A DNA stretch of 32,000 nucleotides, taken from contig CAYXLW010000005.1 in NCBI GenBank assembly GCA_964466055.1, positions 49,508 through 81,507 on the forward strand, written 5' to 3'. The translations under genes were made by a program, and so were the position numbers. Source of the DNA: an uncultured Candidatus Peribacteria bacterium. Lineage in GTDB: Bacteria; Patescibacteriota; Gracilibacteria; GCA-2401425. Positions 1-32,000 of the stretch are shown one piece after another (the stretch's first letter is position 1; every line of letters starts with the position of its first letter). The notes beneath the pieces were generated by a model, which was given only the letters and a program-made list of their open reading frames with translations, searched no databases and was not told the origin of the DNA.

Positions 1-10
1 GTCACCGTAA

Positions 11-1303
11 CTAATTGAGCTTAAAGGCTTTGTTATTGGTATTTTGTTCATAACGTTTAATAATTAATTGACAAAAAATAGGCTCTATCTCAACTAGAAA
101 TGCTTTACGTTTCATTTGATCACAAGCAAGCATTGTTGAACCTGAGCCTCCAAAAAGATCTAAAACATTATCACCAATTTTGGTACATCGTCTTAGTGGT
201 CTTTCATGTAATGAAATGGGTTTCTGAGTACTATGTTGATATTGAGTACTTGGAAGTCTTTTTTCTAACCAGATGTTTATAATATCCAGTACATCTTCTA
301 ATGCTCGATTTCCTGTTCCTACTTCTTTATTCAAAATTTCATTTAAGTTCTTTGTTCTTGGATCAAGATATGGTTTACCTCTAGTTGAATACACACAAGA
401 TTCATATACCTTATTGAACGCAATTTGAGGAGTCGGGTTTTGGTTATCTTTTATCCAAAGGCATACTCTTTTATTATTAAGTCCTACTTCCTTATATAAA
501 GATTGTATTAAGCCTATATAATTCTCATCACACCAATAGAAACAATGACAATCCTTTTCTGACACTGTTAAAGCATTTTCCATTGTTTGTTTTAGAAAGG
601 CTTTGTATTCAGCTTCTGTTTTAGAATCATTCACCTTACCTCCATAATTCTTCTTGCCTCCAATTCCTTTGTCATAAGAAAGTCCAATGTTATAAATTGG
701 ATCACAATAAATCATATTGATCTTAGTATCTCCAACCAATTTTTTTACTACTTCTATATCTGTGGAATCACCACAGATTAATTTGTGATTTCCTAATTGG
801 TAAATTTCCCCTTCTTTTACGGTTATTTCTTCTTCTACAATTTTTTCCAGTTCTTCTTCGACATTGAAGTTATTATCTTCAATTTCTAGCACATCGTCCC
901 AAATGGAACTTAAGTCATTGTCATCAAACCCTACATTTAATAAAAGCTCAGTATCGAACTCTTTTAGTATGTCCCATTCCCATTCCCCATGGTTACGATT
1001 TAAACGAAGATTAAGCTCTTTTTCTTGATCTAAATCTGGAATATTAATATAGGCTACAGGGACTTCTTTTATTCCCAGATCTCTTGCAACTTTAAGCCGG
1101 AAATGTCCTCCGATAACTATATTCATCCTTTCCTTAGCAGAATTAACTAAAATAGGATCAACCATCCCGAACTTTTGGACACTTTCTCGCAGATGTGAGA
1201 TTTCTTTATCACTCCACTTTCGGGGATTGTATTCGGCTGATTTTAGCTCTGATATTGGAACGTATGTTACTTCTAAATTGGAATTGTTATTAAACTGTTT
1301 CAT
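11..1303 (-). CDS. ParB-like nuclease domain fused to a DNA methyltransferase (beta-class N6A/N4C type)
   Basis: 430-aa ORF. The N-terminal part looks like a ParB/Srx domain (EYNPRKW, GGHFRLKVARDLG). The C-terminal half has a motif IV-like DPIY (IYCDPIYN) lying upstream of AdoMet motif I (LFGGSGST), which is the beta-class motif order. Confidence 0.8.
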   Translation of the reverse strand: MKQFNNNSNLEVTYVPISELKSAEYNPRKWSDKEISHLRESVQKFGMVDPILVNSAKERMNIVIGGHFRLKVARDLGIKEVPVAYINIPDLDQEKELNLRLNRNHGEWEWDILKEFDTELLLNVGFDDNDLSSIWDDVLEIEDNNFNVEEELEKIVEEEITVKEGEIYQLGNHKLICGDSTDIEVVKKLVGDTKINMIYCDPIYNIGLSYDKGIGGKKNYGGKVNDSKTEAEYKAFLKQTMENALTVSEKDCHCFYWCDENYIGLIQSLYKEVGLNNKRVCLWIKDNQNPTPQIAFNKVYESCVYSTRGKPYLDPRTKNLNEILNKEVGTGNRALEDVLDIINIWLEKRLPSTQYQHSTQKPISLHERPLRRCTKIGDNVLDLFGGSGSTMLACDQMKRKAFLVEIEPIFCQLIIKRYEQNTNNKAFKLN

Positions 1304-1533
1304 TTTTTAAAAATTAAATAATAAAATAATATTTTTTGGCTATGGCTTAAGAATTTTCTGATTTCATAATTATAAAAAGTTAAAAAATAAATATAAGTGT
1401 CAGCCATAGCCTTTGAAACTTCTGGTATTTCACGACTGCTCCAGAATGTTTCGCGAAGCAATTTAACTTTCTCATAGACATAAGGCTTAACATGCAAAAG
1501 CTGGTTTTGGTTGATTGATACTGTTGAAGCCAT
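1300..1533 (-). CDS. hypothetical small protein, 4-nt overlap with the methyltransferase start
   Basis: 77-aa ORF whose stop overlaps the downstream ATG, suggesting translational coupling. The N-terminal half looks protein-like; the C-terminal half is low complexity. No recognisable motif. Confidence 0.3.
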   Translation of the reverse strand: MASTVSINQNQLLHVKPYVYEKVKLLRETFWSSREIPEVSKAMADTYIYFLTFYNYEIRKFLSHSQKILFYYLIFKK

Positions 1534-1633
1534 AATTCATAGTATTTCACATGTTGATTATCATTTTTTTTACATTTTTATTTTTTATCTTCTTAATAAG
1601 ACATCTTTACTTAAAAATTTTCATGCAACTAAA

Positions 1634-1663
1634 AAAACTCAACTTAACTTTAAGCTGAGTTTT
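1634..1663 (-). terminator. putative intrinsic terminator after the MBL hydrolase gene
   Basis: Hairpin AAAACTCA/TGAGTTTT (8 bp) plus an inner 4 bp around a tetraloop, flanked by A/T runs. It lies about 50 nt past the stop at 1714. Confidence 0.35.
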
Positions 1664-1713
1664 TGAGTATTTCTTAACAACTAAACCTTACTTTTTGATG
1701 ATTATTATATTAT

Positions 1714-2520
1714 TTAGCGACTAAAGTTTAAGCTTGCCTTTTTCAACATTTCATCCAAAGCTCCAATGTGTTCACGTATTTCTCCAAGAAAAAATTCTGA
1801 ATCATGCCCAGGAAAAATAATTGTATCATCAGGAAATTTTTCAACATCGTCTAGTATGCTTATGACACTTGCTTTTAATTTTTCAACATCTCCAAATGGA
1901 TCAATAAATTTCGCAATAAACCCTTCTTTTCTTTTTGAATTATAAGGAAGCAGTGAATCTCCTGTGAATAAAATTTTATTATCTTTATCTTTAATATAAA
2001 AACATACTGACCCTGGAGTATGCCCAGGAGTATGAATAATTTCAATATTATCATTTAAATTTGGTTCTTTTTCATTAAATACAGATGTATTTTCTATATA
2101 TGAAAGAGTATGTATAGCTTCTCCATATTCCTTTTCTAATTTGTGAATAAATGCTATTGTGGATCTTGTTTCTTCTATTATATACGGAAGAGAATGCATA
2201 TGATCAATATGCGAATGTGTTAAAAACACTTTTAAATTTCTTTTATTTAAATCTAAACAATCAACAAGCATTTTAGGGTGTCCACCTGGATCAATTATTA
2301 TTGATTCCCCTTTATAATTAATTTCATAGCAATTTTGTTTAAAATTTAAGCTTTTTTTGATTGATTCAAAAACAACTTTAATTATTGTACTTATTCTTTT
2401 TATTCTTAAACTAGGAAAATCAAATATTTTTTCTTTATAATCAACTGCGGGAAAGATAGTATTTATGTTAACTGCATCATAACTATATCTAATTTCTATG
2501 TCTTTTTCCTTGTATTTCAT
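1714..2520 (-). CDS. MBL-fold metallo-hydrolase, glyoxalase II (hydroxyacylglutathione hydrolase)-like
   Basis: 268-aa ORF with the HxHxDH motif (THSHIDHMH), then HTPGHTPGS, a GD motif and a late PGHD, the pattern typical of GloB-like thioester hydrolases. Confidence 0.8.
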   Translation of the reverse strand: MKYKEKDIEIRYSYDAVNINTIFPAVDYKEKIFDFPSLRIKRISTIIKVVFESIKKSLNFKQNCYEINYKGESIIIDPGGHPKMLVDCLDLNKRNLKVFLTHSHIDHMHSLPYIIEETRSTIAFIHKLEKEYGEAIHTLSYIENTSVFNEKEPNLNDNIEIIHTPGHTPGSVCFYIKDKDNKILFTGDSLLPYNSKRKEGFIAKFIDPFGDVEKLKASVISILDDVEKFPDDTIIFPGHDSEFFLGEIREHIGALDEMLKKASLNFSR

Positions 2521-2670
2521 TTTTTATAAACTTACTTAATAAAATATATTTTAAAGATGAACACAATATAACTTGACTATTTTTATTAAATATGATTAGA
2601 TAAGCTCTTAAATTATTTTTTAATTTAAGGGGAAATTATATTACATAATTTATATTAATACAATACATAT

Positions 2671-4128
2671 ATGAATGTTGTAAAAGAGCCATTATGGAAA
2701 TATAGACCTGCAAATGACATAAAGGATAAAAAATGGAAAGATATTTTACCAGAAGGTGTATTAGATCAAATTAAAGATACTGATTTTTTTAACTTAATAA
2801 GTTTTTCTGAAGAAGATATTAAAAAAATACAGGAAAATCCTATACAGAAAAACAGAATTTCTGTTGTTTTGTCTGTATATGATGGAGATGATTTATTGCC
2901 ACATACTTTTAAAGCATTAGTAAGGCAAATAAAGAAGGCAGGACTACATGGAGAAATTTTTATTGTATTAAACAGAGGAGGTGGGACTACTGCTAATTAT
3001 TTGAATTCAGAGAATGCAGAAAATATCAAAAAAGATTTAGGACTTTCAGAAGTAGCTTTTACAAAATCTACTAGAGATCATCTTTCAAAAACTGATAAAG
3101 ACAATGCTAAAATACCTGGCAACATACAACTAGATTCTTCACATATGGAAGATAGAGATTCTAATGATGTTAAATTAATAGTTGTAGAGCAAGATAATAT
3201 AGAAGCTAATGCAGGAAAAATAAGAGGATTACGAGATGCATATAATTTTTTATTTGATATATCTACAAGGAGCAACTTTAGACCAGAGTTTTTATTTTCA
3301 ATAGATGCTGAAACTATTTTGCATCCAAGAGATGAAGAAACGGGAGCAGTTGATTTAGAAAATGATAATTCACTTCTTTCATTAATAAAAAAGACAAAGA
3401 ATGGAGAAGTTATAGTTGGAGCTAAAAGTGAATTCATTCCTTTTAAAGAGGGAAAACCAGATTGGGATGCAGAGATTTATGTTCCGACAGCTATGCTAAA
3501 TGGAGTACATGGAATATCTCCCACTGTAGATTATGTACCACTATCAAAATTTGGAAATTCCGAAGATTCTCCACTTTCATTTTTATGTGGAGGAGCAATT
3601 TTAGGAGACTATGCAAGCATTCTAGGCTTGATGAGAAATATTTCTACTATTTTCCCTGGCATTAGAACGGAAGACACGTTTTTATCAATTGCAACCCGAT
3701 TATTAAGTATTAGAACGTCTATTGATCAAGGAGTAGTTCATTTAAATAGGTGCCCTGATGTTAAATATCAAGATAGAAAAGCTTTTAGTAAAGATGCTAT
3801 TACAAAGGCTAGAATAAAAATAAAATCAGGTGCTTCAATAGAATCGGTATTGATTGACAGTGAGCTTCAAATGACAAGATGGTTACAAGGGAATGCAGGA
3901 ATTCAAAACGTGATACCAAAAGATATCTATCATTTATGTTCAAGGGATTTTGATCCTACTAGTTCAAATGGTAATTCTTATATTAAGAATTTAAAATTAC
4001 GTAGAAATATAAATTATAGTAAAGAAGAATTATTATGGTGTTTATATAGATTTAATACTTTTATACAAGATATAGTAAAAAACTCCCCTGATGATATTAA
4101 AGAAGGAAAAGCTTCATGGTTTAGATAA
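2671..4128 (+). CDS. GT-A fold (family 2-like) glycosyltransferase-like protein
   Basis: 485-aa ORF. The N-terminal ISVVLSVYDGDDLL...ALVRQ resembles the GT2 nucleotide-sugar binding start. NAGKIRGLRDAYN and a DxD-like SIDAET follow. Divergent, so the call is weak. Confidence 0.5.
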   Translation: MNVVKEPLWKYRPANDIKDKKWKDILPEGVLDQIKDTDFFNLISFSEEDIKKIQENPIQKNRISVVLSVYDGDDLLPHTFKALVRQIKKAGLHGEIFIVLNRGGGTTANYLNSENAENIKKDLGLSEVAFTKSTRDHLSKTDKDNAKIPGNIQLDSSHMEDRDSNDVKLIVVEQDNIEANAGKIRGLRDAYNFLFDISTRSNFRPEFLFSIDAETILHPRDEETGAVDLENDNSLLSLIKKTKNGEVIVGAKSEFIPFKEGKPDWDAEIYVPTAMLNGVHGISPTVDYVPLSKFGNSEDSPLSFLCGGAILGDYASILGLMRNISTIFPGIRTEDTFLSIATRLLSIRTSIDQGVVHLNRCPDVKYQDRKAFSKDAITKARIKIKSGASIESVLIDSELQMTRWLQGNAGIQNVIPKDIYHLCSRDFDPTSSNGNSYIKNLKLRRNINYSKEELLWCLYRFNTFIQDIVKNSPDDIKEGKASWFR

Positions 4129-4158
4129 ATATAATGAAACTGTTTAATAAGATTTTAT

Positions 4159-5385
4159 TTATCTTATGTATTTTAATAACATACTTCTAGTATGTATTCC
4201 TGCTCCCCATGCCGTTAGTGCAATTATATCACCATCTTTCCATTGTATATTTTCTGTTTTCAACTCTTCTTCAATCTCTAATAAAATTTCTTTAGGGGTA
4301 TTTAATATAGCATATATTAAAAGAGGAATTGAGCTTGAGCTTACATTTCCTTTTTTCATAAAAATAGGAGCTGTTATATTTGGGAATTTAGCTTTTACTT
4401 TTTCAATAATTTTTTCAACAATCACTTTATTAGCTTGATGTGTAAGTAAATGGTCAATATTTTCTATCCCTAAATGATTTGCTAATTCTATTACTCCTTC
4501 ACTCATATCATTTACAGCTCTTCTAAAAGTTGGTTTCCCATTCATTCTAATTTTTGGCTTACCATCAGTATTTTTCCCATCATCGTTAAATAAAACATCT
4601 TCTCCCTTGGCTTCTGTTGTAGGGTTTCCTCTGTCGTCTACAAATTCTCGATAGTACTTTTTTCTTTCGCCAAGAATTTTTGCCCCTTCATGATTTTCTT
4701 TTGTTACAATAGATGCAGTAGCTTGATCTCCAAATAATACACATGTATTTCCATCTGAGAAATCAACTATTCTACTAAGCATATCATTTGTTAAGATAAC
4801 AACATGCTTAAGTTCATCAGAACTATTAAGCATTTCTGCTGCTAAAGAAATACCTCCTATGTATCCATTACAAGCTTCATTAACTATCCCCAAAGCTTTT
4901 AAACTTGTATTTTCAGCTATTCTTTCAAGTGTTGAATTTGCTTTATTGATATCACTTCTAAGTGGCAATTGAGAATTAGAATCAAGTATTGTTCCAGTAG
5001 ACATTATTATCCCAGTATTATTAGAATTAATATCAATATTGCTTTTTTGTTTTAATTGATCAAGCAAATGTTTTATAGCTTCTTCTCCCATTTCTATATG
5101 GGAAGAATTTTTAAATTCCCTATACTGAATTCCTATTTTCTTAAAGAACTCTTCATCGTACCTTTCAAAATTTTTAACATTTATTTTCCACTCAGGATGG
5201 ATTAGCTCTATTAACCAGTCAGGATATTTTTCGCCGTCATCATTTTTTACCCTCGATAAAGCTTCCTTATCAAGTTTAAAATGACGATTCTCAAATCTTA
5301 TGCCAGAAGAACTTAATCCAATTGCTGGGAGTAGCCTAATATCACCATCTGTGTGTTTTTGAAAAGAATCTGGATTGCTGGTCAT
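4159..5385 (-). CDS. 3-oxoacyl-ACP synthase III (FabH/KASIII)-like condensing enzyme with an N-terminal extension of about 110 aa
   Basis: 408-aa ORF with a thiolase-fold catalytic triad context: Cys in EACNGY, His in THQAN, Asn in GNVSSSSIP, and a C-terminal WGAG. Confidence 0.75.
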   Translation of the reverse strand: MTSNPDSFQKHTDGDIRLLPAIGLSSSGIRFENRHFKLDKEALSRVKNDDGEKYPDWLIELIHPEWKINVKNFERYDEEFFKKIGIQYREFKNSSHIEMGEEAIKHLLDQLKQKSNIDINSNNTGIIMSTGTILDSNSQLPLRSDINKANSTLERIAENTSLKALGIVNEACNGYIGGISLAAEMLNSSDELKHVVILTNDMLSRIVDFSDGNTCVLFGDQATASIVTKENHEGAKILGERKKYYREFVDDRGNPTTEAKGEDVLFNDDGKNTDGKPKIRMNGKPTFRRAVNDMSEGVIELANHLGIENIDHLLTHQANKVIVEKIIEKVKAKFPNITAPIFMKKGNVSSSSIPLLIYAILNTPKEILLEIEEELKTENIQWKDGDIIALTAWGAGIHTRSMLLKYIR

Positions 5386-5493
5386 GTTTTATTATTACTT
5401 CTTTATTTAAAGCTAAAACTTAGCAAGTAATGTTCGTCGTTAATTACAAGACTATATATAATCATAATTATAATATTAAGTCAATATCGATTT

Positions 5494-5510
5494 CTGACAT
5501 TCTAAAAAAA
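5494..5510. repeat. IS left terminal inverted repeat CTGACATTCTAAAAAAA
   Basis: Exact reverse complement of 6799-6815. Confidence 0.85.
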
Positions 5511-5624
5511 ACTCGATCGATAGGCAAAGATTTTGTTTATAGGTAGAGGGAAATATGACTTGAAATAAAACGAAAAAAAAGTACAAATTGTTTGGGGACA
5601 GCTGTACTTTTTAACGTTTTTAAC

Positions 5625-6807
5625 ATGAAAAAGTTCTCAAATTTTGCGCACAATGTCAAAAGTTTTTCAGAAATATTCACGAAGCCCAGTTACAAAATAT
5701 TTAAAGGGATTGTAGAAGCGATGGTCAAAGAAATGGATTACTCGCAATCCAATTTGTCATTGTGTAGCGGAAAAACACTTGGACAAATACAGTATTTTTT
5801 TGCTAAAGCAAAATGGAGTTTTACGAAACTCAATGGATATCGTCTTAGATTTATGAGAAACAAGCCAAACTTCAGGGATAGAAAAAGTGATTATGCGGTA
5901 CTTGATGGTACTGTAACAACAAAAGATAAAGATAGTGAGTTCAAAGGTTTACTATCCGCAGTCTACTCAAACCGAGATAAACGGATCGTAAATGGCATAA
6001 AACTCTTTGGAGGAAGCGTACTGACTCAAGATGGAGTGAAATACATTGTAGACTTTCTTTTCTACATAAAGAGCATCTGGCTGTCAGAAAATCAGGCTTG
6101 GAAAATGTTTGCAAAGAAAGTTGCATCAAAAACTTCTGCATATCTTTTTGTTCTGGATTCTGGATTTAAAAGCCCATATATAATTGAGTTCATCTTTCAT
6201 ACTCTCAAACGTCATTTCCTACTACGTATTGGGAAAAATCAGATATTCCTCATGCAAAATCAGGAAGCCAAAAAATATTCCAAGAAACTAAGAAAACTCT
6301 GGGTTTTCCCAAAGGTTATTCTTTCTTCTTGGCACAAGGTTTTTCCAGAGAATGTTACGGTTATTGTATACCATAGAAATGGATTTCTTGATCCCATTGT
6401 GCTTGTTGCCTCATTGGAAATCACGGAAACACAACAAGCTTTTGATATTGTTCAAATCTACTTCAAAAGATGGAGTATTGAGCAACTTTTTAAAGAGGTG
6501 AAATCTTGGTTTAACTTTGAAAAATTTCGCGTCACTTCTTTGCATGCTCTCGGAAAATTCCTCCATCTGGTTGTCTTTATTCATTCTCTCATGTCTACGT
6601 TATTTTTTGAACTCCAAAAATACACTAAACTCTTTGAGATTATACGCTGAGATTATACGCTTTGTGGTAAAGAAATCCCGTAATATCATTGAGCTTACCG
6701 TGGTCAGTTTGAAACTCTTTTTCCAATCACTTCATTCCATTTGCTTTACCCATCATCCTTGGCTACACAATCACCAAAAAATCATTTTACTCACACACTT
6801 TTTTTAG
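5625..6807 (+). pseudogene. DDE transposase, frameshifted by a 13-bp tandem duplication
   Basis: The likely start is ATG 5625 (MKKFSNF...). YFKRWSIEQLFKEVK fits the Y-(2)-R-(3)-E-(6)-K signature of IS4-type transposases. The frame stops at TGA 6648-6650 inside the duplication and continues in the +1-shifted ORF 6517..6807 (EIIRFVVKK...). Removing one 13-bp copy restores one frame of about 389 aa. Confidence 0.75.
6636..6661. repeat. 13-bp perfect tandem duplication GAGATTATACGCT x2
   Basis: Read directly: 6636-6648 equals 6649-6661. The junction creates the TGA stop. Confidence 0.9.
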
Positions 6808-6815
6808 AATGTCAG
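6799..6815. repeat. IS right terminal inverted repeat TTTTTTTAGAATGTCAG
   Basis: Exact reverse complement of 5494-5510. Confidence 0.85.
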
Positions 6816-6816
6816 T

Positions 6817-7737
6817 TCATTGTATTTCTCCTTTATCTTTTAATCTTCTAATATAATTTCTTATTATTTGCTCTTCTGTTTCGATGTTAGTATCACTAAT
6901 CTTTTTTTGTATATTTATAGCCTTCTTCCTAAGACTATCATTTTTACAATCTTCAAGGTTTTTTAAATGTTCTTCTATTGTAACCTTTTTACCATAAAAG
7001 CCCTTTAAAAGTTCTTCTAATTTATAATTGTTAAATCCTTCTGTTATTTTTTCATAACAATCCTTTTCTTTTTTATATTTTTTAAATAATTTCTTTAAAA
7101 TATTTTTTTTGTCTTTTGAAATATCAATAGCCTCAAAATCAATTCTATCCAATTTTTTTTGCATAGGTTTTATTTCTGTTTTCCATGCACTCATTACTTG
7201 CTTCTTTAGCGTATGAGGGAAGATTTCAATAAATAGTCTTCCATTTTTTTCACGTATTTCAAATCCTTTATCATAGATTTTAAAATCTTCTAAAGGAGGT
7301 AATGTAATTCCCTTTCCTTTTTTGTATTTGTAATCAGAGTTTAAACAAATTGGATCATCACATAATTCTTCATGAAACAATACAAATCTCCTAAACATAT
7401 CTTTCATTTTCCCTCCTATATTATAATCTTTATCTTTTGTTAAAGATTCAAATTCTTTATTAAATTTATCCATATTTCTAATCACATAATAATCTTCTAG
7501 ATCTGGATCAGAGCACTCACACATATCTTTAAATATTTCAGCTTCTTTCCTTTTAGTAGGAATATCAAATTTTTTTCTTAAAATTTTAACTTTTTTTAAA
7601 AGTTTTTCATTTTCTAATATGAACATTGCTTCTTTCTTGAACTGTTCTGAAATATCTCCACCTTGGTATAAACGATTTTGTTTATATAAATCATTTATAA
7701 ATTTTTTGTGTTTTTTAACTGTAAATTTCATCGACAT
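6817..7737 (-). CDS. hypothetical Lys/Glu-rich protein
   Basis: 306-aa ORF with no recognised motif. Its stop codon lies 1 nt from the IS right end. It sits 59 nt downstream of the HAD gene on the same strand. Confidence 0.55.
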   Translation of the reverse strand: MSMKFTVKKHKKFINDLYKQNRLYQGGDISEQFKKEAMFILENEKLLKKVKILRKKFDIPTKRKEAEIFKDMCECSDPDLEDYYVIRNMDKFNKEFESLTKDKDYNIGGKMKDMFRRFVLFHEELCDDPICLNSDYKYKKGKGITLPPLEDFKIYDKGFEIREKNGRLFIEIFPHTLKKQVMSAWKTEIKPMQKKLDRIDFEAIDISKDKKNILKKLFKKYKKEKDCYEKITEGFNNYKLEELLKGFYGKKVTIEEHLKNLEDCKNDSLRKKAINIQKKISDTNIETEEQIIRNYIRRLKDKGEIQ

Positions 7738-7796
7738 TTTTATAAAAAATTACGATGAACAGTATAATACAAATTAAAAACTTCTAAACATGCTTT

Positions 7797-8132
7797 TTAA
7801 ATAATCCTCATTTCAATTTCTTTCCAATTATTCTTATATTCAATCGCTCTGTCACAAATGTAATAATCTGCTACCACCTTTCCTTTATCTCTATAAATCT
7901 CATCATAAAGGATATTATTGTCTTTTAAGAACTGTATCATCTCTGTTTCATATTTCTCATTGTCATCAAAGTAGTCACTGTTGCTTCTGCAAGAATAGAT
8001 GATGACATACCAACCTTTTGCCTTAAATTTTTCTATCACTTCCTTACCGCCCTCTTCCAATTCTCCAATCTCTGGGAATTTGTCTTTACAGATAGTACCG
8101 TCAAAGTCTATTGCTATACGTTTTTGTGTCAT
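7797..8132 (-). CDS. HAD-superfamily mini-phosphatase (DxDxT type; nucleotidase / polynucleotide 3'-phosphatase-like)
   Basis: 111-aa ORF with motif I IAIDFDGTI and motif II-like IIYSCRS. It has a 4-nt ATGA overlap with the upstream beta-CASP gene. Confidence 0.6.
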   Translation of the reverse strand: MTQKRIAIDFDGTICKDKFPEIGELEEGGKEVIEKFKAKGWYVIIYSCRSNSDYFDDNEKYETEMIQFLKDNNILYDEIYRDKGKVVADYYICDRAIEYKNNWKEIEMRII

Positions 8133-9373
8133 ATTTTAAGAGGCTTATTATCTGGTAAAATTGTTACATTAGAGAAGTATTCTTTGTACTTCTCTGGTTC
8201 TTGTGTATGAACGGGGATAACTGTTTTAGGATTAACTGCATTAACTAATCTTTCCATTTCATTTACTCCACCATGTCCTGAAGTATGGATATGGTAAAAG
8301 TTCATTTCTTTTTCTTTACATAAATCCTGTAAGTCAGAATCTTCTAAATATCCCTCCCATAAACCCCAAATGAAATTAGCGTTCTTTAATGGATACAATC
8401 TATCAAAGAATTTTCTTGAACCTCTATTGTCCTTAAACAAGAAAACTAAATCTTTTTTTCTTTCTGCCATTTCATCAGATGTTATTTTAGATTTTCTATA
8501 TCTGTAAACATTTTCTTTATATCCATTATCTAAAAGAACCTTTGTTTGATTAGGTGAGAAGTACACTCTTATGTTTCTCCAATCATATTGTGGAAGTGTT
8601 TTTGATTTATTTCCTAACTCTTCAAGTACAAATGCTGTGTATGGATCAATTATAAGCTCCTTCTTTGCTTTAGTGGTTGCTTTATAGATGCTTACTAATC
8701 TATCTATATTCTGTGATGCTACTGTAATTAATGATATATTTTCTTGTTTTTCAAAAATCTTTATCAATGCTTTTTCAACGGCTTCTTCTGTGGGATACTT
8801 TTCATTATTTCTAGTAATTCTTGTACCTTCTAAAAGTAAGATGTTTATATTTTTAGGGATATCTTTTAGAAGTTTTGGGAATAGATATTTTTCTCTTCCT
8901 GCTACCCCCCTAAAATCTCCACTAAAGAATATTTGTTTATCTTCATGTTCAAATAGAAATGCGTAACTATCAAATGCAGAATGATTTACTCTGTATGGCG
9001 TTATTTTAATATCTCCAATATTAAAAGATTTTCTATCTTCAAATAATTGGATATTCTCTATCTCTATGCACATATCTCTTAAAAACAAGTTTGATATTTT
9101 TATAATTGATCTAGCTCCTTCACTCATAAATACGGGAACAGTTTTTGGTATTTCGTTCATTTCTCCGTAATGGTCTTGATGTCCATGTGAAAGTAATACT
9201 GCCTTTTGTTTCTTATCATCCTCTACTATTTTCTTAAAGTTTAAAGTTTCTCGTTTCTCGTCAGAGAGTGGCATTCCCATATCAATGATAATGTTTGTCA
9301 TCTCTGTGCTTACAGAAATACAAGTTCCTCCTATTTCTGATGAGCCTCTTATTATTTTTAGTTCTATACTCAT
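8129..9373 (-). CDS. beta-CASP family metallo-beta-lactamase nuclease (RNase J / CPSF / Artemis-like fold)
   Basis: 414-aa ORF with MBL motifs HGHQDH, VNHS and SGDF, plus beta-CASP motif A (LLLEGT), motif B (HTSGH) and motif C (PVHT). Confidence 0.8.
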   Translation of the reverse strand: MSIELKIIRGSSEIGGTCISVSTEMTNIIIDMGMPLSDEKRETLNFKKIVEDDKKQKAVLLSHGHQDHYGEMNEIPKTVPVFMSEGARSIIKISNLFLRDMCIEIENIQLFEDRKSFNIGDIKITPYRVNHSAFDSYAFLFEHEDKQIFFSGDFRGVAGREKYLFPKLLKDIPKNINILLLEGTRITRNNEKYPTEEAVEKALIKIFEKQENISLITVASQNIDRLVSIYKATTKAKKELIIDPYTAFVLEELGNKSKTLPQYDWRNIRVYFSPNQTKVLLDNGYKENVYRYRKSKITSDEMAERKKDLVFLFKDNRGSRKFFDRLYPLKNANFIWGLWEGYLEDSDLQDLCKEKEMNFYHIHTSGHGGVNEMERLVNAVNPKTVIPVHTQEPEKYKEYFSNVTILPDNKPLKI

Positions 9374-9376
9374 GTT

Positions 9377-10309
9377 TTAATTTTTACTAAATATTTGATT
9401 ACTAAAGTTTTTCCTAAATTCTTCAAGAGAGAAAATGTTTTGTTTATAGAGTCCATATCCCATGAAACTTGCTACTGCAAATCTTAGATTTGCATGTTTC
9501 ATTGGCTCTAATTTGGATAATATCTGATTAAGTTTAGAACTATCTGGGTCATGGTTTGCTAGTATAAATACAAAATCTGGTTTTTCTTCAGATATTTCTG
9601 TTATATGGTTTGGGTTTTTATCCAATGATTTTATTAATCCTAAATCCCTTTTCTGCTTAAATGATTCAATCATTTCTTCCTTAATATTTTGAAGTCTGGA
9701 ATCATCTGATAAAAAAGATTCCATATCTCTAATATGTTTATCTATACTGGCACTTCCTTTAAGTGCACCATCTCCATATTTCTTTTCTATAAAGATTAGT
9801 TTAGGTTTATATCCTTTAAAAAACCTCCTAGAACATCCGTCTGATTCCCACTCAAAAGCTATGGCGTCAAATCTTGCTCCTATATCTGTATATTCAATAT
9901 CACAGATAAAGTAGTCTGTTGCTTGGTTAAGATTATTCTCTCTAACCAATAACTGCTGAAACTCTCTCTCATCTTTAGGGTGTTTGGTAAACCATAAATC
10001 CATTTCATGTTTTAACTGTGGAATTAGGTTTATCCATTTTTGTACTATTTCTTCGTTTGTTATTGTTTTCGATAATCCTTCTACTAGTTCTTTATTATGC
10101 ACTAAATAATTTTTATCAAAGTAGATTTCATACCTGTTTTCATTCAGTTCTTTTATCTTTATCAGATTTCCTCCTCGATAATAAATGTTTACTGCATTTT
10201 CTCTAATTTCTAAATCTAAGGTTAAGCATTCTTTACATTGTCTTAAGAATGGGTTTAACATTCCTTCCTGTAGGTTAAGCATGAACTGCTGTGATAGTTT
10301 TCTAGTCAT
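9377..10309 (-). CDS. hypothetical protein with a possible PD-(D/E)XK nuclease-like core
   Basis: 310-aa ORF, 3 nt upstream of the beta-CASP gene. The central segment FICDIEY...RFDAIAFEW...LIFIEKKYG could supply a D...ExK arrangement. This is only a motif-level guess. Confidence 0.55.
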   Translation of the reverse strand: MTRKLSQQFMLNLQEGMLNPFLRQCKECLTLDLEIRENAVNIYYRGGNLIKIKELNENRYEIYFDKNYLVHNKELVEGLSKTITNEEIVQKWINLIPQLKHEMDLWFTKHPKDEREFQQLLVRENNLNQATDYFICDIEYTDIGARFDAIAFEWESDGCSRRFFKGYKPKLIFIEKKYGDGALKGSASIDKHIRDMESFLSDDSRLQNIKEEMIESFKQKRDLGLIKSLDKNPNHITEISEEKPDFVFILANHDPDSSKLNQILSKLEPMKHANLRFAVASFMGYGLYKQNIFSLEEFRKNFSNQIFSKN

Positions 10310-10329
10310 AATTGGGCATATTAAAAAGT

Positions 10330-10461
10330 GGGTAAACCGTTCTGGCGACCCTCATCTTCGTCCACATTGTGGATTCCAATTTGGCAGAAGCGATTTACCC
10401 GCTTTTCCATTGGAATCCCAATATAAAAATTTGATGTGGTTATGCCGAAGATGAAAGTCGC
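10330..10461 (-). ncRNA. structured 5' leader / candidate cis-regulatory RNA or riboswitch of the 10309->7797 operon
   Basis: GC-enriched patch in an AT-rich spacer. Pairings in plus-strand coordinates: 10345-10360 with 10446-10461 (16 bp, continuous only on the minus-strand RNA because 10350/10456 and 10351/10455 become G-U). Also 10362-10367 with 10434-10439, and 10371-10380 with 10409-10418 (10 bp perfect). Also 10388-10392 with 10400-10404, whose loop GGGUAAA pairs with UUUACCC at 10330-10336, 20 nt before the ATG. Confidence 0.5.
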
Positions 10462-10467
10462 AACAGC

Positions 10468-10496
10468 ACTTTACTAGCTTAATTTTCACTAATCAA
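10468..10496 (-). promoter_or_regulatory. putative sigma70-type promoter TTGATT-N17-TAAAGT
   Basis: On the minus strand the -35 is at 10496-10491 and the -10 at 10473-10468. The predicted start falls about 7 nt downstream, at the first base of the outer helix (about 10461). Confidence 0.35.
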
Positions 10497-10603
10497 GCCG
10501 TAGAGAAAAATTCTTTTAAAAAACATGCTTTTGTTGCATGTCATATATAGTCGCATTATAACTGGATATATACGGATTTTATATTAAAAAATAGGCACAA
10601 CTT

Positions 10604-10633
10604 TAAAAAAAGTTGCAGGTTTTTAGTGCAACT
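10604..10633 (-). terminator. intrinsic terminator-like hairpin with no obvious upstream gene
   Basis: On the minus strand: AGTTGCA-loop(9)-TGCAACT followed by TTTTTTT. Confidence 0.4.
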
Positions 10634-10896
10634 AATCTATAATTTTACATATTTTGTAAAAAACAAAACTCCTTTAACCCCATAAAAGTCAGATGACGAA
10701 TAATGGCTTTAAATAAGGATATTGCCAACATTATGAAGCTTGTTTTAGCCTTATACTAAGCAACATTAATACTTGCAAGTCTATGAACCCTTTTTATGGT
10801 GTCTCATTTGTCTCATTTTTTATCGAAAGGGTGTTAGACTGAAATGCTCTACCAAGTAAAATAAAAAGATATATCGAAGATCGATATTTTTATTTA

Positions 10897-10925
10897 TTGA
10901 ATTCCTACAAGAAACTAATTACGAT
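10897..10925 (+). promoter_or_regulatory. putative promoter TTGAAT-N17-TACGAT for the Cys-rich gene
   Basis: Hexamers read directly. A perfect palindrome ATATCGA-AGA-TCGATAT (10871-10887) sits just upstream. Confidence 0.3.
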
Positions 10926-10958
10926 TCTAACAGCTAAAGTCCATCATAAGGCAATAAC

Positions 10959-12647
10959 ATGCAAGCAAAATGTACATTATCTGGGGAAATATTTGATGTT
11001 TCTGATCATGAAATTGAACTTCGAAAAAAAATCAATTTTGGAAATACATTGCCGAGCATGTTACCAAAATATCGCTTTCAATACCTTGGAGCTTTTTGGC
11101 CACAGTGGAATCTTCATAAAAGAAATTGTGATAAAACTGGTAAGCCAATTATCTCAATCTTTCGTCCAGATTGCCGATACCCTGTATGGCACAGAGATGA
11201 ATGGATAAAATATAATTCACCTCCATCACAAGATTTTGATTTTTCACGTTCCTTTTTTGAACAAGTAGCGGAGCTTTTCCCAAAATGTCCAATTCCACAT
11301 ATTTTCCAAAGTAATAACCAAAACTGTGAATACACAGATGATTGGTACCATAGTAAAAATTGTTATTTATGTCATTCAGGTCAAAATAATGAAGATTGTA
11401 GATATTGCTATGGATGCGATAGTATAAAGAACGTTCATGGTGGAGTTTTCTCATTCAAATCTGAATTTTGTTACGACATTATTAATTGTAGTAGTTGTTA
11501 CAAAAGTCGTTTTCTTCTAAATTGTAAAAATGTTACAGATTCTGCTTTTTTATATGATTGTAGAGACTGTAGTGATTGTCTTTTTTGCTTCAATCTTCGT
11601 CATAAAAAATACTGTTTTGGAAACCAACAACTAAGTAAAGAAGAATTTGAAGAAAAGAAAAAAGAGTGGAGTTTTTCATCGTATAAAAATTATGAAAAAG
11701 CAAAATTGTACTTTGCTAGAATGATGGTCAAAAAAGCTTGGCATAGAGCTATCCAAATAGATCTGTGTGAAAATTCTTCAGGGAATTTTATCCACCATTG
11801 TAAGGATTGTGAGAACTGTTATATGCTTTCTTATCACGAAGCTTGTGCTAACACAACTTTTTGTGGACCAAATGCTAAATTTATTTTAGATTCAATTGGA
11901 ACGGTTGGTAGCGAACTTTCTTTTATGTGTTCACTTCCTGTTTATTGTTACAATACAATCTTCTGTTTTAGTGTTGATAATTGCAAGTTTGTTGAATACA
12001 GTGCATATCTTCAAAACTGTGAATATTGTTTTGGATGTTGTGGGCTGTTTAGGAAAAAATATTGTATTTTTAATAAACAGTATTCAAAGGAGGAGTATGA
12101 GAAACTAGTTCCAAGAATTCGTGAACACATGGGAAAATTCCCCTCTACCTTTGGGAGAGGGATTAGGGGTGAGGATGAATGGGGACAATTTTTCCCTCAA
12201 AGTATGGCACCTAATCCTTATAATGAAAGTTTTTCAGGATATCACTTTCCTCTTAATTCAGAATCAAGCCAAGAATTTTGGCAAGCTGGTCCATTGGAAA
12301 GAATTAATATGAAAACTGCTGAAATAAATGAGCTTCCAGATTCTCTGGAATCACTTACAGATGAAAAAGAAGAATGGCTTATTACCCAAGTTTTTTGGGA
12401 TGACAAATATCAGCGTCCTTTTCAAATTCAAAAGGATGAGATTAAGTTTATAAAAATAATGAATGCACCTCTTCCTCATTGTTATTACATCAATCGTATT
12501 CAAAGTAATTTTAAATGGATGCCTTTTAATGGAGAGCTTAGGGAGTCTAAATGTGCTAAGTCTGGGAAGATGATCCATACGAATTGGGCAAAAGAGTATG
12601 ATGAAAGAATTTTGAGCGAGGAGGAGTACTTGAAATTAGTGAAATAA
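10959..12647 (+). CDS. modular cysteine-rich repeat protein of unknown function
   Basis: 562-aa ORF with dense CxxCxxC motifs (CRYCYGC, CSSCYKS, CRDCSDCLFC, CKDCENC, CEYCFGCC). It has two internally duplicated Cys-rich blocks, each ending in KKYC(F/I)xNxQxSKEE(F/Y)E. These are flanked by related N- and C-terminal modules. Confidence 0.8.
   Translation: MQAKCTLSGEIFDVSDHEIELRKKINFGNTLPSMLPKYRFQYLGAFWPQWNLHKRNCDKTGKPIISIFRPDCRYPVWHRDEWIKYNSPPSQDFDFSRSFFEQVAELFPKCPIPHIFQSNNQNCEYTDDWYHSKNCYLCHSGQNNEDCRYCYGCDSIKNVHGGVFSFKSEFCYDIINCSSCYKSRFLLNCKNVTDSAFLYDCRDCSDCLFCFNLRHKKYCFGNQQLSKEEFEEKKKEWSFSSYKNYEKAKLYFARMMVKKAWHRAIQIDLCENSSGNFIHHCKDCENCYMLSYHEACANTTFCGPNAKFILDSIGTVGSELSFMCSLPVYCYNTIFCFSVDNCKFVEYSAYLQNCEYCFGCCGLFRKKYCIFNKQYSKEEYEKLVPRIREHMGKFPSTFGRGIRGEDEWGQFFPQSMAPNPYNESFSGYHFPLNSESSQEFWQAGPLERINMKTAEINELPDSLESLTDEKEEWLITQVFWDDKYQRPFQIQKDEIKFIKIMNAPLPHCYYINRIQSNFKWMPFNGELRESKCAKSGKMIHTNWAKEYDERILSEEEYLKLVK
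12140..12174. repeat. GC-rich palindromic mini-element (copy A), embedded in-frame in the Cys-rich CDS
   Basis: CCCCTCT-ACC-TTTGGG-AGAGGG-ATTAGGGGTGAGG. The off-frame translation is SPLPLGEGLGVR; the gene's own frame reads FPSTFGRGIRGEDE. A related inverted copy lies at 30496-30527. Confidence 0.55.
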
Positions 12648-12657
12648 GCTTAAAATG

Positions 12658-12954
12658 TTATTTTTTCATTCGCTTCTCCATTTCATTTAAAATCTCAATC
12701 CACTCAATATTTTTTTCAGCTAGCAGGATCAGTAAGTGGTAAATTAAATCTACACTTTCTTCTACTAATCTCTGTTTATTTTCATGTTTTGCAGCTTTTA
12801 AAAGCTCTTGTGATTCTTCATCAATTTTAGAACAAATTGTTGCCACACCTTCATTGAAAAGAAATGTGGCATAAGAATTATTTGGTAATTTTTTCTTACG
12901 AGTGGCAATTAAACTAATTAATTTATATAAAACATCTCTCTTAGAATTATTCAT
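12658..12954 (-). CDS. hisE: phosphoribosyl-ATP pyrophosphohydrolase (MazG-like)
   Basis: 98-aa ORF. IDEESQELLKAAK...LVEESVDLIYHLLILLAEKNI matches the HisE helical pattern. Confidence 0.8.
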   Translation of the reverse strand: MNNSKRDVLYKLISLIATRKKKLPNNSYATFLFNEGVATICSKIDEESQELLKAAKHENKQRLVEESVDLIYHLLILLAEKNIEWIEILNEMEKRMKK

Positions 12955-13012
12955 ATTTTAAATAGTTATAAAGGTTTAAAAACTAATCATATTAAGGGAA
13001 TAGCAAATTTGT

Positions 13013-13699
13013 TTAATACATAATGCTTCTTACTCCTTTTCGTTTTTTATTTTCTTTTGCATAGAAAACTTTCCCTTTTTTGACAATAGATTTTAATCGT
13101 TTTATTCCTTCACAGATGGCAATTTTCACAGCTTCTTTAGGAGAATCAGCAATAAAAAAAGGAATTCTTTTACGTTCATCTAGGTATTTACCATCGAATA
13201 ATAGAGGTATTATTTTATCCACCCACCCACCAAATCCTCTCAGTAATATGACTGGTACCTGATTTCTATATGCAACAGTCATTTCATTAAGAGTTCCTGC
13301 TCCACCACTAACTGCAATCATGATATCTGAAGATAAGGGCAAGAGATATTCAGGTCCTCCTTCCATCATTCCAGTAGTAATGCCTACTGTATAAATATCA
13401 CCTACGCCAATATCATTAAGCGTATTAAAAAATCCTATAGTTATACTCTTTTTTTTAATACCTGCTTTCGCAACAGTGCTCATAATGCCTCCACCTCCGC
13501 CAGTAACAATTGTAGCACCTTGGTCTCCCAGTAGTTCTCCGATTGTTTTGACAGCTTTAATTAGTCCTTTGGGGCTACGCCATCCTTTTAAGTATTCTTC
13601 AGTCCCAGCACTTCCTATAATGCCAACCTGCAAAATTAATTTTCCAACACCAACACCAACACTTTCTTTGTGTTTATTAGAAATAGATTTTTTAAACAT
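13013..13699 (-). CDS. LOG / TIGR00725-family (lysine-decarboxylase-like Rossmann) protein
   Basis: 228-aa ORF with GIIGSAG, TGGGGGIM and the LOG signature SGGAGTLNE. Confidence 0.75.
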   Translation of the reverse strand: MFKKSISNKHKESVGVGVGKLILQVGIIGSAGTEEYLKGWRSPKGLIKAVKTIGELLGDQGATIVTGGGGGIMSTVAKAGIKKKSITIGFFNTLNDIGVGDIYTVGITTGMMEGGPEYLLPLSSDIMIAVSGGAGTLNEMTVAYRNQVPVILLRGFGGWVDKIIPLLFDGKYLDERKRIPFFIADSPKEAVKIAICEGIKRLKSIVKKGKVFYAKENKKRKGVRSIMY

Positions 13700-13712
13700 A
13701 ATACAAGTTGAA

Positions 13713-14780
13713 TTATAGTAATTTTATAATGCCTTTTGGATTTTTAGGTAATTTTTTATGAACCCTTTTAAGTTCATTTTCTATCTCTTCCATTTTTTTT
13801 CGTTTCCATCCATAAGCTAACGAATGATTATGTGCATAAATGTGTACACTAGATTCTTTGATTTTATATAAAGGAACCAATCCATTAGATTTTAGTGATT
13901 TTCCTGTTTCGGCTAAATCTACAATAGCATCTGCCAGAAAAGGAGCATGAGATTCGGTTGATCCATGAGAAGTAATCACTTGAATAGGTATGTTTTTTTC
14001 AACAAAAAATTTCTTTGTAATATTAGGTAATTCAGTAGATATTTTTTTATTTTTAAAGTCTTTCAGGTTTTTATATTCAGAAATATGATTTTTTGGAACA
14101 GCTAAAACCCACAAAACTTTACCTCGTCCTCTCTCATTATAATCTAGATCTCCCATGTCAGTAACATTAGAGCCATATTCTTCTATAAGATCACTGCCAA
14201 CCAGTCCCATATCAACCTGCCCATCCTCAATAAGCCTTGGGATCTCTTTAGCTCTAACAACTAGTAGTTTTATTTTATCTTCATTTCTTATTGAGGGCTT
14301 TAAACATTGTTTTCCTCTAAGCTCTAGTTGATATTTTGTAAGATTAAATAGCATAATTGTAGAGGAGTATAAAGATCCAGATGGGATAGCCAAAGTTACT
14401 ATGTCCGAATATTTCTCATAAACTTTTTCTGGATCGAATACTTTTTCACCAGTAGTTACCCATTTATTACCATTTTTAGCTTTATAAAAACAACTTCTAT
14501 AGCCATCTTCAACAGCACCACCGATTTGATTAACTTTAATAAGCAAAGAATCCTCATCATTATCAGTATAAATTTCTTTTACAATCTGAAAATTTCCAGA
14601 TTCTTCGCCTTTCATCCAAAGTCGTTTTTTCTTACGGCTGTAGTAATGTACCTTGCCAGTTTTTTTAGTCCATTTCCATGCCGTCTTATCCATAAAACCA
14701 ACCATTAATACCTCTTGGTTTTTATAATCTTGGATTACTACTGGCAATAAACCATTCATTTTTTGAAAATTGAGACTCAT
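13713..14780 (-). CDS. fusion of a phosphoribosyl-AMP cyclohydrolase (HisI)-like domain and short-form ATP phosphoribosyltransferase (HisG)
   Basis: 355-aa ORF. Residues about 8-105 match HisI (LLPVVIQD...VLMVGFM...SRKKKRLWMKGEESGNFQ...GYRSCFY). Residues about 125-355 match HisG, including the signature ADAIVDLAETGKSLKSNGL. Confidence 0.8.
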   Translation of the reverse strand: MSLNFQKMNGLLPVVIQDYKNQEVLMVGFMDKTAWKWTKKTGKVHYYSRKKKRLWMKGEESGNFQIVKEIYTDNDEDSLLIKVNQIGGAVEDGYRSCFYKAKNGNKWVTTGEKVFDPEKVYEKYSDIVTLAIPSGSLYSSTIMLFNLTKYQLELRGKQCLKPSIRNEDKIKLLVVRAKEIPRLIEDGQVDMGLVGSDLIEEYGSNVTDMGDLDYNERGRGKVLWVLAVPKNHISEYKNLKDFKNKKISTELPNITKKFFVEKNIPIQVITSHGSTESHAPFLADAIVDLAETGKSLKSNGLVPLYKIKESSVHIYAHNHSLAYGWKRKKMEEIENELKRVHKKLPKNPKGIIKLL

Positions 14781-15113
14781 AGCTATTTTACATTAAAACG
14801 TTCGAAGAAGTTTTAACGAGTCTTACAAATCTCGAAAAAATAATATCAAAGCCAAAATAAATTAACAAGATTTATTTGTCTATCATAAATTCAAGCATTA
14901 ATTGTACCATCGGAGATACTCAGAAATAACCTTAGGGATTTTGTAGTTTAATCCTTTTCGTGGTGTCTATTATTCAATTTATCCTCAAATTCCTTAATTT
15001 ACTAGATACTAGATTTCTTCATTAAAATGAAAGTTAGATTTTTGCTTATTATTTTTTATGTAATTAAATCTTTTATTAGATTCCAGGCAAACTGGAATGA
15101 CCGTACTTTGTTT

Positions 15114-15797
15114 TCACAATAGCCCTTTCAAAGAAAAACTATAAAAGCCATCTTCTCCAATAATAATATGATCATCAAAAAATAAACCAAACTTGCAAGC
15201 CTCTTCCTTAATCTGAACAGTAAAATTAACATCATCCTCAGAAGGCTCTTTAATACCATGCGGATGATTATGAGCAAGATAAAAATTCTTAGCATTCAAC
15301 CGAATAGGATTATAAAGAATAGAAGCAATAGTAACAGAAAGCACATTAGATTCACCTTGAGCTACAAGTCCGCTATAAAGAACACGTCGCTGACTATCTA
15401 AACAAATAATACGCAATTGCTCAAAAGTTGTTCTTTTCTTAAAATCATCCTTAATATATTCATAAAACTGCTCTGAAGATTTTATTTTGGTATTATCTCT
15501 TTTGTTAATACGTCTAAAATATTCCCCAATAGCAAGAATGGTGCAAGATTTAACAAGAGGAAGTCCAGTATTATCTTGAATTTCTTCAAGTGTAGTAAAC
15601 TGAAATAATCCTCTTGTTCCAAATTCAGAAATCAACATTTTAGATAAATCTCCAACATTCATATTTTTGTATCCAGTGCCAAAAATAACAGATAAAAGCT
15701 CAGAATCATTTAGACTTTCAGCTCCATATGATTCAATCTTTTCACGCGGTTTCTGTTTCTCTGGATGCTCAGAAAAAGATATAAGCTTAATTGCCAT
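15114..15797 (-). CDS. radC: RadC-family JAB/MPN domain protein
   Basis: 227-aa ORF with an N-terminal helix-hairpin-helix-like ELLSVIFGTG and the JAMM motif HNHPHG...PSEDD. Confidence 0.85.
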   Translation of the reverse strand: MAIKLISFSEHPEKQKPREKIESYGAESLNDSELLSVIFGTGYKNMNVGDLSKMLISEFGTRGLFQFTTLEEIQDNTGLPLVKSCTILAIGEYFRRINKRDNTKIKSSEQFYEYIKDDFKKRTTFEQLRIICLDSQRRVLYSGLVAQGESNVLSVTIASILYNPIRLNAKNFYLAHNHPHGIKEPSEDDVNFTVQIKEEACKFGLFFDDHIIIGEDGFYSFSLKGLL

Positions 15798-15831
15798 TTA
15801 ATTAATCAAAATTAAAAACTAGCAATTAAAA

Positions 15832-16245
15832 TTATTCCTTATTGTTTGTCATATTTTTGTAAAAAGAAATATCTTGTTTAAACTTTTTTATAATTTCTTC
15901 AGATGCACCTTTTTTTCTAAGTGCATCTTCCAACTCCTCAGCTATTTCATCAATAGTCTTTTCAGAATCTTTAGATCCATTATAAGGCTCAGCATTTTGA
16001 GAAATTTTTAAATTATACTTTTCAGCTAATTCTTTACTTCGCCAAACGGCAATCTTATTTTTTGCTTCTTTGGTACTCATGCCATATCCATGAGTTAATA
16101 TTTTTAAAAAAGTTTCATCTTTAGCCTTAATTTTACCGTTTTCATATGATGATAAATTTCCAGTCCCATATCCTACCTTAATAGAAAGAGCTTTAAGCGT
16201 GAGCTTATGTTTTATGCGCAACTTTTTTAATTCACCATAAACCAT
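15832..16245 (-). CDS. XRE-family helix-turn-helix transcriptional regulator
   Basis: 137-aa ORF. LKKLRIKHKLTLKALSIKVGYGTGNLSSYENGK is a typical HTH_3 segment. Confidence 0.8.
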   Translation of the reverse strand: MVYGELKKLRIKHKLTLKALSIKVGYGTGNLSSYENGKIKAKDETFLKILTHGYGMSTKEAKNKIAVWRSKELAEKYNLKISQNAEPYNGSKDSEKTIDEIAEELEDALRKKGASEEIIKKFKQDISFYKNMTNNKE

Positions 16246-16321
16246 AGTGTAGAAAGATTACTAATCTCATTTAATCAAGCTTATTTAAAAAGTGCTGAAA
16301 AATAAATTGATTTATATCTAC

Positions 16322-16340
16322 TCTCTATGTAGTATAGAGA
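16322..16340. promoter_or_regulatory. palindrome TCTCTAT-GTAGT-ATAGAGA, candidate operator
   Basis: Perfect 7-bp inverted repeat between the divergent XRE gene and a small plus-strand ORF. Confidence 0.3.
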
Positions 16341-16353
16341 AAAAAATGTTTTT

Positions 16354-16515
16354 ATGAATATCTCTAGAAAAGAAAAATTGAAGGAAAGAATTAGAACCTC
16401 ACTTTCAGTGATTCGTTTTTTACTTGAAGATAAGGTTGTAAAATTGGAGGATAAGAATATGGCTCTAATAAATGAAAACATCATTAGTATATTAAAAAAC
16501 ACAGAAGAATTTTAA
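16354..16515 (+). CDS. hypothetical 53-aa helical protein, divergent from the XRE gene
   Basis: Translated by hand: MNISRKEKLKERIRTSLSVIRFLLEDKVVKLEDKNMALINENIISILKNTEEF. It is below the ORF-track size cutoff. Its composition is more protein-like than the antisense 73-aa ORF 16281..16502. Confidence 0.4.
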   Translation: MNISRKEKLKERIRTSLSVIRFLLEDKVVKLEDKNMALINENIISILKNTEEF

Positions 16516-16580
16516 TTTCTATTTTTTTTTGAAGTTTATTTTTATCTTACTTATTTACAGGGGCTGAAATTTAAGTTTTC

Positions 16581-16608
16581 TTGCTTTTTGTAAAATATGC
16601 TTTAAAAT
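16581..16608 (+). promoter_or_regulatory. putative promoter TTGCTT-N16-TAAAAT upstream of rpsA
   Basis: Hexamers read directly. A small CCCC/GGGG hairpin follows at 16609-16623. Confidence 0.3.
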
Positions 16609-16701
16609 CCCCGAGCTTTGGGGAAATTAATTTTGGGAGAAGCAGCCTGTTAACTAACTCTTAAAGCCGATAGATTTATAATTAAACTGCTCATATATAC
16701 T

Positions 16702-17928
16702 ATGGATTATACATTCGATGCAAATGTAAACATGCAAGAAATTCTCGCACAGAAAGGTGCAGGATTTACTTCCTATGTGGCAGGACAAGCTGTAAAAGGA
16801 ACAGTTGTTGGTATTACAAAAAAGGAAATTTTAGTTGATCTTGATGGAAAGATAACAGGGGTTATCGCAGGGAAAGAATTAAATGATATATTAGATACAG
16901 CAAAAACTCTTGAATTAGGACAGGAAGTTTTGGCTATTGTTTTAGATCCTGAAAATGATGATGGAATTTTATTGCTTTCACTTAGAAAAGCAGGTCAACT
17001 TAGAGCTTGGGATCAGTACTATAAAGTATATGAAACACAAGAAATTGTTGAAGTTGTTCCAACTGCAGCAAATAAAGGAGGGTTACTTGTAGACTTAGCT
17101 GGTATTAAAGCATTTATACCAGTTTCACAGCTTTCTCCTGAAAATTATCCACGTGTTGATGGAGCTAATTCAAGTAAAATTCTTGAAAAATTACAATCTC
17201 TAATTGGTAAAAAATTCCAAGTTAGAGTTATTGGAATAGATAAAGAAGAAGGAAAGCTTATTTTTTCTGAAAGACAAGTGTTTGCAGAAAAGAGAAAAAA
17301 GGCCATAGGAGATCTTAAAGCAGGAGATATTGTGAAAGGAAGAGTTACAGGTGTTGTTAAATTTGGAGTTTTTGTTACTTTCAAAGGACTAGAAGGGCTT
17401 GTTCATATTTCAGAAATTGCTTGGGGGCATGTTAAAGACCCTTCACAATATGCAAAGATCGGTGATGAATTTGATATAAAAGTTATTGGAATAGATGGAG
17501 AGAAGATATCATTATCAATAAAGCAACTTCAAGAAGATCCATGGCTTAGTGCTATAGAAAAATACAAGGTAGGAAATAATGTAAAAGGAATCATAAATAA
17601 AGTTTCTGAATTTGGTGCTTTTGTTACACTTGATAATGATGTGAACGGACTTATTCATCTTTCAGAGATTGATCATGATCTAGTCACAGATCCTAATAAT
17701 TATTTTAAAGAGGGAGAGGCAGTTGAAGCTAAAGTTATTGAAATTGATACGAAAGAACATAGGATCGCTCTTTCAGTAAAAGCTTTAAAGAAAGCGCCTG
17801 TGAAAGAAGAAAAAGAAAATGAGGGTAAAAAAAGTGATAAAGAATCAGATATATCAGCGAATGATGAAGCTGTGAAAAAAGAAGAAAAAACTCCTAAAAA
17901 GAAGGATAGTAAAAAAGAAGATAAGTAG
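16702..17928 (+). CDS. rpsA: 30S ribosomal protein S1 (four S1 domains plus a Lys/Glu-rich tail)
   Basis: 408-aa ORF with repeated S1 OB-fold motifs (GxVxGxV...GVFV..., GLxHISE). Confidence 0.9.
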   Translation: MDYTFDANVNMQEILAQKGAGFTSYVAGQAVKGTVVGITKKEILVDLDGKITGVIAGKELNDILDTAKTLELGQEVLAIVLDPENDDGILLLSLRKAGQLRAWDQYYKVYETQEIVEVVPTAANKGGLLVDLAGIKAFIPVSQLSPENYPRVDGANSSKILEKLQSLIGKKFQVRVIGIDKEEGKLIFSERQVFAEKRKKAIGDLKAGDIVKGRVTGVVKFGVFVTFKGLEGLVHISEIAWGHVKDPSQYAKIGDEFDIKVIGIDGEKISLSIKQLQEDPWLSAIEKYKVGNNVKGIINKVSEFGAFVTLDNDVNGLIHLSEIDHDLVTDPNNYFKEGEAVEAKVIEIDTKEHRIALSVKALKKAPVKEEKENEGKKSDKESDISANDEAVKKEEKTPKKKDSKKEDK

Positions 17929-17951
17929 TAAATTTTATAAGAATATTTACG

Positions 17952-17987
17952 AACAGGATTAGCCTTTTTGGCTAGTTCTGTTTTGTT
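17952..17987 (+). terminator. intrinsic terminator after rpsA
   Basis: 13-bp stem (17952-17964 with 17970-17982), including two G-U pairs that form only on the plus-strand RNA. It has a 5-nt loop and a T-rich tail. Confidence 0.6.
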
Positions 17988-18091
17988 AAAAATTTTCAGA
18001 TGTAAAATGGCTTGAAATAAGTATAAATTTTTATTACAAGGACTGCATTAATTTCATATAAATTTATACGCAATTTTTCTTTATTTTTATC

Positions 18092-18119
18092 TTGACATTA
18101 GCTTATTTTTGAGTAAACT
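18092..18119 (+). promoter_or_regulatory. promoter TTGACA-N16-TAAACT for the ribosomal-protein cluster
   Basis: Consensus -35 at 18092-18097 and -10 at 18114-18119, about 55 nt upstream of the rplP ATG. Confidence 0.5.
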
Positions 18120-18175
18120 TCGCAGGCTTTTTGCTCCAGAGTATTTTAAAGCAATTTTTATATCATTATTACTTT

Positions 18176-18592
18176 ATGTTACAACCAAAAAAACAAAAGT
18201 ATCGGAAAGTTTTCAGAGGAAGGTCTGCTCTTTGCGGAAAAGCGAAAGGGAATACGTCTCTTGTGTTTGGTGATTTTGGTTTAAAGGTAATAACAGCAGG
18301 AGAAATAACTGCTCGTCAGATAGAGTCTGCTCGTAAAGCAATTAAGAATTATCTTGATCGTCGTGGAAATTTATCAATTATGGTATTTCCTCATAAAGTG
18401 CTTACTCGTAAATCTGCAGAAGTGCCAATGGGGTCAGGGAAGGGTGCTCCAGATCATTATGTGTCACCAGTGTGTCCAGGTAGAATAATTTTTGAGCTTG
18501 GTGGGGTGAATGAAGCAGAGGCTCGAGAGGCTTTCAGGTTGGGGATGCATAAGCTTCCATTTGTGTGTAAATTTGTTACTAAAGAAATATAA
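18176..18592 (+). CDS. rplP: 50S ribosomal protein L16
   Basis: MLQPKKQKYRKVFRGR is the canonical L16 N-terminus, so the internal ATG at 18176 was chosen rather than the TTG-extended track ORF. Confidence 0.95.
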   Translation: MLQPKKQKYRKVFRGRSALCGKAKGNTSLVFGDFGLKVITAGEITARQIESARKAIKNYLDRRGNLSIMVFPHKVLTRKSAEVPMGSGKGAPDHYVSPVCPGRIIFELGGVNEAEAREAFRLGMHKLPFVCKFVTKEI

Positions 18593-18593
18593 A

Positions 18594-18800
18594 ATGTACT
18601 CAATTCAAGATTTAAAAAAGATGGCAGAAAAAGACTTACAGATAGAGTTAGAAAAAACTCGAATCAACTCTGGTAAGCTCAAATTTTTAATTAAAGCTGG
18701 ACAAGAAAAGGCAGTGCATAATTTGAAAAACTTGAAAAAATATCTTGCTAGAATTCTTACTACTATAAAAGAAGTTAAACTCACTATTAATGAAAACTAA
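18594..18800 (+). CDS. rpmC: 50S ribosomal protein L29
   Basis: Position after L16, size and the helical KDLQIEL...KNLKK pattern. The start is set at the in-frame ATG at 18594. Confidence 0.85.
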   Translation: MYSIQDLKKMAEKDLQIELEKTRINSGKLKFLIKAGQEKAVHNLKNLKKYLARILTTIKEVKLTINEN

Positions 18801-19047
18801 AGAAGTAATTGTTGTTTCAACAAAAATGGCTAAGACTCTTGTAGTTAAATTAGACGTATTTAAAAAACACCCTATATACCATAAAGAGTACAAGAGATCT
18901 GTAAAGTTTTACGTACATACAGAAGATGAAAAAAAATTTGAAGAAGGGCAGAAGATAACTATCGTAGAAACTAGACCAATAAGCAAGCTTAAGAGGTGGA
19001 AAGTTTTAGAGGGTGGAGTAAAAGAATTAATAAAGGAGGCTATATAA
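18790..19047 (+). CDS. rpsQ: 30S ribosomal protein S17
   Basis: 85-aa ORF with VVSTKMAKTLVV...HPIYHK...ETRPISK. Confidence 0.9.
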   Translation: MKTKEVIVVSTKMAKTLVVKLDVFKKHPIYHKEYKRSVKFYVHTEDEKKFEEGQKITIVETRPISKLKRWKVLEGGVKELIKEAI

Positions 19048-19074
19048 TTAAAATAAATTAATATTATTAAATAA

Positions 19075-19443
19075 ATGATCCAGACACAAACACGATTGGT
19101 TGTAGCTGACAATACAGGGGCGAAGGCTGCTATGTGTATTAAAGTATTAGGAGGATCAAAAAGGAGGTATGCAGGAGTTGGTGATCCTATAGTGATTACT
19201 GTTAAAAAAGCTGCTCCAAAAGGTGTGGTTAAGAAGAAGTCAGTACAGCGTGCAGTTGTGGTTCGCACTAAAAAACAAATAAAACGAAAAGATGGTTCAT
19301 TTTTGAGATTTGACGATAATGCGTGTGTAATTATTTCAAAGGATGGAGTCCCAAGAGGAACTAGAATTTTTGGACCCATTGCTCGTGAACTTAGAGTTAA
19401 AGGTTATCAAAAAATTATTTCTCAGGCCCCAGAAGTATTATAA
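19075..19443 (+). CDS. rplN: 50S ribosomal protein L14
   Basis: [17 protein letters not shown] is the canonical L14 start. Confidence 0.95.
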
Positions 19444-19455
19444 TTAAAATTCATA

Positions 19456-19809
19456 ATGGCAGTTCTTACTAAAGACGAAGTTAAAATTATAGCCGGCAAA
19501 GACAAAGGAAAGACAGGTGTTGTCAAAAGGGTTATTAAAAAACAGGATAATAACTCTAAGAAGAAGGTTATTGTTAAGGTTGTTGTTACTGGTGTTAATT
19601 TTGTAACAAAGCACATAAAAGGGAAGGAGGGGCAGTCGGGACAAAAGATTCAAGTTGAGGCTCCAATGCATATTTCAAATGTTATGCTTATTGACCCAAA
19701 GACAAAAGAGCGGACACGAGTTGGATATACAATATCTGAATCTGGAGAGAAACATAGAGTAGCAAAAAAATCAGGAGAAATCCTTCATAATAAGGCAAAG
19801 AAAAAATAA
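19456..19809 (+). CDS. rplX: 50S ribosomal protein L24
   Basis: KOW motif IIAGKDKGKTGVV, and its position in the cluster. Confidence 0.9.
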   Translation: MAVLTKDEVKIIAGKDKGKTGVVKRVIKKQDNNSKKKVIVKVVVTGVNFVTKHIKGKEGQSGQKIQVEAPMHISNVMLIDPKTKERTRVGYTISESGEKHRVAKKSGEILHNKAKKK

Positions 19810-19822
19810 ATAATCAACATAT

Positions 19823-20362
19823 ATGTCACTTTCTAAAGATTATCGGTCGAAAATACTTAAATCAGTGAAGGAAAAGCTGGGAATGAAGAATATTAATGAA
19901 GTTCCAAGAATTGAAAAAGTAGTAATAAACATTGGAATTGGGAGTTATATTTCGAGAAAAGATAAAGACTATTCATCTTTGGTTGATAGAATTACAGTTA
20001 TCGCTGGTCAAAAACCAGTAGTGATTAAAGCTAAAAAGTCAGTATCTAACTTTAAATTAAGAAAAGGAGTTCCGAATGGAATAAGTGTTACGCTTAGAGG
20101 AAAAAGGCAGTTAGACTTTTTAGAGCGACTTATTAATATCGCATTGCCACGAACTAGAGATTTCAGGGGATTATCTAAAAAAGCATTTGATGGAAAGGGG
20201 AATTATTCAATGGGAATAAAAGAAGTTACAATATTTCCATCGGTTAGAGTAGATGACTTAACGAAAATGCATGGACTTCAAGTTAATATCTCAACAACAG
20301 CTAAAACAGATAAAGAGGCTAAAGTGTTGCTTGAAGAAATAGGAATTCCTTTTGTTAAATAA
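19823..20362 (+). CDS. rplE: 50S ribosomal protein L5
   Basis: 179 aa; NINEVPRIEKVVINIG is typical of L5. Confidence 0.95.
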   Translation: MSLSKDYRSKILKSVKEKLGMKNINEVPRIEKVVINIGIGSYISRKDKDYSSLVDRITVIAGQKPVVIKAKKSVSNFKLRKGVPNGISVTLRGKRQLDFLERLINIALPRTRDFRGLSKKAFDGKGNYSMGIKEVTIFPSVRVDDLTKMHGLQVNISTTAKTDKEAKVLLEEIGIPFVK

Positions 20363-20372
20363 TTAAATTTAC

Positions 20373-20597
20373 ATGGCTCGAAAAGCATTACAAGTAAAAG
20401 CGGCAAAACGAAAGAAAAAATATTTGGCAGATATTGCAGCAGGAAGGACTCCTGAGTTTGCAGTACGAGTTTATAACAGGTGCCAAATTACAGGAAGAAG
20501 ACATGGCTATATGAGATTTTTTGGGATGTCACGTATTATGTTTAGAAAATTAGCTTCTCAAGGAATGATTCCAGGGGTTACAAAATCAAGTTGGTAG
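20373..20597 (+). CDS. rpsN: 30S ribosomal protein S14 (74 aa, zinc-less)
   Basis: The C-terminal [39 protein letters not shown] aligns to S14 but keeps only one of the four Zn cysteines. Confidence 0.9.
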
Positions 20598-20622
20598 TTT
20601 TAAATTATAAATTATAGAATTT

Positions 20623-21006
20623 ATGCATTCAGATCCGATATCAGATATGGCAACACAAATGAGAAATGCTTTAATGGCAGGTCATAAGTCTGTAAATGTT
20701 CCGTACTCTAAATTAAAGGAAGCAATAATTGTTTTACTAAAAACTGAAAAATTTATAAAAGATTATAAAATAGAGAAAATAGATAAATTTGAAGAAATTA
20801 AAATTATTTTTGATGAAGATAAAGAGATTAGGAATATTAAGAAAATTTCTAAGCCAGGACAAAGGATTTACGTTAAATCTTCAGAAATGAAATCAGTAAA
20901 AAATGGAATGGGAATTGCCGTAGTTTCAACGTCAAATGGAATTATGCCTGGGTATAAGGCATACAAGGCAGGGATAGGGGGAGAAATTTTACTTGAGATA
21001 TATTAA
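20623..21006 (+). CDS. rpsH: 30S ribosomal protein S8
   Basis: DPISDMATQMRNA is the canonical S8 start. Confidence 0.95.
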   Translation: MHSDPISDMATQMRNALMAGHKSVNVPYSKLKEAIIVLLKTEKFIKDYKIEKIDKFEEIKIIFDEDKEIRNIKKISKPGQRIYVKSSEMKSVKNGMGIAVVSTSNGIMPGYKAYKAGIGGEILLEIY

Positions 21007-21030
21007 TATAAAATAATTAATTATTAAAGC

Positions 21031-21579
21031 ATGTCACGAATTGGAAAACTGCCGATTCAAATCCCTTCAGGGGTAGTTGTAACTATAGATAATAAACTTG
21101 TTACAGTTAAAGGTCCAAAAGGAGAATTGTCATATACACATCATGATCTAATCAAAGTTGAAATTACTGAAACAGATGTGGTAGTTACTAAAGTAAACGA
21201 TGAAAGAATGTCGAGATCTTTACATGGCTTGACCAGAACTTTAATTGCAAACATGGTGGAAGGTGTTACAAAAGGATTTGAAAAACGTCTTGAACTACAT
21301 GGAGTAGGATATAGAGCACAAGCAAATGGAACAAAAATAAATCTTACACTAGGGTTCTCTCATCCAGTTGAAATGATAGCTCCAGACGGAATACTGGTTT
21401 TGATGAATGAAAAAGAAAAAAATGAAATTATTATTTCAGGAATAGACAAACAATCCGTAGGACAGTTCTCAGCAAAAATTAGATCTTTGAAAAAGCCTGA
21501 GCCTTATAAAGGTAAAGGAATACGTTATAAAGGGGAATATGTAAGAAGAAAGGCGGGTAAGGCTGCAAAATCTAAATAA
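21031..21579 (+). CDS. rplF: 50S ribosomal protein L6
   Basis: MSRIGKLPIQIPSGV is the canonical L6 start. Confidence 0.95.
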   Translation: MSRIGKLPIQIPSGVVVTIDNKLVTVKGPKGELSYTHHDLIKVEITETDVVVTKVNDERMSRSLHGLTRTLIANMVEGVTKGFEKRLELHGVGYRAQANGTKINLTLGFSHPVEMIAPDGILVLMNEKEKNEIIISGIDKQSVGQFSAKIRSLKKPEPYKGKGIRYKGEYVRRKAGKAAKSK

Positions 21580-21603
21580 CAATTATTAAATCATTTATAA
21601 AGA

Positions 21604-21945
21604 ATGACACAGACAAAAAAAGTTATTTCTCGGCAAAGAAGAAAGCAAAGAATAAGAAAGAAAATCTTTGGAACTGAACTAAAGCCAAGATTGTCAATAT
21701 ACAAATCAAATGTAGCTATTTATGCACAGTTGATAGATGATACAAAAGGAGTAACTTTAGTGGCAGCTTCTTCAATTAAAGAAAAAAAATCAAATATTGA
21801 AGCAGCAAAAAAAGTTGGTGCAGAGCTTGCAAAAAAAGCAAAAGACAAAAAAATAACTTCTTGTGTATTTGATCGCAATGGACTTTCTTTCCATGGAGGA
21901 GTAGAGGCTTTTGCAGAAGAAGCGAGAAAAGAGATAAAATTTTAA
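21604..21945 (+). CDS. rplR: 50S ribosomal protein L18
   Basis: RKQRIRKKI...PRLSIYKSN...YAQLIDD pattern. Confidence 0.9.
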   Translation: MTQTKKVISRQRRKQRIRKKIFGTELKPRLSIYKSNVAIYAQLIDDTKGVTLVAASSIKEKKSNIEAAKKVGAELAKKAKDKKITSCVFDRNGLSFHGGVEAFAEEARKEIKF

Positions 21946-21962
21946 TTTAACTTAAATTAACT

Positions 21963-22559
21963 GTGGTAAAAAGAACAAAAGATGCTGGGCAAAAATTCCA
22001 AAAAGAGAAAAAAGAATTTGAAGAAGAACTTCTTCATATCGCACGTGTTACACGTGTAGTAAAAGGAGGGCGAAGACTCAGATTCCGTGCAACAGTTGCT
22101 ATAGGTGATAAAAAGGGGAAGGTTGCTCTTGGCGTAGGAAAATCTCTAGAAGTAGCTACAGCCGTACAAAAAGCTATCGCAAAAGCAAAAAAAGCTATAA
22201 TTAAAGTTCCTTTAACAGAAAGTCTTTCAATCCCTTATGAAGTTAAAATCAAATTTAAAGCAGCAAAGCTTATTATGATGCCAGCTTCAGAAGGAACTGG
22301 AGTTAAGGCTGGAGGAGTAGTAAGAAAAATTTTTGATGTGGCAGGTATTCATAATGTAATTGCGAAACGATTAGGATCTACAAATCCGTTAGTAAACGCT
22401 CAGGCAACAATGCTTGCATTGAATGAGTTGATTGCATTAGCTGAAATGAACGAAGATAAAAAAAATCAAAAGAAAATCAAATTAGAAGAACAAGCTAAAA
22501 ATAAAGTAGAAAAGAATAAGAAAACAGAAGTTGTGGAAAAATTAGAGGAAGTTGCTTAG
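21963..22559 (+). CDS. rpsE: 30S ribosomal protein S5 (GTG start, Lys/Glu-rich C-terminal extension)
   Basis: RVTRVVKGGRRLRFRATVAIGD is the S5 core. The only in-frame start upstream of that core is GTG 21963. Confidence 0.9.
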   Translation: MVKRTKDAGQKFQKEKKEFEEELLHIARVTRVVKGGRRLRFRATVAIGDKKGKVALGVGKSLEVATAVQKAIAKAKKAIIKVPLTESLSIPYEVKIKFKAAKLIMMPASEGTGVKAGGVVRKIFDVAGIHNVIAKRLGSTNPLVNAQATMLALNELIALAEMNEDKKNQKKIKLEEQAKNKVEKNKKTEVVEKLEEVA

Positions 22560-22616
22560 AAAAATATTTTATAAAACCAAATATAGGAGCATTAATCATT
22601 AATTTAAATTTTTGTT

Positions 22617-23123
22617 ATGTTACAACATGAGCTCAAGCCAAATTCAGGAGCTAAAAAGAATCGGAAAAGAGTAGGAAGAGGAAATGCCTCAGGAACAGGT
22701 ACTTTTTCAGGTAGGGGGTGTAAAGGGCAGGGGTCACGTTCTGGAGGAAGTCTTCGTCCAGGATTTGAAGGAGGACAAACTCCCTTATACAAAAGACTTC
22801 CTAAATTGAAAGGGTTTAAGAATTATTTTAGGAAAGAATTTCAAATAGTAAATGTTTCAAGTCTAAAAGATATTAAGGCGAAAGTGATTACTTCAGAAGA
22901 GCTACTTAATGCTGGAGTTATAAGAAAGAAAAATCTCCCAGTGAAAATCTTAGGAAATGGAGATATAAGCATAGCAGTTACTGTTAGAGTTGATAAGATA
23001 TCTAAAATAGCTAGAGAAAAAATAGAAAAAGCAGGAGGAAAGGTAGAGCAAATAGTTAATGAAGTTGAAAAAGCACCTAAACTAGCAAAAGAAAAAATAA
23101 TGAAAGTAAAAACTAAGAAGTAA
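22617..23123 (+). CDS. rplO: 50S ribosomal protein L15
   Basis: RVGRGNASGTGTFSGRGCKGQGSRSG is the L15 glycine-rich N-terminus. Only 57 nt separate it from rpsE, so no L30 gene fits between them. Confidence 0.9.
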   Translation: MLQHELKPNSGAKKNRKRVGRGNASGTGTFSGRGCKGQGSRSGGSLRPGFEGGQTPLYKRLPKLKGFKNYFRKEFQIVNVSSLKDIKAKVITSEELLNAGVIRKKNLPVKILGNGDISIAVTVRVDKISKIAREKIEKAGGKVEQIVNEVEKAPKLAKEKIMKVKTKK

Positions 23124-23169
23124 TAAATGCTCTATATATTAATTTATAATTTAAAATTCCTAAAATAAT

Positions 23170-23625
23170 ATGTTAAAACTTAGACTGCAAAGAAAGGGGA
23201 GGAAAAGAATGCCAATTTTTAAAATAGTTGTTGCTGAACATACAATGCCTGTAAAAGGGAAGTATATTGAAAAAATAGGGGGTTTTATTATGGGAAGAAA
23301 AGATGAAACACTTGTTATGAAAAAAGATAGAGCATTACATTGGCTTTCAGTTGGAGCTAAGCCGTCTCAAACTGTTGCTATATTACTTCTGTCTCAAGGA
23401 ATTAAAGAAGCAGAAAAATTTATAAAGACAAGAAAGCAGATGCCAAGTAAGGTAGAGCAAAAAAAGAAAGAAGAAGCTGAAGCTATGAAAAAAGCAAAGG
23501 AGGAAGCTGAAAAAATAGAAGCAGAAAAGCCAGTAGAAGATATTGCTAATGAAGAAGAGAAAAAAGATGAAGGAAAAGCTGATTCTGAAGTGCCTTCTGA
23601 AGAGGTAGAACAAGCAGGGGCATAA
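23170..23625 (+). CDS. rpsP: 30S ribosomal protein S16 with a Lys/Glu-rich extension of about 65 aa
   Basis: MLKLRLQRKGRKRMPIFKIVVAE is the canonical S16 start. Confidence 0.9.
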   Translation: MLKLRLQRKGRKRMPIFKIVVAEHTMPVKGKYIEKIGGFIMGRKDETLVMKKDRALHWLSVGAKPSQTVAILLLSQGIKEAEKFIKTRKQMPSKVEQKKKEEAEAMKKAKEEAEKIEAEKPVEDIANEEEKKDEGKADSEVPSEEVEQAGA

Positions 23626-23673
23626 GAAAAAGAAAAAAAACTGAAGAATCTTAGATTTTTTAAATATTTTTTT

Positions 23674-23925
23674 ATGGAACCAGAAGTAAAGCTTTTACAA
23701 TTTATAATTGAAAGCATTGTTGAAAATACATCTGCTGTAAAAATTGAAAGAAAAGAAGATGAATATGGTATTTTTCTTCTTCTTACGGTTTCAAAGGATG
23801 ATATGGGGAGGGTTATAGGGAAAAATGGTCAAACAGTTCAGTCCATTAGAACTATATTAAAACTTATTGGTGCTAAGCAGAAACAACGCATTACGTTTAA
23901 AGTTGTTGAACCAGAAGAAGTGTAG
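23674..23925 (+). CDS. KH-domain RNA-binding protein (YlqC/UPF0109-like)
   Basis: 83 aa with the GxxG KH motif in MGRVIGKNGQTVQSIR. It occupies the conserved position after rpsP. Confidence 0.8.
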   Translation: MEPEVKLLQFIIESIVENTSAVKIERKEDEYGIFLLLTVSKDDMGRVIGKNGQTVQSIRTILKLIGAKQKQRITFKVVEPEEV

Positions 23926-24046
23926 TAAGATCAATAGTTCTATTTTTAAGCTGATGTCTGTTGGCTTATTTTATGTCTTTTCCCACTTGATTTTCTCATC
24001 ATAAAAAGAGAAAATATTTATGTTTTAAAAGATAAACAAGTTTAAA

Positions 24047-24409
24047 ATGAATGTTTTTGATGGAAATATTTCTTTCGCCCAAATCGCAAATTTTGCCATA
24101 GCTTTTGTTCTTGTTGCAGGAACAATACTTTCGATCGCTTATATTGCTAAAGGAGGTATTTCTTTCATTACTTCAGGAGGAGAGGAGGAAAACATTAAGG
24201 CTGCAGTTCATACTGTTAGATATGCTATTGTTGGATTAATCGTAATTTTTTTATCTATTTTAATAATAAAAGTTATTGGGTCCATTTTTGGACTTGATCT
24301 TTTGTCTTATCTATCAATGGAGAAGATAAAGGGTATGATAGATTTAATTATAGAAAGACTTAAAGCCACTCCCAATTCTGGTTCAGAAATCCAAGGGATA
24401 CTTGATTAG
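24047..24409 (+). CDS. small two-TM membrane protein, VirB2/TrbC pilin-like (tentative)
   Basis: 120 aa with two long hydrophobic helices separated by a short polar loop. It lies immediately upstream of a VirB4-like ATPase. Confidence 0.45.
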   Translation: MNVFDGNISFAQIANFAIAFVLVAGTILSIAYIAKGGISFITSGGEEENIKAAVHTVRYAIVGLIVIFLSILIIKVIGSIFGLDLLSYLSMEKIKGMIDLIIERLKATPNSGSEIQGILD

Positions 24410-24464
24410 TCGTTTATAATTTATAAAAATCAGAAAAAACTCACCACAAATAATTATTAAATTA

Positions 24465-26591
24465 ATGACCGACGACCAAAAAAATATTGCAGACTTACTT
24501 GGAGAAGAAGTAAAAAATATTGTTCATGACACTTCAGCTTATCAAAAGGAGGAGCCTGTAGCTCAAATGAAAGTAGAAGTAAAAAATGAAGAAATTATTT
24601 CTATGGAAACTAAAAAACAGGGTTTCTTTCAAAAATTAATAAGCCTATTTTTTTCAAAAAACAAGTCTCAAAAAATAGATTTAGTGACACCTTCTGCAAA
24701 AGTAGAAATTACAGACACCTCTGCATCATCTATTCCTGAAAATAAAGAAATTAAAGAGATTGCGGAAGTTTATTTGAATGAAAATATGACAAAAAAAGAA
24801 AAGCAAGAAGAATTAGAAAAATTGAAAGAAGCCGAAAGAAAATATTATGAAGGAATGATGAGTATCCGTGATATGATTGCTCCTTCATCTATTGAAGTTA
24901 AAGGGGGCTATATGAAATTAGGAGATACGTTTGCAAGGTCATTTTTTGTATTTGCATATCCTAGATTTATTGAAGCTAACTGGTTAGCTCCTATAATAAA
25001 TCTTGATACGACTATAGACATATCTTGCTTTATCTATCCCTCTCAATCAGATGAAATGCTTAGAGTTTTAAGAAAAAAAGTGGCACAGATGCACTCTTCT
25101 ATGAGAATGAACGCAGAGAAAGGAAGAGTAAGAGATCCTGCTCTTGAAACTGCATTACAAGATGCGGAAGAACTTAGAAATCAACTACAAAGAGGAGAAG
25201 AAAAATTTTTCCACTTAGGTTTGTATCTTACCATCTATGCAAAAACAGAGGAAAAATTAGACAAGATGTCAACTGAAATAGAATCAATTCTTGGTGGTAA
25301 AATGGTGTTAACCAAAAGAGCTACTTTGCAAATGGAGCATGGGTTTAACTCTTGTTTACCTATAGCCTTAGATGAAATGCAGATTATAAGAAATATGAAT
25401 ACATCACCGCTTTCGACTACATTTCCATTTTCATCATCAGAGCTAACTTCCGATAAAGGGATTCTCTATGGATTGAATCGTCATAATGATTCGTTAATTA
25501 TATTTGATAGATTTTCTCTAGAAAATGCCAATTCAGTTGTTTTTGCAAAATCTGGAGCTGGGAAATCTTACGCAGTAAAATTAGAAATCCTTAGACTTAT
25601 GATGTTAGGAGTTGATGTTATTGTCATTGATCCTGAAAAAGAATATAAAGATTTATGTGATACAGTTGGAGGAACTTACATGAATATTTCACTAAATTCA
25701 TCGGAACGTGTAAATCCTTTTGATCTTCCTTATGGATTAAAAGATGATGATTTAAAACCTGGTGATTTACTTAGAAGTGCTATTATAAATCTTCATGGGT
25801 TATTTAATCTTATGTTAGGGAAATTAAATTCAGAGGAAGAATCTTTAATGGACAGAGCCTTACTTGATTGCTATGCCCTTAAAGGAATTACACTTGAGAC
25901 TGAAAATCCTGGAGATTTCCCTGCACCTACAATGGAAGAACTTTACGATATTTTAACATCAATGAAAGGTGCTGAAAATTTAGCGATGCGTTTACAAAAA
26001 TATACTACTGGCTCTTTTGCAGGAATTTTTAATCAAGCAACAAATGTAGATTTATCTAGTGGGATAATTGTGTTTAATATACGTGACTTAGAAGATGAAC
26101 TAAGGCCAATTGCAACTTATGTTATTTTAAATTTTATATGGAATAAAGTTAGATCATCATTAAAAAAACGCATACTTGTTATGGATGAAGCTTGGACAAT
26201 GATGCAACATGATGATAGTGCTAAGTTTCTTTATGGGCTTGTAAAACGAGCAAGAAAATATTGGCTAGGTGTAACTACTATTACACAAGATGTTGAAGAC
26301 TTTCTTCGTTCTCCTTATGGGAAACCTGTTATTACAAACTCATCTATGCAACTTCTTCTTAAGCAATCGTCAACTGCGGTTGAAGAATTAACAAAAATTT
26401 TCAATTTAACAGAAGGTGAAGGATATATGTTGCTTAATTCAGAAATTGGACAAGGTTTATTTTTTGCAGGGAATAAACATGTTGCTTGCCAAATTATAGC
26501 CTCTTATAGTGAAGACAAAGTTATAACAACTAATCCCGAGGAAATTTCTAATAAACAACAAGATGATTTGGAATATGAATCGGCAAATTAG
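24465..26591 (+). CDS. VirB4/TraE-like type IV secretion ATPase
   Basis: 708 aa with Walker A (AKSGAGKSY), VIVIDPEKEY, RVNPFDL, Walker B (LVMDEAW) and a C-terminal TTITQDVEDF. Confidence 0.8.
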   Translation: MTDDQKNIADLLGEEVKNIVHDTSAYQKEEPVAQMKVEVKNEEIISMETKKQGFFQKLISLFFSKNKSQKIDLVTPSAKVEITDTSASSIPENKEIKEIAEVYLNENMTKKEKQEELEKLKEAERKYYEGMMSIRDMIAPSSIEVKGGYMKLGDTFARSFFVFAYPRFIEANWLAPIINLDTTIDISCFIYPSQSDEMLRVLRKKVAQMHSSMRMNAEKGRVRDPALETALQDAEELRNQLQRGEEKFFHLGLYLTIYAKTEEKLDKMSTEIESILGGKMVLTKRATLQMEHGFNSCLPIALDEMQIIRNMNTSPLSTTFPFSSSELTSDKGILYGLNRHNDSLIIFDRFSLENANSVVFAKSGAGKSYAVKLEILRLMMLGVDVIVIDPEKEYKDLCDTVGGTYMNISLNSSERVNPFDLPYGLKDDDLKPGDLLRSAIINLHGLFNLMLGKLNSEEESLMDRALLDCYALKGITLETENPGDFPAPTMEELYDILTSMKGAENLAMRLQKYTTGSFAGIFNQATNVDLSSGIIVFNIRDLEDELRPIATYVILNFIWNKVRSSLKKRILVMDEAWTMMQHDDSAKFLYGLVKRARKYWLGVTTITQDVEDFLRSPYGKPVITNSSMQLLLKQSSTAVEELTKIFNLTEGEGYMLLNSEIGQGLFFAGNKHVACQIIASYSEDKVITTNPEEISNKQQDDLEYESAN

Positions 26592-26768
26592 GTATAACAA
26601 ATTGAACTATAAGAAATGAAAAACTTTTAGGATTTAATAAAGAGTTAAGAAGAAGTCATAGTTTTTCATGCTTTAGAATAAAGATAATGTTTTAAAATTA
26701 AAAATTTTCTCAAAGTTTAATTTTTATCTAAGTTGAAAATAATTAACTAAAATTTAGAACGTATATTC

Positions 26769-27386
26769 ATGCTTGATTTTTTTCAGAAAAACACTAGAAG
26801 TGAAAATGTTTTTGAGTTCAGAAGACAATTAGCTCACATTATTTTCGGTGTTTTAATTTTATGGGGGATTCATTTTGATATTTTAACATATGAGGTTTTA
26901 GCTGTAGTTATAATTATTTTATTCTTTGTTCTTTTGCTTATTAAACAAGGAATAAAAATTCCTATTTTTTATCAAACACTTCATTTTTTTGAACGTGAAA
27001 AACATTTAGAAAAACATCCTGGAAGAGGGCTCTTTTTCTTCGTACTAGGAGCATTTTTTTGTGTTTTATTTTTTGAAAAACAAATTTGTATGGCAGCCTT
27101 ATCAATTCTTCTTATTGGAGATTCTGTAACTAATATTGCTGGAAAACATATTGGAAAAGTTAAAAATCCACTGAATGAAGAAAAAACAATAGAAGGAACT
27201 ATTGCTGGAATTATAGCTTCGTTTTTGGTATGTATTTTATTTTTCCCCATATTCCCAAGTTTCATCACTTCCTCAATAGCAATGATTGTTGAAATCCCGA
27301 AATTATATATAGGAAAAATACCAATCGATGATAATTTAACTATTCCCTTAAGTGCCGGGTTTATATTGTATTTATTCTCTTTGTGA
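26769..27386 (+). CDS. polytopic membrane protein of the CTP-dependent polyprenol/dolichol kinase - CdsA superfamily
   Basis: 205 aa and multi-TM. GDSVTNIAGKHIGK...KTIEGTIAG and a late DDN..IP resemble the SEC59/phytol-kinase family motifs. Confidence 0.55.
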   Translation: MLDFFQKNTRSENVFEFRRQLAHIIFGVLILWGIHFDILTYEVLAVVIIILFFVLLLIKQGIKIPIFYQTLHFFEREKHLEKHPGRGLFFFVLGAFFCVLFFEKQICMAALSILLIGDSVTNIAGKHIGKVKNPLNEEKTIEGTIAGIIASFLVCILFFPIFPSFITSSIAMIVEIPKLYIGKIPIDDNLTIPLSAGFILYLFSL

Positions 27387-27526
27387 ATGTTTAGGAAATA
27401 ATAAAAAATAACCGAGTTATTAATAAAACTTAAATTAAGAATAACAAAATTTGGTTTTATAAAGACATTTTCTTTTTCTTTTTTTATAAATTTTCAATAC
27501 AATAGATACCACAATAATAAGAATAA

Positions 27527-28633
27527 ATGAAAAGCAGAGTTATTATAATAGATGTAATAGAACCTAGAAGCTCAAAAATAGAAGCCACACAAAGTATGGG
27601 AGAGCTTGAAAATTTAGTAAATACATACGGAGGAATGGTTATTATTAAAAAAGTCCAAAAAAAACAAGTCCCAGACTATAAAACTTTCATTGGTTCAGGA
27701 AAATTAGAAGAAATAAAATCAGAAGCAGAGTTAGAAAAAGTAGATTTGATTATTTTTAATAATAACCTTAAGCCTCAACAGCTTTTCAATCTTGAACGAA
27801 TTTTTGAAAAAAAGAATATAAAAGTATGGGATAGAGTTGATTTAATCCTCAAAATTTTTGAAAAACATGCAGAAACATTGGAAGCAAGACTGCAAATAGA
27901 ATTAGCTGCACTTAGACATATGGGCCCAAGAATTTTTAAGATGGGATTGGAGCTTTCAAGACAAGGAGGAGGAATAGGAACACGAGGAATTGGTGAAACA
28001 AATACAGAAATAATGAAAAGGCATCTTGCATCACAAGAAAAAAGAATTCGAGATAAACTTCAAAAAATTCAAACCCAACATGAAACACAAAGAAATTCTA
28101 GAAAAAGAAAAAATTTAAAAACAGTCGCAATTGTCGGATATACCAATGCAGGCAAATCTCAAATATTAAAAACACTTACACAAAAATTAGTAAAAGTAAA
28201 AGATGAACTTTTTGCAACATTAGATACTCGTATTGGTCAGCTATATTTACCAACTACTCAATCAATATGTTTATTAAGCGATACGATTGGATTTATTCAA
28301 AATCTTCCGCCAGACTTAATAGATTCATTTAGATCAACATTAGATGAAGCAATTCATGCAGATATAATTCTTCATGCAATTGATTATGCGGATCCCATGA
28401 AAGAGAAGAAAATCAAAACAGTGTTGGAAATATTAAAAGATTTAAAAATAGAAAAAACCACCTCAATATTTGTTTGTAATAAAATTGATCTTATAAAGAA
28501 TATAAAAACAAAAAGTTTTATAAAAAAATATAAAAAGTATGATCCAGTTTTTATTTCTGCATTAAATAAAGACAATATTTTGAGTCTTGTACACAAAATT
28601 GAGTCAAAATTTGAAAATTCGATTGAAAAATAA
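27527..28633 (+). CDS. hflX: GTPase HflX
   Basis: GGGIGTRGIGETNTE (HflX N-domain), G1 GYTNAGKS, G3 DTIGF and G4 NKID. Confidence 0.9.
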   Translation: MKSRVIIIDVIEPRSSKIEATQSMGELENLVNTYGGMVIIKKVQKKQVPDYKTFIGSGKLEEIKSEAELEKVDLIIFNNNLKPQQLFNLERIFEKKNIKVWDRVDLILKIFEKHAETLEARLQIELAALRHMGPRIFKMGLELSRQGGGIGTRGIGETNTEIMKRHLASQEKRIRDKLQKIQTQHETQRNSRKRKNLKTVAIVGYTNAGKSQILKTLTQKLVKVKDELFATLDTRIGQLYLPTTQSICLLSDTIGFIQNLPPDLIDSFRSTLDEAIHADIILHAIDYADPMKEKKIKTVLEILKDLKIEKTTSIFVCNKIDLIKNIKTKSFIKKYKKYDPVFISALNKDNILSLVHKIESKFENSIEK

Positions 28634-28905
28634 ATGAAAAAATGAGAAGATAGTTGTGGATATTTTTAAAATTATTTTTAAATATACACTGAAGATTTTG
28701 AAATTGGTAAAAACTAGTATTTTTAAACCTTGCTATAAAAACTTGATATTCACTACCCACATTTTTGTAGAAATTTTTAAAAGAATTCTTAACAGAAGGC
28801 GTTTTAAAGTCCCTTTTTGAAAAGAATAGAGGAATACTTTTATCATTTTTAAAGAACCAAAGTGTATAGAAACAACAAGAGTTTTTATCATTAATTTTAT
28901 GTATT

Positions 28906-30477
28906 ATGGAATTTTTAATCTGGGTAATCGTTGGAGTTATAGTTGGAGCAGGAGGAGCTTTTTTATTTCTTAAAAAAGAGGAGAGTAAGAAAATAATAGA
29001 AGAAGAAAAAAAACTGCTTCACTTAAAACAAGATGTTTTAAAAACAGAATCGGAAATTAAAAACAAACAGTTAGAATTAAAAGAGGAAAGAATAAAAGCA
29101 GAGGATGCATCAAGGCAAATCCTTAGTAAGGCAAAAGAAGAAGCACAAGAATTAAAAATTGAATTAGAAAAAAGTAAAACTAGAGCTGAAGAAAAAGAAG
29201 AAAATTTAGAAAAAAAAGAAAAAGAATTAGACAAAAAAGTTGAACTACTTGAGCAATTAAAAGAAGCGTTTAAGGAAAAAGAGGAAACACTTGCACAAGA
29301 AAAAGAAAAAATAAAAAAAGCGTTAGAAGAACAAAGTGAGCGTCTTGCAGAGATTGGGAAAATGTCAAAAGATGAAGCAAGAGATATTTTATTAAAAATA
29401 GTTGAGAAGGAGAGTAAAGATGTTCTTTTGAAGCAAATTGAAATAGTAGAAAGAGATCTGAAAGAAGATGCCCAAAAGAGAGCACAAGATATTGTTGTTC
29501 AAGCTATACAACGATATGCAGGCGAAGTTGCAACAGAAAAAATGACAACAATTGTAGAACTTCCAAATGATGAATTAAAAGGACGAATCATTGGAAGAGA
29601 AGGAAGGAATATCAACACTATTGAGCAAGTAACAGGAGTGGATATCATCGTTGATGATACTCCAAATGCCATTATGATTTCGGGGTTTGATCTTCTTAGA
29701 AGATATATTGCAAAAACATTAATAGAAAAACTTCTTGAAGATGGAAGAATTCATCCTGCAAGAATTGAAGAATTAGCAGAAAAAGTATTTAAAGACACAA
29801 GTATTTTTATAAAAGAAGTTGCGGAAAAAGCTCTTATGGATATAGGTATTTCAGGTCTACATCCAGATCTTGTTAAAATTATAGGAAGACTTCATTTTAG
29901 AACATCATACGGGCAGAACCAATTAAAGCATGCAGTAGAAGTTGGGCATATAGCTGGACTTATTGCTACTCAAATAGGCTATGACATTGAAAAAGCTAAA
30001 CTTGCAGGATTCTTACATGACATAGGGAAAGCAGTTGATCACCAAATAGAAGGAACACACACAGAGATTGGTTACACTATTTTAAAGAAATACAAAATAG
30101 ATGAAGAAGTTACTAATGCTGTAAGAGCTCACCATGGAGATGTCCCTTCAGAAACAAATCTTGGCTTTATTGTTTGTGCTGCAGATGCTATTTCTGGAGC
30201 AAGACCTGGGGCAAGAAAAGAAAGCCTAGATGCATATATTAAGCGTTTACAAAATTTAGAAGAAATAGCTACTTCTTTTCCAGGAGTACAACAAGCTTAT
30301 GCAATACAAGCAGGGCGTGAAGTTCGTATTATAGTTTCTCCTAGTGAAGTAGATGATTATGGTGCAAAAAAACTTTCACTTGATATTGCTCAAAAAATTG
30401 AAGAAGAGTTGAATTATCCTGGTCAAATAAAGGTTCATGTTATCCGTGATTTACGAGAAATTAGTTTTGCAAAATAG
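28906..30477 (+). CDS. rny: ribonuclease Y
   Basis: N-terminal TM helix, Lys/Glu coiled coil, KH domain (GRIIGREGRNI) and HD domain (LHDIGKA...HH). Confidence 0.9.
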   Translation: MEFLIWVIVGVIVGAGGAFLFLKKEESKKIIEEEKKLLHLKQDVLKTESEIKNKQLELKEERIKAEDASRQILSKAKEEAQELKIELEKSKTRAEEKEENLEKKEKELDKKVELLEQLKEAFKEKEETLAQEKEKIKKALEEQSERLAEIGKMSKDEARDILLKIVEKESKDVLLKQIEIVERDLKEDAQKRAQDIVVQAIQRYAGEVATEKMTTIVELPNDELKGRIIGREGRNINTIEQVTGVDIIVDDTPNAIMISGFDLLRRYIAKTLIEKLLEDGRIHPARIEELAEKVFKDTSIFIKEVAEKALMDIGISGLHPDLVKIIGRLHFRTSYGQNQLKHAVEVGHIAGLIATQIGYDIEKAKLAGFLHDIGKAVDHQIEGTHTEIGYTILKKYKIDEEVTNAVRAHHGDVPSETNLGFIVCAADAISGARPGARKESLDAYIKRLQNLEEIATSFPGVQQAYAIQAGREVRIIVSPSEVDDYGAKKLSLDIAQKIEEELNYPGQIKVHVIRDLREISFAK

Positions 30478-30495
30478 AAATTTAAAATTTACCAT

Positions 30496-30527
30496 CACCT
30501 CAACCCCTCGCCCAAAAGGAGAGGGGC
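30496..30527. repeat. GC-rich palindromic mini-element (copy B, inverted relative to copy A)
   Basis: The reverse complement reads CCCCTCT-CCT-TTTGGG-CGAGGG-GTTGAGGTG. It shares the CCCCTCT / TTTGGG / GAGGG / TGAGG blocks with 12140-12174. It lies 19 nt after the rny stop and may also act as a terminator hairpin. Confidence 0.5.
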
Positions 30528-30637
30528 TTATTAATTATGGAATTTATTGCAAAATATAGAATTGCAAGATGCAAAGTTTTTTATTTTGAAATCGAAGCTT
30601 TTAATTTATAATCAAAGCAACTATGTAATTTTTTTAT

Positions 30638-31567
30638 ATGAAAGCATTTTATATCACTAAAGCAGGTAAAGTTACCGATACAGATGTGTCTAGAAAAGAT
30701 CTAACTAAAAAGTTTAATATTCATAATAGAGATTTAAGGCCAATTTTTCTTTCACAACAAGTTTCAACAATACTTATCAGAGGAGACAGTATTATAATTA
30801 ATTTAGGTTCAATTAAGATAATTGTTGGGCAAAAAGATGCATATATTTTTAATGTAAGTAATAAAAATGTTTCTGAAAACTTAGTTCCTAAAATTTATAA
30901 AGAGTTAACTTCTGCTGAAGAATCAAGTATTACTTTTGAATTTAAAATATTGGATTTATCATTAAGTAATAAACAAGAAAAGCTTTTTTCCGAATCTAAT
31001 TTATTAGAAAAAAAAGTAAATAAAATCCTTCAAACTTTAAGAGATGATTCAAGCGAAGAAAATTTAGAAATACTTTTAACAACAAAAAAAGATCTTGCTA
31101 GTTTTGAATCAGATACTCATGAAATACAAAGATCAATACTTGATATATTAGAAGATGAAGAGGATGTACAAGATATTTATCTTGCGAAAGAAAAAAGTTC
31201 TCCAGAGGAAATTGAAAAAAACATTGAAGAAATTGAATCAATTCTTGAAAACTACATAGAACAGATTGAAGAAATAATTCATAAAACTTCTCAATTAAAA
31301 GAACATATTGATTCGACTCAAGATATTATTACATTGAAGTTAGCTAATGTTCGAAACACTATAATTCGATTCGATTTGATTATTAGTATTGTTACTGCAG
31401 TTCTTGCGGTGCCTACTATTATTGTAGGGTTATATGGGATGAATATTATAAGTTCTTTGGAAAAAAGTAATAGTGCATTTTTTATTATTTCTTCAAGTCT
31501 TATTGTCTTTCTTCTTTTTATGTTCTTCTTTTCATGGTGGTACTTGAGAAGAAAGAAGATTATATAA
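30638..31567 (+). CDS. CorA/Mrs2-family magnesium transporter
   Basis: 309 aa with two C-terminal TM helices. The GMN signature sits in VGLYGMNI at the end of the first helix. Confidence 0.8.
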   Translation: MKAFYITKAGKVTDTDVSRKDLTKKFNIHNRDLRPIFLSQQVSTILIRGDSIIINLGSIKIIVGQKDAYIFNVSNKNVSENLVPKIYKELTSAEESSITFEFKILDLSLSNKQEKLFSESNLLEKKVNKILQTLRDDSSEENLEILLTTKKDLASFESDTHEIQRSILDILEDEEDVQDIYLAKEKSSPEEIEKNIEEIESILENYIEQIEEIIHKTSQLKEHIDSTQDIITLKLANVRNTIIRFDLIISIVTAVLAVPTIIVGLYGMNIISSLEKSNSAFFIISSSLIVFLLFMFFFSWWYLRRKKII

Positions 31568-31612
31568 AAATTATAACCTAGCATTTCTTATCGATTCGTT
31601 AATTCCTATTTT

Positions 31613-31723
31613 ATGCAAAAAAGTTGCTCTAAATGTCATAAAAAAGTACAAACAACATATTCTCCTGATAGATCAGAGAGAATATTCTGTGAAAAATGTT
31701 ATTTGGGCGAAGTTTATGAATGA
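31613..31723 (+). CDS. 36-aa zinc-ribbon protein
   Basis: Translated by hand: MQKSCSKCHKKVQTTYSPDRSERIFCEKCYLGEVYE (CxxC-17-CxxC). It resembles the C-terminal module of the 562-aa Cys-rich protein and is followed directly by a strong terminator. Confidence 0.5.
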   Translation: MQKSCSKCHKKVQTTYSPDRSERIFCEKCYLGEVYE

Positions 31724-31729
31724 ACCTAA

Positions 31730-31761
31730 CCCCGCGAGTCGTTAACGACCCGCGGGGTTTT
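31730..31761. terminator. GC-rich bidirectional intrinsic terminator between convergent genes
   Basis: CCCCGCG-A-GTCG-TTAA-CGAC-C-CGCGGGG followed by TTTT. Confidence 0.7.
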
Positions 31762-31777
31762 CTGTCTTTGTCTTTCT

Positions 31778-32000
31778 TTAATTAATAACGGTTAAGTTCA
31801 TAGGAATGCTGTAACCTATTGCAGATCCTTGTTGTCCTGCAGGAATGTATTGAGTTAGATTGATATCTGTAATAAAGAAATTTTTGTACTGTGCTTCAGC
31901 TCCTGTGGCAGATGCTAAGTTAACACTTGTCACTCCATTAAAATTAGATGAAGAAGAACAGATAACATTAGCTGATTTTAAACTAGTACCTCCAACCGCA
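31778..32000 (-). CDS. C-terminal fragment of a hypothetical, probably secreted or surface, protein (start lies outside the window)
   Basis: Open frame to the window edge, translated by hand: ...AVGGTSLKSANVICSSSSNFNGVTSVNLASATGAEAQYKNFFITDINLTQYIPAGQQGSAIGYSIPMNLTVIN*. Rich in Ser/Thr/Asn/Gly. Confidence 0.45.
   Translation of the reverse strand, partial: AVGGTSLKSANVICSSSSNFNGVTSVNLASATGAEAQYKNFFITDINLTQYIPAGQQGSAIGYSIPMNLTVIN

Follow-up and report, generated by a model that had tools for sequence, protein, structure and literature searches.

An unannotated protein family paired with an RNase J-like beta-CASP nuclease, with a candidate leader RNA in one subclade

RNase J, found in bacteria and archaea, is a beta-CASP 5'-3' exo/endoribonuclease; the established classification of beta-CASP proteins takes a His at motif C as the mark of RNA-processing members. 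Its structural relative EF2904 is a structural-genomics protein. Most PD-(D/E)XK enzymes are DNases. Autoregulatory leaders are known for the RNase III and RNase E genes. The beta-CASP enzyme class is also used in defence, as exemplified by Cas14, a beta-CASP RNase that serves as effector in type VII CRISPR-Cas immunity (NCBIfam NF045584; PMC13069675).

Here we compare these systems with a locus in a 32,000-nt stretch of DNA (the window) from an uncultured Candidatus Peribacteria bacterium. Four co-directional ORFs occupy the minus strand, separated in order by a 3-nt gap, a 4-nt overlap and a 59-nt gap (Table 1). An original prediction described this layout and these spacings correctly, along with a ParB-methyltransferase nearby and an IS element, which proves to have a transposase and terminal inverted repeats. 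The prediction proposed a module of leader RNA, a 310-aa PD-(D/E)XK-like protein, a beta-CASP nuclease, a HAD mini-phosphatase and possibly a 306-aa protein, belonging to no named system, and indeed no PADLOC, Pfam or NCBIfam system is matched.

Table 1. Positions of features in the window, counted from its first nucleotide.
Feature	Position	Strand	Basis or remark
Putative sigma-70-type promoter (TTGATT, 17-nt spacer, TAAAGT)	10468-10496	-	read from sequence
Candidate structured leader RNA motif	10323-10463	-	fold, covariation
Helix P1	10446-10461 with 10345-10360	-	
Helix P2	10434-10439 with 10362-10367	-	
Helix P3	10409-10418 with 10371-10380	-	
Helix P4	10398-10402 with 10384-10388	-	
Terminator-like hairpin (10330-10351) and U-tract (10323-10327)	10323-10351	-	
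FAM gene, 310 aa	9377-10309	-	member of large unannotated family
RNase J-like beta-CASP metallo-beta-lactamase (MBL) nuclease gene, 414 aa	8129-9373	-	
Mini-HAD phosphatase gene, 111 aa	7797-8132	-	BT0820/PNKP-phosphatase-like; 4-nt overlap with nuclease gene
306-aa gene	6817-7737	-	
DDE_Tnp_1 transposase of IS	5592-6650		
Terminal inverted repeats of IS	5494-5510 and 6799-6815		perfect, 17 nt
ParB_N and N6_N4 methyltransferase	11-1303		

The FAM and beta-CASP pair

The 414-aa protein matches Lactamase_B_2 (1.7e-13) and RMMBL (1.8e-7), both above Pfam cut-offs. The complete set of MBL and beta-CASP motifs claimed for it is present. All 48 of the 48 relatives compared keep MBL motifs 1-4 and beta-CASP motifs A, B and C unchanged, with His at motif C (catalytic residues D31, H63-x-H65-x-D67-H68, H131, D153, E182, H363/H367 and H389). 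Its AF2 model (pLDDT 86.7) shows the MBL fold with inserted beta-CASP domain expected of the subfamily. Inspection of Foldseek matches to this model places EF2904/2az4 first (E 1e-25, TM 0.77), followed by RNase J from many species and then by CPSF73 and IntS11, with TM of 0.64-0.78 and E no worse than 1e-18 across these structures. No DNA-type SNM1 or Artemis structure is found in the top 50. Assignment to RNase J proper was considered and rejected, given scores of 93.7 bits against a cut-off of 400 for TIGR00649 and 71 against 820 for NF047419. The RNase J model match spans only residues 8-242, and the C-terminal domain is missing (RNase J is ~555 aa).

The 310-aa protein, which we call FAM together with its relatives, has 1,185 relatives in more than 25 phyla and carries no Pfam domain; FAM matches no Pfam, NCBIfam, PHROG or PADLOC model and no PDB sequence. 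Its N-terminal domain is alpha/beta and bears an invariant YYRGG motif; a probable PD-(D/E)XK nuclease core (E114, D137, E139, D148 and E175-x-K177) follows. The D...ExK core originally suggested is borne out, with D148, E175 and K177 invariant among relatives. In the AF2 model (pLDDT 87), two consecutive core strands bear the putative catalytic residues, 145-153 with D148 and 170-178 with E175-x-K177, and E114, E116 and E124 lie on the preceding helix 113-126. The order of elements, alpha-beta-beta-beta-alpha-beta, is as expected for PD-(D/E)XK. The proposed fold fares less well in the fold search, where no Foldseek match is significant (best E 0.06, to BsmI, in PDB and 0.012 in BFVD); the weak matches are mostly PD-(D/E)XK nucleases (NucC, NucS/EndoMS, Mus81, Shedu, BamHI, BsmI and UL24). 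Invariant residues and topology, set against the lack of a significant fold match, make a nuclease fold likely and not proven, and we describe FAM as a probable PD-(D/E)XK metal-dependent endonuclease.

FAM and the beta-CASP enzyme recur together. A beta-CASP homologue adjoins FAM in the same orientation in 63 of 85 independent loci, a recurrence beyond chance, and the two genes mostly overlap or lie less than 30 nt apart. The genes thus do co-occur elsewhere, as a check of neighbourhood conservation proposed with the original prediction required, and it is this pair, rather than the trio or quartet first taken as the unit, that is conserved across the loci; every other gene family is limited to 7 of the 85 or fewer. 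Both gene orders occur, and in 44 of 48 loci the order follows the clade. The two proteins diverge in step, their pairwise distances being correlated (r = 0.77, Mantel 0/2000), consistent with co-evolution. Partners are exchanged on both sides: some FAM genes stand alone or beside a calcineurin-like phosphoesterase, a DEDDh exonuclease, REase-ARP or an ADP-ribosylglycohydrolase, and the beta-CASP subfamily is paired with non-FAM partners elsewhere. The conserved unit, the FAM and beta-CASP pair, is widespread and modular. The pairing has no PADLOC 2.0 system model and was not found in the literature searched. Among PADLOC-DB 2.0 and NCBIfam 20.0 anti-phage models, the beta-CASP protein alone scores at all (LmuA, 19.5 bits; 6A-MBL, 12.7 bits), with FAM, the HAD protein and the 306-aa protein all unmatched.

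Such a pair could be a DNA-targeting, restriction-like system, in which FAM would recognise and nick foreign or modified DNA and the beta-CASP enzyme would resect it like SNM1/Artemis. The preponderance of DNases among PD-(D/E)XK enzymes fits this account, as do the restriction and repair DNases among the weak FAM fold matches (BsmI, NucS/EndoMS, Mus81, BamHI, Shedu and UL24), the restriction-modification genes that often adjoin FAM loci and a weak DRMBL match of the nuclease (E 0.0016). In contrast, RMMBL outscores DRMBL, the His at motif C is invariant, and the top structural neighbours of the beta-CASP enzyme all act on RNA. We consider DNA targeting unlikely.

The two remaining genes are less firmly attached. 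In the 111-aa protein the predicted DxDxT nucleophile is found as DFDGT (D9-F-D11-G-T13), accompanied by S47-x-R-S, K83/K85 and D94 (K...DDRA). All four HAD superfamily motifs (I-IV) are present and align with three other mini-HADs, the third genes of loci L007, L033 and L078, which have DFDGT, S-x-R-S and K...DDRA in common. The window copy falls below all curated cut-offs (Hydrolase_3, 19.8 against 20.9 bits; HAD_PNKP, 13.6 against 27.6 bits; the NCBIfam BT0820 HAD family, E 3e-12, 47 against 165 bits), and the L007 copy passes Pfam HAD_PNKP at 29.9 bits. The closest solved structure is 2obb. L087 and L094 carry the same trio of FAM, beta-CASP and mini-HAD genes. The mini-HAD is an optional third component of the module, not the fixed member first envisaged, since it follows the pair in 4 of ~60 pair loci, in three groups. 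The 306-aa gene is an orphan and is excluded from the module: its product has no homologue in any related locus, and a sister strain possesses the trio and lacks this gene, which disposes of its possible membership.

The original prediction also offered, as a pure guess, an RNA-repair-like or phage-defence-like function. In the RNA-repair version the trio or quartet would heal RNA ends with the leader RNA as cofactor. A PNKP-phosphatase-like HAD does follow the nuclease in four loci, one of whose copies passes HAD_PNKP. Against this, the four proteins contain no kinase, ligase or methyltransferase and do not make up a Pnkp/Hen1 or RtcAB set; the module in the window has no kinase, ligase, RtcB or Hen1-type component, and none is a recurrent neighbour at the 85 loci. 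More than 90% of pairs lack the HAD, the 306-aa gene shows no linkage, and the leader occurs in a single subclade. An end-healing function is accordingly most improbable.

Leader RNA upstream of FAM

Inspection of the region upstream of FAM supports the structured leader that had been proposed. The minus strand of 10310-10500 folds at -68 kcal/mol (z = -5.4), and none of 200 shuffles is as good. The motif comprises helices P1 to P4 and a conserved core, AAAGCGG...CCUGCCA. A predicted transcription start falls at or beside the first base of P1, downstream of a putative promoter that matches consensus at 8 of 12 positions, under the threshold of a consensus scan; the promoter is kept in L086 despite an indel of ~220 nt directly upstream in that locus.

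The motif of the window is 100% identical to those of L086 and L087, with coding sequences 93-96% identical, and homologues lie upstream of FAM in L095/L096 and in L136. This makes three lineages in all, one of them 5'-truncated, and confines the leader to one FAM subclade, so that it does not belong to the general module as first supposed. Compensatory changes occur in 9 of 29 aligned base pairs, with none broken (two or three lineages). P3 is 100% paired; both partners differ in 4 of its 10 pairs, and slid controls show no such change. Compensatory changes in independent lineages are the mark of a conserved structured RNA, here with three lineages only. No Rfam 15 family matches the window at gathering score, the best in 10200-11000 being SL1 (18 against 75 bits). 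The leader is a candidate new RNA motif. No tandem repeat of the kind in type III toxin-antitoxin RNAs is present in 10300-10500, the operon has no reverse transcriptase domain as a retron would, and the R'/R'' core sites of integron attC are absent by eye.

It is scarcely credible that this region acts as DNA instead, for example as a recombination site or a palindrome bound by a protein. The leader DNA is a long imperfect inverted repeat, and the covariance model still gives 27 bits on the opposite strand. However, G.U pairs fill 8 of 73 leader helix cells and would be C.A mismatches on the other strand, the bulges are asymmetric, and only one strand carries the unpaired conserved core and the U-tract. 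In each of the three lineages the element keeps its place directly before the start codon, and no attC core sites were seen by eye.

The 3' part of the leader RNA contains the terminator-like hairpin, with predicted energies of -8.2 kcal/mol in the window, -9.8 in L095 and -11.0 in L136; its inner stems vary between lineages, and the FAM start codon lies 8-20 nt past the U-tract. The 5' half of the hairpin (GGGU) is also the 3' end of P1, and the two structures are therefore mutually exclusive. P1, the long closing helix, is in competition with this hairpin, which sits immediately ahead of the start codon, and the leader is thus likely to set or gate expression. P1, at 14-16 bp, is far more stable than the hairpin, such that a simple ligand-gated switch is not obvious.

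Genomic context and proposed mechanism

FAM is distributed patchily, with 218 matches in a collection of 185,579 species genomes. FAM hardly occurs in viral contigs and does not occur in the plasmid collection, and its mobility is hence read from phyletic patchiness only. The flanks of FAM loci include type I and IIG restriction-modification, Mrr, Schlafen/AlbA, WYL, capP/ImmA and IetA genes, a defence-island context that is qualitative, many neighbours being ordinary genes. Patchy, horizontally scattered distribution and these neighbours suggest an accessory conflict or defence module, not a housekeeping one. From this context we infer a defence role; RNA is the presumptive substrate.

A less likely account is a housekeeping or stress module for RNA turnover or quality control, in which a paralogue of RNase J would work with its own adaptor or endonuclease; it would have spread horizontally and play no part in defence. 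The beta-CASP enzyme is structurally RNase J-like, JGI annotates relatives as 'ribonuclease J', some loci lie among ordinary genes (e.g., the archaeal L001/L002), and leaders by which ribonuclease genes regulate themselves are familiar. This contrasts with the low RNase J score and missing C-terminal domain, the rarity of FAM among species genomes and the completely different neighbourhoods of its loci. Pseudogenised copies are also frequent, the beta-CASP gene being broken or fragmentary at ~8 loci, and partners are swapped on both the FAM and the beta-CASP side.

An addiction or toxin-antitoxin-like module, with one nuclease as toxin and a partner that neutralises it or degrades its product, would account for the tight translational coupling of the genes and for the toxin-antitoxin genes in several flanks. 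We judge this very unlikely: both proteins are large with invariant catalytic residues, the genes stand in either order, FAM is found alone or with other enzymes, and the leader has no antitoxin-like repeats.

Our preferred reading, to which we give about an even chance, is a modular cut-and-degrade operon of two nucleases acting as an accessory or defence module. FAM, as a probable endonuclease with a proposed N-terminal recognition domain, would make the first cut and leave 5'-phosphate ends, from which the RNase J-like enzyme would degrade the substrate, most likely RNA. The mini-HAD, translationally coupled here and in a few other lineages, may serve as an accessory that dephosphorylates ends or nucleotides. 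In the subclade that includes the window, the operon would be transcribed through the conserved structured leader, which may in addition protect the operon's mRNA at its 5' end. The nuclease activity of FAM, the order of action and the regulatory logic of the leader are steps that we infer. A bolder version, in which the pair is a widespread, unrecognised prokaryotic immune system with an RNase J-like effector licensed by a new sensor-endonuclease family and, in one subclade, a new riboswitch-like leader that turns the system on upon sensing an infection or stress signal, is distinctly unlikely.

Comparison with known systems

The window nuclease most resembles RNase J and EF2904 (PDB 2az4), sharing the MBL and beta-CASP fold (TM 0.72-0.78, E 1e-21 to 1e-25) and all seven catalytic motifs, the motif C His included. 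It differs from RNase J in its length of 414 aa without the C-terminal dimerisation domain, in its 93.7 bits against the TIGR00649 cut-off of 400 and in its setting, since it is no core gene but lies in variable accessory regions beside a partner that has no annotation. Cas14 is more distant: its model reaches 25 bits (cut-off 800) through the N-terminal MBL motif only. The module in the window showed neither Cas genes nor a CRISPR array, and related loci have none that recurs.

The mini-HAD shares the DxDGT nucleophile and small capless HAD core of BT0820-type proteins and of the T4 and bacterial PNKP phosphatase domains, from which it differs by falling below every curated threshold and by having no kinase or ligase partner. 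The leader resembles terminator/antiterminator leaders (riboswitches, rnc, rne) in being a conserved, structured 5' UTR in which the closing helix shares sequence with a terminator-like hairpin, followed by a U-tract, shortly before the first gene. In contrast to those, it matches no Rfam family, has an unusually long P1 (14-16 bp) and is found in three lineages only.

FAM differs from nuclease-based defence systems of one or two genes that have a PD-(D/E)XK effector with a variable N-terminal domain, such as Shedu/SduA and NucC, a CBASS effector, in having no sequence, PADLOC or significant fold match and a beta-CASP nuclease as partner. It resembles them in a probable PD-(D/E)XK core after an N-terminal domain, in patchy phyletic spread with defence-island-type neighbours and in weak fold matches to Shedu and NucC themselves.

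The FAM and beta-CASP gene pair

A total of 85 related loci were assembled and then searched with the four window proteins, using crude ORF calling. A beta-CASP homologue adjoins FAM, a family of probable PD-(D/E)XK endonucleases with a 310-aa member in the window, on the same strand in 63 of the 85 loci, and neither the mini-HAD phosphatase-like protein nor the 306-aa protein has a homologue among them at BLAST level. All-against-all clustering of ~1,150 ORFs from 86 sources (the 85 loci and the window) recovers FAM in 86/86 and beta-CASP in 59/86, with any further family present in at most seven sources. The two genes occur both ways round, usually overlapping or less than 30 nt apart, and FAM clade predicts which way round in 44 of 48 loci. 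The pairwise distances for one protein correlate with those for the other (r = 0.77; Mantel, 0/2000), and the beta-CASP gene is split or fragmentary in approximately eight loci. The partnership of FAM and beta-CASP looks obligate, and its involvement of an RNase J-like nuclease provides a concrete, testable route to FAM function. Of the three-gene module first proposed, the co-occurrence of FAM and beta-CASP thus holds elsewhere, and the HAD is just an occasional third gene. In a verrucomicrobial locus (L003), the ORF upstream of FAM is a C-terminal beta-CASP remnant with motifs B and C intact, where unrelated sequence replaces the upstream part.

Coordinates of features in the window (bare positions) and in related loci (L-prefixed)
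Feature	Location	Strand	Details
FAM	9377-10309	-	310 aa
beta-CASP MBL protein	8129-9373	-	414 aa
Mini-HAD	7797-8132	-	111 aa
Lys-rich protein	6817-7737	-	306 aa
IS, complete	5494-6815		DDE_Tnp_1 transposase, 5592-6650
Leader RNA motif	10323-10463	-	141 nt
Putative promoter	10468-10496	-	TTGATT-17-TAAAGT
Terminator-like hairpin	10517-10541	-	ACATGC-N7-GCATGT, then T6
Divergent Cys-rich protein	10959-12647	+	562 aa
beta-CASP remnant	L003:2801-3136		111 aa
Toxin-antitoxin-like pair	L094:1063-1644	-	74 aa and 117 aa
Near-perfect hairpin	L036:7790-8000		~170 nt, z = -5.3
Conserved non-coding region	L097:925-1170; L098:828-1073; L131:3025-3270		~250 nt, ~90% identical
Calcineurin-like phosphoesterase, ApaH/PrpE-like	L071:1120-1728; L080:8900-9688		Translationally coupled to FAM/pair
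ADP-ribosylglycohydrolase, Tri1/DraG-like	L008:3867-4823; L050:6863-7945		Translationally coupled to FAM/pair
DEDDh exonuclease (RNase_T)	L036; L042; L048:11055-12056; L085		Coupled to FAM/pair (translationally in L048)
REase-ARP	L004; L005		Coupled to FAM
Partners of beta-CASP relatives	L133:3009-4004; L135:3260-3997		331 aa and 245 aa

Inspection of the window reproduces exactly the positions, strand and spacings originally called for all four ORFs: FAM and beta-CASP are 3 nt apart, beta-CASP and the HAD overlap by 4 nt, and 59 nt separate the HAD from the 306-aa gene. The downstream IS carries perfect 17-nt terminal inverted repeats (5494-5510 and 6799-6815; CTGACATTCTAAAAAAA) and abuts the 306-aa gene, as its terminal repeat ends at 6815; the insertion point lies 1 nt past the stop codon. 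Beyond it is a gene combining ParB_N and N6_N4 methyltransferase domains, and a large serine recombinase and HsdM lie immediately outside the window on the same side. Together these four elements mark the IS side as accessory DNA, in keeping with the accessory-looking stretch, IS and ParB-methyltransferase of the original prediction.

The mini-HAD contains all four HAD motifs, including the expected nucleophile motif. Using a profile built from the window protein and three similar proteins, a similar HAD of 110-140 aa was observed as an overlapping third gene in Omnitrophota (L007) and in two Zetaproteobacteria (L033 and L078), making the HAD a recurrent but optional accessory; the Omnitrophota copy clears the Pfam HAD_PNKP threshold. 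An archaeal 220-aa HAD near FAM (L001/L002) was rejected as a counterpart, being of the ordinary phosphoglycolate-phosphatase type and 285 nt away.

The 306-aa gene, once suggested as a possible fourth member, is outside the module. Its product matches no family, has no relative among the 85 loci and forms a sequence cluster with no other member. In a sister strain (L094), the end of the beta-CASP gene and the HAD match the window at 98% identity. This homology breaks off 8 nt ahead of the start codon of the 306-aa gene, and the place of that gene and the IS is taken by a toxin-antitoxin-like pair. Comparison with a second related contig, L086, was also considered as indicating a mobile cassette bounded on the left near 10497. 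Nucleotides 1-52 of L086 match window positions 10557-10506, so the left flank is common to both and the cassette reading is wrong; L086 differs merely by a ~220-nt indel, and the sole differing junction is the right one, near 7745.

Upstream of the leader promoter, the terminator-like hairpin is preceded by no annotated minus-strand gene. It is kept in L086, where the extra AT-rich insertion separates it from the leader. The region 10550-10950 could possibly hold a small RNA or small ORF. The Cys-rich protein beyond it clusters with no other sequence at 90% and has no match in Pfam, NCBIfam or PADLOC; its sole, weak match is PHROG 15341 (E = 3.6e-5).

Predicted folds of FAM and the beta-CASP nuclease

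FAM relatives number at least 1,185 (as clusters) in bacteria and archaea, all of them lacking a Pfam domain and labeled, at most, 'hypothetical'. The window protein matches nothing in Pfam, NCBIfam, PHROGs or PADLOC, the last agreeing with the original view that the combination fits no named system. Relatives occur at 218 places among 185,579 species genomes, in over 25 phyla plus one archaeon, at a typical identity of ~40-50%; the best 80 of these 218 matches were analyzed. Searches of 72,556 plasmids and 50,697 phage records recovered no FAM, and 2.9 million viral contigs yielded two. Carriers are almost all uncultured, which explains why the pair has been overlooked so far; one isolate that carries it is Oscillibacter sp. 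MSJ-31 (L048).

The AF2 model of FAM (pLDDT 87, pTM 0.85) presents an N-terminal alpha/beta domain with an invariant YYRGG motif, replaced by YFKGA in the relative P0249 and nowhere else. The modeled core runs helix, three strands, helix, strand, and carries invariant E114, D137, E139, D148, E175 and K177, residues and order that follow the PD-(D/E)XK pattern. Foldseek searches of the model against PDB and BFVD returned nothing significant, the FAM profile matched no PDB sequence, and the weak Foldseek matches are mostly PD-(D/E)XK-superfamily nucleases along with DUF1801/DUF5655-like folds. The D...ExK core initially proposed is therefore borne out by its invariant residues but not by the fold search, and a nuclease fold is likely but unproven. 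FAM is a large, highly conserved family without a domain model, name or solved relative.

For the beta-CASP protein, every MBL and beta-CASP motif, including the motif C His, is kept in 48/48 sequences, confirming the complete catalytic set noted at the outset. Its AF2 model (pLDDT 86.7) first matches EF2904 (2az4), a structural-genomics protein of unknown function, followed by RNase J of numerous bacteria and archaea and then CPSF73 and IntS11 (TM 0.64-0.78). In contrast to RNase J proper, the 414-aa window protein reaches 93.7 bits where the cut-off is 400 and is without the C-terminal domain. The protein has an RNase J-like fold, yet is not RNase J proper.

A structured leader RNA upstream of FAM

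The 190 nt upstream of FAM adopt a long multi-helix hairpin fold (-68 kcal/mol, z = -5.4). L086 and L087 carry the leader motif within it unchanged (100% identity), compared with 93-96% for FAM/beta-CASP coding sequence; at the match-wide identity of 94.4%, zero change over 141 nt has p of ~3e-4. The leader also lies directly upstream of FAM in P0003 (51% identical to window FAM) and P0249 (59% to P0003), the relatives closest to one another and to the window. This evidence comprises three lineages, with one copy truncated. Helix-by-helix alignment of 29 pairs yields 17 invariant, three one-sided, nine compensatory and no broken pairs, with G.U in 8/73 helix cells. In a MAFFT alignment, helix P3 is 100% paired, with 4/10 pairs altered on both sides and none with slid partners. 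Conservation extends to an unpaired core, AAAGCGG ... CCUGCCA. A second, terminator-like hairpin of -8 to -11 kcal/mol precedes a U-run ending 8-20 nt ahead of the start codon. The 5' half of this hairpin doubles as the 3' end of the closing helix P1, such that hairpin and helix are mutually exclusive. Direct reading of the leader sequences reveals no Shine-Dalgarno sequence. The called start of P0249 falls within the RNA motif (L136:88-130), and translation probably begins instead at the ATG at 131 (MARKLS...).

Rfam gave no match to the leader at gathering score or at E up to 10, and the leader did not turn up in the 80+ remaining loci, most of which have a short, unstructured region ahead of FAM. 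Accordingly, the original prediction of a leader RNA stands as to strong folding, to which covariation is now added, and fails as to a core component: the leader is a putative regulatory element specific to one subclade. The covariance models R1 and R2 detected no more homologues over ~1.2 Mb of related loci, including the regions upstream of FAM in L097, L098 and L131, and 32 metagenome-wide matches of the core pattern were dismissed as chance, since they come with neither the complete motif nor FAM. Strong hairpins in L036, an Oscillibacter MAG where a near-perfect one lies upstream of FAM, and in L065 are unrelated to the leader. Retron, type III toxin-antitoxin and integron attC readings were discarded, as no reverse transcriptase, repeats or core sites are present. 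The conserved non-coding region in L097, L098 and L131, upstream of the relatives P0004 and P0002, holds a leader-core-like stretch (GGGGGAAUUCUUCCUGC), a loose likeness with no covariation and no covariance-model match; this region may be a diverged leader counterpart or a different leader. With its clean covariation, the leader is a candidate new class of cis-regulatory RNA tied to nuclease expression.

Partner swapping and a proposed role

FAM is also coupled to other enzymes, either in the absence of beta-CASP or on top of it, namely the phosphoesterase, ADP-ribosylglycohydrolase, DEDDh exonuclease and REase-ARP tabulated. Two beta-CASP relatives (38-40% identical to the nuclease) were picked for having no known FAM link, and each has an unannotated upstream partner coupled by a 4-nt overlap or 3-nt gap. 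These partners were rejected as FAM, showing no relationship by BLAST or by hhalign against the FAM profile. A KLILWELKKD stretch in the 245-aa partner recalls the ExK strand. By raw recurrence among 142 flank proteins, type I and IIG restriction-modification, ResIII and Mrr recur, as do Schlafen/AlbA, WYL/WCX, capP/ImmA and IetA, interspersed among many ordinary genes.

Established here are the pair, its intact active sites, the RNase J-like fold, an optional HAD and the conserved RNA structure. Metal-dependent PD-(D/E)XK enzymes cut to leave 5'-phosphate ends, and RNase J degrades from such ends. By analogy, FAM would cut to produce 5'-phosphate ends from which the beta-CASP enzyme would degrade. 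Motif C and the structural neighbors favor RNA as the putative substrate, with DNA as the other option, and the HAD may remove phosphates from ends or nucleotide products. The leader could set expression by letting P1 compete with the leader's own terminator-like hairpin. If transcription begins at P1, the operon mRNA would gain a 5'-terminal helix; in B. subtilis mRNAs, such helices block 5'-end-dependent RNases.

Patchy distribution, partner swapping, gene decay and neighboring genes favor an accessory role in conflict or defense, to which we assign roughly even chances. The literature searched for beta-CASP, RNase J or MBL defense pairs offered nothing relevant besides Cas14. Should the pair be a defense system, it would provide a beta-CASP RNase effector beyond that of CRISPR type VII.

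Follow-up and report, generated by a model that had tools for sequence, protein, structure and literature searches.

What fills the space between the start codon of a two-nuclease operon and the promoter-like site upstream of it, and does it act as RNA? In the 32,000-nt stretch of DNA analyzed here (below, the window), this space holds a GC-enriched patch in an AT-rich spacer (42% G+C in the element, compared with 28% in the upstream spacer). A first-pass annotation, made from the letters alone, had noticed this patch and had described in it a long outer helix, a 10-bp helix with a 28-nt loop, a hairpin within this loop, and a loop segment complementary to the tail preceding the gene. All of these are present on the minus strand (Table 1), and together they form a structured RNA of approximately 140 nt (minus strand, 10461–10323), composed of the helices P1 (16 bp), P1b (6 bp), and P2 (10 bp), and a pseudoknot.

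Fold of the RNA and its position before the start codon

The predicted minimum free energy of the minus strand is −57.9 kcal/mol (z = −6.12), and none of 200 dinucleotide-shuffled sequences was equally stable, so that the structure withstands the shuffled-sequence control named beforehand; the plus strand folds with −53.7 kcal/mol (z = −4.48). P1, P2, and the inner hairpin of the P2 loop all appear in the minimum free energy (MFE) fold, as the by-eye model had required, but P1b is replaced there by an outward extension of P2, in which AUGUGG (10367–10362) pairs with the strand just 5′ of P2. Since the MFE fold pairs this segment elsewhere, the case for P1b comes from the hand model and from a corresponding helix in a related locus (see below). 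The helices make up a rod of about 32 bp in total, and P1 brings together the 5′ and 3′ ends of the fold, which is compact, closed, and very stable. Two of the P1 pairs, 10456/10350 and 10455/10351, are G–U pairs.

Table 1. Features of the RNA element, its promoter-like site, and the downstream operon (window coordinates; sequences are given as RNA of the minus strand, promoter-like hexamers as DNA)
Feature	Coordinates	Strand	Remarks
−35-like hexamer TTGATT	10491..10496	−	read from the sequence
−10-like hexamer TAAAGT	10468..10473	−	17 nt past the −35; predicted start about 10461, from the consensus match
P1, 5′ arm GCGACUUUCAUCUUCG	10446..10461	−	16 canonical pairs with 10345–10360, including two G–U
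P1b, 5′ arm CCACAU	10434..10439	−	within the asymmetric 5′ internal loop 10419–10445
P2, 5′ arm GGAUUCCAAU	10409..10418	−	perfect 10 bp with 10371–10380; pairs in all three lineages
P2 loop (L2), 28 nt	10381..10408	−	conserved AAAGCGG and CUGCCA; 10392–10407 is the 5′ strand of the pseudoknot
P2, 3′ arm AUUGGAAUCC	10371..10380	−	encloses the 28-nt loop
P1b, 3′ arm AUGUGG	10362..10367	−	possible partner of CCACAU
P1, 3′ arm CGAAGAUGAGGGUCGC	10345..10360	−	GGGU kept in three out of three lineages
Linker CAGAAC (conserved as CAGRAA)	10339..10344	−	joins P1 to the 3′ strand of the pseudoknot; from the alignment
Pseudoknot, 3′ strand GGUUUACCC-A-CUUUUU	10323..10338	−	9-bp core paired in three out of three lineages
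A/U-rich 13-nt spacer and AUG of the 310-aa gene	10307..10322	−	no Shine–Dalgarno site
310-aa protein, PD-(D/E)XK-like motifs	9377..10309	−	invariant D132, D137, E139, D148, E175, K177
414-aa metallo-beta-lactamase/beta-CASP nuclease, RNase-J-like	8129..9373	−	Pfam Lactamase_B_2 and RMMBL
111-aa HAD-type phosphatase-like gene	7797–8132	−	lineage-specific operon tail (6817..8132)
306-aa gene, no assigned function	6817–7737	−	lineage-specific operon tail (6817..8132)

The pseudoknot is longer than had been supposed. The complementarity originally noticed comprises 7 nt, the loop sequence GGGUAAA facing UUUACCC (10336–10330) located 20 nt 5′ of the ATG at 10309, while the complete helix consists of a 9-bp core (GGGUAAAUC with GGUUUACCC), a conserved C·A mismatch, and the pairing of GAAAAG (10407–10402) with CUUUUU (10328–10323), that is, 14–15 bp reaching the U-tract beside the start codon, with duplex estimates of −23 to −28 kcal/mol. 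When the tails are shuffled, the loop–tail complementarity is matched in roughly 1% of trials with the window sequence and roughly 5% with the homologs. Thus, in a single sequence the complementarity is modestly unusual, and it is the conservation with compensatory changes that makes the predicted pseudoknot convincing.

Both strands of the pseudoknot have alternative partners. In the P2 loop, the 5-bp inner hairpin (AAGCG/CGCUU) described initially is indeed present and appears in the MFE fold, but its register is not kept among the relatives, and the local pairing AGCG/CGCU (10400–10403 with 10389–10392) competes with the pseudoknot; on the other side, the GGG of P1 may pair with the CCC of the tail. 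These alternative pairings show no covariation, GGG and CCC being invariant in three lineages, and the predicted energies put the pseudoknot strongly ahead of them. In addition, a tail hairpin of −8 to −11 kcal/mol is possible in each lineage directly 5′ of CUUUUU or CUCUUU.

The distance from the 3′ end of the pseudoknot to the AUG is 13 nt in the window, and 1 nt and 3 nt in the two related loci, L003 and L170, respectively. A promoter or ribosome site of the gene's own would not fit into so short a distance, and thus the RNA is likely a part of the mRNA. Shine–Dalgarno sites were found at none of the 26 genes of the window and none of the 11 genes checked in L003. The type of promoter used in such genomes is therefore uncertain, and the promoter-like site TTGATT-N17-TAAAGT reported by the first-pass annotation has to be regarded accordingly: it does exist and places the predicted start at the base of P1, but the match is weak, with eight out of 12 consensus positions, under the threshold of the scan tool. 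L003 has an equivalent site, TTGCCA-N17-TACAGT, whose predicted start coincides with the first nucleotide of the P1 of L003; moreover, in the comparison with locus L001 (95% identical), the −35 hexamer (window 10497) is exactly where the homology to the window sets in.

Conservation, covariation, and distribution

The same RNA is found upstream of the two closest relatives of the 310-aa protein, encoded in L003 (51% amino acid identity) and L170; in the latter, the RNA is without its 5′ part. Canonical pairing is retained in 100% of 56 cells of P2 and the pseudoknot core (window, L003, and L170), and seven out of 19 pairs are changed on both sides, compared with zero to one in slid controls; this sample comprises only three independent lineages, two of them from one metagenome, and is too small for R-scape-type statistics. 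Four out of ten P2 pairs are changed on both sides, as are three pairs of the pseudoknot core, with a fourth in the hand alignment, whereas the 5–6-bp extension of the pseudoknot, although conserved, hardly varies in sequence and has one mismatch, in L170. Covariation across homologous loci had been named in advance as the decisive test of the fold, and these counts come out in its favor.

The outer helices were compared by script and by hand, since MAFFT misaligned the 5′ arm of P1 owing to an insertion in L003. In the gapless, sequence-anchored alignment, 13 pairs of P1 are kept in L003, with four two-sided changes and one one-sided change. The counterpart of P1b, CUUUUU/GAAAGG, lies at the same place, forms 6 bp, and differs from the window by three two-sided changes. 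Both helices are thus canonical in L003 despite different sequences. The unpaired segments CUGCCA and CAGRAA are strongly conserved, being invariant in the alignment, and an extra hairpin is seen in L003 and L170 within the 5′ internal loop (the equivalent of 10419–10445). The G–U pairs of all helices compared fall on the gene strand, and hence the minus strand, proposed at the outset as the sense one on account of two such pairs in P1 and of the promoter, is the right choice.

The downstream gene pair is far more widespread than the RNA. It occurs in at least 261 species-representative genomes of many bacterial lineages, with at least one archaeal metagenome-assembled genome among the protein matches, and the beta-CASP gene is adjacent and on the same strand in 109 of the 118 family loci where it was seen. 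The 310-aa protein has no Pfam family and no significant sequence match in the PDB; its AlphaFold2 model (pLDDT 86.8) yielded in Foldseek only weak, non-significant matches, PD-(D/E)XK nucleases among them. The 414-aa protein matches the NCBIfam RNase J family (8.8e-27), below the curated cut-off. Neighbors in the family are restriction–modification and other defense-island genes, and PADLOC (2023) does not recognize the pair, which makes it a good candidate for a hitherto undescribed system of anti-phage defense; the two-nuclease operon probably has an anti-phage function. Searches with the four operon proteins gave no reverse transcriptase in Pfam, NCBIfam, or PADLOC, and no HEPN partner in Pfam. 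The window element itself sits in an intergenic spacer of a mobile element carrying transposase and type IV secretion genes. At least one other family locus, L099, has a divergently oriented ORF that by eye resembles an XRE-type HTH regulator.

About 170 loci of the gene pair were considered, 160 from genome and metagenome collections and the others obtained by exact protein look-up. Here, the RNA was found only in a small clade formed by the window, L001/L002, L003/L004, and L170; nhmmer and two covariance models (R1 and R2) showed it to be absent at about 165 out of 170 loci (more than 95%) with the same PD-(D/E)XK-like and beta-CASP genes, which rules out an RNA common to the whole protein family. 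The folding z-scores of upstream regions at the other family loci have a median of 0, and none is below −3.2 besides L001 (−8.2) and L003 (−6.3). The best additional covariance match, L058, lies within a coding region on the opposite strand, and a regular-expression match in L027 is coding as well. Protein walks starting from P0003 and P0122 produced one new lineage, P0122, and nothing further; look-ups of P0002, P0005, P0006, P0007, and P0123 yielded no such RNA. Of two DNA pattern scans of viral contigs, one came back empty and the other gave 16 matches attributable to chance; plasmid and phage collections searched with blastn had no match, and the 32-kb window contains one copy of the element.

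The earlier remark that the fold was not recognized as a known class agrees with the Rfam searches. Rfam 15 gave no match in the whole window at gathering thresholds, and at E ≤ 10 it produced, in the region 10200–10960, nothing but four weak matches (13.7–18.2 bits, with thresholds of 60–279); in L003, L005, and L167 nothing was found at E ≤ 1. Nothing specific to this gene pair or RNA was found in the literature. A conserved upstream ORF peptide in the tail was also considered and rejected, as the alignment of the window and L003 implies frame-shifting indels in the CAGRAAC region.

Possible functions of the RNA

The absence of the RNA from about 165 other loci implies that the nucleases work without it, as expected for a lineage-specific regulatory add-on. 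As far as sequence data allow one to judge, the RNA is an accessory of one lineage rather than an obligate partner of the nucleases. Thus, of the two roles suggested initially, a leader or a stand-alone RNA partner, confinement to a tiny clade favors the former and argues against the latter in its obligate form.

The explanation we prefer, while considering it about evenly balanced between right and wrong, is that the element acts in cis as the 5′ leader of a toxic nuclease operon and keeps translation initiation locked. We infer that transcription would start at or near 10461, so that the RNA begins with P1, and the leader would fold into a rod of P1, P1b, and P2; the 5′ half of the P2 loop would then pair with the last 16 nt of the leader, forming the 14–15-pair pseudoknot that ends 1–13 nt before the AUG. 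As these genomes lack Shine–Dalgarno sites, initiation should depend on an unstructured A/U-rich stretch before the AUG, and this stretch would be tied up in a very stable helix. The PD-(D/E)XK-like nuclease would thereby be translated at a low level, as would, through coupling, the beta-CASP nuclease encoded downstream, and only remodeling of the fold would raise the output. Candidate triggers are cleavage, a binding protein, e.g., one of the operon's own products, and a switch to the competing hairpin of the P2 loop. Some observations point the other way: in the window, the 13-nt spacer would leave part of the initiation region exposed, and the predicted stability of the pseudoknot looks constitutive rather than switchable. 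Furthermore, conservation of the unpaired CUGCCA and CAGRAA suggests specific recognition by some partner, and an RNA–protein complex would fit it equally well.

A bolder variant, which we entertain tentatively and consider doubtful, is that the leader is a sensor RNA of a new class, arming a two-nuclease defense module only upon attack, either as a riboswitch whose small-molecule ligand derives from infection or stress, or as an RNA bound or cleaved by one of the operon's own nucleases. The recognition site would then consist of CUGCCA, CAGRAA, and the conserved C·A mismatch of the pseudoknot.

Several other roles have to be weighed against a translational lock. The RNA could be an antitoxin, guard, or functional partner of the proteins, following the logic of type III toxin–antitoxin systems or retrons: set free from the transcript's 5′ end, possibly through the action of the beta-CASP RNase, it would bind a nuclease and keep it inactive until an infection disturbs this state. 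A compact, closed, and very stable fold with both ends joined by P1, invariant unpaired segments resembling recognition sites, an RNase-J-like enzyme in the operon that could process the RNA, the defense-island neighborhood of the family, and a weak tail hairpin followed by a U-run, which could release a short RNA, are all compatible with this role. We nevertheless regard it as unlikely, since the RNA is missing at over 95% of the loci that encode this gene pair, and the nucleases can thus dispense with an RNA partner or antitoxin. Moreover, Tandem Repeats Finder and a repeat search detected no tandem array in 10300–10500; no terminator separates the RNA from the gene (none was predicted in 10200–11000 of the window, and in 3700–4300 of L003 the leader has none, the single prediction, 3861–3844, being on the opposite strand); and the tail ends just 1–3 nt from the AUG in L003 and L170. 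Guide RNAs of the CRISPR, OMEGA, or bridge type would be expected to co-occur with the protein throughout its family, and the observed absence at about 165 out of 170 loci disagrees with that too. A ligand-sensing riboswitch, in which a small molecule bound at the pseudoknot junction decides whether the tail is sequestered, with AAAGCGG, CUGCCA, and CAGRAA forming the pocket, would account for the 3′ strand of the pseudoknot lying right beside the start codon, for the conserved unpaired nucleotides that flank the pseudoknot, and for the alternative pairings available to both of its strands. However, these pairings do not covary, with GGG and CCC invariant; Rfam has no riboswitch match; a helix of 14–15 bp and −23 to −28 kcal/mol is far above the few pairs that a ligand usually tips; and the RNA is restricted to three lineages of one gene family, while riboswitches track a metabolic theme. 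Hence this role seems quite unlikely to us.

The remaining explanations are improbable to various degrees. That the RNA is a 5′ stabilizer or insulator against 5′-end-dependent decay, including decay by the RNase-J-like enzyme of the operon itself, or a cleavage target for autoregulation by this RNase, as in the leaders of rnc, rne, and pnp, would agree with the predicted +1 being the first base of P1 in the window as well as in L003, with the RNase-J-like beta-CASP protein encoded in the operon, and with the long double-stranded rod, which resembles the autoregulatory leaders of RNases. We consider this improbable, as a terminal hairpin would suffice for protection, the covarying pseudoknot to the initiation region and the conserved loops would stay unexplained, and other family members with the same RNase lack such a leader. 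Transcription attenuation, with the tail hairpin (GGGU…ACCC) and the U-run acting as an intrinsic terminator in competition with the base of P1 and the pseudoknot and thereby adjusting how much transcription continues into the nuclease genes, is decidedly improbable. Although the hairpin of −8 to −11 kcal/mol precedes CUUUUU or CUCUUU in each lineage, and the conserved GGG of the P1 3′ arm pairs with U as G–U wobbles, as if kept for a second partner, the hairpin is weak, varies in register between lineages, and does not covary; the terminator scans of the window and L003 are negative here; and both P1 and the pseudoknot greatly exceed the hairpin in stability and are formed earlier as transcription proceeds. 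Finally, one could suspect that no RNA is involved and that the element is a chance hairpin or a palindrome functioning as DNA, such as a recombination site or a MITE- or REP-like repeat, since it is a long imperfect palindrome in an intergenic spacer of a mobile element and its plus strand folds well, too (z = −4.5). This is highly improbable given the single copy in the 32-kb window, the lack of matches in plasmid, phage, and viral collections, the constant position relative to one gene family, the G–U pairs that become C–A mismatches on the other strand or in DNA, and the covarying pseudoknot, which has no DNA-level rationale.

Comparison with known systems

If a translational lock is indeed what the element provides, a new motif controls a toxic nuclease pair in genomes without Shine–Dalgarno sites via an unusually long pseudoknot over the start-codon region, and it would be a clean natural example of translation gating in such organisms. 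The finding also draws attention to the widespread gene pair itself. The general importance is modest, with three lineages carrying the RNA among billions of proteins and hundreds of loci.

Systems with a structured RNA directly upstream of a defense-type effector gene and under the same promoter, namely ToxI of ToxIN, the AbiF-associated RNA, retron msr-msd, and DRT2/DRT9, share this arrangement with the element, and ToxI forms pseudoknots as well. Unlike them, the element has no tandem repeats, terminator, reverse transcriptase, or HEPN partner, and is dispensable for most of the protein family.

In the type I toxin–antitoxin mRNAs hok fbi, tisB, and aapA1, the initiation region is hidden until the transcript is processed. 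As is proposed for the element, long-range intra-mRNA pairing hides the initiation region of a toxic product; at the same time, no antisense RNA gene is seen here, the products are nucleases rather than small membrane peptides, and the putative lock lies wholly in the 5′ leader instead of being formed by a 5′–3′ interaction across the mRNA.

In the SAM-II, preQ1-II/III, guanidine-III, and fluoride riboswitches, which are cis-acting 5′ leaders as is proposed for the element, a hairpin loop likewise pairs with a 3′ tail by the start codon, and the pseudoknot is flanked by unpaired nucleotides that are conserved; the 3′ strand of their pseudoknot serves as the ribosome-binding region. Compared with these translational riboswitches, the element is larger (the rod of about 32 bp), its pseudoknot is longer (14–15 bp), it has no Rfam match, it is found in three lineages of one gene family, and no Shine–Dalgarno site is involved.

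Pseudoknots or other structured 5′ leaders at the site of initiation are also characteristic of rpsO/S15 and the alpha operon/S4 of E. coli, gene 32 of phage T4, and the rnc, rne, and pnp leaders. The products of these leader-controlled mRNAs bind nucleic acid, and the type of product is a shared feature, since the element precedes genes of nucleases, one of them RNase-J-like, for which binding or cleavage of the leader is putative. The element differs from the autogenous-control and RNase leaders in having no sequence or model similarity to them. It is thus a new RNA motif of a familiar kind.

Structure and covariation of the probable leader RNA

According to RNAfold, the RNA read on the minus strand forms P1, P2 and the inner hairpin, as the first-pass annotation had proposed by eye, with an energy of -57.9 kcal/mol (z = -6.12) that none of 200 shuffled sequences equalled. 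The plus-strand fold is weaker (z = -4.48) and every G-U pair lies on the gene strand, in agreement with the earlier strand assignment. Between the promoter-like site and the ATG at 10309 (minus strand), the G+C content of the element is 42%, compared with 28% for the surrounding spacer. As RNAfold prefers to lengthen P2 outward onto AUGUGG and does not form P1b, the latter helix is drawn from the hand model and its counterpart in L003, a locus with the same gene pair (CUUUUU/GAAAGG in L003 vs. CCACAU/AUGUGG in the window).

Coordinates of the features discussed (window positions unless a homologous locus, L, is named)
Feature	Position	Strand	Description
First gene	9377-10309	-	310-aa protein
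Second gene	8129-9373	-	metallo-beta-lactamase / beta-CASP protein, RNase J type
P1	10461-10446 with 10360-10345	-	16 bp; G-U at 10456/10350 and 10455/10351
P1b	10439-10434 with 10367-10362	-	6 bp
P2	10418-10409 with 10380-10371	-	10 bp closing 28-nt loop
Pseudoknot core	10400-10392 with 10338-10330	-	GGGUAAAUC with GGUUUACCC
C.A mismatch	10401/10329	-	between core and extension
Pseudoknot extension	10407-10402 with 10328-10323	-	GAAAAG with CUUUUU
Promoter-like site	10496-10491, 10473-10468	-	TTGATT, 17 nt, TAAAGT; sequence match
Upstream ORF	10355-10302	-	17 codons
Terminator-like hairpin	10632-10605	-	GUUGCA-(9 nt)-UGCAAC, then U7
HAD-type phosphatase-like gene	7797-8132; L099 1005-1424
PRA-CH/HisG-like and SLOG genes	13013-14780		355 aa and 228 aa
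Database ORF of P0122	L170 88-1107		339 aa
Extra segment	L001 53-272		~220 nt
Operator-like motifs	L010 about 4880-4940; L092 about 400-460; L008 about 4840-4900; L102 about 3820-3880
Other conserved block	L005 about 880-1050; L006 about 780-950; L167 about 2985-3150		non-coding

The pseudoknot between the P2 loop and the 3' tail, also suggested earlier, is present and conserved, and is longer than originally seen: the 9-bp core is followed by an extension, which accounts for the conservation of AAAGCGG and CCACUUUUU. The loop-tail match in any one sequence is modestly unusual (reached in about 1-5% of shuffles), and the predicted energy of the helix is -23 to -28 kcal/mol. The C.A mismatch dividing it into 9-bp and 5-6-bp parts is kept in the window, L003 and L170, where it may act as a protonated wobble pair or mark a site of recognition. 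The hairpin within the P2 loop, previously taken as part of the fold, is not a conserved helix, its register differing between lineages. No Rfam 15 family matches the element, even at E <= 10, consistent with its not having been recognized as any known RNA class; no tandem repeats were found in it, and no second copy within the 32-kb window.

About 170 loci were collected and searched for the RNA with nhmmer and two covariance models. It was found in four places only: the window itself, L001/L002 (a sibling locus with 95% identity), L003/L004 (carrying protein P0003, 51% identical to the window protein), and L170 (protein P0122, 59% identical to P0003), whose contig is cut within the 5' loop of the RNA. 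Further protein walks yielded no additional RNA-bearing members. When the 170 nt preceding the gene were folded for 159 family loci, the median z was about 0; the only clear outliers are L001 (-8.2) and L003 (-6.3), two others are barely beyond -3, and none but L001 and L003 falls below -3.2. Thus, the RNA is real but specific to one clade, and the expected conservation upstream of homologs holds there only.

The P2 arms are GGAUUCCAAU/AUUGGAAUCC in the window, GGAAUCUAACG/CGUUAGAUUCC in L003 and GGAAUCUAG/CUAGAUUCC in L170; the pseudoknot core of the window corresponds to GGGGAAAUC/GAUUUCCCC and GGAGGAAUU/AAUUCCUCC, respectively. In the alignment of the three lineages (window, L003 and L170), all 56 cells of P2 and the pseudoknot core are canonical, and seven out of 19 pairs changed on both sides, compared with 0-1 in slid-partner controls; with the pseudoknot extension added, 98.6% of cells are paired, the single A.C being in L170. 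P1 of L003 keeps 13 canonical pairs, four of them altered on both sides, in a gapless sequence-anchored comparison. Judging from these alignments, the structure is maintained within the clade while the sequence varies; the covariation comes from three lineages, of which two belong to a single metagenome, and is strong in a qualitative rather than a statistical sense.

The putative nuclease gene pair and its surroundings

The 310-aa protein matches no Pfam, NCBIfam or PADLOC family. Its invariant residues in a 20-homolog alignment (D132, D137, E139, D148, E175, K177) form a PD-(D/E)XK-like pattern; comparison of its confident AlphaFold2 model (pLDDT 86.8) with the PDB gave no significant match, and among the weak best ones are several PD-(D/E)XK nucleases (NucS/EndoMS, NucC, SfsA and Mus81). 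The family of the pair comprises >1,185 protein clusters, occurs in at least 261 species-representative genomes of many bacterial lineages and >400 metagenome loci, and has an archaeal MAG among its protein matches. In 109 of the 118 loci where both were seen, the genes lie side by side on one strand, in either order. L003 and L005 provide a defence-island context, with restriction-modification genes, a DUF4411/M78 pair and Nmad genes as neighbours. PADLOC 2.0 does not recognize the pair, which looks like an undescribed candidate defence system of a PD-(D/E)XK-like and an RNase-J-like beta-CASP protein.

The window itself, with its ParB-methylase, DDE transposase, RadC, SLOG and type IV secretion genes, has the look of a mobile element. 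The pair is repeatedly accompanied by a small HAD-type phosphatase-like gene, which follows it in the window and precedes it in L099-L101 (28% identity, pairwise E = 3e-6) and may be an accessory third component. Elsewhere in the window, a fused PRA-CH/HisG-like protein adjoins a SLOG-domain protein; an apparent conjugative element looks an odd setting for histidine-biosynthesis domains, and the two may form a further pair for defence or signalling based on nucleotides.

Upstream of other family members, different elements are seen. Conserved palindromic operator-like motifs stand just upstream of the gene in four loci, TGTAGAC...GTCTACA being common to L010 and L092, and a divergent 85-aa ORF of L099 is XRE-type HTH-like, as judged by eye; in these lineages, control may thus be transcriptional, with no RNA leader involved. 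A block unrelated to the window RNA precedes homologs P0004 and P0002 in L005, L006 and L167: about 150-200 nt are roughly 97% identical (proteins 74%, flanks about 75%), GC-rich and with predicted hairpins, and match neither Rfam families nor tRNAs. The block may serve the same gene pair as another kind of leader or as a small RNA.

Translation start and proposed mechanism

The promoter-like hexamers noted at first pass are present; those of the window and those of L003 each predict a start at the opening base of P1. No Shine-Dalgarno sequence was found at the 26 window and 11 L003 gene starts checked, which suggests a Bacteroidota-like or other SD-independent host, to which sigma-70 promoter scans may not apply; upstream regions in both are A/U-rich, often AAAA(T/C)ATG. 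In organisms without Shine-Dalgarno sequences, initiation is generally taken to depend on a leader that is rich in A and U and free of structure. Window-L001 homology starts exactly at the -35-like hexamer, directly upstream of which L001 has its extra segment (vs. window 10497-10506); homology picks up again beyond it (window 10506-10557, L001 1-52). A terminator-like hairpin, missed by the scan tool because of its 9-nt loop, precedes the promoter-like site by about 110 nt and would shield the leader's promoter from transcription arriving from upstream.

The 3' strand of the pseudoknot ends 1 nt (L003), 3 nt (L170) or 13 nt (window) from the AUG, leaving no room for a further promoter or ribosome site; therefore, the RNA is most probably the 5' leader of the mRNA. 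The database ORF of P0122 starts at an AUG within the RNA, its first 14 residues being translated leader; the gene caller ran into the RNA, so the call is too long, and the true start is an internal Met (MARKLST), 3 nt past the pseudoknot. The upstream ORF in the window has its AUG in the P1 3' arm and a UAG overlapping the main start (AUGACUAG). The homologous spot is AUG in L003 and UUG in L170, and frames differ between lineages, making a conserved peptide unlikely; translational coupling to the main gene is conceivable.

We give about an even chance to a lock acting in cis on translation of a toxic nuclease operon, in which the A/U-rich stretch before the AUG would be tied up in the pseudoknot helix. 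The lock might open when the operon's own RNase-like or nuclease proteins cleave or bind it, or by a shift to the local P2-loop hairpin, which can form in each lineage. The topology is also compatible with a compact arrangement of two rods, a spatial picture that we infer from it. Stacking of P2 on the pseudoknot could give one rod of about 25 bp, and P1 with P1b would make a second of similar length; the long 5' junction would connect them on one side and the CAGRAA linker of 6-9 nt on the other, with the AUG emerging where P2 and the pseudoknot meet at a nick.

Other readings are all less probable. A stand-alone RNA partner or antitoxin would agree with the fold and with the invariance of CUGCCA and CAGRAA, but this is unlikely for an RNA missing from >95% of the family, with no repeats and no terminator detected. 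A riboswitch, whose architecture fits, is less likely again given the very stable pseudoknot and narrow distribution, and a 5' stabiliser or target of RNase autoregulation, which leaves the pseudoknot unexplained, slightly less likely still. Attenuation via the weak tail hairpin and U-run is doubtful, as these show no covariation and no match in the scan, while a DNA palindrome or chance, contradicted by the strand-specific G-U pairs and covarying pseudoknot, is highly improbable.

Relation to known RNA regulators

For so few sequences the structure is unusually well supported and its context is attractive; on the other side, this is a rare motif with a predicted function. The RNA is a member of none of the curated families, and the defining features of ToxI-type RNAs, retron-type RNAs, guide RNAs and MITEs were not found in it. 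Like translational riboswitches and the S15 and gene 32 leaders, it would be a pseudoknot leader hiding the initiation region, which is also hidden when toxin mRNAs of type I toxin-antitoxin systems are locked. It is a new motif of a general kind already known.

Follow-up and report, generated by a model that had tools for sequence, protein, structure and literature searches.

The 32,000-nucleotide stretch analysed here (the window) carries on its minus strand an operon in which enzymes of the first steps of histidine biosynthesis stand beside a SLOG protein, raising the question of whether these genes make histidine or something else. Histidine steps 1 to 3 are carried out by HisG, HisE and HisI, of which HisI and HisE are usually fused (HisIE), and short-form HisG pairs with HisZ. 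An earlier note had proposed that PR-ATP and PR-AMP are diverted away from histidine, and this is still the best reading: we give about an even chance to the operon being a self-contained non-histidine pathway in which the two intermediates are turned into a purine-derived product.

Three minus-strand ORFs make up the operon, encoding a HisI-like domain fused to short-form HisG (14780-13713, 355 aa), a SLOG cluster-4 partner (13699-13013, 228 aa) and HisE, a phosphoribosyl-ATP pyrophosphohydrolase (12954-12658, 98 aa). They are separated by gaps of 13 and 58 nt, and no terminator-like site was found between the three genes. The 333-nt intergenic region upstream (14781-15113) is the presumed promoter region; promoter-like hexamers occur at 14868-14840, in a count not above shuffled expectation. 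No Rfam family (riboswitch or leader) was detected in this region even at E<=5, and a scan of the window and 10 related loci gave no match above the gathering threshold. A riboswitch or leader upstream of the operon was rejected, as nothing credible at E<=5 was seen in 12400-15300. The domain scores of the operon proteins are far beyond chance. Profile searches agree with the ORFs and the HisI, HisG and HisE domains described in the earlier note, but not with its LOG/TIGR00725 label for the middle protein, which scores below both cut-offs.

The catalytic core of the HisG part (ATP phosphoribosyltransferase; aa 124-314, 13839-14411, minus strand) was recognised by TIGR00070 (aa 128-314, 140.2 bits vs a cut-off of 75.75) and PF01634 (aa 176-338, E 1.6e-35, 122.8 bits), aligns with the solved HisG structures 2VD3 and 1Z7M, and retains the PRPP-loop motif (DLAETGKS). 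It was assigned to the short form because the HisG_C regulatory domain (PF08029) was absent from the fusion protein in the profile scan. No HisZ gene was found nearby, as had been claimed: neither the 32-kb window nor any related locus showed a HisZ-like (tRNA-synt_His) domain. The core is followed by a clade-specific C-terminal segment (aa 315-355, 13713-13838, minus strand) with invariant Y323, W325, K326, R327 and L344-P345 and a helix predicted at 324-341 in the AlphaFold model of the fusion (pLDDT 84, pTM 0.81); its [YF]xWK[RK] motif marks all 51 Glu/Asp-type fusions. A protein 100% identical to the fusion is present on a 93,263-bp public contig. That a fusion of HisI with HisG, rather than with HisE, is unusual was confirmed by a count of about 15 full-length representatives among 1.84 billion clustered proteins.

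The HisI-like domain (PRA-CH fold; aa 1-123, 14412-14780, minus strand) precedes the HisG core with no linker. It matches PF01502 (PRA-CH; aa 26-99, E 5.9e-26, 90.6 bits vs a threshold of 27), exceeds the cyclohydrolase cut-off of NF000768 (134.7 bits vs 126), and aligns with residues 13-135 of M. thermoautotrophicus HisI (1ZPS; E 2.9e-28). Like HisI, it retains the Asp triad D73/D75/D77 (Mg site) and the phosphoribosyl-binding motifs SRK (48-50) and W55-x-KGE-x-SG (WMKGEESG), all invariant across the fusion clade; the roles of these residues have been described for HisI, and its three Zn-ligand cysteines (Cys93/109/116 in M. thermoautotrophicus numbering) were stated to be universally conserved (PMC8102479). 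Unlike in HisI, only one of the three cysteines is kept (Cys97), and the motif DCD...ACHTG has become DND...AVEDG. By alignment, Cys93 is replaced by Asn74 (codon AAT, 14559-14561), and Cys109-His110-Thr111 by Val90-Glu91-Asp92 (GTT GAA GAT, 14505-14513), so that both Cys109, a Zn ligand, and His110, the general base, are replaced. An ordinary HisI, as earlier assumed, is thus not what the fusion carries, two of its Zn ligands and the general-base His being gone. Across the 51 clade members the general-base position is Glu in 47 and Asp in 4, compared with His in 168 of 174 stand-alone HisI/HisIE domains, and the Cys93 position is Asn in 47. Since these residues were exchanged for others that are themselves conserved, and the remainder of the domain is strongly conserved across the clade, its sequences indicate a domain that is remodelled rather than decayed.

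The 228-aa protein passed the threshold of PF18306 only (LDcluster4, SLOG cluster 4; E 3.9e-24, 85.4 bits vs 26.3), with lower-than-required scores for TIGR00725 (74.4 bits vs 106.9) and the LOG family PF03641 (17.3 bits vs a gathering score of 27), and was therefore designated SLOG cluster 4 rather than a formal LOG or TIGR00725 member. In common with LOG enzymes it has the SLOG Rossmann-like fold, the motifs GGGxG and GGxGTxxE and the catalytic Glu at the end of the latter. The counterpart of the LOG motif PGGxGTxxE is SGGAGTLNE, in which Pro is replaced by Ser while the phosphate-binding GGxGT and the terminal Glu are retained, the Gly, Thr and Glu139 being invariant in the subfamily. Unlike in LOG, the position of the catalytic Arg (Arg99 of CgLOG, in an MxxRK motif; PMC4979012) is occupied by Gly in a conserved MMEGGPE (MxEGGPE) loop, and the subfamily has, besides this EGGPE loop, its own N-terminal and C-terminal extensions. 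Its best matches, by sequence and by the fold of its model (pLDDT 82), were TM1055 (1RCU; E 1.6e-18, TM 0.87) and the Moco carrier proteins of Rippkaea (RoMCP, 6Y01; E 7e-13) and Chlamydomonas (CrMCP, 2IZ5; E 1.6e-5), all of SLOG cluster 4, with LOG enzymes behind. By sequence and fold, the nearest characterised relatives are therefore the Moco carrier proteins, of which RoMCP was shown experimentally to be a non-catalytic binder (PMC7470044); the ligand of these carriers is a pterin phosphate and their genes show no linkage to his-type genes, whereas the window subfamily travels with the remodelled HisI-HisG fusion. As the LOG threshold was missed, the catalytic Arg is absent and the Moco carriers are nearest, LOG-type hydrolysis is only one of two live options for its role. 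The missing Arg and the closeness to non-catalytic carriers also speak against the pathway proposed above.

The SLOG gene was expected to be conserved beside the fusion gene, and in relatives it was: the two adjoin in nine loci (among them the window, L010, L011, L014, L015, L095, L098 and L099), in P0036 (L007-9) the SLOG domain is fused to the C-terminus of the HisI-HisG protein, and 21 contigs, paired by their length, are common to the match lists of the two proteins. The database search gave 46 close SLOG homologues at 59–81% identity, followed by a sharp drop. The SLOG protein is a dedicated partner of the fusion. HisE exceeds the thresholds of PF01503 (PRA-PH; 68 bits vs 21.3) and TIGR03188 (84.1 bits vs 42.7) with its acidic metal-binding motifs EESQE and EESVD intact, but its supposed place as a conserved member of the module was rejected: phmmer found none in 16 related loci, and the only 5 close homologues in the database search included none on a fusion-bearing contig, marking it as lineage-specific. 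A commoner third gene encodes a divergent PRPP synthetase-like (Prs-like) protein; it comes next in L010, L014, L095 and L096, and L001 has a Prs gene in the vicinity. The conserved core is two genes, the remodelled HisI-like::HisG fusion and the SLOG cluster-4 partner, and the module is compact and strongly conserved, with a rebuilt HisI site, a private SLOG partner and, in many cases, a PRPP synthetase-like gene of its own. The SLOG protein is replaced in L001 and L096 by an unrelated 172/173-aa protein, and L016 has neither; this variation, like the absence of HisE from the other loci seen, counts against the pathway. The 172/173-aa gene was suspected to be a degenerate SLOG gene from the resemblance of 'SDDIVCAGLSNGVFWEM' to the SLOG motif, but homology was rejected (hhalign probability 0.7%, E 0.086).

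In the diversion pathway, the HisG part would join ATP and PRPP to N1-(5-phosphoribosyl)-ATP, and HisE would strip pyrophosphate to yield PR-AMP, as their family membership implies; both score above the curated equivalog cut-offs with motifs kept. For the HisE step, relatives may rely on a Nudix or HD hydrolase or on a gene that is not linked. The HisI-like domain would then bind PR-AMP and process it in a way unlike that of ordinary HisI, either by Zn-independent ring opening or by another attack at C6 such as deamination. The SLOG partner would take the product, and hydrolysis of the N-glycosidic bond as in LOG enzymes is the most likely way, though we put it somewhat short of an even chance. 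Hydrolysis would free ribose 5-phosphate, recyclable by the PRPP-synthetase-like enzyme encoded alongside in relatives, the remainder being a modified purine base or nucleotide. Only slightly less likely, and similarly tentative, is that the SLOG protein serves as a non-catalytic binding, regulatory or carrier subunit. LOG substrates are AMP modified at N6, next to N1, the position that HisG modifies. The end product would be a purine-derived small molecule, which relatives may decorate with methyltransferase, radical SAM, carbamoyltransferase and glycosyltransferase enzymes. All chemistry beyond PR-AMP is what we infer.

The distribution of the clade is in keeping with such a pathway. It was found in CPR bacteria and one DPANN archaeon (its contig also encodes TBP and an archaeal ligase), the identity between the two domains of life being 65%. 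In the cyanobacterium Microcoleus, a clade member lies with a SLOG orthologue and genes for a SLOG4::GT2 protein, radical SAM, GT4 and carbamoyltransferase in what looks like a natural-product gene cluster; among other relatives, a methyltransferase is fused to the HisI-HisG protein, and further clusters carry MoaA-like and B12 radical SAM genes. These CPR/DPANN, Microcoleus, methyltransferase-fusion and radical SAM contexts do not fit histidine synthesis. A precedent is PenA, a HisG homologue recruited to pentostatin synthesis (PMC12648386): there, too, an ATP phosphoribosyltransferase homologue opens a purine-derived specialised pathway (pentostatin/coformycin), and relatives of the window genes likewise occur in natural-product-like clusters. 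In contrast, PenA of the pen clusters stands alone and is combined with an SDR (PenB) and with PenC, which resembles SAICAR synthetase; the window operon has no such partner, and its HisG is accompanied instead by the SLOG protein and by a HisI domain that is fused to it and remodelled.

A bolder proposal, which we regard as a long shot, is that the module builds a hitherto unknown type of N1-ribosylated purine directly from ATP and PRPP, independently of NAD. PR-AMP corresponds formally to cyclic ADP-ribose (cADPR) whose pyrophosphate has been opened, and an N1-glycosyl purine, whether nucleotide, nucleoside or base, is therefore conceivable as the product. The SLOG protein would release or carry it. 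Tiny-genome CPR bacteria and DPANN archaea, having exchanged the module between them, would direct the compound at their hosts, be it in the role of signal, cofactor or antimetabolite, and larger bacteria would elaborate its scaffold with radical SAM enzymes, carbamoyltransferases and glycosyltransferases. We found no description in the literature linking HisG or PR-ATP to SLOG/LOG, LDcluster4/TIGR00725 or CPR/DPANN. Since the genes pass curated thresholds, automated annotation would call them histidine biosynthesis and credit CPR/DPANN genomes with a partial pathway that is probably not in operation there. Should the chemistry prove new, it would be a second documented way out of the histidine pathway, pentostatin/coformycin being the first, would give a first function to part of SLOG cluster 4 and would provide a testable metabolic trait for organisms of largely unknown biology, in a module common to ultra-small bacteria and archaea and reused in natural-product-like clusters.

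The strongest competitor, doubtful on balance but to be taken seriously, holds that the SLOG protein is no enzyme but a regulatory or carrier subunit of the short-form HisG, leaving the chemistry to HisG, HisE and the HisI-like domain. It might replace HisZ or the regulatory domain of long-form HisG, sensing a nucleotide end product, or shelter a labile intermediate as the Moco carriers do. Its kinship with RoMCP and CrMCP and the loss of the LOG Arg favour this role, as do i) the position of the SLOG domain in P0036, at the HisG C-terminus where long-form HisG has its regulatory domain, ii) the fact that HisZ was found in none of the loci, and iii) the roughly one-to-one co-occurrence with the fusion, each protein having its own conserved C-terminal tail. 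However, the GGxGT..E motif and the strictly conserved acidic EGGPE loop would suit catalysis too, the second SLOG4 domain of Microcoleus, fused to a glycosyltransferase, looks enzymatic, and with no further enzyme the operon would stop at a PR-AMP-type or ProFAR-type compound of no obvious use.

The Prs-like gene beside the module in 4-5 loci would also suit a purine-interconversion (salvage) cycle, which we consider unlikely. N1-phosphoribosylation would activate C6 of adenine, the HisI-like domain and the SLOG protein would yield IMP or AICAR plus ribose 5-phosphate, and the Prs-like enzyme would return the latter to PRPP, so that, on balance, organisms living on scavenged nucleotides would turn A into I and thereby into G. 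The strong conservation (59–81% identity), usually amid housekeeping genes, agrees with this, as do the PfkB and AdoHcy hydrolase neighbours in L011, another PRTase in L095, the transketolase and FBP aldolase genes around the module in L099, and the decay of ProFAR to AICAR in vitro (PMC3485032). Yet several ATP equivalents would be spent where a single deaminase would do, purH, guaB and guaA are not linked, and the methyltransferase fusion and tailoring enzymes of larger-genome relatives are left unexplained.

Ordinary histidine biosynthesis would have the fusion as sole HisG and HisI, HisE at step 2, the other his genes elsewhere and the SLOG protein as regulator or bystander. We think it quite unlikely, although all three his domains pass curated thresholds and, to our knowledge, PR-ATP is the only known substrate of HisE. 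The Asn/Glu/Asp site might be just a Zn-independent version of the same cyclohydrolase, a metal swap having been proposed before in paralogues of Zn enzymes (PMC2770081). Rare canonical HisI-HisG fusions also exist (for example, P0179, P0185, P0172 and P0138), with the same order of HisI then HisG; they keep the Cys and Cys-His active-site residues (general-base His in 9/12), lack the [YF]xWK[RK] tail and are presumably true bifunctional histidine enzymes. On the other side, CPR and DPANN organisms are as a rule without amino-acid biosynthesis, an extra copy lies in the cyanobacterial natural-product-like cluster and others beside radical SAM genes, and clade members with all three Zn cysteines already have Asp for His at the general-base position. 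The about 190 kb of DNA flanking the clade loci has no domain listed for hisA, hisF, hisH, hisB, hisD or hisZ, and none of HisA/F/H/B/C/D/Z was found in 27 scanned window ORFs, which are all but five short ORFs within the ribosomal-protein operon and two antisense ORFs that are probably spurious. The operon was accordingly an orphan in the scanned ORFs, as the earlier note had it, but as an argument this is weak: 98 ORFs around 15 ordinary hisI-hisG pairs gave only Aminotran_1_2 (5 times), with no HisA/F, IGPD or HisD within 3.5 kb of any of the 15. Because ordinary pairs also stand apart from other recognisable his genes, local absence is uninformative and was dropped as evidence after this control. 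A metagenome scan for more fusions kept 80 loci, nearly all with ordinary hisI and, in most of these, a distinct hisG gene next in line; fusions were confined to L015, L016 and L019, and the ordinary loci served solely as controls.

A conflict or signalling system, in which a PR-ATP-derived second messenger or toxin/antitoxin-like metabolite is sensed by the SLOG protein as in Thoeris ThsA or TRPM2, is very unlikely: SLOG domains do sense ADPR-derived signals (PMC9503650), the SLOG protein weakly matches the prokaryotic TRPM-type SLOG family, the formal kinship of PR-AMP to cADPR would fit on chemical reasoning, the window copy neighbours RadC, an XRE regulator, a transposase and a ParB-methylase, and the module was transferred between bacteria and archaea, but neither the SLOG protein nor an adjacent gene provides an effector domain, most clade loci have housekeeping flanks, conservation is unusually high for a defence gene, and a known defence system was rejected after PADLOC-DB 2.0 gave no match for the three operon proteins at E<=0.001 and no copy was found on viral contigs.

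Within the 51 clade members, the active-site patterns are NVEDC (36), NCEDC (6), other N..E variants (5) and CCDxC (4), from which the replacement of the HisI centre appears to have been stepwise (CCH to CCD to NCE to NVE); this makes it a clear-cut example in which to follow the exchange of a metalloenzyme site. As the members that keep all three Zn cysteines already have Asp in place of the general-base His, the chemistry seems to have changed first, not the metal.

Three minus-strand genes in the window form an operon, with intergenic gaps of 13 and 58 nt and no terminator-like site between them. The first (14780–13713, 355 aa) encodes a HisI-like domain (PRA-CH, aa 26–99, E 5.9e-26) fused to HisG (aa 176–338, E 1.6e-35), the second (13699–13013, 228 aa) a protein of SLOG cluster 4 (PF18306, 85 bits against a cut-off of 26), and the third (12954–12658, 98 aa) a standard HisE (TIGR03188, 84 bits against 42.7). 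All three ORFs are real. The fusion protein scored above NCBI's equivalog thresholds both as hisG (140 bits, threshold 75.75) and as phosphoribosyl-AMP cyclohydrolase (134.7 bits, threshold 126), and since a profile search detected no HisG_C regulatory domain in it, its HisG part is of the short form. Profile searches against curated cut-offs thus confirmed the HisI-HisG fusion and the HisE of one operon, as proposed in an earlier note. The same note placed the middle protein in the LOG/TIGR00725 family; the profile of SLOG cluster 4 was matched, but the protein scored below the cut-offs of both TIGR00725 (74 against 107) and the LOG phosphoribohydrolase family PF03641 (17 against 27). No riboswitch was found for the operon. 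The window has a G+C content of about 31% and also holds a ribosomal-protein operon and genes for S1, HflX, RNase Y and a VirB4-type ATPase, which is in keeping with a CPR-type bacterium; close homologues of the operon proteins are labelled Parcubacteria or Magasanikbacteria.

The HisI-like domain aligns with the solved HisI structure 1ZPS from M. thermoautotrophicus (E 2.9e-28), and where that protein has the motif DCDGD...GGACHTGYRSCF, the window has DNDED...GGAVEDGYRSCF. The zinc ligands Cys93 and Cys109 are changed to Asn and Val, the general base His110 to Glu, and Thr111 to Asp; no change affects the third cysteine, the Asp triad or the motifs that bind the phosphoribosyl group. The Cys, His and Asp residues of HisI are universally conserved among cyclohydrolases, in which the nucleophile is a zinc-bound water activated by His (PMC8102479). 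When 246 non-redundant HisI domains were tallied, the general-base position was occupied by Glu (47) or Asp (4) in the 51 fusions bearing a C-terminal [YF]xWK[RK] tail, hereafter the fusion clade. His was present in 168 of the 174 stand-alone HisI or HisIE proteins, the 6 exceptions being fragments or misclassified members of the clade, and was kept in 9 of the 12 tail-less HisI-HisG fusions. The site patterns within the clade form a series, CCDxC (4), NCE(D/E)C (8) and NVEDC with near variants (39), suggesting that the general-base change probably preceded the loss of zinc ligands. Across the clade fusion 57 columns are invariant and the remainder of the HisI-like domain is highly conserved; judged from these sequences, the domain is best read as a case of neofunctionalisation and not of decay.

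The fusion has a dedicated partner in the SLOG protein, and a survey of related loci upheld the conservation of the SLOG gene beside that of the fusion. It lies immediately downstream in the window and, on direct inspection, in seven other loci (L010, L011, L014, L015, L095, L098 and L099); in protein P0036 (L007–9) it is joined to the C-terminus of the fusion, and in Microcoleus an orthologue (E 1.5e-50) is encoded in the same cluster. The window's SLOG protein has 46 clusters of close homologues, with 59–81% identity, after which identity falls sharply to 42% and later to 32%; 21 of the 46 are on contigs equal in length to contigs with fusion homologues. Exceptions are L001 and L096, where an unrelated protein of 172/173 aa occupies the SLOG position (that of L001, with 173 aa and of unknown family, is common to L096). 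A SLOG homology of this protein was unsupported by hhalign. L016 has neither gene, and L012 and L097, both with the CCDxC pattern, have radical SAM genes in place of SLOG.

HisE, which the earlier note had counted in the neighbourhood, proved peculiar to the window's lineage. The commoner third gene encodes a divergent PRPP-synthetase (Prs)-like protein of 281–290 aa (TIGR01251, 94–113 bits against a cut-off of 113) and follows that for SLOG in L010, L014 and L095 and that for the 172-aa protein in L096; L001 has a Prs gene with a good score near the fusion. The module-tied Prs-like protein may supply PRPP specifically to the module, or it may act as a PRTase on another substrate. In L095 a Nudix gene, and in L010 a gene for a small HD hydrolase, could provide the pyrophosphatase step. 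A histidine-phosphatase-family gene close to the module in L010, L096 and L099 is a weak hint that its enzyme might dephosphorylate the product.

Fusions of the clade are rare, with about 15 full-length representatives in 1.84 billion clustered proteins, but are nevertheless spread widely over CPR bacteria, a DPANN archaeon and Microcoleus; none was found among viral contigs, and PADLOC gave no matches for the operon proteins. Three contexts are worth noting: 1) The archaeal fusion (L001, 9044–10132, on the Woesearchaeota-labelled MAG contig CAZWNN010000018.1) shares 65% identity with the window protein. Since this contig also encodes TBP, an archaeal ATP-dependent DNA ligase and a long tRNA gene, which may contain an intron, the sequences point to recent transfer between domains of life. 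2) The cluster of Microcoleus sp. B5-C4 (L005, 3127–16931, contig JAUBTW010000021.1; also L006) adjoins a phage-type integrase and looks like a natural-product gene cluster, encoding a SLOG4-glycosyltransferase-2 (GT2) fusion, radical SAM, GT4, PhyH-like and WD40 proteins, the HisI-HisG fusion, a carbamoyltransferase, LRR and NifU proteins, and a second SLOG4 protein, the orthologue of that in the window. 3) In L099 (617–10386) a SAM-dependent methyltransferase domain of the small-molecule type is fused ahead of HisI-HisG, the same-strand order being AIR-synthase-related, PPDK_N, transketolase, PEP-utilising domain, fusion, SLOG4 and class II FBP aldolase, with a TPMT-like methyltransferase and a His_Phos_1 phosphatase nearby. 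In addition, a sub-clade without a SLOG gene (L012, 1038–10156; L097, 5157–10509) keeps the three zinc cysteines and has Asp in place of the general-base His; its neighbours encode a MoaA-like radical SAM protein, a B12-binding radical SAM protein and a 325-aa protein (with a weak HhH-GPD-like match in L012), and L012 additionally has carbamoyltransferase, glyoxalase-type and thymidylate-kinase-like genes.

Ordinary histidine genes served as a control. Nearly all of the 80 loci kept from a metagenome scan contain an ordinary hisI with an intact active site, followed directly in most by a separate hisG, an arrangement that was probably the ancestor of the fusion. HisI-HisG fusions with the canonical Cys/His site and no clade tail occur in other lineages (P0179, P0185, P0172, P0138, P0216 and P0247), some being 388–460 aa long, with room for a C-terminal regulatory domain. 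From their sequences these appear to be true bifunctional histidine enzymes, an arrangement that, to our knowledge, has rarely been described. The earlier note had argued from the lack of other his genes nearby; however, no HisA/F, IGPD or HisD was found in 98 ORFs neighbouring 15 ordinary hisI-hisG pairs, and missing neighbours therefore cannot separate the window from histidine genes. Four other features speak against a histidine role: the replaced active site, a SLOG partner dedicated to the fusion, the range of hosts, and the occurrence beside tailoring enzymes.

We consider it an evenly balanced proposition that the operon encodes a dedicated pathway, separate from histidine synthesis, that runs through PR-ATP and PR-AMP; the chemistry beyond PR-AMP is less certain. 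From family membership, HisG would convert ATP and PRPP to PR-ATP, and HisE would convert PR-ATP to PR-AMP. The fused HisI-like domain may then bind PR-AMP, since the binding residues and the Mg site are retained, and its Asn/Glu/Asp centre beside the Asp triad could serve in zinc-independent ring opening, in another attack at C6, e.g. deamination, or in ligand holding only. The SLOG partner would act upon or bind the product. In the version we prefer, it would remove ribose 5-phosphate in the manner of LOG, yielding a modified purine, and the Prs-like enzyme encoded nearby would reuse the sugar phosphate.

That the SLOG protein is a LOG-type enzyme, as first supposed, is one of two candidate readings. 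Its sequence retains the motifs GGGGG and SGGAGTLNE, and with the latter the Glu that ends the LOG motif PGGxGTxxE, but Arg99 of CgLOG, the second catalytic residue (PMC4979012), aligns with a Gly of its conserved MxEGGPE loop. On sequence and fold alike (model pLDDT 82), the solved proteins most similar to it are the functionally uncharacterised TM1055 and the molybdenum cofactor (Moco) carrier proteins of Rippkaea and Chlamydomonas, all ranking above LOG enzymes; the Rippkaea protein is a demonstrated non-catalytic carrier (PMC7470044). With the LOG Glu kept, the Arg lost and carriers as the closest characterised relatives, two roles are plausible: we put hydrolase activity at somewhat under an even chance, and give a binding, regulatory or carrier role a slightly lower likelihood.

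Physiologically, the module could make a specialised metabolite or signal, a reading favoured by the methyltransferase fusion and the tailoring clusters. It could alternatively form a cycle converting A to I, and here the occurrence among housekeeping genes and the linked Prs-like genes count in favour. The nearest precedent for a diversion of HisG chemistry comes from pentostatin biosynthesis, in which PenA (PMC12648386) has partner proteins other than those of the window module. In the literature searched, we found neither a HisI-HisG fusion whose catalytic centre has been replaced nor any connection of HisG with a SLOG protein. The specialised reading would make the module a recruitment of primary-pathway enzymes into specialised nucleotide chemistry.

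Genes of mobile-element type flank the operon (11–1303, 5592–6650 and 15114–16245), encoding a ParB_N-N6/N4 DNA methylase, a DDE_Tnp_1 transposase, and RadC with an XRE-type regulator, the last two directly upstream of the operon; the flanks of the other loci, in contrast, are housekeeping genes. A type IV secretion pilin-like gene and a VirB4/TraG-type ATPase gene (24047–26591) lie about 420 nt downstream of the final gene of the ribosomal-protein operon (18131–23625). A KAS III-like (FabH-type) protein of 408 aa is encoded at 4159–5385 (minus strand); fatty-acid synthesis is usually absent from genomes of this type. Convergent with the operon, a plus-strand gene (10959–12647) ending 10 nt from the hisE stop encodes a 562-aa protein with 36 cysteines and no match in Pfam, NCBIfam or PADLOC. 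Its homologue in L016 (2250–4073, minus strand; phmmer E 3.9e-49) has the same convergent placement, directly after the HisI-HisG gene in that SLOG-less locus, and the recurrence beside the module could reflect linked function or shared synteny.
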